From assembly GCF_963676685.1 (NCBI RefSeq), contig NC_092351.1, positions 52,824,001 through 52,888,000 on the forward strand: DNA of 64,000 bases, read 5' to 3'. The DNA is from Mytilus edulis (taxonomy: Eukaryota). Below, one piece after another: positions 1 through 64,000 of this stretch (its first letter is position 1; each line of letters opens with the position of its first letter). A program made the position numbers and the translations under genes. Under the pieces are notes generated by a model that was not told where the DNA came from, made no database searches, and was given only the letters and a program-made list of their open reading frames with translations.

Positions 1-2035
1 CTTTTGATGTCGTCCCTAAGGCCACTTGATTTTATTTAAACAAGACAAAACAAACTGGCAAAAAAAAATCGAACAAGAACAAAATCATTCAAAGTTTACT
101 ATAAAAATAACAAATATTGAGTTGTTGTTGTCTTTACACTTACATGTATAGGGACGGTACACTTTCAGCAGTGTTATTGACTTTTTAATAAATGAAACCA
201 TAATCTGCATATATGAGTGATATATGAATGACTATGGGATGACCATCGTTCATTTTAAGTTAAGTTTAAAAGCCTGCTGATTTTTGCAAAAGAGAGGCAA
301 ATGATACCAAAAGAATATCCAAAACCCATATGTCGGAAAAAAACTGACAATGCCTTAGCAATCAACAAAAACGATGAAAATAAAATAACAGTACACAATT
401 AAGGGATAAGAACCAAGAATCCTACTTAAACCCGGCGGTCTTTCGTGTGCTCTTCACGGGTAAACAATTAAATAAAACATACCTTCTGTTAATTCGTGTT
501 GCCTTGACTTTTGTTTTTCTCTGAAATGTTTCAAGAAAACCGTATCACTTCTCAAGTAGACTTTGCTGGGACACTTCTTGAAAACAGATATGTGTCGTTT
601 CGTTCGATCATTCATTAATCTGTAAAATAGAATAATGATTGCCGCAAAACAAATACAAAGTACATGTAAAATTAAATTGGGAATGGAAATGGAGAATATG
701 TCGAAGAGACAACAACCCGACCAAATAATAGACATCAGCTGAAGGACATCAATGGGTCTTTAATGCAGCGAGAAAATCCCGTACCCGGAAGTGGTACAAA
801 ATTGTGTACTAGTTCAGTAAAAATGGACATCACACTATAAAACTCCAAAACATATAAATGAACTAAAATTTAAAAAAAAACATACAAGACTAACAAAGGC
901 CAAAGGCTCCTGACTTGTAACAGGCGCAAACATGCGGCGGGTTGAACATGTTTTGTGAGATCTCAATCCTCCCCCTATACCTCTAGTCAATGAAGTATAA
1001 AGAAACACATTGCAATACGCACCGTAAATGTAGTTGTAACATTGTTACATTTTTTATTGTTTTTCTGTTATAACTTACTCATATTACTCACTTTAACTGA
1101 TCTTTTCATGTAATCGCTATTTTGTGTATTTTAACATGTATGGTGAATTGCAACTTTCGTTTTGCGGTAACGTTATTTCAAACTCCTTCGTATGTTTTGT
1201 TCCTTAATTCATGTATTAAAGACATTATATATAAAAAAAAAAAAAGAAGACGCGGTAGGATTTGCCAATGAGAAAACTTTCCACAAGAAACCAGGGGCCG
1301 TGTCAATGAAAGTATCCTAGGACATGTCCTAAGATAGGTCTTAGGACATTATTTAGGATGGTCTTAGGACGAGTCTGAGACATGTCTTAGGATGTAAAAC
1401 AAAGCTGTCTTAGGACAATCCTAACTACGATGGTCCTAGGACCATCCTAACAAATTTATTTAATTGAAAATATATTTAGAGACTTGTATGACATAGATTG
1501 AATCGTATTTTAGAACATATGTAAAGAGAGGGAGGATGACTCTTATATAGAAAACAATTAACGCAAAATAAAAGTTAAAGTTCTTACGGAAACTTACTAA
1601 TAAATACGTTATTAAATATGATAAAAGATATAAATGAATTTAATACGAAAATAAAAGTAAATGGTCACAAAACTTTGTGATATTCGTGTTGCAATTTTAG
1701 TACATAAACTAGTTTTGTCCTTAGGTCCACTCGATTTCATTACTTGTATCGAATCAGGAATTAAACTTTTTCCCATATTTGAACTATTTAAAATATGTTG
1801 CTTATAGTTCAAAAAAGGCAGCACGAAATAATTTAATATAATACAATTAAATCTTTAACAAACATTTAACAACATTTTTTTTAATTTATTTTATCTAATG
1901 ATAGTTTAATATTGTATTAATCAGAAACGTCGCACGATACTGGTGTCACCTAACGTTACACACTCAAAGACGTAAGCCAAAATAAAAACGTTGGAATGTA
2001 CGGAAGCCGATAAGGGCCATTCAAAAAAAAAAAAT

Positions 2036-2378
2036 TATGTCGTAATTACGACATAGCATGTCGTAATTTCGACATAACATGTCGTTATTACGACATCGCG
2101 ATGTCGTTATTTCGACATAACATGTCGTTATAACGACATCGCTTTGTCGTAATTTCGACATAACATGTCGTAATTTCGACATAACATGTCGTAATTTCGA
2201 CATAACATGTCGTAATTTCGACATAACATGTCGTTATTACGACATCGCGATGTCGTTATTTCGACATAACATGTCGTTATAACGACATCGCTTTGTCGTA
2301 ATTTCGACATAACATGTCGTAATAACGACATCACTATGTCGTAATAACGACATCACTATGTCGTAATAACGACATCGC
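2036..2378. repeat. Tandem array of 21-bp palindromic units (ATGTCGTAATTTCGACATAAC) in the left TIR
   Basis: About 16 consecutive 21-bp units, each containing the TGTCG-n5-CGACA palindrome. Confidence 0.9.
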
Positions 2379-5300
2379 CATATATATATATAAAAGAATA
2401 TGTATTATGATTGCCAAGACACTAAATGACACAGAAATTAACAGCTATAGGTCATCATAATGCCCCCAATAATTAGAAAAGCCCCCGCATAGTCAGCTAT
2501 AAAAGAGGGACGAAAGATACCAGAGGGAGAGTCCCCGAAATGCTGTGTGGCAGACAGTGTTATTTATAAATTATAAGCTCCCTTGGTAAAACTCCAAATT
2601 TCATATTTAATGTATTTCATTGTTAAATAATTTACATGAAGCTTAATAAGTATATATTTGTTAATTGCATAGCTTTTGCTATTTGAATCCATTGGTTAAA
2701 GATATTTATTTATATTGTAAAATTTAATATTTGCATCGTCGCAAAATCTTTGGTTACCTTCTTTGGTTTCCTTCTGTGAGAAACTTATATATTTTATAGA
2801 ACCCATTAAAGTTCATTCAACTACCGACGTATCGTGAAAGGCTACATAGCCAGTCAAAGACATTAAAAACTTCAATTTATTGGAAGAACTATATGTGGAC
2901 TGACATTCAGACCTACCAAGGCAAACTAAGCTTTCCACACCCCAATCAATAAGCGCAAACTACATGGCTTCTTGTAATAAGGATGAATTGAAGTATTGAT
3001 TGCTCTATTTCTACTTTCAAACGTTGGGCACAGTGTTCCTACAACACCACATTACACTTAAAATGCGGCGTCGAAGAGGGTTTTTGACTTCGATTAATTT
3101 TTGCAAGTTTTATTGGGTTTTTTATATGTTGGTTGATTCTAGTTCTGTTCGTTTTGTGATGTCATTATATCATAAGTTACCTCAAGTTGTGGAAATGATT
3201 CGATTTAATAATGTTTATCCTTTAAGTTATTTCAACAAAAAATGCAGAACTGTCGCAAGTAATGTAGGAAGGAAAGATGGGAGGAAGTACATGTATACGG
3301 TTTTCAATAAAAAAAAATTCTTTTTAGATGTACAAAACTTTTTTCATAGGATGTTTAACTTTCAAGGTGCATATCATCTGTCATTGTAAAATTTCTATAT
3401 CTTAATTCAACTCCAATTCAAATATATCTGACACTGCAAGTAAATCGGACATTTTTACCCTTGGTTAAATTTGAATAGAATTGTGTTTTCCCTGTCACAC
3501 AAGTTGTTGAAATACACCCCTTCAATTACTTGAACCTTGGCTTGAGAATTATTTCCCAAGTCATCTATAGTGTTCAACTTCTGATATACATTTTAAAATA
3601 TAGTAATATACTCCTGGATCGTCCGCGAAAACGGCTAATATAATCCCGGGTTTTTATTAATTCGATGAAACAGTTTTCGTCGCTGTTTGGGATTCGTCTT
3701 TCAATTACCTCCATTTCATGCACAAGTTTATATTGACGAAAATTTCCGGCTTCGATAGTACAGGAATTACTTTCATCACGACAGTTATAACATGAACAGG
3801 ACAAATCGCGAATTAAAACATTCCGTGAACTGGTATTAAGTCTTTTATTATTGGTGATTGCACATTAATGAAGTGACGACTTTAAATTGTCTATTTCAGA
3901 TTACTTTCGCAACATAAATTTCAATTCGCATTTTACATTTAGAGGACTGTCTTGGTGTCTCCAATTTGTCTTTGCAAAAAGTGGACGACGATCATGTGAT
4001 TTTCCCCCATTTCCCCATTCTATTAAATAAATCGTTAAAAGCTATAAACGGTTAATAAAAATTGCAAAATTTAACCTGTGTCGAACCTATGTCCCCGGGC
4101 GGAGTCTATAGCAACATGCACTATTCTTTTTTTCTGCAGCAATCATCAACCTCTTTTTTCAAATTTCATAACACGATTTGTTGTTAATTATCATGATCAT
4201 TTAATTGAAACTTTAGCACATGTAACGTCGGAAATTAGCGTCTTTCGGATTTTAGACGTTTTCCGACGTTTGGACAAATTGGCTACCGTTTTGTAATGTG
4301 TGGAATCATTTTATTCCTTGAAGACGCAAATATGTAGTTAATAAGAAAAGAATCTTGGCATTTTTTACTCGTCGTTCCAACTTTTGTTTTGATCAATTAA
4401 AAAAAAAAAAAAAATACGCGTTAACTGCTTTGAAAATGAAATATCAAATTGGACAAAATGGCTACCGTTAGAAAAACGACTGTGAAGAGAAGATTTTATT
4501 GAATCAGCAATATTTGAACTCAAGAACAATGAGGCAAATATTTGTACTTTTGTTAGATATTATTAGTGTCTTACTCTTTTTATTCATTTTCTGCTATATC
4601 TACTTATAAAATTCACTTTCAGTCGTTGAGTTAACAACATACGTCGTTGGACATTTTTCTTATTCCAGCTTAATATGCAGCCACCGAGTCAAATGAAATT
4701 TGGCAAAATAACGGCTTTAACGCCACAAAGAACCGACACATGTCGCTGTTCCTGCCAAGAATCAAAAAGATCAGAGAATAAGAAATAGGATCACTTTACA
4801 TAAGATTAAAACAGTTTTTCATAAATGTAACGTTGGACATCCGTTTTTTCACATAGCTTTGTTATTTTAATCCTCAAATAAACTAGGTATTATTTACTAA
4901 ATGATGAAGAGCTGTAAAAACATAATTTAAAACATATATTGATTTTGTTTTAATATTGGTTCGTGTTTTCTTACATTTTTATTTTGTTTTGCGGATGAAA
5001 TTTTAAAGATTCTGTTTTAAATCCTAGGGCTTGTAGGAACATCGTGCCCAACGTTTGAAAGTAGATGTAGAGCAATCAATACTTCAGTTCACCCATATTA
5101 TAAGAAGCCATGTAGTTTGCGCTTATTTATAGGGAGGTGGACAGCTTGGCTTGCCTTGGTAGGACTGAAACAAATATAAGTTTTTATTGACCTTGGCAGG
5201 CTATATAACCCTTTCACGATCGGAACTTTGTTTAACTTCAATTGGATCTATAAAATATATAAGTTTCTTACAGAAGGTAACCAAAGAAGGTACCAGAGAT

Positions 5301-5655
5301 TTTGCGAGGATGCAAAAATTAAACTTTACAATATAAATAAATATCTTTATCCAATGAATTCAAATAGCAAAAGCTATGCAATTAATAAATATATACTTAT
5401 TAAGCTTCATGTAAATTATTTAACAATGAAATACATTAAATATGAAATTTGGAGTTTTACCAAGGGAGCTAATAATTAATTAATAACACTGTCTGCCACA
5501 CAGCATTTCGGGGACTCTCCCTCTGGTATCTTTCGACCGTCCCTCTTTTATAGCTGACTATGCGGGGGCTTTTCTAATTATGATGACCTATAGTTGTTAA
5601 TTTCTGTGTCATTTAGTCTCTTGGCAATCATAATACATATTCTATTAAATATATA

Positions 5656-5836
5656 GCGATGTCGTTATTACGACATAGCTATGTCGTGTATGTCGTTATT
5701 ACGACATGTTATGTCGAAACTACGACATAGCGATGTCGTTATAACGACATATTATGTCGTAATTACGACATAGCGATGTCGTAAAAACGACATGTTATGT
5801 CGAAATTACGACATGCTATGTCGTAATTACGACATA
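5656..5836. repeat. Inverted counterpart of the 21-bp palindromic array in the right TIR
   Basis: About 8-9 units of the same TGTCG..CGACA repeat next to the right terminus. Confidence 0.88.
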
Positions 5837-7436
5837 ATTTTTTTTTTTTGAATGGCCCTTATCGGCTTCCGTAGGAATGCATGTTGTTCAGATGGCTTTT
5901 TACAATAAATTTTAAAGGATTAATTTTTTTTCCTAAGAAAGGATTAATTGTTTTTTCTTAAATAAAAGATGTTAAGCTTTAGTTTTGTTAACAAATTAAA
6001 AATAAAAAAGTAACTTGAATTGAAACCATTTGTTTTATATACATTTTAATTATAAAGGCAATCGATTACTTTTTTTATGGATAAACTATGCACTGCAAAT
6101 GCACTCATCTTTGCACTCCAGAATGTCAAGGCGAAAGGACTACGGCATATCTAGCATGTTAGTTCTGCACAAATATATGCAAGGGAATTAGCGGGAACAA
6201 TTATTATTGCTGGTTTTTTTTCTCTATTAATTTGTATTATAGCGGATCCGACTATTATAGTCCGGAAAACACTTCAGTTCCGCGAGAAAATCTCTCCCAA
6301 CCCCTTCTTTATGAATCGGTAGAGCTTCCACATAAAACATTAATTTTAAAGTTTTCTTATTAAGCAACAAAATAAAATAGCCGTATTCCAAATCGTCTGT
6401 GAAAACCGCAATAATGACAATTAGACGGAACGTTAGAAGTATATTTTATTAAATAACGTCAAAATCGTATGTGGGGACATTGTATCGGACATTTTAGTTT
6501 TATCTGATATCTCGTATATTATATTTAATTTATGGGAATTTAATATCAAAATAGAGCTAATTTTTTGTACTTTTATCCATTCTAATTTGTTTTATGAAGC
6601 GAATGACACTGTATTAAATAAACATCATGAAAAAACAGAAAACGTAACCGTACGATTAATTTAGTTTGAAGGGGACAAAATGTCGGACATTGCTATTCAA
6701 CTCGAATAATAAGAAATTATTTTAAAAAATCCTGATTATTGCATGAGGCGAAAGTGTGATCTTTGTACAAAATACTAGTATAAGAATTATTTACTTTCGA
6801 CATGGGGATTACTCTGAAATTCCCTTTTTTGAGACAATTTAACAAAAATTACGGCAACCTTTCGTGCATGGGACAAATAATTTGTATCATCTTGATCCCT
6901 TTTTTTTATATTTCCGTCTTTTCGAGAGAAAAAAATCGACATTACGTCATCGCCCAATTATGAATTGCTTGTTCTAGACAAACTTTTATATCGTTTGGTA
7001 ATAAAATTTATATGTTTTTTACGGTATTCAGAATTTCACAAAACTAAAAGTGTAACGCGGGACAAGGAAATCATATTGCAAAATCAAGGTTTTATTGAGT
7101 TTTAATTAATGAAAATGGTCTGTTACATATACAAAATTGCAATAATCTGAAAGAAGAATTTAAAAGCTTTAAAATGATATACAACACTTTATAATATCAA
7201 TTTTTATGTTTAAAAATTAATAAGGTGAATGTGTCTTGTCCGTGATTTTACCAAAGTAACACCAGTAGCGTGCGACGTTTCATTAGTATTTTTAGTATTG
7301 AGTTTATGCCATATTTGTTGTTTTTATTACGTTTTAGGACGATGTAACCTTTAGGACTATCCTAAGACATCTAATTGTATGTCCTAACTTTAGGACCAAA
7401 TTTAGGACATATCTTATTTTAGGAGACTTTCGTTAA

Positions 7437-8026
7437 GGTTCCATCATAACCTTTTGGCTAAAATGGCCGTATTTACACCCCAAATTTTACTCTGAGTACA
7501 GACTAACCTATACACCTGCAACAGTTTTAAGGGATGGCAGGAACTAGATTTATAAATTTTAAATGCATTTTATGTTTCAGAAAATTATAAACTTTTCTAG
7601 ATTTTGCTATCCATTTTTTTTCGTTCCTGCAGAAGGTGCAAAAATTAACTAAGTAGTGAAAACGATTGAGAAGCTCCCCTCATATAATCAATGTTGTGAG
7701 TAGTATTGATTTAAATGGACAATAGATGGACAATAGACACCTGTAAACAATAGGTGATTTAACAGGTTAAAACTGTGTAACTGAGTGGGCTGTATCAAAT
7801 GAAACTCGGGTGTTTGTTTATTTTGCTATCTTCTGCAGACTGGAAAAAAATGAACATCAAAATCCAGGTAAGTTTTTAATTTTCTGAAACGTAGACTTCA
7901 TATAACTTTTATATATCTAGTTCCTGTCATGCCTTAAAACTTTCCTGGATGTACCAGTTTGTCTGTACTCATAGTAATTTTGGAGGTGTAAACACGGCCA
8001 TATTTTTCAATTCCTTATGATGAACC
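7437..8026. mobile_element. Kolobok-like MITE (TTAA TSD)
   Basis: TTAA|GGTTCCATCATAA ... TTATGATGAACC|TTAA, with imperfect inverted arms of ~200 bp. Confidence 0.75.
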
Positions 8027-8177
8027 TTAACCCGACTTAGGACTAAGACGTGTCCTAAGACCATCCTAAGACATGTCTTAGTCATAGGACAGCTTCGTTG
8101 ACACGGCCCCAGAATGACATAGAAATTAACAACTAAAGGTCACCATACGGCCTTCAACAATGACCAAAGCCCATACC

Positions 8178-11100
8178 CACGGCCGACACTCGGCTAACCG
8201 AGAGATTGGTCGGTTAATCTATATTGAGTATGCGGCTATATGGGAGATTGGTCTGTTAATCGGGTTGGTTATACGTCTGTTAAGAGTAAAACGCACAATT
8301 TAATGTTAAACTGTATCAAATATACAGATTTTTGGCATATTTTAAGAACCAAATCAAAAAAAGAAAAGTGTCTGACAAAATGATATCTATCATAGAACAT
8401 TTTCCACTTGTAAAAACATTTCATAGTCTACGCAGTTTTCAGTAAAATTAAAAGGCGTCGCGCAAGTATGTAGTATTTATGCTTATACGCATAGGAATTT
8501 TTTGATAAAAGTCGAAACAAACAATTTTAGATATCATTTAAAGGACACAAAATAGTACTTTGGGTCTAAAAAAATAAATTTGCATTGGTGAATATTTCAT
8601 AATTGTAATATAACGTGAATATTACCACGTTTTAGTGAAAATTATGGGAATAAAGTCTGTTAATGGGTTGGACAATTGAAATTGTGTCAGTTAAGAGTTA
8701 TTTAGCCACAGTTATTTTTGCTACCTTTATATTTTCCCATAGAAAAAGTTAAGAATGAGATGTTCCTAAGTAATAAAAAAAAATGATAATACGGTGCAAC
8801 AGTATCCTACGGAAGCGAATTAGCGCCACACAGTTTTTTTTAAATTTTTCTTCCTATATTTGCGTTATAACGCAAACCGAAAAATATCTTGATTGCAATT
8901 GTTCATTAAGTTTTGTAAAAAATGTCCGTCTGTCATTCATTTCGGTTGTGATTTACTAGTAAGAGCATTTTTATTTTGACTTTCTTTGCATTTTATTGAA
9001 GGGTGTCACTTCAATATAGCGTGATATAAATTGGCCGCTGGAATATGCATGAATTTATTATTAATGTTTTCAATCAGCCTCAATTTTTGTGTCTGTTCAA
9101 AGTAGCACGTTCTCAAATCCGACTGAAAGTGTCTTTCTATTATACAACTAAGGGTACCGGTAAAATAAATATAAACTGTACATCTGTCCAGTGCATATAA
9201 CGTGTTGTCATTCTCATGTGCACATGATATTTGTCACTGGACGAAAAACCCTAATTCGTAAGCATCCTCCAATTGGTTCTTTATTTCTATAACTTAATCA
9301 TATGTTGTTTACAAAAAAAAAGTAAAATCACAAAAATACTGAACTTAGAGGAAAATCAATTCGGAAAGTCCATAATCACATGGCAAAATCAAATAACAAA
9401 ACGTATCAAAAACGAATGGACAAGAACTGTCATATTCCTGACTTGGTACAGGCATTTTCAAATGTAGAAAATGGTGGATTAAACCTGGTCCTATAATGCT
9501 AACCCTCTCACTTTAATGACAGTCTCATAAAATTCCGTTATATTTACATTGATGGCGTTAAATAAACAGACACAATGAATAAAATAGTCAAAATATGGGT
9601 ACATCAGTCATCATCGTATAACAATTTTAAAAGGAACAATTTAACAGAACACAAAAACATCTACTATCTACGAACACATTCATTGATTTGAGTGTCCAGA
9701 TCTGACATCAGAAAATTTTATACGTCACATAAATTTGTCGTTCAATGTGCATACAAACGATTTTAAAATTTTACATAGGCAATGTTAGTCATTCTCAAGA
9801 ACTAAATGTAAAGGAGCGAATGCAGCTACATTTGGTCATCTTAAGTTTTAATACATTTTATTCCGTTTAGTTCCTTTCTTCATAAGTGTAGAGGAGAACG
9901 GCAGTTGTCCGCATGTAAACTTCTAGCATTTGTCACCAATATGAGTACATCGCAATCCGTTACTGTTTCAACACCCAGGGGTGTTTCATGTGTGTATTCT
10001 TAAACAATTATTATTTTTTCTCTCTTTTTAAGCAATGCATCACTCTCTTCTGTCCTTATCTATTATTCTATATTCTGCTACTCCATCCAGATTATCGTGT
10101 ATACCATGAGGGTTCGGATGGGGGTGTTGTTTATTTCTGTATTCTTTAAATTGTTATGTCACGTTTCTTCCGTGACGTTTTTTTCCTTTTACCTTTTATT
10201 TATCTTACTCATTATTCTTTCTCTATTCTTTATATTTTAGCATCCCAATATATTTTACTTACTGATGTTTAGTTACATTACGACGTTTATCTCTGATTTA
10301 TATACTGGTTACCAATGTAGATGACAAGTTGGTGTCATGCATGACAATTAAACAGAATCCACATGACATATGCGACCATTCTTGGATGAAATTAACATTA
10401 CTTTAATATTACACTTTTTGAAACCGTTTTTATCAATTTTCTATTTCCATTGTTTAAATTGTTCATTGTTCACAGTGGCGGATCCAGCCATTTTAAAAGG
10501 GGGGGGGGGTGGTCCCAACCCAGAGTAAAAAGGGGGGTTCCAACTATATGCTCCCATTCAAATGCATTGATCGGCAAAAAGGGGGGTTCCAACCCCCGGA
10601 CCCCCCCCCCCCCCCCCCACCCTGGATCCCTCACTGGTTCATGTGTTGTTTCCGTATATTTTATGTTTCATTGCTCATGTGTTGTTTCCGTATATTTTAG
10701 TCGCTCGTCTTGAGCCTACCCATTTGATCCGATAACACCCCATATAGCAATAAAATTATACTTTTATTGCCATTCATAACTCTTAACAGACCAATTAACA
10801 GACCGGGTTTTATACATCCGACCCATTAACAGACAAGGTTTTAATTAAAGATTGATTTATGTCACCAAAATACAGATTTTCGTGAAGATTTTTCACACAA
10901 TGATTTCAGTATGGTTAACAAACATAATGCCTGTCTTTTTTCGATGTTTAAAATATTGCATGCACGTAAATACAACCAACGTGTCATTTTGTGTACAGTT
11001 TGTGTGTGTAAAATGTGTATAAATTTATTGATGAGTAACCCGCCTTTTCATTTTATAGATCGTACATTGAAGCTAGAAAAATAATAATAACACCACTGGA

Positions 11101-11320
11101 TTCAGTACATTGAATTGTTTTGTTAGACATGCATATTTTTTATGATAAACATATATTTAAAAAGTTATACAGTGAAACATGCTGAACTTTCAATGATTTT
11201 CTCGATAACACCTGATTAACAGACTTTAGCCAACCCGATTAACAGACCAACCGCCGATATAGCCGCATACTCAATATAGATTAACCGACCAAACTCTCGG
11301 TTAGCCGAGTGTCGGCCGTG
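8178..11320. mobile_element. Non-autonomous CACGG-terminal element with 5-bp TSD (Transib/RAG-like signature)
   Basis: ~105-bp TIR starting CACGGCCGACACTCGGCTAACCGAGAG, TSD ATACC (8173-8177 / 11321-11325), recurring GTCTGTTAA/TTAACAGAC subterminal motifs, no transposase ORF. Confidence 0.82.
10473..10636. mobile_element. CAGTGGCGGATC-terminal MITE, 5-bp TSD (hAT5-like)
   Basis: TSD GTTCA (10468-10472 / 10637-10641) and G/C-tract subterminal regions. Confidence 0.7.
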
Positions 11321-13783
11321 ATACCGCATTAGTCAGCTATAAAAGGTCCCGAAATGACAATGTAAAACAATTAAAACGAGAAAACTAACGGCCTAATTTA
11401 TGTATAAAATGAACGAAAAACAATTATGTAACATAAAGACAAACGACAACCACTGTATTATAGGCTCCTGACTTGGGACAGACACATACATAGAGAATGT
11501 GACGAGATTTAAAATGTTAGCGGGATTAATGCTATTAATGTTACAAGCGTTAGCCTTTCAAAAAGGGCTATTCGACTCTTAGCTGATGAAAATGGAAAGT
11601 GCTCTCGCTTTGTAGATTAATTCATTTACTAGAATAGCCACGTGCATCAATGAACAAATTCTACCACACACGTGAGAGCCTGTCTCCACTTATGAAAATT
11701 TCTGGATCTGCCACTCACTTTCCGATTATGACAATAAACATTAACAAGTAAAACTAACTAATAATCCTGACAATATGTATTACATGAAATGTTTGCCATT
11801 AGAAATGAAAATATAAATATTCAATGTCACAAAAGCTTGATAACACGTGCAACCAAATATAAAGCACTATAAAAGGCTAATACTAATATGAAGCTCTCAT
11901 TTTCAGGTCTCGGAGCAGATTCAGCCATTTTAAAAAAGGGGAGGTTCCAACCCAGGACAAAAGGGGGAGGGCTTCCAACTATATGCCCCATTTCAAATTC
12001 ATTGATCGGCAGAAAAAAGGGGAACATCCAACCCGGACCCTCCCCCCTGAATCCGCCACTGGAACTTTAATTGTCAAGATTACAAATCACAAAGTGATAA
12101 AAAAACATATATGAAGTCAGGTGACAACATGTTGAAGAAAATTATTTGCAATTAACGTTTCATTCCAAATCCAATTACCATAAACACATCTTTTTCAAGT
12201 ATTATTACATCTGAAAATTAGTAATAAAAACACTTAACTTGTACAGTCAAAACTAATTGCATTTTCTAAGACAAAAGTCAGATAAGATATCAATCACTTC
12301 TATACATGAAGATATAAGATGTAACATTCTCAAATTTGAAAGACCTTCTGTAGAAGTCCAAGTTGTAATCCTCAAAAGTACATGTATTTTATAATGCTTT
12401 TTTTTTGTCAAGTTGATTATAGACACAGTGTGCATTTTATTATAATAATGATCATTCCCAATTTCCATTCTCAATTATATTCAAAAAAAAAAAAAAACCC
12501 CTATAATACTTCTAAACCGTCAATATAATCAGCTAAAATACGGCAGGCTTTTTAGAAAAGCTATTACTTGTTGTTTACTCCAGAAGATTCGACTATTTAT
12601 AGATAAAGGTTACCTGTGTAAAATCTAATTGCTAAAATAGAGAGGACAAATCCGATACTCTACGGGATTGAAGGACATTTACTTGGATTGTCCTAACCAA
12701 TCAATAAATTTTGAGTATTCACGTCTCGTAATATCTTCCAATCAGGTAGCAAGAAAAATTCACGCCCTAACTGTCCATCGTTCAATTCTTAATCTCGACT
12801 CTCGAGTCGAGAACTAGGAGTCGAGAATCATGTGAGATCCATTCGCCATTTACGCTCGAAACATGATGTTGGAAGTCGTCGTGTGCAGTATCGAACCGTT
12901 AATCAGCATCAAAAATAGCAATATAAAGAATATAACTAGCTGACAAATACCTAATACTTAAACTATAAGAATAAACAATATATTGCTACCTCCAAAAGTA
13001 AAGTACCTTTAAAAAATGGCATTCCGGTACTATATTTCCATTTGGGTCAATGGTATGGGGGTGGGGGACTGTTTAAATCCTACATAGGAATCCAAAGAAA
13101 TTAACTTGATGTCAAACAAAAACCCAATTATTTTAATGGTGAAGAGCATGCATGCAAGTAATTTGCACTTGACAGGATACATAATGAGTTAGTCTATAAA
13201 ATGTCTGGAATGTGTTGGCACTCGCATATTATTTACTTATAGTTACTTATAATTAAAATCGATGCTATTTGTTGTCTATAAGTACACGTATAAATAATTC
13301 CAGTCGGTAATCCGTTATTGATGGTGCATTCTGCTAATCTTATCTTGTTCCACTGAATACTGACAACCACAAGCATTACACAGGCACATACAGATTGTGA
13401 CTGGGTTAAACATTTCTGAGAGGGATATCGATAAATTAATATTATTCAGAAAATTTCGGCTGACATAGACTTTCTAGTCTCATTTCACCCAAAAAGTCAC
13501 CCATAAACCCATATGTATATATCTATGGTTCTATGTGTATGACGTATGACCACATATGATTTTAAGACATTGATGCATAACCCTAACCCTAACGTGTTAG
13601 AGACCATAAACCAATCACTGCTGTAACAGAAACTCAATTTTGTTTTTTGACATTGTGGGTAGCTTTTGGAATTTTTCTTGTGAAAACTTATGAATGTGAT
13701 AATTTGATGATTTGATGTTTTTCACCTACATCATGTCAACTTCGTTAATATTATAAAGTTGTTATTTTCCATTTGTTCTATTG

Positions 13784-13900
13784 CAATCTAATTAAAATTG
13801 AATCCTTTAATTGCTCCTGTTCTGATATGTCGCGCATCAAGGCTTAATGCGCGACATATCAGAACAGGAGCAATTAAAGGATTTAATTTTAATTAGATTG
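13784..13900. mobile_element. Foldback hairpin mini-element, 9-bp TSD (Mutator-like)
   Basis: 54-bp arms starting CAATCTAATTAAAAT with a 9-nt loop; TSD GTTCTATTG on both sides. Confidence 0.85.
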
Positions 13901-14389
13901 GTTCTATTGTGGTAAATGGCGATGAGTGTTTTTGACGTATTTTGCCATTTAACTGTTCATGTTTAATATGCATGCATATCGTGACAATATCGATATATTG
14001 ACTACAGTAAGCAACAGGCCACAAGTACTTGGCCCCATGGGTGCCAAGATACAACAAAAAGAACTAAAATTGGCGTAAAACACCCAAAAAATATCTTTCA
14101 ACCAATCAAATATATATCTATCAGTCAAGTTTGCGTTCATGTTGATACTACAGAAAATATGAAATATAATTTAATAAATGCATGTTTAAATATCTAAGTC
14201 GATGAAAACCGGTTTTCGAATCTGACTGAATGATTATATATAAACGTTTAATATGTAACATGTGCATCATAGTGTAATTGAATCCGGTATATAGCCTAAT
14301 AAAGAAGTTTTAAAAATTCTGTAATTTTATTCGACCATGTAAAATATAGAGATCTTGATATAGATCTTAAACATCATTTAACTATCAAT

Positions 14390-14595
14390 CGAACGTTCTA
14401 GTTATTTACAAAACATCATTAACATGTTATAAAATATTAAAATAGATATAAAAATGTGTTGGTCTTCGTATCATAATTGCGTTTCACAAATTATTGAAAA
14501 TAGATAGCAATAATTAGAATTTTCTAGACGTGTACATGCATGATTATATATTTTGTATACACAAACACATACAGGTAAAATCTAGAAGTATCTAT
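14390..14595 (+). promoter_or_regulatory. Putative heat-shock elements upstream of HSP70
   Basis: Inverted nGAAn arrays: cGAAcgTTCt (14390-14399), aGAAttTTCtaGAc (14516-14529) and a weaker aTCtaGAAgtaTC (~14580-14592), 330-540 bp upstream of the ATG. Confidence 0.55.
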
Positions 14596-14927
14596 AGAAA
14601 AAACATCAAATGAATATTTATTAACTTAGTCAGTTTCACGAGGCGTAAATATACTACATATATCAACCTGTGTGAAGCTGCACTTATTTCACGTCTTACA
14701 TTGTTTGTATTTTGGCAAGAAAATAGCTGACTTTATATTATTTGATTTGTCTCTGAGTTCGTATAGAACTTCCGTGTTTCGAGCTCGGATATAGTTAGAC
14801 GTTTCTGGGACTAATAAGTGTAGAAACCGAAAGAGACTAATTTGTTTTAGTTAAGAACTAAAAACTTTATCTGTTGTATATAATCTTCTTCAAATTTGCT
14901 GGCTATTTCTGATAGATTAATTTGAAA

Positions 14928-16829
14928 ATGACTGCAAAAGCGGTTGGAATCGATCTTGGAACAACTTATTCTTGTGTTGGAGCTTTCCAGAACGGTAAGG
15001 TTGAAATTATAGCCAATGACCAAGGGAACAGAACAACCCCGAGTTACGTGGCGTTTACGGAAACTGAACGTTTGATTGGAGATGCAGCTAAAAGCCAAGT
15101 TGCGATGAATGCCACCAACTCGGTATTTGACGCAAAACGTCTGATCGGTCGTAAATTTGATGACATTTCGGTGCAGAACGATATGAAACATTGGTCATTT
15201 AAAGTAGTAAATGTCAATAACAAACCAATGATTCAGGTGGAATTTAAAGGAGAAACGAAAAAATTCAGTGCCGAAGAAATCAGTTCAATGGTACTTACAA
15301 AAATGGCGGAGACGGCAAGTGCATATCTTGGAAAGAAAATAAAAGATGTCGTTGTAACGGTACCAGCTTATTTCAACGATTCTCAAAGGCAAGCAACTAA
15401 AGATTCTGGATCAATCGCTGGATTAAATGTTTTGAGGATTATCAATGAGCCAACCGCCGCGGCTCTAGCCTACGGTCTCGATAAAAATCTCAAAGGTGAA
15501 AAGAATGTTTTAATCTATGATCTTGGAGGCGGTACATTCGATGTATCGATTCTTACCATCGATGAAGGATCGATGTTCGAGGTGAGGTCCACGGCGGGAG
15601 ATACTCACCTTGGTGGAGAGGATTTTGATATTAGAATGGTGGATTTTTTCATGCAGGAATTCAAACGGAAACACCACAAGGATATGAGCGGCAATAACAG
15701 AGCCGTGAGGAGACTGAGAACGGCATGCGAAAGGGCGAAGCGAACTTTGTCTAGCAGTGCCGAGGCAAGTATAGAAATTGATTCACTATTTGACGGTGTT
15801 GATTATTATACTAAAATATCACGTGCTAGATTCGAAGAGCTCAATGCAGATCTATTTAGGGGAACACTTGAACCGGTCGAACGTGCACTTCGAGATGCAA
15901 AACTTGATAAATCTAAAATCCATGACGTTGTCCTGGTCGGTGGATCTACTAGAATTCCCAAAATTCAAAAGCTATTACAAGAATTCATGGCAGGAAGAGA
16001 GCTTAATAAATCGATCAATCCCGATGAAGCTGTCGCCTATGGCGCTGCGATACAAGCCGCCGTTCTAACAGGCGACACCAGCGAAGCAATCAAAGATGTA
16101 CTCTTAGTTGACGTTGCGCCATTGTCTTTGGGAATTGAAACAGCAGGTGGCGTTATGACAAATCTGATCGACCGGAACAGCAGAATACCTTGTAAAATGG
16201 CAAAAACATTTACAACTTATGCAGACAACCAACCTGGTGTTCATATACAGGTGTATGAAGGTGAGAGGGCTATGACCAAAGACAATAATCTGTTAGGAAA
16301 TTTTGATTTAAATGGTATACCACCCGCACCACGTGGTGTGCCGCAAATTGAAGTGACATTTGACATTGACGCTAACGGAATCTTAAATGTTCATGCCGAG
16401 GATAAAAGTACGGGTAAATCGAATAAAATTACAATTACAAACGATAAAGGACGATTGAGCAAGGCCGAAATAGACCGAATGGTTAACGAAGCAGAGAAAT
16501 ACAAAGATGAAGATGATAAACAGCGCGAAAGAGTAACTGCGAAAAATCAGCTTGAGAATTATGCTTTTACCGTTCGGATGGCAATAAATGACGCTGGCGA
16601 CAAGCTGTCACAAGATGAAAAAGACAAAGTGTTGAAAAAATGTGAAGAAACACTGAAATGGCTAGAAGCAAACACGTTAGCCGATAAAGATGAATACGAC
16701 TATCACATGAAAGATTTACAACAGGTAGCTTCGCCTGTAATGACAAAATTACATGGAGGCGGTGCCAAATCCGGAGGCGAATCACACGGAGGCTCAACAC
16801 AGGGACCAACAGTTGAGGAAGTAGATTAA
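14928..16829 (+). CDS. HSP70: Heat shock protein 70, cytosolic inducible type, intronless (633 aa)
   Basis: ORF carries [44 protein letters not shown] and ends GPTVEEVD. It has the DEGSMFEV variant typical of inducible invertebrate HSP70, no GGMP repeats and no introns. First ATG is at 14928 (the track starts at an upstream TTG). AATAAA at ~16979. Confidence 0.97.
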
Positions 16830-17221
16830 TGAATTGACAAAGAAATATATGACATGTATTCATATAATAAATCTGTATTTTTTTCATATTATGCTTAAGT
16901 GTTGAATAATCAGTTTGTTTTGCTGTTTGACGCTTAGCAATTTTCATTGCATATATAATATATCGCTTCATGTTTCAAAATAAAAATTTATTTTATTTTA
17001 ATTTTGCTTTCAAATTGAACTGATACATATTGTTCATGAACAATTTATTTGTTCAGTTTCTAGTTTAAAAATACTTTAAATATTTCTTTGGAAGCGAATT
17101 TAAAAGTGGTACAGATTTGCTGCTAGTAAAAGAAATTTAAATACGAAGGTTGGATGAAGAAATCCAGGGGGGAAAAGGGGGGCATTGAAAATTGAAGAGG
17201 TATAAATTTGTTGAATGTTAA

Positions 17222-18137
17222 GACGGCGTGCACAAAGTTGACGGCAACTGTAAAATGCGCTTTTTCAATAGCTTTAAACATATAATATTTATATGTATTT
17301 TTAATATTTTTTGAAGAAGAATTTTTTTTTCATGATAAAATGATGAATGCATGCCATAAGAATCCACATTACTAGTAAGGTAAATTAATATTTAATCTAT
17401 AAAGCATGAAACGGACATATAGAAAACGGCAAAAAATCGGTGTAACTTGTAACATTAAATTAGCATAAAATAGAGTTTTTGACCTAAAACTTATACAAAT
17501 TTAACATTGTATCCCACATTTTCGTATAATAGAATTGTTCAGATTCGGACTCTGACATTATATGAAATTTACCGCCAAAAAATCAAAAACGACCATAGTA
17601 GATAAGTTTGGAATGATCTTCGTTATGTGTAAGAAGTAGTAATTTGGAAGGACTAATAATCAAAATGGAAGAATCGGTAAGAAAAAATATGTTATTGCTA
17701 TCTTTTTATTTCCAAAAGAACTTGGTATTTGAAATGTGCAAACCCAGAGGTTTAATAAAATCTGCAACATATGAATGATTCGATAGTCCAGACTGAACAC
17801 CTGAATTTTTTAAATGTCCAGCTATTATGTTACAATCTAAAGAAATGGCGTTTTGACGCTGTTTTCCGAAAAGGATCCACGACATCGTCGCTAATTATTT
17901 CCATTATACTGCTCGTAGCAAATATTTATTTATATTTTCAAAATGTGCATTTGCTGCACTTTTTTGTTCGAAAAAAAAAAGAAATATGTTGAACGTGAAT
18001 GTCTAGGATTATGTGGTAAACTCAGTGTCCAGTGTTTTTGTTACGCTTACGTTTTTTGAGGGAAAATACCGACGTCGTAAATGGTTTTTGTAATTTGAAG
18101 ACGTTACATTTGTAGACTCAGCTTTGTGCACGCCGTC
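17222..18137. mobile_element. MITE with TAA TSD (Harbinger/Zator-type) downstream of HSP70
   Basis: TAA|GACGGCGTGCACAAAG ... CTTTGTGCACGCCGTC|TAA. Confidence 0.75.
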
Positions 18138-18890
18138 TAAGCGTTAAGGTTATACATGTAATGATAAGGGGAATTGTCTTCATATTTCAGATTAGATAAA
18201 ATAGAAAAATAGAGAATAACAAACAAAAACAAAAATGTTGACATACTTCTGCGTGTCACTTTTTCAATATACCCAGTTGAGGTACCAGCTCGGATTTAGC
18301 GTAGCCTTGCATATACAATAATGAGATGTGGTATGATTTCCTATGAAAAAAACAATCCAACAGCGACCAACCGACAGAGTGGTTTGCAACTATGAGTCTT
18401 TCTGAGGCCTTTATCTAAAGGTGCAGAAAAGCTGGATCTAACTACATACAAATAAATATAATCTATGACCGGATTTGATGATATGCAAGTTTTCATAAAT
18501 TTAAAAAAAAATATTTTTACAAAGTTTTGCGTATGCAATCCTCTTCTAGTGATCCCCATTCATTTGACTCTCTTTCTGGATTTTCATATGCCTAATGGCA
18601 CGATACGAATATGTCTTCGAGTTTATAGAAGACTGTGGTTATGTTTTATCTAATTGGCTGTATACGCATATGTTAAATGGTGAGGTAACGACATTTTCTT
18701 GAGATGTTCTCCTGATTATAAAACAAATCACACAACACGTAAATAAAAAGAACCTCCACAAATCTCCAATGGTTCTTATTAAGCATACACAAGCAAATGT
18801 AACGTGCTTTACAATTTACTGATGAATAGTGGACAGATTAATTTAATTACAATAGAAATTGTAATATACTAGTATTTAAACTCCTTTGTC

Positions 18891-19290
18891 TTGTTAAAAC
18901 ATGATTCTTATATAACGACTTCAAATAGCGAAGACTTCTTCAAGAATGATGAATTGCATTTCCAATTATTCGCAAAAAGAGATGGATTTCTAACTTCGGC
19001 ACTATTTATTCATACAGTTTCAGATAAATCAGTAGAGTATTTTCAAAAGTGTGAGGTGGGTAATAGCGTGGTCATCGACTTAGTGAAAGCAAATACTCGA
19101 AAACGTACTTTTACTGCATCTAGGACACCACATGAGGCATTTAGGAAGAAATTTAGCTCGACATAAATCAGTAATCTTACGTTATTTTAAGGGGTCAAGG
19201 ATGCAAACCGGTTAGGGAGGTATCAGCATAGTTCTCGTCAAATTTTCGAGGATAAAGGTAGATCAAGGGTAAAAGTGGATTCCAAAACTC
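18891..19290 (+). pseudogene. Possible decayed non-LTR (CR1/L2-type) reverse transcriptase fragment
   Basis: ...GNSVVIDLVKA...PH...KKF followed by ..GRSRVKVDS loosely resembles RT LDxxKAFDxVxH / RxQxV motifs. Highly degenerate. Confidence 0.3.
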
Positions 19291-20311
19291 CCACCCCACC
19301 CCCTTTTTTCCTGCATTCTTATCTCATTGGCATGTTCACATTCTAAGTATCCCTGTAATAGTTGCTGCTGGGCATTTTAAACAAAATGGAACAAAATGTA
19401 ATCGAAACACGTATTACGTTTTTCAAACATTTCAAACATCATGCATTTACCATCAAGTTGTCAGCAATCAATATTCATTAGTTTATTTTTTGGCGAGAAG
19501 TACATTTCGTGCGAGTTAAATAATGTCGATTGCATTCCATTGTAGTGAATAGCATCTCTAAGTTGTAATTATTTGTAGTTTATACATTTAGGCATAACTC
19601 CAAAACGTGATACTGCGGAGGAGGATTGTAATTAACTATAATGCATATTACACTGCGATGAAAAATGCCATTTAAAATTTATTGTCTGATAATAGATGAA
19701 CACTTGTAGTTGCACTTGAAGTATAAACATTTCCGGGTCGGGTTGGGAGATGGGCGTGCTATGGAAATATTCATTTCCAACTGTTGATTTAAGTCAGCTT
19801 ATTTGTTTTGAGCAAAAATATTTTCTATTTTAGTTTCCTGCATTATGTGGGGTTGAATATTTTTCGTTCAATTTTGCGCTATATTCAACTATATTCATTT
19901 TGATTTTAGTTCATTTAATTTTATATTTCGGATTTTAGAATGACGTCGATTATCACTGAAGTAGAACACATTTTGTTTAGGGGCCAGCTAAAGCACGCCT
20001 CCGGTTACGAGATTGTCTCGCTTTGTTGAAGACGCATTGGAGGATTTCGGCTGTTTTCTACATTTTTGGTCGGTTTATTGTCTCATTGACACATTCCCCA
20101 TTTCCATTCTAAAGCCAGGCAAGAATATTCGCCCCTTCCCTTTTCCATGTGAAAATACAGGAAATTGTTCTATGCCCTGGAATGTTCCTCTACTCGAGTT
20201 TCGTTTGTCCATCTTTTCTGCATATAAAAGAATATATATACTAGCAGGATTACAAAAATTAATGGACGGAATAATACAACAGGTTATCCACGATCAACTC
20301 TGCACTTAAAA

Positions 20312-22251
20312 GAGGGGGGCAAGGGGGTCCCAATAACAGCAAAACAGCAAATTGATTTGGCTTATAACAGATAACAAGGAATTAAAATGGACAAAAACAG
20401 TTAACAGTAAATGAAATATTAAAATAAGTCGGGTCCTTGACAAAATCCAGTATTTCTTATTACGGGTATAATCCTTTGTAATAAATTCCATTTTCTATGA
20501 ATATGGTTTTTAGAATTATGTATCTAGATATGTATTTGGTATATTCTTGTCCGTCCGTCGTCAATATGTCGGACATTAACTCAAACACACTTTAACCAAT
20601 TTACAAAAAACTTTGGGAAATTATTTACATCTATTGACATGAGCTCCCTTTTTTTTTTTTTTTTTTTTATAAATTTTAGATTTTAAGTTTCTGAGTAATG
20701 GGGTTTTATTCAATAAAAATGGTTTTTTTTTCAGTTTTCGGATATCTCAAAAATCCTTTCACAAATTTGCAAAGAATTTTGGTGAATTGTTTACTATATC
20801 TATTGACATGAGCTCCCTTTCGATTTTTATAAATTTTAGATTTTACGGTTCCGAGTTTAGGGGTTTTATTAATTAAAAAGGGGGGATTTTTTAGTTTTCG
20901 GACATTAACACAAAAACGTTTTCAGCAGTTCTCATGGAACTTTGCTAAATTGTTTATATCTATTGTTGTAAGCGCCCTTTCGATTTTTATTAATTTTCGA
21001 TTTTATGTTATTCAGTTAAGGGGTTTATTCATTAAAAAAGATGGTATTCTTCAGTTTTCGGACAATAACTCAAAATTTTTTTCAGCAGTTCTCATGAAAC
21101 TTTGATGTATTGTTTATAAACATAATATATATTGACTGATTTTTATAAATATCTGATATGGCATTGAGAAGTTATCGAATATTTCAAAAAGATGACGGGC
21201 GTATCATGCGCTCATGGCGTAGCTGTTAATTTGTTATAAAAGACTTTTTTCAGCATTTATTTTTGTACAGTTATTGAAACTCACACATGCTTGTAATTTA
21301 AATAGTGTGTAATAAAATTAAGAATGGAAATGAGGAATATGTCAAAGAGACAAAAATGATATCTAGTAAAAATTCAAGGGCAGTTATGGTATCAAAGTAG
21401 GCTGAATTGACATAGTTCTTGTGTTTGTTGCTACTTAAAATGACCTAAAAGAGTTTGAATATATATATTCACATTCTGACTTTTTTAATGCCCATTTAAT
21501 GAGGTGTGTGATTTTTTCTGAATAAGACTATGAGGAAAAGTTGTCATGATGATATAGGGTAGAAACATCAAAAGCACCAATTATAAGCATGCAATTTGTC
21601 AAGTATCTCGAACCAATTTTGACACTCCAAAAGTAATTTATTTCACTATTTTCAAAGGCCTTATTTGAACAATTTTTTATCAGGTTTTCGATTGTACTGC
21701 TTTGAAAAGAGCTGAGTCTATGTAAAAGGTTAACTGGTTGTAAGGACCTAGCTAAAGTCCTTAATTGAAATCCTTGTCAGAAATTCATGGCCATATGTTT
21801 TCCTTTTTGTCATATTAAGAATTGTTCTAATTTGATATGTTCGTACGGATGATTCTAATAAATGCTAAAAAAAAAATGGAATATATAACAAAGGACAATC
21901 ATAAGATATACTGGAATTTTTCTGGAACTCACTTCTGTGATGGGTATATGTTAATGGAATCCTTCTCCGGATACGGGACCAACATATTAGTAGTGGTAGA
22001 CTCTAATGTCCAATGATCTTCAATTTCTACCGAATTTTGGCTGTCAAAAAATGCTAACATTCCAATTTTCAATAACAGTTAACAGCAAATACATTATCAC
22101 AATAACAGATAACAAAAAAAACGAAAAGCCCAATAACAGCTAACAAAGAATAAGACAATAACAGCTAACAGCAAATATATTTTCAGAATAACAGATAACA
22201 AAGAACTAAAATGCCCCATAACAGCATAACAGCTAAACCCCTTGCCCCCTC
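20312..22251. mobile_element. GAGG-terminal element with 6-bp TSD, carrying nested repeats
   Basis: TTAAAA|GAGGGGGGCAAGGGG ... CCCCTTGCCCCCTC|TTAAAA, with subterminal (A)TAACAG repeats at both ends. Confidence 0.72.
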
Positions 22252-22411
22252 TTAAAAATGACAAAGACACAATGGCATTACATTCATCATAGATACCAGG
22301 ATTGAAATTTTGTACGCATCTGCGTCAGATGGGCGTTTCGTCTATATTGAAAAAAACTCATCAGTGACCACTCTAATCTAAAAGGTAAAAAGAACGATAA
22401 GTACCTATAAA

Positions 22412-22448
22412 CTGAGACTACTATAACACTGTGTTATAGTAGTCTCAG
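22412..22448. mobile_element. 37-bp perfect hairpin with 7-bp direct repeat
   Basis: CTATAAA|CTGAGACTACTATAACAC T GTGTTATAGTAGTCTCAG|CTATAAA. Confidence 0.7.
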
Positions 22449-22498
22449 CTATAAATGAATCAATCGTTTTATTACTCAACAAAATAATTATATAAGTT

Positions 22499-22654
22499 CA
22501 TTGGCGGATCCAGAAATTTTCATAAGTGAGGGCCCATTGACTGCCTGAGAGGGGCTCCGCTCCGGTCATGCTTCAGTGATTCTCTATATAAGCAATTAAT
22601 GTTTTCCCAGAAAGGAGGGGGCGGGCCCCTGGGCCCCCTCTAAATCCACCTCTG
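22499..22654. mobile_element. CA(G/T)TGGCGGATC-terminal MITE, 5-bp TSD
   Basis: TSD AAGTT on both sides; internal sequence shared with the copy at 36132-36273. Confidence 0.7.
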
Positions 22655-23539
22655 AAGTTACAACTTATTTAATTAAATTTAATTTTTTGTATCATGTGAA
22701 ATTAAATATTAGATATTCGATGTTTGAATAGTAGTTATTGAACAAATAAAGTGTTGTGTTAAATTACAGGGTATATGCATGTGTAGGGCAAGGGAGCAAT
22801 TGTCCCGACAAAATTGAAAAAAGATAATGAAAATGAAATTCTAGACCATTAATTATATAGAATAGAGAAGCTATTTTTATTATATTTGTTGCTAGTCACT
22901 TTCAGATGTTTCAAAGGTCACTGAATCACATCTTCACTTGTGTCTCTCTAAACGGACGTTCACTGACATGGCGCCAGTGGTCTGATTGGAGTTCGTTCAT
23001 TATCCTCGACCAAAACACTTCATGTTTACGCGGACTTTACGGATCTTGACGTTTTTCCGCAGTGTTTTCAAGGCAGGACCAAGTTATGATAAACAAAAAT
23101 GCAGGACAACATTCAAGTTTCATCCTAGGCCCCCCCTCTCTCCAATAAAAATCAAATTGTAGCTCCCTAATGAGAAGACACACATAATGACATTTGATTT
23201 CGGGGCGGGGATTCTTTTTTCTTTTCTGACGGAATATTTTTTTATTTTTATTATTTTTACAATATGAAAAGTGGGACTATATTTATCATTTATTATCAGA
23301 TGCAAGCCTTGCTTTTCTGTTTTTAATATTATTAAAGGGCCTAGCTGCAAATACGTAGCTCTTAAGGTCCTTCTGATGATTTTGATATTTTCAGAAATTT
23401 CAAAAGCACCATAGAGCTACATTTTCGCCGCTATAAAGGATCGTAAAGATCTATAAAGATCTATAAATTGCCTAGTTTTTCGAAATAAGTTTTCAAGTTT
23501 TCCCGCCAAGTTTGACGAGGGGACATAACTCAAAAAGTA

Positions 23540-23664
23540 CACCGGAAGTAAACAAACTCGGCATGCGAAAACCTGTTAAAAATTTAGTTGTTGCTATCTA
23601 ATGCAATAGGTGTAGATCAAAGATAAAAAAGCTAGTCCAACATAGAATATACAATTTGGTAAGT
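23540..23664 (+). promoter_or_regulatory. Candidate DNAAF6 promoter / non-coding first exon
   Basis: CCGGAAGT (ETS-type) overlaps GTAAACAAA (forkhead-type) at ~23542-23556. A partial X-box-like GTTGCTAT lies at ~23591 and a strong donor G|GTAAGT at 23658/23659. The coding exon at 26839 has a ttttcag acceptor, so an upstream 5'UTR exon is expected. Confidence 0.4.
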
Positions 23665-23749
23665 ACCTTCCTTAAATTGGTGAATGATATTGGGTGTAAC
23701 CGTTAAAAACTACAAGTACTACGCCAAAAATATAATAGACTGTTCCACA

Positions 23750-23871
23750 CACAGGCACTTGTTTCTATCAATTCAGACAATTGGAAGACCCACTATCAAC
23801 GTATATTTACGAGCGTAACGTAAATATACGTTGATAGTGGGTCTTCCAATTGATAGAAACAAGTGCCTGTG
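23750..23871. mobile_element. Foldback hairpin mini-element, 8-bp TSD
   Basis: Arms CACAGGCACTTGTTTCTATC... and ...GATAGAAACAAGTGCCTGTG; TSD GTTCCACA. Confidence 0.8.
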
Positions 23872-23969
23872 GTTCCACATAATTTTTTAGTGTACCAAAG
23901 TGTTGCAGAGAAAACCGTGATTTTATACAGTCTTTGAAAAAAAAAATTTTTCAATTTTTACAGTCTAGT

Positions 23970-24115
23970 TAGCTGCGGAACCGTAGCTCTTAGGTCCTTG
24001 TGGTTTTTTTTTACTATTTGCGGGACCGCAAATTGTATGTTATTTTTTTACTATTTGCGGACCGCAAATAGTAAAAAAATAACATAAGGACCTAAGAGCT
24101 ACAGTACTGCAGCTA
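23970..24115. mobile_element. Foldback mini-element, 9-bp TSD
   Basis: TAGCTGC..GTAGCTCTTAGGTCCTT ... AAGGACCTAAGAGCTAC..GCAGCTA with TSD CAGTCTAGT. A related terminus lies at ~23342. Confidence 0.8.
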
Positions 24116-25485
24116 CAGTCTAGTCAGCTTTTGTTGTATGTTGTTGTTGGTTAATTATATAATGGCAATGATATGTTTCGTTTTAGTCCAAATAACTGTA
24201 CATTCTAATATTGTTTAAAATCCCAATAATCATGATAATAGGATTGTTACTAAAGAAAAAAAACCATATAAATAACAAACTGAACGACCAAAAACAATCT
24301 CAAGAATATGAAATTCTATCAGTAAAATTCTATAAATAATAAAGTCAACTATCAGCATGATCAGTAGAACTTTTCTTAGAGTAAATTTAGTGCATTTCCC
24401 CCAAAAAGTATCCACATGTACATGTATATTAGCAACATTAACATGATTAAACAGCATTATGACTAAAATGTTTTTACATCATGTACATAAAAGGTTTAAT
24501 TTTTTATCACCAAAAAAAAAAAGAAGAGAGAAACAAATAATGACAATCTAGAGCATGTTTAGTCATTGCTTGAATAGGTTATTTAATTAATGATTATACC
24601 TTAACCCTTACCATGCGACAGCGTTGATCGTCATATGACGGGCATACCCAAACCGCCGTTATTTAGCTCCAATGACGTTCCATACTTTTAGAAGTCCACT
24701 TTATGTTACTTATTTAAAAAGTTATCCATGTTCTGTCAAACTGAGGCTATCCATATTAATGTTTCTCGTCTATAAGTAGCATTTTGAGCACAAATCATGC
24801 AAATACAGACTTGGAAAATTGAATTGGCCAAAACTCGGTTTTCTGGAAGGTTGGAGTTCACATACATGTGTCTTACACAGGAAGTTCAGAGGCATAAGAC
24901 TTGCAAAATTAGTGCAAACCCACAACCATATAACTACTGATCGTTATTATTATTATTTTTTTCGGGTCCATTTGAAGTAAAAAAGCAGAAAAAATCGTGA
25001 ATTTCAGTATTTTTGGTCCAAATAACCTTCTGTAGACTGCTGAACCAAGATCAGATTCACTCCCACCTAACAACTATTGGAGTCAATTTGTTAACTAGGG
25101 TCCACTCTACATGCAGGCTACAGCTGGAAACCCTTATCAGCATTTCTGGGTCAAGAGAAAGGACGAAAAATCGTCAAAATTGACGCTTTTTGCACCTGAT
25201 GACCAACTTTGGGGCAAATTTCCACCCACCTACCCTACACAGGCTTATATAGTAGTGGTCAGACAAAAAAGTCACTCAGCTGTGAAAAAGGCGTGCAGCC
25301 TTGACATAAAGTAAAGGTTCACTTATTAACCCTCGAACCCCTTTGACTTCATCATATAATGCACCTTATCCTTCACATCATAAATGATGCTTGGATAAGG
25401 TAACATTATTATCAACAAAAAAAAGTATTCATGAAATTGAAATAGACATGATTGAAAAGCAGAATTTAAAAAAAAAGAAGATGTA

Positions 25486-25639
25486 CAGTCTGCACAGAAA
25501 ACTTTTTCATCTACTAGTCCGGAAACTAAATATCAAAATTTGTCCCTTTATGACTATATAAAATTTTGAAAGTTTTTACTGGTCGAAATCAATAATTGCT
25601 AGTCTAGGGCATCGGACTAGTGGCTAACCGTGCAGACTG
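25486..25639. mobile_element. Small CAGTCTGCAC-terminal MITE, 6-bp TSD
   Basis: GATGTA|CAGTCTGCAC ... GTGCAGACTG|GATGTA. Confidence 0.65.
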
Positions 25640-26883
25640 GATGTACAAAAATGTATAATTTTTGTTCTAAAATCAGTATAGTGCCTGTTTTGTGCTTCTG
25701 AACTTCCGAAAATCAGTGTGCACATATGATCATGATGATTACGCAATGTTGACCTTTTTCAATGCACACCAGGCCATGCTTTCATAAAAATGTTGATAAA
25801 ACCTGTTTTGATCTCCCAAAACCTGGGAATTTACAGGGTTTTAGAAGAAAAAACTATGTGTTTAATAAGATTAATTGGAGAAAAATAAAATATAGAAAAT
25901 AAAATAAAAATCTTACAAAACTTATACTTTCAAAAGTAAATACAAATAATTTATTTTAAAATATTACCTCTGACTGAAGGTAGAAAGCTCCTGTTTGTAA
26001 TAATTCTGATAATGTTTTTAAAAACTGATTTCAAAATATTAATTTTAAGACTGTAAAGATGGACATGATGGATTTTTAACTTTAAAAAAAAAATCACTAT
26101 TTGAAATTGTTTTAACTTACCAAAATTTGTTGTAACTCACTTCCTATTTGATTAGACAAAAGTACTCATTAAAAAACATGTTTATGCTATAAATTATTTA
26201 TCAGTTTTGTTTTGATTCTTGAGTTTTGGGGAATTTATTGATTTCATTATTTATAGAATGACCAACACTTCTTCCAAGGCTAACAAGAATTCCTTAGAGC
26301 TTAATGATGAAGTTCAGGATTAGATGTAATGAAATAATTGAATGTAGTTGAGGATTATTGAATTCCTTAATGTTGATGGCATTGTTTTCTAAATGTCAAG
26401 AAAAACTTAACATGCTTAATGTCTAAAAGGAGTTGATTGTCCTGATAAGAATTTATTCTTGAATCATCCCTACATCAAACATGAAGTTAAGATTACTATT
26501 GGCCATTTAAGGGTGCTGCTTTTAACATTTGTAATGACAGTTTTTTCTCAATAAGCATGATAAGGATAATTTATAAAAAATATTAAGCCCTCCTGAAATA
26601 CTGCAAACATGTATGCTTACATCAAAAGAGACCTGAAGCAGGTTTTAAACATTTTTTTTTTTAAATGATATTTTTTAAATATTTGTTTCTGTATTAACTA
26701 CATATATATATATATTAGAATACATTGGGTAATTTCATGGTAGAAAATCATTTTTGACTGTCCCTTTGGTATCTTTCGTCCCTCTTTTAAACATGTTAAA
26801 TATGAAACTTAAAACACATTTTTTTTTTATATTTTCAGAACCATAACTGTTTTACTTGAAGTTTTAAAACACACAGTAGTAGA

Positions 26884-29800
26884 ATGGATGGTATTATGCC
26901 AAGAGATTCTTTGTTCCAGCTTCGTGATATGTTCGTGGCACCGGACCAAGGAGATGATTCTGACAGTGACATTGATGATTCAGTAAGAATGGAAAATAAA
27001 ATATATAGTACAAAAAGTACATTTTATACAATAGTTCATTTATTATACCCCATGTAACGAAGTTGGGAAGAGTATAATGTTTTTGACCCATCCATCTGTC
27101 TGTCTGTCCGTCAGTCCTATTTCTTTTCAGTTCAACTCCTCTCATACCACACAACAGAATTTCATGAAACTTTTTTAGATAATAAGGACATACTTATATA
27201 ATGTAGATGTGCACATGGAAAGGAAATAACGATTCAATTTTTTTCTAGGAGTCACAATTACCTAAGAATTATAATGAGTCTACAGTACTAAATTAAGTAT
27301 TTACAGTTTTCATCAGACAGACATGTAAACCTCTCATATTAAAGGTTGTTATTTTAACCTTCTTCAGATGATGAATATAGTAATCAAATATAATCATGTG
27401 ATAATTCAGAAAAGATTGCTTTCGTTTTTGTCATTTTCGGATTAAATGCAATTTTAATTTTTCGATATTGAGAAAAATCCTGTAAAATTCATATAAAATA
27501 TTTCGAAATGCGAGTTTAAATTATTGCGTTTACAACTCTGTCGCATTTTACACAATATAAAAACCTCGCAATAATTTCTGAATTTAAAGTATGTAATAAA
27601 TTTGAATTAGGAGCTATAGTTAATGTTTAAAAATCTGAAAACCACTTCAAAGTTCATGTTGGACAACAAATTGATTGACCTTCATGACCTTCCTGACTTT
27701 TTTGAGGGGTTAGGACTGCTTGTGTTTGAGAAAACTGCATATTTTATCATGACAGTCTTTCATGAGAAAATTCCTGCAATTATAAGATAATCTTTATTAA
27801 CTGACATGCATTTATTTTTTATAAAGTATGTATAAAGTTTGCAGTTTTAAATTTAAATGCTAATTTTTAACCAGTAGGTGGAGTGAACAAATAATTATAT
27901 GCTTGTATGAAGTCAATAAAAAGTTAAAAACATTATATCATGAAGTGAATGCCTATTAATAATTCATATCAATTTTTTTTAGCCAATTGGTGGAGTGAAC
28001 AAATTAGGCCCAGGAGACCTTGGACCACAGAAGAAAGAAGCAGCACCAAAAGGAATAGGTACAAGTCATTAACTGAAATGTTTATTTTTATGCACCACCT
28101 ATGATAGTAGAGGGGCATTATGTTTTCTTGTCCATCCGTCCCCTGGTCTGTTCTGTCCCGCTTCCGGTTAAGGTTTCGGTCAAGGTAGTTTTTTGATGAA
28201 GTTGAAGTCCAATCAACTTGAAACTTTGTACAGATGTTCCCTATAATATGATCTTTCTAATTGTAATGCCAAATTAGAGTTTTTATCCCAATTTCAGGGT
28301 CCACTGGACATAAAAAATGATAGTGCAAGATCCATGTACTAGGGACACATTCTTGTTAAGGTTTATAATAGACCTATGATGATCTCTTCAAAGTGTAATC
28401 AAGGTCACTAAGTGGAAATTAGAAAATAGCATAAGATATTGATAATAATTCGATGAATATTGCAAAATATCAAACTACAGTGAAACCTGTCCAAACTGAA
28501 CACCCACGGGACTTTGCGTTTTGTTCGGTTTTCCCAGGTGTTCGGACACCAAAATAGTTTTGGCACTTACTGACAAGGGATAATAGGTGACACAACAGAC
28601 GACAATTTATTTTTGTGTTGATTTAGATGTTAATGTAAGAAAATATAAGTAGATGAAGATAGGCGTATTGCTTCATTTTTGTTAATAAATCAAACGCCAC
28701 TCCGTCAATCACGCTCGCCGTTGTGAGATGTCCGACATGGAGGGATTTTGCTTTTGATAATAATTTTCTCATCTATAATTCACTGACTAATTCAGACTCC
28801 CAGTCGCTGTCAAATGACGATTCCGTAGTTTAATCGAGATCATCATTGTACACATGAGTTCTCGGACTAAACTGGCTGATTGATACTTCACCACACGATA
28901 AGAGTGAAACAACAGCAGGGGTCCAGTTTATTCTTGGACTTTATCGTTGCTAAATAGCTAACAGAAGTCTTTGGAACATCCTATTCAAATGTATAGGGCA
29001 TCTAAAGGGGAATCCGACAATAGAAAGCCATTGACCTTGTTGTGTTGCACACCTTCTTAATCCAGTGAAAAGCTTTAAAACTATTATTTAATTAAACAGT
29101 TTAGCTACAAAATGGCAGTTACGATTTTGTGGCCGTAATTATTTGAGTAACGTGCATTTAATTCTTTCCTTGTCATTATCGGCCATGGCGGTAGCTTACC
29201 AGTTAAACGTTTCTTTACAAAAAAATTACTTTAGACATGAACACAAACTTAATTTTTAAAGACAAATTTACTAGCAAGCCTTTAAAAAGCGTTCGGAATT
29301 CGATGTTGACAGGATTGGGTTTTATCAGGTTAGATTAACGTTAATTGATAGGGAAATATTTCGGGACTTTGAAAATTGTTCGGTTTAAACTGAAATTTGG
29401 TTTTCTCAGGGTTCGGTTTACCCAGGTTTCACTGTATAAGAATACTGTCCAAGGCAACGGTTTAATCTTGCCAAATCATACAAAATAACTGACCCCTAAT
29501 TATTATTGTCATAACACTGTGAATAATAGGCACAAGTTTTTTTTTGTGAATCTCTGTTGATGGTGATTATTCGATTTGTATTTAGAATCTACAAATTTAC
29601 AAAAAATTGTATTCTAAAATAATTTTGTAACATGTCAACATCGTTTAATCTTTTTTAAGCAGTGTTAAATTCCAAATTCTATAAAATAATGTTTTTTCAC
29701 TAATATAGTATATAAAGTCTTAATAAATGATGAGTTGCATAATTTGGAATTGTTAACTATAATTGGTAACATGCATTTATCATTGTTTATATATATAAAT

Positions 29801-32800
29801 ATATATAGTTATGGATGTACTTAGGTGAAGTTTTGGAATTTGTTTCAGATGTTTGGACTCCTTGATGTTTTTCCATAAGATACAATATAAAGTATTGGGC
29901 CCCAAAACACCTATTTCTCTTTTAATATAAAATTGAGAATAGCTCATTTGACAAAATTTAAGCAAATTCTTTATTTTCTTTCGTTGGATTTGAGACCCAA
30001 ATAATACCAATGCAAATATAAGGTAAAAGCCTTTTCCCGCCATATTTTATAAATTAAAATATCTCGAAAAGGAGCTCCATGACCTATCAATAATTTTAGG
30101 CTTATTTTATCCTCAACTAATACTCTTTCAGCTTAAAGTATCAATTTTAGATTCTTGATTTATTTAATTTCATCTAAGATCACCTAAGTATATCCTTAAG
30201 ATTTCCAGGTCAGTTTGTTCTTTCATACTCTGTCTTCACTTATTTTTTTATAAGGCCAAATAAAAAAGTATTGGTGGTTCCAGTTACATCTGAAAAAAAG
30301 TTAGGGTAGGTAGGTAGAGATTTTTTTTTATTTTATGTTCTTTTTTTACATTGAGTCTATGGGAGCAACATTCTGACTTTAACAGTGCTTAATGAAAAAT
30401 GACAATAAAATCTTTAGGGTAGGCTTTTTTTAAACCGAAAAAGTAGGGACGGTAGGGTTACTGGAACCACACATATATTTTTATTTGGCCTAACCAAAAT
30501 AAATACGATGACTTTACTGCTGATGTTCTATTATTGTAAATTTTATATTCCAGAGAAGACACAGAAGAAGAAAACAAAAGATATTTGGGACGATGATGAA
30601 GTGGTGGAGGGATCAGAGTATGACACAATATATGACCCACGACCTCAACCAGAGTAAGGAATGAGAAATATACAATTGGAGATAACTTGCACAAAACACA
30701 TTACTGTGGATTCATTTATTTTCGTGGGTATCAATTTTCTCGATTTGAAAAAAAACTTGCAGTTTCGTGGATATTTGATTTCGTGGTTTTGTCTCTGGAT
30801 GCAGAACCTATAGAAAATTTGGACATCGTTGAATATTTGAATATTTGAATTCATGGTTAAACTGTAGCCACGAAACCCATGACAATTGGTATCCAAGAAA
30901 TAATAATGAAACCACAGTATATAGATCTCATCATCATGTTATTATTTCATGTAACTTTTAACCAGCTTTTGGAATCCTACAATACATTTGGGTCAAATGT
31001 AAGAAAGCTAACTTTTAAAACATTTGCTGAGACTTTCACTCTGACAATAAACATGATAAATAAAATGAAATTTGAATAATCCAGACAATCACTTATTGTC
31101 CCAACATTGCAATAACAAATCACCTCACCCAATATGAATTTTATTGACCCGATTAATTCTCATATTAGGACAATTGCACACTGTGTGACTTATATAAGTA
31201 ATTTAACTAAAGGAGATAACTATTGTGAAAATCAGTAATTGAACCCAGGGAGATAATTATTGTTAATATAAGTAATTTAACAAAGGGAGATAACTATTGT
31301 GAATATAAGTAATTTTACCAAGGGAGATAATTATTGTAAGTAATTCAGCCAAGGGAGAATATTTTTTGTAAATATTAGAAATTTAACCAAGGGTGATAAT
31401 TTTTGTGAATATGAGCAATTTAACCAAGGGAGATAATTATTGTTATTATTAGTAATTTAACGAAGGGGGATAGTTATTGTTAATATTAGTAATTTTATCT
31501 AGGGAGATAATTCATTATCAAATTTTGTTTTTTTACAGTTATGATATTATTTACAAACAAGCAATAACCTCAGAAGACATGTTTCTACAGATGGGAAATA
31601 AAAACAATGCCACTGCTAGCTGTGAAGATATGGTTGTAAGTGTAAAAAAGAAATGCTTAAAACATTTATATTTTCATGAAATAAATTTAAAAAAAACTAT
31701 GTCTTTAACCTACATTCCAGAAATGAGAGCTATGTTGCAATCACCTATGAGTTTGTCCAGCCATTGTCAAACAAACCATTTCTTGACAATTTTCTCAAAC
31801 TACCATCTGAATTGGCAGGGTTAAATAATCGATTGTTTTGTTTTATTGTATGACATGTCAGACATCTTCTTCCTGTTTGCTTATTCTTTGAATATTTTAG
31901 TTAATCGCTATTCTACGAAGTTTTTCTTTGGTCTTGTTGACTGATAATTTCGTTTCTCAGTGGAGCCGAGTGATATGAAAAATTTATCGCTTAAAACTAA
32001 GGGAGCATGTGGCGTTGCTTATGAAATTGACATGAAATTGATGTCATAGGTAATGTAGCGTTAAACATATTATCATTGGTCATCTCAACTCGATCGCTTC
32101 TCTCACTTTTGCAGTACATTTTTTTGTACCGGCTCAAGCGAAAAAATCAATCTTGTTGAGAAGATCAATGATAATCTATAAATATTGATTGATCGATCTT
32201 GAGGTTTTTTGTCACACATTCTTCTGGTATGTACTAAACTTAAGATATTCATATTTGTTCATCAGCTTGACCTTGGTCAGTTATTATGTTTTGCATCTGT
32301 GGGACATTTAGTTTCTGTTGGAAGTTACTTTGAATTTTTCAATGTTGAATGGAGCATACATTTTTCATCAAACTTTTCTCTAAAACATCTCAATATAATA
32401 ACTTCAATTTTCTATATGTTGAATGGATCAAACATTTTTAATCACTCTTTTCTCTAAAACTACTCAACAGAATACCTTCATATTTGATTAGCAGCTTGAA
32501 GATGATGGTTTGGAAGGAATGAGCAAAATACATTAATTCCTTCACAGATAAAGTATTTGAGTTATCTCCCATAGACTAAGAAAATCTTCTTTTTTTCCTT
32601 ATCACTTTTTAAAATTTATTATTAATGTCTACTTTTATCATGTTAATTGTTCTAATCAAAAGCGTTCTTAATGACTTGTTATAATTAGACCTTTCTACTT
32701 TCAGGTGAAAATAGAACTACCAGGCACCAAAGGTTCTGATATAGAATTAGACGTCAAATCTAAATTTTTAGATTGTAGAACACCCAGAAGGTAAAGTTTG

Positions 32801-35667
32801 TAATTTTATTGTCGAGCCTGCAACTTTTGTTGCAGAAAGCTCGACATAGGGATAGTGATCCGGCTACGGTGACGGTGGCGTTAGCTTACTTCTTTAAAGC
32901 TTTATATTTTAGAAGGTAGAAGACCTGGATGCTTCATACTTTGTATATAGATGCCTCATGTTACGAACTTTCCGTCAGTCACATGTCCAATGTCCTTGAC
33001 CTCATTTTCATGGTTCAGTGACTCCTTGAAAAAAAAGTTAATATTTTTTGTAACGTTAAATTCTCTCTTATTATAAGTAATTGGATAACTATATTTGGTA
33101 TGTGCGTACCTTGCAAGGTCCTCATGCCCGTCAGACAGTTTTCACTTGACCTCGACCTCATTTCATGGATCAGTGAACGAGGTTAAGTTTTGGTGGTCAA
33201 GTCCATATCTCAGATACTATAAGCAATAGGTCTAGTATATTCGGTGTATGGAAGGACTGTTAGGTGTACATGTCCAACTGGCAGGTGTCATCTGACCTTG
33301 ACCTCATTTTCATGGTTTAGTGGTTACAGTTAAGTTTTTATGTTTTGGTCTGTTTTTCTTATACTATATGCAATAGGTCTACTATATTTGGTGTATGGAA
33401 TGATTGTAAGGTGTACATGTCTAGCTGACAGGTGTCATCTGACCTTGACCTCATTTTCATGGTTCAGTGGTCAAAGTTAAGTTTTTGAGTTTTGGTCTAT
33501 TTTTCTAATACGTTATGCATTAGGTCAACTATATTTGGTGTATGGAAATATTTTATGATCTATATGTCTGTTACGCAGGTTTTATTTGACCTTGACCTCA
33601 TTTTCACGGTCCATTGCTAAGTGTTAAGTGTTTGTGTTTTGGTCTGTTTTTCTTAATTTATAAGCAATAATTCAACTATATTTGTTGTATTGATGAATTG
33701 TTAGCTGTACATGTCTGCTCGGCATGGTTCATCTGACCTTGACCTCATTTCATGGTTCATTGATCCATGTTTCGTTTTCTTGGTTAATGTTGAGTTTATG
33801 TGACAGTTGTAATAAAGCTTTATATTTAGGTCTATCAACATAATATCAATGATTAGTAAAGAAGGCGAGACATTTCAGCGTGTGCACTCTTGTTTTAGAC
33901 AGTTGGGCCTAATTTGTTTTGAAAGGTTCAATATCAAGTAAAAAGCATGAGATTTTAAGCAAACAGCAATCTAGTATTAAATTGAGAATTAAACCAAAAT
34001 CTTGACAGTGCCACTTCACTAAACTGTGGAAATTTGTAAATAGTCAAAATCAAATGTATGGCAACTATGGATTCATTTTTTGCTCACCTGACCTGAAAGG
34101 TCAAGTGAGCTTTTCTCATCATTTGGCGTCTGTCGGCGTCTGGCATCTGTAAACTTTTACAAAATTCTTCTCCTCTGAAACTACTGGGCCAAATTTAACC
34201 AAACTTAGCCATAATCATCAGTGGTGTATCTAGTTTAAAAAATATGTCTGATGACCCTGCCTACCAACCATAAAAGCAATAATGTTCAGCCAAGTAAGAT
34301 CTACAAATAAGTCAAATGACCAAAATTGTCAGTTGACCCCTTAAGGAGTTATTGCCTTTTATAGTCGATATTTAACAACTTTTCATCATTTTTTGTAATC
34401 TTGTACAAAAATCTTCTTCTCTGAAACTACTGGGCCAAATCTAACCAAACTTGGTCACAATCAATTCTAAACTATCTTGGTTAAAAATGTGTCCAGTGAC
34501 CCTGTCTGCCAACCAAGATGGCTGATATTACTAAAAATAGAACAAAGGGGTAAAATGCAGTTTTTGGCGTATATCACTGAAACTAAAGCATTTAGAGCAA
34601 ATCTTACATGGGTTAAAAATGTTCATCAGATTTCAGAAGAATCTGACAACATATTGTTTGGGTTGCTGCCCCTGAGTTAGTAATTTTACAAAAAAAATGC
34701 ATTTTTTATGTCCCACCTAAGATAGTAGATGGACATTATGTTTTCTGGTCTCTGCGTCCGTTTGTTTGTTCTTACGTCCGTCTGTCCTTCTGTCTGTCCA
34801 TTCGTCCCGCTTCAGGTTTAAGTTTTTGGTCAAGGTAGTTTTGGATGAAGTTGAAGTGCAATCAACTTGAAACTCAGCACACATGTGCCCTATGATATGA
34901 TCTGTCTAATTTTAATGCCAAATTAGTGTTTTGACCCCAATTTGATGGTTCACTGAACATAAAAAATGATAGTGCAAATTTCAGGTAAGAGTTTTTGGTC
35001 AAGGTAGTTTTTGATGAAGTTGAAGTCTGATTAACTTGAAACTTAGTATACATGTTCCCTATGATATGATCCTTCTGATTTATATGCCAAATTAGAGTTT
35101 TAACCCCAATTTCACGGTCCACTAAACACAGAAAATGATAGTGCGAGTGGGGCATCTGTGTAGTATGGACACATTTTTGTTTGGTATTGTCTTAGATATC
35201 GTTACAATACCAAATAAAATCCAATATTTACTACTATTGATTATAATGTTAACCTTATTTTACATGAATTCCAAAGCATTAGTAAATCCAGGTGAGCGAT
35301 GCAGGCTCTTTTCGTTTGTACAAATTATCACGGATATTTGAATTCATGGTTTTGCCAATGTCTGCATACAACCTGATAAAAATTTGTAATTCGTTGAATA
35401 TTTAAATTCCACGAAAAATTTATAAACTAACAGTAACAGACAATGAATCAGATCTTTGCAAAATGGAGATAGATTCCTTAATTCCTTAATTTAAGATGGT
35501 TCCATAATAATAGGTTAATACTTCATTTATTTTTTTCCAGTAAACTAGGACTACATCTTCCACATCCGGTTGACCACAAGGCAGGGAAAGCACAATGGGA
35601 TGCTGACAAACAAGTATTAACTGTCACATTACGGATGGTCAGAGATTATGATGATTTTAATTTTTGA
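26884..35667 (+). CDS. DNAAF6: Dynein axonemal assembly factor 6 (PIH1D3/Twister) orthologue, 6 coding exons, 194 aa
   Basis: Exons 26884-26982, 27983-28058, 30554-30653, 31539-31635, 32705-32790 and 35541-35667. All introns are GT-AG and phase-compatible (585 nt total). Translation: MDGIMPRDSLFQLRDMF...LGPGDLGP...KDIWDDDEVVEGSEYDTIYDPRPQPDYDIIYKQAITSEDMFLQMGNKNNATASCEDMVVKIELPG...LDCRTPRSKLGLHLPHPVDHKAGKAQWDADKQVLTVTLRMVRDYDDFNF*, which matches the recognised PIH1D3 motifs. Confidence 0.92.
28478..29434. mobile_element. Tc1/mariner (pogo/Tigger-type) MITE in a DNAAF6 intron
   Basis: TA|CAGTGAAACCTG ... CAGGTTTCACTG|TA. Confidence 0.78.
30254..30490. mobile_element. GGCCAAA-terminal MITE, TAA TSD
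   Basis: TAA|GGCCAAATAAAAA..GTGGTTCCAGT ... ACTGGAACCAC..TTTTATTTGGCC|TAA. Confidence 0.72.
30704..30917. mobile_element. TA-TSD MITE (mariner-type)
   Basis: TA|CTGTGGATTCATT ... AATGAAACCACAG|TA. Confidence 0.65.
31195..31512. repeat. Degenerate ~36-bp tandem repeat upstream of a DNAAF6 exon
   Basis: About 9 copies of AATTTAACCAAGGGAGATAATTATTGTGAATATAAGT. Confidence 0.8.
32806..33893. mobile_element. Helentron-type (HINE/pearl-like) non-autonomous element with internal ~146-bp tandem array
   Basis: Inserted in a T-run. 5' subterminal inverted motif GTCGAGC..GCTCGAC, a short GGTGAC/GGCG microsatellite, 5-6 repeats carrying TGACCTTGACCTCATTTTCATGG, and a 3' end GGCGAGACATTTCAGCGTGTGCACTCTTGTT. 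Confidence 0.65.
34704..35182. mobile_element. HINE-like repeat (other copies at ~28086-28356 and ~44106-44398)
   Basis: TTTTATG.CCC...CATTATGTTTTCTGGTC, a (GTCC/GTTC)n microsatellite, two ~152-bp core repeats, and a ...GGGGCAT..GTGTA...GGACACATT.TTGTT end shared among the three copies. It is nested in another HINE-like element starting at ~34078. Confidence 0.65.
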
Positions 35668-36131
35668 TCTTGTCAAAGTTTACAATGTTTTAACTTGTTA
35701 CATGTAAATCAGAGGTTCAGTTTTTTCCTCTATTTAAAAAAGGGGGAAAGCCTGTATTTGACCAAATACTAAAGACTAAAATTCAATTTGTGTCAAGTTT
35801 TTGTTTTATCATAAAATCTTTGGTAAATGAATGGTCTTTTTCATTTAGAAATTCTTAGTTCTTAATAAATCATCTTGTTGATGCAATATTAAAATCGAAT
35901 GATGACAATAAAAAGACTCCATCAATGAAATTTGATAAATGGCAGGTTTTATTTTTATTTTTATCAACTTTTTGTTAAATGAATTGACTATTTTAGATAC
36001 TGTAGGTTTCTCAATCAATCATCCACCAGTAGTTAATGGAATATTTCAATAATGTTTATTGTTTAAGCTTGTTATTGTTAAAGCATGCATTATATTTTAA
36101 AGGCAATTTCATGTGTTTTTTCTGGTGCATT

Positions 36132-36273
36132 CAGTGGTGGATCTAGAAAATGCCTAAGAGGGGGTCCGATCCTGTCACGCTTCAGTGATTCCCTATATAA
36201 CCAATCAAATTTTTTTTGAAAAAGGGGGGGGCCTGGGCTCCCTGGGCCCTCCCCCCCCCTAAATCCGCCTCGG
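36132..36273. mobile_element. CAGTGG(C/T)GGATC-terminal MITE, 5-bp TSD
   Basis: TSD GCATT (36127-36131 / 36274-36278). Confidence 0.7.
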
Positions 36274-38690
36274 GCATTTGTAATATATTTTTTTTAAATT
36301 GGAAATTCTTTGATTAGTTATTTCATAAGAATGATTAGAATTATCAAATTTTGATAATTGAAAATATTGCATATACATTTGTACATGTACACTAAATTGA
36401 CTAATATAAGATTTAAATGGAAACTCTTAATTTTCTGAGTTTTTAACCAGTTATTGTGTTATGGGTCTTTTTTTTTCTAAAAAAATAATCAAATGTTTTA
36501 TTTTTCTTAATAGAGTCTTTTTTTTCCAAATTAGAAGATTATTTGGATGAATCTTTAATATCTGTATATTAAACATTTAGTAGCTGGTGAACACTGAGGT
36601 GAATTCAATTCCCAACACATGTGTTTAACTGCAATCTTATTATAAACTGGCATTGCCAGTTTTCTTGTGGTTCTCAATGGGCATACTGGGGAAATCAACG
36701 AAAACTGACCACCTCGATAAAACCAAAAATGCTAAAAGTGGTGTCAAACACCAAAGATAAATCAATCCATCATTCAATCATTGAACATTTATACTTTTTT
36801 CATGAAAAAAGGAATTTACATAAATTCATTTTATAACATTTGATCATATTGAATAAATCATTCCATCAACAGAAAATGACATTCCGTCCAATCTATATGA
36901 AATTCCATCCAACCTATATGAAATGTATTTTTATATATTTATTTGTATTTTACATTTATTTATGTTTGAAAATAAATTTATTAATTTCATTTGTATTGTG
37001 TAGTTCAAATTTAAATTTATGCATGTAATCCAACACAAAACAAACTAGCTGTTACATGTGTTAGTGCAAAAGGTCATTTGTTTGATATAGTCTCAGAAAA
37101 CACTGTAAAAATGGTACATAACTACTTCTTTACTCAAATAGTAGGTGGAACTTTAGGAGTTAACTTCATGAGGTCAAAATAATTATTTGGTTTGAATGGA
37201 TTTGGTGAAATTTATTTATGCAGACTTTCATCTTGTAAGATATTAGGTGTTGTGCTCTACTCAAATCTTAATTGTCTACGCTATTTCATTTTCCTGCTGT
37301 AGGTCAGTGGTTATCTCTGGGTGCTCCTGCTTCCGCAACCTATAAAAGTTATTAATATTTTTGGGTTCTTAAAATCCATTTGATATTTGGGAATGGATGT
37401 TAAAACATCTATTTATAAATATCTTGTACAAATGTTTTAAGCATAAAAAGGGTAAAAAGGATTAACAAAAATATTGGACTGTACAAGTAACCATAAAAAT
37501 AGCCAACACTTGACTGCTCCAAGAAAGACATACAATGGAGTCAAAAAGTAACAAACAATACAGGTACAGATTCATCATGTGGTAGGGTCTTACCAGTTTT
37601 TATGCCCATGCTTTGTCCATCTATAGACCAATTTAGTTTCATGGATTGTTTAGTTATAAGTCAGGCATATGCTTTTCTGCTTGTACTCTGGCAACTGAAA
37701 GTTGGGGGGCATATTGTCTTACCTATGTCCGTCCGTCTGTCCCATAAAGTGTATATAGTTATTTCACATAACTCCTCCTATTATACAGTTTGAATCCTAT
37801 GAAGTTTTCACTTTGCTGTCTGTTTGTACATATATTATTGAAATTGTGCATGTGGTCAAGTTTTATATTTTTATCGATATTTGCTCTTTTGGGAGATAGT
37901 TGAATTTAGTCATTTTTTGGAGTACTTACTTGCATAAGAGGAGTGTTTCCAGATAACTTCCACAGTTCAATGCTATGAAGTTTTCACTTTGCTGGCTGTT
38001 TAAACATATATTGAAGGTGTGCATGTGGTCAGGGTTTTGCTTTTTATCAATATTTGAACTTTTGGGGTATAAGCAGTTAACTGTTATAGTTATTTTAGAA
38101 TAAAACTTTGCATCTGCAGGAGCATCAATTGTGTCTCTCACATATAATAATATCAAAGAAAGTCCTACACTGACTTTGTTATAATACAGTTACTTCAGTG
38201 TGGAGTGCAGGGGCATCACTTTGTCTAGTTTGAATTGTTTTTCATTTTTTAATGGCAGATCTTCTATAGATGACTATACCGTGTTGGTTTTGGTCATTGT
38301 TGAAGACTACGTTTATCTATAGTTGTATGCATTTGCGTGATTTGGTCTTTGGCGAATAGTTGTCTTATTGACAACTAATATTATTACCAGATCACACGTT
38401 TATACATATGTTGATTAAAGGTAAACAGTCCAGCTAAATTGTAACTGTTGAACCGACTGATTAGAAAACATATATAAATATATATATTCATAGGTATGTC
38501 AGACACCCTGGAATCCTTCAAAAGTGGCATATCCACTCTAACATTTGAAGGATCCACAGCAACTTATTAAACTTTAAAGCCACTGTACATAATGTATATA
38601 TGTTATTGATAACGATTTTTCTTGTCATATTATTTTTAAATTAAGTCCATATGTACATAGCACACAAGTTCCGGGAAGTTTTACACTCCT

Positions 38691-38915
38691 GAGGCCCCTC
38701 ATGGGGGGGTCCTAGTAATCACATAATCACCATTTTTTTGCCAATATAATCACATAATCATTAAATATTTGCTTATCTTTAGTAATCAAATAATCATAAA
38801 CTAAAAATACAGTCCTAGGTAATCAAATAATCATGAAATATTTGGCTTAATAATCAAATAATCATTAAAAAAACGGCCAAGTAATCACATAATCAAAAAC
38901 CCCATGAGGGCCCTC
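38691..38915. mobile_element. GAGG-terminal MITE with ATAATCA repeats, 6-bp TSD
   Basis: TSD ACTCCT; near-identical inverted copy at 51731-51968. Confidence 0.85.
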
Positions 38916-41031
38916 ACTCCTACCTAGGAGTCTACTCCCGTATTCGGAAGAAGAAGAAGAAGATATAACAAAATCATTTAAAGAATATAATTAATATTTT
39001 TTGCACAGACACATTGTTATATAAATTATTTATTTTCAAACGAGAATGATTCTGTTCCAGGTCAGTTTGAACTTTCCTTTGAGGTCGGTTTTTTTTTTTA
39101 TTTTACCTCTTAAATGTTGATTTTTATAACGATCTTGGTTGAAAGACGGCCAACATTGGTGAACATTTTTCTTGCCGAGTACTCTTCATGGTATCAATAT
39201 AAATGTATCCTTTTGAAAACGGCTGAATTCTAGTAAAAGTGAGCCCGGGAAAATCGCTCGTTTTCTAGTCTCTCTTTTATGGGAAGGAAAAAGGAGGGCT
39301 CTTATAATGTGTTACCTGTATTTAAAGAGATTTCTATCCATACACTTCAATGTATAAAATTATAAACAAATTTGATGTTTAGTCAAATATTGGTCTACAA
39401 ATATTGGAAACATACTATATACTTCTGCAACTATTATTTAAATTCATTTTACACTAAATGTGCGTACAATTTGTACTTGTAAGTACTGCCTATTATTCTG
39501 CTTCTGTATTGTTCGAATACTGTTTGGGTACGTCCTCTTCCACATTCAATTTACCCTCTTTTTTTTTTACAAAAGTTAAGAATAAAAAATAAACTTAATT
39601 TAGCGCGAAGGATAAAGTGCAGTATAACAAATTGGGAACATTGAATGAAACATTATGATTAAATATGGACTCGCTACGTCTCGAAAAGAATAAATGCTCT
39701 TTTTTCTAACAATTTAATATAGCTGATATATACAAGTATATATTATATTTACGAATATATAATCAAACATCATGTGCAGACATACCCGACTGTAATATTA
39801 CAATTTTCATTAATGTCCGAAATCTGCTGACCAGTAAGTGAAATACACGTCTCATGCCTTAAGGTATATGCACAATTTTTAATAACATTTTTGTTACAAT
39901 ATTATTTATGTAATTTGTTATGTAAATTTCTGCAACCAGGAATATCTATTTAATGATGGGCGACTGTAAGAAAAAATCACTTTTGTTTTGAAGTCGTTAT
40001 CCACCAGTCCACAGTGGTAAGTTGAAAAATCTAGTTTTTAATTTTGATATTAAATATACGTAAGCAAGTTGGTGTAGGGGTATATAGATTTTAGAAAGAT
40101 AGTACAATGTACGATATTTATCATAGTTTATGATAAAAAAATTGTTGTTGTAAATACTCAAATCATATTGTTTAAAATTCATATCTCACCTGTGACAAGT
40201 CAGAGACATATAATACAAGGTATCTGGTCTTAATAAGATACCACAACGAGTACATTGTCGGAAAATATAAAGAAAAAGTCCTTTTGAAACAGGACAAGAA
40301 ACGAGGTTCTCCTTCGTAGCAATTTTGATTTAGATTACAATTAGAGTTTATACTACTAGTATTCATATTTCCAGGAAAGTAAATATACATGCTGCAATGC
40401 CTGTATACAATATTGGTTAAATTAAAAAAAAGAGTATACAATTTGTGTATGAGGCTGTCCAAAGCCAGGAGCTGTAGGTCAGTGCCGTTGTAAAATATTT
40501 GTTTGTTTGTTTGTTTGTTTGTTTGTTTGTTTGTTTGTATCACATCTTTCATATTTGTTTTGCATAAATTGTTTTATTATAAATTAGGCCGATAGTATTT
40601 TCAATTGAATTTTTTCATATCTTCCATGTCGGGTCTTTTTATAGACGACTATACGGTGTGGTTTTTTTTTTCTCATTGTTGATGTCCGTACGGTTGCATT
40701 GTTTTCATATTGCTAGTTTGTTTCCTGCCTTCTGGCTGAAAGATAGAAAAGTTTTTTAAATATCTTGAAAACATGCACATTGACCTATATATTTTTGCTC
40801 TTTTGAATTATGTATTAACCCCCTATCAATATAAACCAGTGCTAAGTCTGAACCTGAACCTTGGAGTAGCGAACTTCCTCAGATGTTGTTATAACCGAAA
40901 ATATCTTTAAAATGTTTCATACATTTGTGTAACAGTCATTTAAATCTAAATTACACATGGAAGCAGGAAATACAACATCTGCATATTTTATTTTGCACTT
41001 ATTTCTATATTTGTTGATTTATTTCAGAATC

Positions 41032-41880
41032 ATGATGAAGATAGTTCTTTTCGGTCTTTTGGCTGTCGGAGCCATGGCTCAATTCCCTGGATTAATGGGA
41101 GGATTTGGTGGGCAGCTCCCAAGTGGTGCCATGGACATGCTCAAAGACCTTAAACCAGACGACATAAAAAACGCCATCAAACACATGTCACCAGAAATGA
41201 GAGACATGGCTAGAAGTATGGGAATCACCGAAGACCAAATAAAGAACGCCGTCAAAAATATGCCAGAGGATTTCGACGTGTCTTCCATGGTTTCCGGTCT
41301 GTCTGGTAAAATGGCCGACAACAAGGATGCAATGAAGGACATGATGATGAAAGAAATGGACGAAATGAAAGAACAGATGAGAGAGGAATCTGTAGCCGAT
41401 TTCAAAAATGAGATGGACAACTTTGGATTTGATTTGAGTCAAGGTGCTTCCGGGCTCAGAGGTCAAATTTTACCAAAAATGACCGAAATGATGGGAGAGA
41501 ATCTTAGATACGAAGGTATTGATACTAATGATCATGAAGCTCTCCGTAAAAACGTCCATGTCGAAATCAGAATGATGATTGGAGCTAAAAGTGATACCAC
41601 TAACGATGAAGTCAGAAGAATGCTCAAAGAAAAAATCATGGAAGAAATGAAAGAAGATGGAGTTGAATTCAACAAAGAAAAGGCACAAGGTGAATTCAAG
41701 AAAGCAATGATGGAAGAATTGAAAGATATGGGAATGGAGGCCAAAGACGATATTGATACAAGCTCTTTGAAAGACATGTTGAAGACCGCCATGAAATCCG
41801 GTAAAATGGGAAATACTCAAGGTATGATGCAGCAGTTCCTCCCAATGATGATGAACCTCGATATCAAAATTGATGCTTGA
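41032..41880 (+). CDS. Secreted methionine-rich helical protein of unknown function (282 aa)
   Basis: Long ORF with higher GC than its flanks. ATG follows a polypyrimidine/TTTCAG acceptor at 41027. Signal peptide MMKIVLFGLLAVGAMA|QFPG. 41 Met in 282 aa (hand count), rich in K/D/E, no Cys or Trp. The upstream 25 codons in the track ORF are likely intronic. Confidence 0.85.
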   Translation: MMKIVLFGLLAVGAMAQFPGLMGGFGGQLPSGAMDMLKDLKPDDIKNAIKHMSPEMRDMARSMGITEDQIKNAVKNMPEDFDVSSMVSGLSGKMADNKDAMKDMMMKEMDEMKEQMREESVADFKNEMDNFGFDLSQGASGLRGQILPKMTEMMGENLRYEGIDTNDHEALRKNVHVEIRMMIGAKSDTTNDEVRRMLKEKIMEEMKEDGVEFNKEKAQGEFKKAMMEELKDMGMEAKDDIDTSSLKDMLKTAMKSGKMGNTQGMMQQFLPMMMNLDIKIDA

Positions 41881-43927
41881 ACATTTTAATTGTTATTATC
41901 AATGACATTTCACAATAGTAAATTGTATAAAAGAATACTTGTTATTGTCAGTGTCTTTATGCATTAAATACTCGATTACATGACATAAGTTTAGTAACAT
42001 AATTGTAGTTATCAAAGCCATCAAACAACATAACTCATGCAGTATCCGTATATCTGCAAACTTGAACACATATCTGGAAGTAAATCAATAGTAATAGCGA
42101 TCGATATTTTTAATTTTTTGTTCAATTGATTGTTGGTTTCTTATCGTCCAGCGACAAATATTTCAAACATATTCAGGACAAGAACACATTAATAATAAAT
42201 GCAATAGGTAGGTCCTGTAATAGAGGCTTCCCGGGGTAAAGGTCGGGTAAATTTGGACTGCCCCTTGAGAATTATGGTAAAGTGTATATCCAAATCATAA
42301 AACCATAGACATGCAATGAAAAAAAGCTGAAGAATTGATAGTTGGAAGGATAAACGGTAGGGCATTGAATGTTTAATATTTTGGGGATAATACGCATTCG
42401 TGACTAAATCATAAGAAACTTCCCGCATGTGTGACGAAATGAAAATCAATACATGTTACAATTGTTGAAAACCAAACTTTTTCAATGGTTTGAATACAAA
42501 TTTAATGTTCTTCCCTTTAGGAATCACACTGAGCGACTCTTTAGAAATTTGTAAACACGCAAAGACATTTGGACACACAATCTCAAGATAATATTACCTT
42601 TAAAATAGACATGCCCACCTTATAAATGTTCCCACTGTCAATATCATGTTGTGTACCGAGAGTAACATGACATAACCTTGGCTAACTGAAATCCATGCTT
42701 AAAAATATACAAATATAGATTGAAAGTAGTACTTCCGGTTTAATTGTTTTTTAAAATACCAATACCAGTACGTATTTAAAAAATTTCAGAATACGTGTAG
42801 CAATGTGAGGAGTACTTAAATGTGTGTCAAATATGATATAAGAAATAGTTGAAAATATCTCATAAGAATTTTTATAAACTGAATATTTTATCAGTCAGTC
42901 TTTGGAAATATAAAATATTCAAGTAAAATGTGAATTTAATACGGAGAAATACTAGTTTCACATAAACTTTAAGGTTCCTTGTGCGATGTCCGTTCCAGGG
43001 AGAAATTTTGAGGGACTTAATTATCGACTCTAAGACTTCATTGACACCACTTTCGAGTATGGTCTTGAGAAACGATGCTAGTCCGTCGGAATGGGACGAT
43101 AAATGGCTGACCTGTGTTAAGAGAGAACAATACAAGACACCCTTGTAGATTTCGAAATAGAACAGGTTAATGCATTACGAGGCAACACTTGCAAAGTGGA
43201 AAGGGATTTATATAAGTTGTAATAACTTTTTCCCAATCCACTATATATAAATATGTTTAAACAAAGACTATGGGGAGAGACAAAGTAAAAAGAATACCAG
43301 TTTTTGCTGGATTGCTGTTGCTGGGCTGAGTGGCTTATACTTCTGCTACCAATATATATACATGTATTAGTCTTAAGTCAACTTTACCTGCGATGAAGTT
43401 TTTTCCTTCTTTCATTTCTCAAAATCCTAAAACGAAGAGTCAAAATTTTGAAAATAAAAGTTTATAAAAATATTGTTTGAATGATATTGGTAAATAGAAC
43501 TGATTCGATTGAGAACGATTATTTCGGTTCCCATTTTGCCCTTTTTGACCCTATATTTTCCGTTTATGTGTACTGGACTTCTAGTATTTTGCAGAAGACT
43601 GTATACATTACATGCAACCAAACTTGTTTCCAGCACAAAACAATCTACCCAACAATATTTTAACATCAGCTTGCTTATTCTGTTATTGTGCAACATTAAC
43701 AAAAACAAACTGAGGAGCACAATATTGAGTTCTAAACAATAATTACAAATTCATAAATTCATAAATTTGGAAATTATTATTTGTTAAATATTAATAATCT
43801 AAAGTTTCATAACAATACGTGACTTGATATCTGTCAAAAGTCACGGACAGTCAGTAAAATAGACCTTATCTATTCAATGTCGTCTTATATCACCGATTTT
43901 TAGTCAGTACTCTCACATTTATTCACC

Positions 43928-46900
43928 ATGAGGTCTTTGTATATGTGTGCCGTGTTTCTGTCTTGTTTGTCTTGTTCTTTTGGAGCAACTATTTTAGAAT
44001 ATTTACAGAGCAAACCAGCCAATTTTACATATGCCGTCCAAGCTATTAAAATTGCAAACTTGACGAGTGAACTTCAAACAGGAGGTATGATTATTTTTAT
44101 ATAAGTTTTTATGCCCCATTTATGGGCATTATGTTTTCTAGTCTATGTGTCCGTTTGTTCGTCCGTTCGTTCGTCCGTTCGTCCGTCTGTTCCGCTTCAG
44201 GTTCAAGTTTTTGGTCGAGGTAGTTTTTAATGAAGTTGAAGTCCAATGAACTTGAAACTCAGTAAACATGTTCCCTATGATATGATCTTTTTAATTTTAA
44301 TACTAAATTAGAGATTTTATTCCATTTTCACGGGCCACTTAATCTAGAATATGATAGTGTGGATGGGGCATTCGTGTACTTGGGACACATTCTTGTTTAT
44401 CATTCATTTACACATACGTACACGTTAACTTTGATCATTTCGTTTGCCCTTACTATTATAGCGTAGCAACATTGGTCCGTCCGTCCGTCTTATCTTGTTA
44501 TAGTATTAGAATTGCAAACTTGACGAGTGAACTTTAGTCAGGAGGTATGGTATGATTATATTTCATTTAATTCTAAAAGTTTTATTATTCTTTTCCTACA
44601 TGTACATGTTAATCTTGACCATTTCTAGATCTTTTGCCCTGACTATTATATCAAAGGAACATTGGTCCGTCCGTCCGTCCATCCGTAATCATCAGATAAT
44701 CTTGAAGTTATGATCACATTCACATCGCATTTAATTTCGCCATTGGGTCCGACTCGAAGCTACTAGCTTACTGCACGTGTTTATTGTGAGGTAAATTTTA
44801 TTTCAAATATATATATATAAATATATATACATTGTATATGCCAAATTACGATTGTGACCCGGAAATCACGGTTCAATAAATATAAATTAGTAGGATAGTG
44901 CGGGCGAGTATTAGTACGATGGAATTTTATTCTTAGTACAGTCGGTGTTATAACGCTTGTTAACATGTTTAACTGTCCCCATTCTGTTTGTGCTTATCCC
45001 AAGCGAGGAGGTTGATTTAACGGCCGTTGCTGTCTTATTAATTTTTTTGGTTTCTCGATATATCGCCTTATTGTTCGCTAGCTATAATTGTTCGCTATCT
45101 TCTGCCTGGTAGCGAGCAACCTGTAATTCAGTAGTTGTTTTTGGTTATTGAGTGCCATGACTTTTTCACTTTATTGATTTTAGCTCAAATCAAATAGTTT
45201 GGGACCTTTTACGGCAAACATTACGGCATAGATTAATTGCTCATTGCTGAAGGCCATATTGTGACTTGTTATTGTTTACATTCTTGTCCACTGGTCATTG
45301 TGGATAGTTGTTTCAATCCTTCCACATATCTTTATATGTATATTAAAGTTTGACTGATATATACTTTATTGGTGGGTATCTTATTGACTGTTGTGCATTA
45401 AGAGATAACGCTGTTTTAGAAGGAATTTTGTTGGAATACATTGTGATTTAAAATATAACTAAGTTAGAGGATATTTTGTCAAATAACAACGATGATATAC
45501 ATATCCTTGTATTTATATATATGGTTATAACTTGTATTCGTTGTATTGAAACCACTGTGACATCTCCTTTATAATATTGTACGTTGCAAGTCTTTTGTCT
45601 ATTAACCCGTAGTCTTGGACCATTCTTTTTTTTATGCTGTAAACATTATTCACACCATCTTGGATATAGGGAGAGAAGATACTTGAAAGGAGCAAACCAT
45701 ATATAAGTTGATGAACACAGAAAATAACATGGCCAAAAGAAAAAAAGACTAAAAGACAAATACAATTGAGAATGGAAATGGGGAATGTGTCAAAGAGACA
45801 ACAACCGGACCATAGAGCATTTCAAAACAAACAGTACGAAAACTACGAATAGAGCATGCAATGCAAACCATAGCAACCCCAAGGGAGCAAACTCGGAAAG
45901 ATTTTCGTTTAATAACACTTTTGAATTTTCTAATTTGATTCTATATCTGTTTTAATTTACAATAGATATAATTATCATGATAATTTGAATTAAATAATCC
46001 AAAATGTACTGATGAATTTTTGTAATGTACAGGTCCATTTACGGCATTTATACCAACTGATGCTGCATTCCAGAAAATACCAGCACCCATTTTACAACAA
46101 CTTTTAAATGATCAAACTGCCATCAGAAGTTTGTTGCTCAAACACGTGACAAATGGAGCACTCATTTCACCATTCATCAAAAGCGGAGACAATGAAGTAT
46201 CCCTTGGTGGTACCAACTTAACTTTGACCAAAGATGGCGCTGGCGTAAGTAACTATATGAAAGTAGATATAACCTGTAATTTAAATTGGCGAAAAATATC
46301 AATAAGTTCCATTAAGTCTTGAGCCAATTTTATTCCAGTTTGCCTATTTCGTACATGTTATTATTACTTACATTTTTATTGTTCAGATATATTATTAAAA
46401 AATACTGAAATCCGATTGTGATACATCAATTAACATTAGGAGGTAGAAATAGATTAAGGGAAATAACTCCAAGGAAACAGTCTAGTGCTTATGAACTAGA
46501 TTGTTCCTTAGTACTTGTTTCTTATTATCATATCAATAGATTATTGTTCTTTTAGGAGCTTGTGTATGTCTTTTGGAAAAAACTTTGATATTCCCGACAT
46601 GTTTAAATAACTAAATATTTTGGGGTTAAAACATTCATTGTTATTGTCTAATTGACATGTACCCCAATGAAGGATGAAATTTGAAAAAAATATGCAGGAC
46701 AGGAGTTTTGAGTAAAAAAAAAGGCAGGATGTGACACTTGCAAAAAAAAAAGTCAGGACGACAATTTAGGTAAAAAAAAGTCAGGATAAACTAAAAAAAA
46801 AAAAGACAGGACAAACTAAAAAAAAGAAGACAGGACCGATTAGAGTAAAAAATAAAAAGGCAGGACAAGATTACTGCTAAAAAAAAATGCAGGACAAAAT

Positions 46901-49900
46901 TTTTCATCATAGCCCCCCCCCCCCCCCCTCCCCCCCCCCCCCCCCCCATAAAAATCAAATGGTAGCTCCCTTAGATTCAAACATTTTCAATATTGCAAAC
47001 CGCACATTTCTATAAAAAGGTAAACACAGGAATTAAATAAACGTATATCTAACGTGATTTGCCTGCATTTCACATTGATTAAATTGGTTTTTATAATAAA
47101 TTGATTTTATGTGCATTTGATTCCGGTCGATCATGAAATTGTAAGAACTATTGCATGCGATCAACCCTTAAGTTCCTTTGCCTTTGTTCTGAATATTAAA
47201 CAGGTCGTCTCATATAAGGACGTTTTACAATTTTATTTGGACCCCGAACAAATGAATCAATTAACTATTAGTGCAGAGTTAGCGAGACCAACCATATATG
47301 GTGTCAGTAGAGTCGGTCTGAATTGATACGAAATAATCAATCGCGATCGTTTTATTACATCGACTCAAAATCATATTGAATCGATTATGATCGGCTTTCA
47401 CGTTTTGTATGCTTTTGTGATTTATATTGTAGGCAGTAATGGTGAATGGTGTCAAAGTTATCCTTCCTGACGTCATAGTAACCAATGGTGTTGTACAAGG
47501 AATTGATTTCGTCTTCAATGTTCCCGCTGCAAGCGTCAATATGGTTGAGTATCTTTTGAAAAATTCAGACAAATTCAGTGATCTCACGGCAGCATTGACA
47601 CTTGGTGGTTTACTGTCAGCACTAGAAGGTTAGTTTGTGTCAATACACTTGGTGGTTTACTGTCAGCACTAGAAGGTTAGTTTGTGTCAATACACTTGGT
47701 GGTTTACTGTCAGCACTAGAATGTTAGTTTGTGTCAATACACTTGGTGGTTTACTGTCAGCACTAGAAGGTTAGTTTGTGTCAATACAAAAGTGGTTTAC
47801 TGTCAGCACTAGAAGGTTAGTTTGTGTCAATACAAAAGTGGTTTACTGTCAGCACTAGAAGGTTAGTTTGTGTCAATACAAAAGTGGTTTACTGTCAGGA
47901 CTAGACGGTTAGTTTGTGTCAATACACTTGGTGGTTTACTGTCAGCACTAGAAGGTTAGTTTGTGTCAATACAAAAATGGTTTACTGTCAGCACTAGAAG
48001 GTTAGTTTGTGTCAATACAAAAGTGGTTTACTGTCAGGACTAGAAGGTTAGTTTGTGTCAATACACTTGGTGGTTTACTGTCAGCACTAGAAGGTTAGTT
48101 TGTGTCAATACAAAAGTGGTTTACTGTCAGCACTAGAAGGTTAGTTTGTGTCAATACACTTGGTGGTTTACTGTCAGCACTAGAAGGTTAGTTTGTGTCA
48201 ATACACTTGGTGGTTTACTGTCAGTACTAGAAGGTTAGTTTGTGTCAATACAAAAGTGGTTTACTGTCAGCACTAGAAGGTTAGTTTGTGTCAATACAAA
48301 AGAGCATTCAACATGTGCGCCATGTCAAACAAAATTAAACGTTTTTCATTGCATGCGAACTGGTGTTTATTAGTTTGCCTAAATTCAATATGAATGCCTT
48401 CACATATATATACAATGGGTTTGAATCCCGGCTAGGGAAGATCAAATAATTTGCGAAAGCAAATTTGCAGATCTAACATTGTTGGGTAGATGTTTAGACG
48501 AGTTGTATTTTTATATATATCACACCGCTTTTGTTTGTCCTAGAATAAAGCACCACGAAATTATACTAGTAAACATTTGATAACGAAAAGACCCTAAGTA
48601 GAAATTTCATGCTTGGATCACACGACGCCTGACTCCCACAAGTATATCGCATTTTCAGTAACGGAAACCATACTACGAAAGTTACAAGAATTTGAATGAA
48701 TGATGTTAAGTAAAAAAATCATGTTAAAAGAATTCTCATGAAAAAACAAATCTTATCGAAAAACCATGTGTTTTCCTGAGGACACGACCATTTAACTTCA
48801 AAAGGCGGAAAGGGGGGGGGGGGAGGGGAGCTTTACGTTTTTCTCTTAAAAAATATTCTGTTCCTAAGTTAATGAAAAAAACACTGTGGTCAAGCAGGTG
48901 ACAAAAATATTCCCTCATACTTTTCAGTGTTAAATTTTGAAAACAATAATATGATTGATAGCGTCGAAAAATAACGTAAAAATAAGTTAAATGGTAACTG
49001 CCTTAAAAATGGTTCCTAGCACTGGGAACGGACATTTCTACATTTTTTTTAGTTTGGTTCCAAACAACTGGTTTACCCTAGCGGTCTTCTCTATTTGTGT
49101 ATATTGTAATCGGATTATTTAAGAGCTCAACATTTGGTTTCGATGCATGTCTATCATTGAACTTGGATGCCCCTATGTCATTGACCTTGAATGACCCTTT
49201 ATCATTGACCTCTAGTGTCACACTGACAGTTTCTCAACGTGCACCTTATTCTTATGATTTTTCTTTTGTAGGCCCAGGACCTTTCACGTTATTTGCACCA
49301 ACAGATGCAGCATTCGCAACTTTGTCAACCTCACTACAAAGTCTAGCCTCAGATATGAATCTTTTTAAAAGTAAGATATTGCAGACATCTTCCAATCTTT
49401 TTGATGAGAAATCCATCATTATGATAGATAATTTTGTAAAAGTTATATACTTGCAACTTGAAACAGTACCGGACTCATTGGCACGTGTGAATTGCGAAAA
49501 TCTAGAGAATTCCTAGAATTATTTGCGGCATGCTCCATATATCTATTTTTGTTTATGTCAAAAGTATTTTTTTCTTTCTTTCAAATTCCGCCGTGTGCTG
49601 TGCATGTACATTGTACAGTTATACCGAAAACCTATCATGAACACTTAAAATAAGAAGCTTACTGTTACAAATTCAGATCTGCGTCAGATAGAAATCGCCT
49701 AGATGCTTGTGCACGTGTGCATGTACTTGTATATAAGAGGGTCTGGATGGGGGGGGGGGGGTCTGTTATTCTGCAAAAATTTAATTTTCACCCCTTTTTT
49801 CTCTAATCTTTAAAAAATTAACCCCTTTTTTTCTCTAATCTTCAAAAAATTAACCCCTTTTTTTCTCTAATCTCCTTTTTTTTGCCCGTTATTTTCTAAT

Positions 49901-51272
49901 CTTCATTTTTTGAGGGCATTATTCTTTAATCATTTAACCCCATCTAAACCCTCATATAACTTTGATATATTTTGAAACATTTAGATAAATACATGTCAAA
50001 TGAAAGATGAATTCTGGTCTGTTTTGTAGGGTTCTTGTATCACCCCAATATCTAAAGCGTTACATAATTTGCGAATATAATTAGTAAACAGATTTCTTGC
50101 TATTCATTTTGCATACATTCGACGCACATAATGCAATACTGCCGCTTTCAACGTCGTGGTTCATTAATGTATCATTAAAACATAACCAAAACAAAGCGGG
50201 AAAACCAGCGAGTACAAAAACAATATAGTCTCGCCAGAATCTATTTGTCAAATCAATAGTATCATAATACAAAATGTATGTATCATATATCTTATCTTTT
50301 TATATAGATATTTTGAAATATCATGTGGTCAGTGGGTCTACATACGCTGCAGATCTTAAGGATGGACAAAAAGTATCAACTCTGGCCGGAAGTGCTTTTA
50401 CAGTTACCAAAGCAGGCACAGGTGAGTATTAGGCATACGAACTAGTGGCATCAGCAGTGGTGGGTCCAAAGAGTGTGTTGGTGGTATGAGGTTGGAGTCC
50501 CCTTTCTTTGAACGAGCAATGTATTTGAATGGGACATATGGTTTAAACATTTCTCCTAGGTTGTGAGCCCTTTTAAAAATGACTGGATCCGTCCATGAGG
50601 AGAATAACAGAAGATTTTGATTTCATGCGAGTCAGATGGGTATCTTCTTTTTTTCATATTTTCTTTCTTTTTCTTTTTGTATAAATTTATAGGTCATTAT
50701 TCTCTAATCTTTATATTTTAGCATCCCATTATTCTCTATTCTTTTTTTCTATATGTTTTCTCTAGTATGTAAACCCCTCTGGACCTTATACATGTATCTA
50801 TGTTTCATGAAATGCATATGATAAAACCATAAAAAAAAGGTCCATGGAACCTTGTGCAATAGAATCATGGTAACAAAACACGTATAATATATTCAGGGGC
50901 GGATCCAGCCATTTCAAAAAGAGGATGGGGTTCAACTACATGTCCCCAATCAAATGCATTGATTGTCCCAAGAAAGGTGGGTTTCAACCCCCGGATTCCC
51001 CCTTCTGGATCCACCACTGAAATTGCTCGCAAGACTTTCGAATTCGTCCGAAATGACAACTTTATTTTATCTTTAATAGTTTGGTATTTAGTTTTAAAAT
51101 TTTTAATATCTTTTCGTGATTAAAAAAACCCGCTGGATCTATTTATAGAAAAATGCTTTTATATTTTTCAGCCGTCAGTATTGACCACGCTCACGTTACA
51201 CAGCCAGACATTCCAGTTCTCAATGGTGTTATACATGTTATTGATGGCGTACTTGTTCCCGCCACATTTTGA
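43928..51272 (+). CDS. Secreted two-FAS1 (fasciclin; TGFBI/periostin-like) protein A, 6 exons, 292 aa
   Basis: Exons 43928-44084, 46033-46244, 47433-47628, 49272-49370, 50308-50421 and 51172-51272, GT-AG, phases 1,0,1,1,1. Signal peptide MRSLYMCAVFLSCLSCSFG. FAS1 H1 motifs GPFTAFIPTDAAF and GPFTLFAPTDAAF, ILKYHVV, and H2 motifs NGVVQGIDFV and NGVIHVIDGVLVP. Confidence 0.9.
47598..48302 (+). repeat. Minisatellite of 15 x 46/47-bp units spanning the exon 3 splice donor of fasciclin A
   Basis: Unit (ACACTTG|ACAAAA)GTGGTTTACTGTCAGCACTAGAAG^GTTAGTTTGTGTCAAT, contiguous with no unique spacers. Confidence 0.95.
49737..49953. mobile_element. GAGG-terminal MITE, 6-bp TSD
   Basis: ATATAA|GAGGGTCTGGATGGGG ... 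CCCCATCTAAACCCTC|ATATAA, with internal TTCTCTAATCT repeats. Confidence 0.75.
50894..51019. mobile_element. CAGGGGCGGATCC-terminal MITE
   Basis: Same family as 10473-10636, with degenerate TSD ATATT/AAATT. A further degraded copy lies at ~11904-12061. Confidence 0.65.
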
Positions 51273-51730
51273 TATTAAAATATGTTATAATATTTTTAAC
51301 ATTTTATTTGTTTGATTTTAATAGTTTTATACCAATTGTTGTATTATAATTATACAATAGAAAAACAAAGGATATGGGGTATCCAAACATGACACAAAAT
51401 CAATACATGGACAGAAAAAAACCGGAAAAACACGAAAAGTCTAATATTAGGTCAGTTTTACAAAAAACAGTACAAAATATGGCAAACCGCCGTTATTCGA
51501 CTTTGGTCAATACCTGAATGATTTAATGATTGAAGACCTGAAGAAACCTCGCTGTAGATGTCATATATGTTTAAAACTACTTCACGTTTTCCTGTAAATG
51601 TCCCAAATATCTAGCACTCGAGCGCTCTCCCACAAAAGTCCCATCTACTGGTAAATGCATTTCATTTTGAGATGATATAGTCTCTGATGATAATTTTATA
51701 AAAAATGAAAAACTTTTCCATACAACCAAT

Positions 51731-51968
51731 GAGGGCCCTCATGGGGTTTTTGATTATGTGATTACTTGGCCGTTTTTTTAATGATTATTTGATTATTAAG
51801 CCAAATATTTCATGATTATTTGATTACCTAGGACTGTATTTTTAGTTTATGATTATTTGATTACTAAAGATAAGCAAATATTTAATGATTATGTGATTAT
51901 ATTGGCAAAAAAATTGTGATTATGTGATTACTAGGACCCCCCCCCCCCCCCCCCCCATGAGGGGCCTC
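51731..51968. mobile_element. GAGG-terminal MITE with ATAATCA repeats, 6-bp TSD (second copy)
   Basis: TSD ACCAAT; essentially the reverse complement of 38691-38915 apart from C-tract length. Confidence 0.85.
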
Positions 51969-54615
51969 ACCAATACGAAACAGTTATACACAGTGGTGCA
52001 TTAAATACATGTTAAACGTCTTTAACATATCCTATGTATCATTTTCTTGATGATTTAGATAATTATATAATTCGGTTGGCCCAACGATGTTTTACCTACA
52101 GCGTTCAATGGATGCGAACCCTTGCTTTTATAACTCATGGCATTCCGTGCGCATTATGCACCTACCATAGTCCTCGGCCACTATGTTAACTACGTTATAC
52201 AACATATATCCATTGTCTATTGAGTAATGCCATTTCTCGTCGGCTTTATTGTGAGTTGTATCGCATAACTTACTCTTTTGTGATACGTAGATGGCACGTG
52301 TCGCAAAGAAAGTTCAGCTATTTTTGTCGCAAAGGAGGAAAATGTACTTACCATCATTCACAATAGTATCATGATGTAAAATACTAGTAGATTTAAATGT
52401 CACGAAACAACTTCACTCCAGACCTTCTCCTTCTGGTAAATATCAGAACCGGATTTAGAGGGGACCCAGGGATCCTGGCCCTTTCTTTTCTGGGAAAAAT
52501 TTGGTTGATTATATAACGAACCACTGAAGTATGACCGAAGCGGGCCCTGTCTAAGTCAGTCAGTTTGCCCCCCCCCCCCCCCCCCCCCACACACACACAC
52601 ATTTTTTATATGATTATGATAGGTCGTTTGAAATGACGCTGAAAAATGTAAAACCTGTTGTTCTTCCATCTTTTTAAAACTCTTCAGACTTTAACAACTG
52701 TTAAAAAAAAACAAGACATGAAATGCATAAGCAAATTTGAAATTCTTAAGTTGAATACTAAGAAATAGAACCGGTCACGAATGTGTCGGAATAAAACATA
52801 TACCCGTGTCAGCAAAACTCCAAAATTAGTGAGAACTGAAATTTTCGGAAAAACAAATACCACAAATCAAAGAGCAAGGTTAGGTGCACTTTAGGGGTTA
52901 ATGTATTCTTATACTGCTCCACGTGTGCATCTCATTTAATAAGAGGTTTAGCTAGCTATAAAACCAGATTTAATCCACCATTTTCTATATAAGAAATATA
53001 TATATACCTTGTCAGGAATATACCAATTGTTATCCAATCGTTTGATGTGTTCGAGCTTTTGATTTTGTTATTTGATTTCGGACTTTTCGTTTTGAATTTT
53101 CCTCGGAGTTCGGTATTTTTATCATTTACTTTCTGTTATTGTGATGCATTCAAACTCTTGAATCTAAATGAATGTATTTGATTGCGAAAACGTATTGAAC
53201 AAACTAGAATACATTCGTCTAGACGTCTCGGAGACCTGCATTCTGCAACTTATATAAAAAAAAGAGCTTCTAAATTGTTATATCACAAGTGTCCATCTCT
53301 CATCATGGCGAGTTAATGATAATACCGCTTCAAAATTGTGTGCATTCTTGGTTCTTTTCTAGATTTATCGTCACATGAAACTGTCAAATCAAACACATTT
53401 TAAAACCAGAGAACTAGATATATCAATACTCGAAGATCTACATGACAAAAGAAATTCAAATGACAAGTCTAACACAGTGACTGTATGTTTTTGTTTACGA
53501 GGTAACATGGTTTAAAACCAACTTAAAACAGCATAGTGACTATGAATTATTCACATAATACGCAATACTATAAGTTTAATGGTTGCTCAAAAAGCAATCA
53601 GATTGAACTACAGATGACGTGTCTAAGTTTTTTCTTACAAGGATATGACAACACCCCAATCTGGTAATCATGATATCAGCCTATTATAAAATAACAGCTT
53701 TCAAATGTTTGAAGGTGTACATATCAATGCAAAAAAAAACAGAGAATCTCAAATTGTTTTTTAAAACAGAAAGTAGAATGGATCGTTAACAGATTTTGAT
53801 GGGATAAGTCAATGAAAATCCATGTTCTGCAATACGACAAAACCGTGCAAAAAAATTGACAAAGGTCACCAGCCCGTCATCTTTCATCTAATACCTTTAT
53901 TACTAAAACAAATTCTATATATGTATTATTGTATACATACTTTATATTTAATCCGATGCGTGAGAATTATTTTGTTTTACATAGGTGCTACTTTCCAGTG
54001 TCTTCTTACCCGTGCCCGATTAGCTGGTGTTACATTTTACAAAGTCTATCTAATTTATTTTATCAAAGAATACAACTCAAGAAAGTGCTAGGGGCCGTTT
54101 TAAACTTGCAATGAAGTGAGATTTGTTTTTGCTCCGTATTGAAGGCATCACTATGACTTTAATATTATCAGCATTTAAATCGCTGATCCTTTGCCTTTTG
54201 TATGTGTTTTGCTGTGCCTGTACTGATTCTGTGTCAAAAATGGAAACCCAATATCGTTTGTTTTTCTATTCACGTATTGCTACAACCTCAAAGTACTAGT
54301 GCTCTTTGGAGTGAAGCTGTGTTGCATTACATTTTATGAATTGTGAAATAAATTCAAGAATTACAGAGATCTTCCAAAGTTATCAGCGGCATTAAATGCT
54401 GTTTATCAGTCTGTAGTTATAGCCGTGTTGCGTTTAGTGTAATGTTGTTGGTATTTTTTTTTTGTCATTTTCGTTTATTTCCATGATATTGTCAGTTTGT
54501 TTTCGGCCTATCATTTTAATATTCCATTTGGTATCCTTTGCCTCTCGTCAGATATATAAATGTAGAAAAGGAAATTTGAAAAAATAGACAAATCCACATT
54601 TTATTTATTATGTAT

Positions 54616-57600
54616 TTACAAATTCATGATTTGTGTTCTCAATGAGCTTGGGATGAGCACGTGGTTAATCATGTGGACGACTCCATTTGTTGCGCTGATA
54701 TCTGGTTTGATGACGCTTGTTGTTCCATCAACATGGACAGTTGTTCCTAAAAAAAAGTAAACAATTGCTTATCATAGACTTTTGAGATATCTGCAACCGT
54801 GTTGTATAAGTATGAAAATTTCAGGGACTGAATTTTCGGCTCTCCCTTGACACCATTTGCGAGTATGGTCTTGGGGAAACGATAATAGTCCGTCGGAAGG
54901 GGACGATAAATGGCTGACCCGTGTTAAGAGCGAGCCATATCTCTTGCACGTTATAGACACTCTAAGGCTTGTAGATTTCGAAAAAGAGCAGGCTAATGCC
55001 GCTACAAGGCAGCACTCGCACCCGCAAAGTGGAAAGGGATTAATATAAGTTACAAAACTTGTTTCCCAATCCACTATAAATAAATATGTTTAAACTAAGT
55101 ATTTGCGAGTCTAAGCTAACAGTTCTTTAAAATATTTGACATATCAACTTTACGAAGGTTCGAGATGAAGGCTGTAGCCAGTAAGGTCAAATCATCATCA
55201 TACAAATGGAAGAGAAAAAGTCCCGCTAAGAAAGATTCCAAAATCATTCCTCATGGATGTTATTTTGGTGAGATATAATTAACAATGTGCAGATAGTCTT
55301 GAACCTCTTCTTAAAGGCATTAAATTTCTCCTATACATGTATATAGAACCCCTAAATGGAATATGCAAGAGGGGTCATAATAGCAGCTGAGGTCTCTATG
55401 TTCCATAGTTCGTATACATTTGTTTTTAACAAACATCATATCCAAACTACATCTTTGCCATAAATTGATCGACAAAGTCAATGCTACTATAAAAGAACTA
55501 GCACAAACATGGGACAAATCGAGATAAATGTTAAATTACTTGACAGGACTCTATGAATATGCAAGTAAATACGGATTTGTTTGAGAAACCGGCGGAAGAT
55601 GTGCACAACCCAAGATATTTGTCAAAAGTAAAATCACAAAAATACTGAACTCCGTGGAAAATTCAAAACGGGAAGTCCCATCAAATGACAAAATCAAAAC
55701 CTCAAACACAACAAACGAATATGTTACAACTGTCATAATTATCTAAAAGTACAACAAACAAACTGTAATAATATGAAAGTATACATAATTATGCCCGTTC
55801 TTGTCCAGGCTTCTATCTATAGTACTTACCAAAGAATGAAGCTGAAATTCGCTCACGATCTGCTTCTTCCAATGTGTGTAGAGATCCTGAGTGTAAACCG
55901 TCTTTGTAAATTGTTCCAGGTATAACATGATACAATAAGACCTCTAAAACGATAAAGTAAAAAGTCATACATCAAATGCGATTTGTAAATATTTAATCAT
56001 TGAAAGTTTGTTGTTGCGTTTTTGTTTCTGACTGGTCATTTCTTCGTTAGTTCGTTTTTGAATTTTTGTATTAAAATATATTTTTTCTTTTGATTTATTT
56101 TTATTATTTTTTTAATATATACATAAAGTATGCCTTCAATCTAATTAAAATATTGATCTCTGATTACGTTATACTACATCATATGTAGTATAACGTAATC
56201 AGAGATCAATATTTTAATTAGATTGAGTATGCCTTTTATGTTTGAATAGTATATTAACTATTCATTACACAATGACAACGGATATGTTTCAATTGTTGTA
56301 ACTTTAATCCAGTTTTTAGTGGGGTGTTGCTCAGTTTTTGGTTTTCTATGTTGTTTTGTGTACTGTGGTTTGTCGGTTTGTCTTTTTCTATTTAAAGTTG
56401 TCAGTTTTATTTCGACTTTTGAGTTTGAATGTCCCTTCGGTATCCTTCGCCTCTCTTTCGGGACTGACAGCTTTATACTAGTATCTTATACATGCAGGGT
56501 GTAGAAAACGAACTAATAAAACAAAAAGACGATTTAAAAGCATACTTTCACGGCTGGTAATCTACACACGCAGAACATTTGGTTCTGCAATGAAAACCGT
56601 GAGAGAATTTTCCGGTTGTGCTTGAGTGGAATAATTGTCACCGCTTCAAAAGGTATGTACATTTCTAAATCTCAATTTTCTTATTCAACTGATCAAAATA
56701 TTGAAAATCGGAGAATGCTATGCTGTGATGAATACTTTAACGAAGAGATACATGTATCATTTACTGTTGTACGTAGAGTTGAACTCCTACAAAATCAGTT
56801 GTCCCACGAGAAATTGCCTAAAAAAGTGACATTTCAATTTTGAATGGTTCTATTTACAGACCTAAAAGTTCAAATTTAGTATTTTTTTCGGGCAATGGGT
56901 ATGAATGTTGCTTTTGGCGGCGTGTGCGCTGTTCTGTGTTGATAGACGTCTTTATAATTCCAAAAACAACATTTTTCCATGAAGTCATGCGTGAGGGGAT
57001 CGGTTCTGATTGAGGAAATCGTGAATGCGTGAGGGGAAGTACAAACAATTTTTTTAATCTTTGGCTTTGTGACTTTTGTTGACTCAATAAATGTGATCAA
57101 ATCAATGCTGATTAAAAAGCACAGATTTATCCTTATACTTTAATAGATGTTAACTGATCACTGATTTAATGAAATCAAACTATTAATTGTTTGTTCAATT
57201 TCAGAAAATGCCATTGTTCAAACTTGAGGAAAAAGGAAAAGAGGACTGAAATTGACTCTCTACAAAAAACCATGGAGATACAAGTTATCCCCGCCCTCGA
57301 AGCGAACTAAACCCCCTGATAGTAGTCCTGTCGTCAAATATACGTCACAGAGATCACCACATATATCTAAGAAAATTATATCGCCGATGAAAACTTCGAC
57401 ACCTATTAGACGAAATCTGTTCGCCCAATATCACGAAATATTCGAAACAACACAAGCAGATATACAGATGATTCTAAAAACACAAAATTTGATATTGTTT
57501 AAATATTTTGATTTATACAATAAATCACAAAATATTCCTTATATGAATAAAGTCTAACTATTGAATTGCAAATCTGTCTCCATATTTGCAGATGTGGGCA

Positions 57601-60600
57601 AATAATCGATCTAGTTTTTACTTGTAGCAAGAAAACAAAATCGTTGACAACATTTTTTGTCTTTATTCTTCGTAAAACATATTATTACACCTAGGTTCCT
57701 ACAATTATTTCAAAATCCAATCTCATAAATGTTTTAAAGCACACTCACAAATGTGTTTTTTCATGAACAATGTAGCCAAATTTAGGTAAGTTTCAACGAC
57801 TCATAGCTTGAATATAAAGATATGAATTTTACCTCCCCTCACGCATTCACGATGTCCTCAATCAGAACCGATCCCCTCACGCATGACTTAATGAAAAAAT
57901 GTAGTTTTTGGAATTACTAAGACGTCTATCGACACAGGACAGCACACACGCCGCCAAAAACAACATTCATACCCATTGCCCGAAAAAAAAACTAAATTTG
58001 AACTTGTAGGTCTGTAAATAGAACCATTTCAAAATTGAAATGTCACTTTTTTAGGCAATTTCTCGTGGGACAACTGATTTTGTAGGAGTTCAACTCTACG
58101 TACAACAGTAAATGATACATGTATCTCTTCGTTAAAGTATTCACCACAGCATAGCATTCTCCGATTTTCAATATTTTGATCAGTTGAATAAGAAAATTGA
58201 GATTTAGAAATGTACATACCTTTTGAAGCGGTGACAATTACTCCACTCAAGCACAACCGGAAAATCCTCTCACGGTTTTCATTGCAGAACCAAATGTTCT
58301 GCGTGTGTAGATTACCAGCCGTGACTTTATCATAGATACACTAGACCTATAACAAAACTTACTCTTTAGGAGATCTGGGTTAGCCAAAAGCTTGTCAACT
58401 TTGTCTCCTAGAGCTGCAAAGGCAGCATTTGATGGTGCCATCAAAGTGAAAGGACCTTCTGTAAAATAATTATTGATTTAGAGATAAATTTGTGTTTGTT
58501 ACATTCTACGCCTTATTTTTTTTTTGAAATAAAAAAAAAATGTCCTTGTCAGATTGAATTATCTACCCCTTAACGATTGCACTTAGCAAACTTTACAGGT
58601 TATACAACAAACGGTTGTAAGTAAAACATTACATTTCTCACATGTTTTATACTTATTTACTTTTTCTTGACACCGACGTATTTGGCTTCTGGTAATATCT
58701 TGCGTGAAGACAAGCTGTTCTGTGAACATTTCGACTGAATACTAGTATATCCAGTACAGTATCCCACGATTTATACCTTTCGATGTTCTTTTTTATGTTA
58801 CGGAAATATCTACGCATCTTTTAAATTTTCGTATTTAATTTCAAATTTATAGAGAATGAAATCTAGAACAAAAATTAACAGTGGTTAACATGCTTCTGAG
58901 TAGCTTGAGTTATTCATAAAACGGACGTAAATTAATTGAAACCCACCCACGAGCTACATATTTCGAAGTTACTAACCTTGAAGGGCCTCAACAAGACCAG
59001 CGGCCTTTGCTGCAGCTACAAGTGTAGAGAAGTTGCCATCAGCTGTCAAAACATCAACAATACTTCCGGCTGCTGGCATCATGACGTCATGGACAATATG
59101 GACGACACCATTACTGGCCATTATGTCTGATCGGATAATTCTAGAACCTTCAGCTGTTACATGTCTCTGAATTAAATAAATAATATATGTTATTTTACAT
59201 GATTATGAGAGTTAAAGAATGTGTGACGGAAATGATTTTCCAAATCCTGCTTTTTGCAATTTTGATCTCATTTCTATTTTTCAATTTGTTATCTTTTTTA
59301 CCCCACTTTATCCCATATTCCCACTTTTTTTACCTGATAATTTCAAATCTAAAATAAACTCACTCTTGCTGTGAAATAATAGTTGATTCTGATTTTGGTT
59401 CCTGCCAAACTGTCTAGCTGGAGTTCATTAACATGAAGATCTTTCAGTTTGTATATACCATTGACAACGTGGTATTTGAGGGTTTCAGCGAGTGTGTTTG
59501 GGTCCTTCTTAAGGGCCGTAAGAGTATCATTTCCAAGTCTCTCGAATGCATAGTTGTATGGTGCAAAAACTGTGAATGGACCTAAAAGGGAGATAGTAAG
59601 ATATGTATTATTTTAGCTAATCTACAATCAATTCTGACTGCATACCTAACATATCAATGTACTGTGTTACAAATCTTAGATTCTACTGACGAAGATATGT
59701 TACCCGAGGCCACCGCCAGTTGAATTTTGAGTTAAGCCTAGGTTGCCAAGTTGTCTAGAGCGCTGGACACAGTGTAGGCGGTAATGTCTCGATATCCCAA
59801 TAACATGAGTTGGAATCCCAGCGAAGAAAGAACACACATTTGCTTCCTCAAATTTGAAGATTAAACATTGTTGTGCTGATGTTAAGAGTACTTGTGAATA
59901 TAATTTGAGTTTGAAGCCATGTATGACCTTCACTGGTCATTCAATGAATGGAGCTGTCGTAGAGTTTTCCCTCGTTTAGACGTACTTGTCTCCATTGATA
60001 TATATAAAAGAAGCAATCCTGTGTTAGGATGCTAAAACGGCCCAACCACTGTTCTGCTGTTTGTATGTTAACCGCAGCCAGTTTGAAAATCAGGAAAGCA
60101 CATATACACTTAACAGTTCTTATTCCTATCAAGTTTCAAAATATTGGACCAAATTTCATTTGTTTTGACAATTGTGTAATTTCCATGGAAACGGCGGCAT
60201 ATTTTTGGGAATTCCAAGTTAAAATACCATATCCATGTATTCAAGTTAATAATTCTATACAAAGTTGTATTTTGTTTGAAGCATTTAAACATTTTTTAGT
60301 TCCCCTATATTTTCGTCCATCCAACAATATTTTGTCCAGATTCCCAGTTTGTTTTTATTCTTAAAGGTTTTGATAGTGAACTCTTTTTTAATGGTACTCC
60401 TGGTACTCTGTCAAGTAAGAGCAAGTAAAAGAAATAATAAAGCTTACAATTGGTAAAATTTAGGGGGAAATTATCTGTTATTGTTTACCACATGCAGAAC
60501 AAAATCATCGGAAATAGTATACCCCCTTTTTTCAAGGTCTTGCTGGTTGTGAAAATAAATACACATTTTGTATGATTTGTACAGGAAACATATCAATATG

Positions 60601-61286
60601 TCATAATAGAATGTAATTGTAAAATAAAATACGATAGAATAACTCTTAATCTAAGTTTTAAGCTAAACTCTTAGGCAGCAACCATTTGATTTTCTGGGGG
60701 GGGGGGGGGGGGGGCTATGTTTTTTTTTTGGAAAAAAAAGTTTGTTTCCAGTTTTTGGAGAAAAAAATAATTTGTTTTTGATTCTGAGAAAAAAAAATTG
60801 TTTGTTTCACCCTCAGCTGCCACTATATGTAGTGCTAAAATTGAAAGAAAAAAATTGTTTTCGACTTGTCGCGAAAAAAATAGATTGTTTTTCGCCGCAG
60901 GCGAAAAAAAAAATTTGTCTAGAAAAAAACCCATAGCCCCCCCCCCAGAAAATCAAATGGTTGCTGCCTTATTAGTTTGTTTGTTAAAATTGTTTTTTTG
61001 TATTTCTGCATCATATTTTTCGGATTTGATTGAACATCTGGGCCGATCATGTTCTGTTAATTTAAAACCCAAGATGACGAAAATACTACCCTAAGCGAAA
61101 ATATTCTTATTTTACAAAATTACCTCCTTGGCTCAAAACATCTGCTAATCCAGCTGTCTTCACCAAATCTACTAAGATTGATTCTGAGCTACGTGCCGCA
61201 AGTACAGAAACAATATCATTGGTGGCAGGGGTCGTAGCCGCCAAACAAAGAGGGACGAAAACGGAGAGGAGTATCACTTTCAACAT
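54616..61286 (-). CDS. Secreted two-FAS1 (fasciclin) protein B, 6 exons, 303 aa
   Basis: Minus-strand exons 61286-61124, 59581-59364, 59166-58977, 58458-58363, 55943-55830 and 54746-54616, GT-AG, phases 1,0,1,1,1. Signal peptide MLKVILLSVFVPLCLA. Motifs GPFTVFAPYNYAF, LKYHVV, DIMASNGVVHIVHDVMMP, GPFTLMAPSNAAF, LLYHVIPG and DISATNGVVHMINHVLIP. Confidence 0.9.
54800..55097 (+). mobile_element. SINE-like interspersed repeat (second copy at ~43005-43262)
   Basis: Two diverged copies share TTGACACC..GAGTATGGTCTTG..GTCCGTCGGA..GGGACGATAAATGGCTGACC..CCCAATCCACTATA..TAAATATGTTTAAAC. Confidence 0.6.
56137..56225. mobile_element. Foldback hairpin mini-element, 10-bp TSD (same terminus as 13784)
   Basis: Perfect 43-bp arms starting CAATCTAATTAAAAT with a 3-nt loop; TSD AGTATGCCTT. 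Confidence 0.85.
56549..58323. mobile_element. CACGG-terminal element with ~490-bp TIRs and 5-bp TSD in intron 4 of fasciclin B
   Basis: CACGGCTGGTAATCTACAC ... GTGTAGATTACCAGCCGTG with TSD ACTTT (56544-56548 / 58324-58328). Near-identical inverted arms at 56549-~57040 and ~57832-58323 explain the mirrored ORFs in the track. Confidence 0.88.
60674..60968. mobile_element. MITE with TTA TSD in fasciclin B intron 1
   Basis: TTA|GGCAGCAACCATTTGATTTTCTGGGG ... CCCCAGAAAATCAAATGGTTGCTGCC|TTA. Related right ends lie at ~23100-23170 and ~46690-46972. Confidence 0.8.
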
Positions 61287-61804
61287 GGTTCAAGATCAGT
61301 AAAGATAGTAAAACCAAAATTATCACAAATTTGTAGATTTTAGTGATAAAGTACTTACGTTAGATTCGTGTCTATGTGTGGGAAAACCCATATGCTGGAA
61401 TGCCTTTATCTTAGACTGTTTGCCGAATGTCAAATGTTAACCTTCAGATAAAGGACTATCGTTACATATGTAATTTGAATGACTTCTTAAACTTTTATTC
61501 ACATTTCGGGTCTTACATAGAAATTTCTAAATGTTTCTGTTCTATTGTTGAATATCCGGCATGGCCATATATGCCTTCACATTTCAATTATTTAACTAAA
61601 ATTAAAGTATAAAAATATCAAGGACTGATTCTTTTGAATCTTAAATGAAGGATATTCTGTTCGCTATAAATAAATAAAAAAGTGTTTTGGGTAAGTCTTG
61701 GATAACATTATCTATCTGTTAGTTGTTATTGGCTCGAAGTTGGTTTCTATAACTGCGATCGGTACTTTGTTTCTTGTGTCTTTAGAATTAAATATGCATA
61801 AACA

Positions 61805-61920
61805 AGAAGATGTGGTATGATTGCCAATGAGACAAATCTCCACAAGAGACCAAATGAAACAGATATTAAGACCTGTAGGTCACTGTACGGACTTCAACAA
61901 TGAGCAAAGTCAATACCGCA
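61805..61920 (+). repeat. Uninterrupted copy of the abundant interspersed repeat that hosts the 1.3-11.3 kb nest
   Basis: AAGAAGATGTGGTATGATTGCCAATGAGAC..CCACAAGAGACCAAATGA..CTTCAACAATGAGCAAAG..ATACCGCA aligns to 1244-1294 + 8113-8177 + 11326 onward. Confidence 0.8.
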
Positions 61921-63627
61921 CAATTCATTTTTGTACTTCTCGATCTGATGAGTCAGTCATTTAGTTTTTACAGTTTGTTTCATATACTGTGCAGTGAAAC
62001 TATTGTTTAAGTTTATGCGAAGGGTAGAATGCTCATAAACATGTTTAAACTGCATCATTTCAATGTGTGCATATTTCATGCCAGGAGCCTGTAGCTAACT
62101 GTTTGCTGCGGCGTGTTTAATTTGTGTTTTGTATATACTTTTATCACAAATTAGACCCTTTTGTTTATTCGTATTAATTGTTTCACATTTTGTCATGTTG
62201 GCGTCTTTTAATAGCTGAACCTACGGTATCCGTTTTGTTCATTCTTGAAGTTCGTACGGAGACCTCTATATAGTACTTTTTAAAAACAAGATTATATATT
62301 TAAACGATCGCTTACTTCTAACTATGCATGCAGGGACGGGTTTCACAGTTTAAATACAATGAATACAACTATAAAGTGCATGCGCAATCAAAAGGTTTTT
62401 GTCATCAATTTTAAGCACCGTCAAAGAATTAAATTTCACACAATAGATCCTGACAATGAATTTGACAATAATTTTTCATTTTTTATCCATTTTTCTGTAG
62501 AATAGGTGCATATGCCTGTAGATTTGACCCATTTATCACTATCCCTATTCTGTAAACGCCTTATAGACCCTCGCGAAGGCCTGTGGTAATACCGGATATT
62601 GAACAATAGAATTTCACTGTGAAAGCTTACGAAGTGGTATCGTTTTGTATATTTTTGTTTTTGTTTTTTATGTGTTCCTGTATTGCCTAGAATTTAAATA
62701 GCTACAAAAAGAATTTTATAAGATAATTTTTGTCGAGTAAGCGACGTTTTAGTCTTTTCTTAAAAGTTTGTGATACTTTCTACTGACTGTTTCAAAACAA
62801 TGAGAAGTTATTGAAGTATAATTGTATAGTGAAAGGTTATTTTATAAATTGAATATCCAACTAAAGACTGGGTTATAAAATTTCGTAGAATGCAATTTCT
62901 CATTTCCCCATAATATTTATCTAATTTGAAAATCGTAATTCTAACTGTTCCTTTTCGGCGTTAACATTTAAAATTTAAACTTTATAACTTTTTTTCGATA
63001 ATATCATCATTACAATTTGCAAAATTCAAAGTATCAGTAATTTTAACTGTTCCTTTTCGGCGTGAAAATTCAAAATTTAAACTTTATAACTTTTTTTTAA
63101 TATCATCATTACAATTTTCAAAATTCAAAGTTTCAGTAAAACAATTATTAAAACGAAACCACTACAAGTATTTGGTGTAAGACTTGACCTGCACTTGTTA
63201 GCTTGAAACCCGACGATGGATGTTAGCCCGATCATGCCCTTTGGGTTTTAATGGACACCAATCGACAAATGCAACATATTTCAAGGACCTATGATCTTTA
63301 AAACCAAACATTGCATATTTATAATTGTTTAACTTTCGGCTTAAGCACTCAAGGTTAAGATTCGGGATTTTATGATAGGGGCGGTATGAGTTATTTAGAA
63401 AGAAATAAGTTTGTAAATTTGAAGACCTATTGGAAGGGTTTACACATGTTTGGGGTCATATTTGATGTGCGTGCATTAATAAGTGCTCTTGCAATTAATA
63501 CTTTGTGTAATGTTTTGTAAACTATATTAATTGTTCGTGTATAATTTTCTTTTCTTTTTAAATTATTTGGTGTATTGTCCCTTACAATCTTCTTTATCTA
63601 TAAGAACACATTGCATATACGATAATA

Positions 63628-63870
63628 ACTCTCTCGCTCTCTTTGTATCACTTACTCGCACTGTGTCTCGCTCGCTCTTTAACACTCACATTCTCTCTCT
63701 CTCGCTCTTTCACTCAATCACATATTCTCTCTCTCTCGCTCACTGTCTCTTTCGCGCCCACTTTTTCCAAATTAGTGTTTCTCTCTACCTCTGGCTCGCA
63801 CACTTTCACACACGGACTACCACTCTCTCATACGGACATTTTCACACACGGACTACCTGTCGCCTCTCCC
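63628..63870. repeat. CT-rich low-complexity tract with short CACACACGGACTACC duplication
   Basis: (CT)n-like runs and two copies of TTTCACACACGGACTACC. Confidence 0.6.
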
Positions 63871-64000
63871 AGTAAATTTTTAGATTACTTTAACTAAGTA
63901 ACAGAGAATGTAAATGGCTACGCCGTCAGGCCTGTGGAAACCACAGTCTATCGGGGAGTACATTAGTGTTGGAGAGGTTGGTACACACACCTTCAGTAAA

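Follow-up and report, generated by a model that had tools for sequence, protein, structure and literature searches.

The methionine-rich gene at positions 41032 to 41880 (+) of the window (the whole 64,000-nt stretch of Mytilus edulis DNA analyzed here) is real, spliced, and transcribed, and its product belongs to an undescribed family that spans Pteriomorphia and unionids and has no Pfam model. Our best explanation, to which we assign a probability of about 0.45 as a whole, is that the gene arose as an RNA-derived, truncated copy of an intron-rich paralogue and that it would encode a self-associating protein of a secretion. What had looked like one odd orphan thus becomes a definable bivalve family, one member of which is read, in one run, at a depth far above that of its neighbors.

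The open reading frame is intact and encodes 282 amino acids in one exon without a coding intron (41032..41880, +), and it is covered by RNA contigs of runs X5 and X1. Methionine accounts for 41 residues (14.5%); there is no Cys or Trp, a single Tyr, and three His, and charged residues are abundant (30 Lys, 27 Asp, and 25 Glu). When recomputed, the frame, length, Met count, absence of Cys and Trp, single Tyr, and charge all agreed with the first-pass annotation of this DNA. The mature protein is acidic (net charge −14, pI 4.8) and contains two MMM runs (aa 104 to 106 and 272 to 274) besides several MxxM spacings. Residues 1 to 16 (41032..41079, +) form a predicted signal peptide, judged by eye from a hydrophobic core that gives way to small residues and Gln; the same anatomy is found in 10 of 10 family members compared, and the secretion signal proposed earlier is shared family-wide at this level of inspection. 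No transmembrane stretch follows it (top 19-aa hydropathy of 0.44). At 3.87 bits, the protein is not of low complexity overall, and low-entropy windows are confined to residues ~94 to 116 and 197 to 208. As a check for a neuropeptide or granin precursor, dibasic sites were counted: there are three, retained in 17, 4, and 6 of 26 sequences, and the commonest (RK172) sits within a predicted helix.

Transcription, on which the earlier proposal depended, was demonstrated by a poly(A) contig of X5 that carries a spliced leader over the ORF. This contig of 926 nt has a leader of 42 letters and spans 41027 to 41910 from letter 43 on. The 5′ noncoding exon comprises at least 39994..40016 (+) and was placed by arithmetic on X5 depth and loose ends: a loose end of 20 letters precedes 39994 (20 + 23 = 43), and X5 depth in that bin is 1.07, equal to 17.5 × 22/360. 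GTAAGT stands directly 3′ of 40016, and the same kind of arithmetic on depth and loose-end rows yields a 5′-UTR intron of 1,011 nt bounded by GT and AG (40017..41027, +). The first 20 letters of the leader were rejected as an exon and read as a library fold-back; they match antisense coding sequence with 2 mismatches, plus one unrelated genomic place. A candidate polyadenylation signal, ATTAAA, is located at 41963..41968 (+); the X5 contig reaches 41910. The noncoding exon with its intron, the internal repeats of the protein, and a PIH1/CS-domain gene upstream were all overlooked at first pass.

Expression of the gene is strongly uneven across the four RNA runs compared (X1, X5, X21, and X24, among 24 listed), which carry no tissue labels and in which contig depth is a rough measure of expression. 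In X1, which we guess to be RNA and in which one contig begins exactly at a spliced exon, two coding contigs have depths of 1672 and 2872, intron pieces 4.7 to 7.5, and the last exon of the upstream gene 52.8; the coding depth is thus 32 to 54 times that of the upstream exon. Coding depth is 17.5 in X5 and at most ~2.8 in X24, and it is 0 in three coding bins of X21, the last two being counted on raw reads; the upstream gene is read in both X21 and X24. A further X5 contig, attached to a loose end at window position 41498, translates like another family member. It has no match in the M. edulis genome at ≤1 mismatch and may come from another species.

The protein had been called an orphan, a term refuted by two homology searches and by paralogues in the same genome. 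A single-sequence search gave 15 homologues among 357 candidates, and a profile search of 1.84 billion representatives gave 29, many of them single-exon fragments and one later dropped. The window consists of AT-rich animal DNA, the closest named proteins are from Mytilus (90 to 97% identity), and named members come from five Mytilus species, Crassostrea/Magallana, Saccostrea, Ostrea, Pinctada, Argopecten, Potamilus, and Sinanodonta, all annotated only as uncharacterized, unnamed, or hypothetical. No named gastropod or other nonbivalve member was present among the homologues found. The idea of a lineage-restricted secreted protein without a known domain therefore stands, with the lineage being bivalves broadly and not a single orphan gene. 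The HH probability to the unionid protein is 98.6%. A Pfam scan of the window protein and 18 bivalve relatives gave no family above cut-off, in line with the original failure to recognize a domain, and the ESM Atlas gave no usable match for the window protein or an oyster relative. Two matches were set aside: plant protein P0025, a spurious profile match, is a WIYLD repeat protein, and a copepod-labeled fragment is identical to the oyster C terminus and probably contamination. Literature searches by accession and topic, with subscription papers and bioRxiv supplements outside their scope, returned nothing on the family; its tissue may already be recorded in supplements of subscription papers or preprints.

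We regard LOC134728072/LOC127712740 (Mytilus), LOC105318673/K1P2I4 and LOC111099091 (oysters), A0A194AMK7 (Pinctada), and the Argopecten and unionid hypothetical proteins as true homologues. They share the signal peptide, an N-terminal helix cluster, Gly-capped helical repeats, and a Met-rich acidic makeup, and most of them also carry a C-terminal strand motif. Unlike the window protein, these homologues are 394 to 510 aa long and continue through a spacer rich in Pro and Met into a conserved helical (coiled-coil-like) domain at the C terminus. The window protein is significantly similar to the family, in sequence or profile, over the signal peptide, N-domain, and repeats, and its Met share is the highest among 26 sequences compared (7 to 10% in oysters, 8% in unionid P0038).

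Along the window protein, the signal peptide is followed by a Gly/Met tail, helices at 33 to 82, a variable linker helix, repeats at 116 to 260, and a terminal motif at 274 to 282. The N-terminal cluster of four short predicted helices (41128..41277, +; pLDDT of ~60) is the best-conserved folded part, with 46% identity to distant members versus 24% for the repeats. A possible resemblance of this cluster to STI1 or UBA domains was not adopted; only UBA-type Pfam rows appeared, far under cut-off and in relatives. About six repeats of 22 to 30 aa (41377..41811, +) are each predicted to consist of a helix, a Gly cap, a hydrophobic residue, and an acidic linker. In these units, the helix ends in Leu-Lys-acid-x-Gly and is followed by hydrophobic-acid-hydrophobic-acid, with the Gly at 132, 162, 184, 210, 234, and 257. 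In a leave-one-out profile test with 12 members, four repeats scored z values of 3.3, 4.0, 3.4, and 3.4, and the remaining two scored 2.6 and 1.3. In the PDB, the sequences that match best are those of designed helical repeat proteins (8cwy, 8cws, 5cwg, and 5cwb; E of 6e-6 to 0.04), which have similar repeated helix-Gly-turn units; these are artificial proteins, and the match is one of pattern, not ancestry.

The C-terminal motif (41851..41877, +), in which hydrophobic and acidic residues alternate, is a predicted lone beta-strand. Of 29 family sequences examined, 19 carry it, with examples in unionids, oysters, scallop, and one M. edulis paralogue (C6-B), and it is terminal in the 6 shortest members (278 to 282 aa), among them the window protein. 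The motif is absent from the group of the other paralogue (C6-A), from P0038, and from four repeat-tailed members of the window clade; because C6-A and the four repeat-tailed relatives do without it, it is not indispensable. In P0009 to P0014 and their cluster members, a 27-aa C-terminal repeat in a variable number of 2 to 4 copies replaces the strand motif. Full-length members continue past the repeats with a Pro/Met spacer, the strand motif (where kept), and the conserved helical C-domain, whereas the window coding sequence stops right after the strand motif and thus lacks the C-terminal domain, to which nothing in the window or in the 30 kb beyond it matched. The window protein is therefore a member of a truncated subfamily, not a full-length member.

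AlphaFold and Foldseek were run, as had been suggested at first pass, and gave a low-confidence model and no clear fold match. Two AlphaFold models had mean pLDDT values of 44.3 and 47.9 (pTM of 0.27 to 0.28) and were all-helical, unreliable, and without a strand at the C terminus. With such a model, the best Foldseek match had an E of 1.0, with none at E ≤ 0.001, and the best VIA Z score was 6.2 over 67 residues. Low-confidence models and blank fold searches of this kind indicate neither a new fold nor disorder. Since both models are poor and strandless C-terminally, helix packing and the strand are argued from the sequence pattern alone.

The M. edulis genome contains two tandem paralogues on C6, C6-A and C6-B, the window gene being on C8. 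C6-A has 16 coding exons and 15 coding introns, in a model identical to P0123, and C6-B has 9 coding exons and 8 coding introns and encodes 411 aa; the window protein is 36% identical to C6-A and 50% identical to C6-B. All coding introns of the two paralogues are in phase 1 except the last, the C6-B introns lie at or near C6-A positions, and both genes have a phase-1 intron at the end of the signal peptide. At five of six C6-B intron sites (codons 18, 73, 104, 171, and 248), the aligned codons of the window gene continue without a break, and the sixth (codon 281) coincides with the window truncation. The splice acceptor lies 4 nt upstream of the first ATG in the window gene, 3 nt in C6-A, and 1 nt in C6-B, its distance to a conserved Lys codon being equal in the window gene and C6-B. 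It thus stands at the place homologous to the first intron of both paralogues; among the 2680 ATGs of the window, 33 have such an acceptor by chance. Trees of 26 rows (support 96/93) and 20 rows (95/95) both make C6-B the sister of the window clade, and AU tests reject neither a grouping of this clade with C6-A (P = 0.098) nor one with the oyster group (P = 0.077).

The missing coding introns, the kept acceptor, and the truncation together indicate an RNA-mediated truncated duplication. We consider it highly probable, on the comparison of these gene structures, that the gene is an RNA-derived duplicate of the C6-B lineage that came to lie between the PIH1/CS gene and a fasciclin (FAS1) cluster. 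Two routes are conceivable: recombination with cDNA would have removed all coding introns of a C6-B-lineage duplicate in one step, or a retrocopy would have been made from a transcript still containing intron 1. Either route would explain why the 5′-UTR acceptor survives. According to the accessible text of PMC3652778, the RT model predicts the simultaneous loss of adjacent introns together with the retention of 5′ introns. As in retrogenes and RT-mediated intron loss, all adjacent coding introns are gone, the contig differs from that of the intron-rich paralogues, and the 5′-most intron is kept. A classic retrocopy would also drop the 5′-UTR intron, whereas the window gene keeps a homologous one; a further difference is that the window copy is C-terminally truncated. 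Neither a downstream poly(A) remnant or target-site duplication nor flanking DNA similar to that of the paralogues was found, and such traces are expected to be missing because the event is old, yet their absence lends no support either. Full-length single-ORF relatives at ~50% identity sit on contigs of 56 and 105 kb, which suggests that mussels have had the intronless state for a long time. For gene order in distant mussels, two metagenome DNA scans gave pattern matches of which 0 of 590 and 0 of 103 were confirmed as the locus. The window gene offers a clean invertebrate example in which every coding intron was lost and the 5′-UTR intron kept.

Two features of the C6 locus were also recorded. 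C6-A (L007-L008) has seven phase-1 introns beyond those of C6-B, many at the Gly turn of a repeat, such that its exons approximate repeat units. A satellite of ~19 kb (L013-L014, G000:C6:92,129,900-92,149,000) lies directly upstream of C6-A, and its unit keeps open frames of up to 1232 codons.

As to function, we tentatively propose, at somewhat less than even odds, that the protein is a bulk, nonenzymatic, self-associating component of a tissue- or stage-specific secretion, for example mucus or an organic coat. Its helices would pack round a pliable, Met-rich hydrophobic core, and its acidic linkers would hold the protein soluble during storage. On release, Ca2+ and Mg2+ of seawater would screen these linkers, and the lone terminal strand would join chains through an intermolecular sheet; the retention of the strand motif as the terminus of the short members supports this proposal. 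In a mucus supplement (PMC11432763), the query strings were absent, as were the control IDs. The main rivals to a self-associating secretion protein are a lipid carrier, a shell or ligament matrix protein, and a reserve protein.

The role of methionine bears directly on the proposal. An amphipathic pattern with Met at hydrophobic positions had been described at first pass. It holds in part: in 4 of 13 predicted helices, the hydrophobic moment exceeds that of their own shuffles (P < 0.05), but the two segments quoted as examples gave P values of 0.12 and 0.15, and Met-Met spacings (14 tested, uncorrected) do not exceed shuffles, save i+7 at P = 0.043. When 10 distant members are aligned to the 38 Met positions of the mature protein, Met itself fills 86 of the 355 cells, and one of M/L/I/V/F fills 253. 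The combined share of these five residues is 30 to 33% in all 10 members, and the Met fraction of it ranges from 0.26 to 0.46. Met thus interchanges freely with Leu, Ile, Val, and Phe, and we therefore take it to be more likely an interchangeable, soft core residue, as far as aligned sequences can tell, than a redox or metal site. The same data weaken the earlier suggestion that surface Met serves as a sacrificial antioxidant or a chelator of soft metals (Cu+/Ag+). The 41 Met, the two MMM runs, the MxxM spacings, and the top Met share of the 26 sequences compared would suit that role, but relatives mostly have L, I, V, or F in the Met columns, the MMM runs are not conserved, Cys is absent, and His numbers only 3. 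Of the 30 Met in helices, moreover, 25 point to within 90 degrees of the hydrophobic face and none to the opposite side, a count that is partly circular because Met helps define the face. We hold the scavenging or chelating role to be most unlikely.

For the self-associating protein, the spidroin N-terminal domain provides a working analogy without homology. According to the accessible part of PMC6763431, core Met makes that fold dynamic and able to dimerize tightly; as described there, the domain is likewise secreted and helical, with unusually many core Met giving pliability for self-association. It differs in forming one helical bundle where the window protein has an array of repeats, and it is absent from 28 PDB rows at E ≤ 10.

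Tandem helical repeats of 22 to 30 aa with Gly/Pro-rich turns, the lack of Cys, and a low-confidence fold are also what might be seen in an exchangeable apolipoprotein-like lipid carrier or surfactant, whose repeats would open on lipid droplets or membranes in a secretion, egg, or hemolymph. One relative, P0004, matched PF01442 (Apolipoprotein) with an E of 3.3e-5, but at 24.1 bits against a cut-off of 90; it was the only one of 13 proteins scanned to do so, and the window protein gave no match. Only the 4 of 13 helices mentioned above are significantly amphipathic, and Lys and Arg spread as 4/8/10/12 over four angle bins instead of clustering, as they do in class A helices, along the boundary between polar and nonpolar faces; Asp and Glu favor the polar center (17 of 35). 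We judge a lipid carrier unlikely.

An origin in shell, mucus, byssus, or another matrix had been suggested at first pass. Mussel byssal adhesives are Tyr (DOPA)-rich, basic, or Cys-rich or collagenous. None of these features is present in a protein with 1 Tyr, no Cys, and a net charge of −14, one Tyr per chain being unlike DOPA-based adhesives. In a partial Perna byssus peptide list (PMC6508894), 0 of 5 strings were found, which is a weak test. A protein of the shell, periostracum, or ligament matrix, which would bind Ca2+ via acidic linkers and form cross-links via Met, agrees with the acidic pI of 4.8, the predicted secretion, and the fact that all named matches come from shelled bivalves. 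Methionine-rich insoluble proteins are reported from Pinctada nacre, prisms, and ligament in the accessible text of PMC7591529, and unnamed M-rich proteins from Mytilus shell in that of PMC4517812. Against this reading, the M. galloprovincialis shell tables (PMC4517812; peptides and EST-derived sequences, 113 proteins) contained 0 of 5 strings, and a nacre proteome with a peptide column (PMC13190495) contained none of 8 strings taken from the mature protein of the Pinctada relative, both proteomes being limited in depth and databases. The supplement of PMC7591529, whose sequence figures may not be text, contained no family strings, and the accessible text of PMC5549309 had no mention of methionine. 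NU-5, LMP, MRNP34, and abductin, as far as PMC7591529 describes them, are secreted and Met-rich, and some are acidic; none surfaced in any homology search, and these shell and ligament proteins are described as containing low-complexity regions rich in Met, often together with Pro or Gly, whereas the window protein spreads its Met over charged helices. We conclude that the shell-matrix reading is unsupported by the two proteomes and rather unlikely, that the byssus result is a weak negative, and that mucus or another bulk secretion stays the best guess.

The very uneven and locally very high depth would suit a protein that stores nutrients or sulfur in eggs, larvae, or reserve tissue. Met-rich storage proteins are found in seeds and insects. 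Poly(A) aquatic metatranscriptomes contain the window gene (4 rows, one study) and could have included gametes or larvae. However, the repeat geometry and terminal motifs are conserved family-wide, which suggests structure beyond storage, and Met makes up just 7 to 10% of oyster members and 8% of P0038. A reserve protein is, in our estimate, an improbable reading, slightly more so than a shell protein.

A wider picture, which we offer by analogy and think doubtful, is that bivalves possess helical-repeat material proteins of spidroin-like logic, in which a Met-softened array would be stored soluble and polymerized on release into seawater by terminal strand and coiled-coil modules; mussels would then have made a minimal, RNA-derived, highly expressed, strand-only version. 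If true, this would provide a natural test of Met cores driving ion-triggered assembly of marine secretions. On present evidence, the gene represents no new kind of biological system, its precedents being taxon-restricted Met-rich secreted proteins and RNA-derived duplicates.

The neighbors of the gene were modeled as well. Upstream lies the PIH1/CS-domain gene (26884..35667, +; 6 exons, 194 aa), an exon model with its last exon in an X1 contig, which we take to be DNAAF6/PIH1D3-like. Its last exon scored 23.2 bits against PF18201, with a cut-off of 23.3. Both fasciclin genes reported at first pass were confirmed in the window. FAS1-A (43928..51272, +; 6 exons, 292 aa, two fasciclin domains) has a model identical to P0053 and scored 199 bits against PF02469, and FAS1-B (54640 [approx.]..61286, −) is a partial model of five exon pieces drawn from exon matches. 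Further FAS1 exon matches occur on both strands at G000:C8:52,892,000-52,911,000, and the cluster probably comprises four genes. Two public Mytilus models fuse the ORF to a neighbor, P0002 to the upstream and P0059 to the downstream one, and both look wrong. P0002, a splice to the PIH1/CS gene, is an artifact because that 194-aa gene is complete with its own last exon. P0059, a fusion to FAS1-A via cryptic sites, was rejected; the X5 contig continues across the cryptic donor and beyond the stop. One fusion model apparently causes the Met-rich proteins to share a single 90% cluster with the periostin-like ones.

The first-pass annotation had further proposed that the gene and the adjacent FAS1 genes form a coregulated secretory module, possibly with a read-through fusion. 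FAS1-A shares the strand of the ORF and begins 2 kb downstream of it, named records of the ORF and FAS1-A lie on equal-sized contigs in three Mytilus species, and P0059 joins the two; synteny between congeners is, however, expected by default. No FAS1 match was found within 80 kb around the intron-rich C6 paralogues (C6:92.07-92.15 Mb), the sole C6 fasciclin match among 51 being at 65.6 Mb. Nor does RNA depth track FAS1-A: coding sequence versus FAS1-A exon 1, the only FAS1 part compared, gave 1672 to 2872 versus 0 in X1, 17.5 versus 2 in X5, ~2 versus 0 in X24, and 0 versus 0.12 in X21. Coexpression is thereby disfavored and no more, because the reads covered FAS1-A exon 1 alone. Overall, we consider a FAS1 module very unlikely, and the best explanation is that the FAS1 neighbors are incidental.

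Several other elements were noted in the window. Intron 3 of FAS1-A contains a 47-nt tandem array of 15 copies (47598-48298) that duplicates the end of exon 3 with its GT donor and thereby creates many decoy donors, and intron 1 holds a degenerate copy of the exon 1 end (44502-44546). One FAS1-B intron carries an element of ~1.8 kb (56548-58324) with long inverted arms (297 nt at 99%, then 219 nt at 90%), which looks like a nonautonomous DNA transposon, and a perfect 44-nt inverted repeat with a 3-nt loop (56136-56226). An intronless Hsp70 gene (14931-16829, +) scored 835 bits against PF00012; the intronless state is usual for inducible Hsp70.
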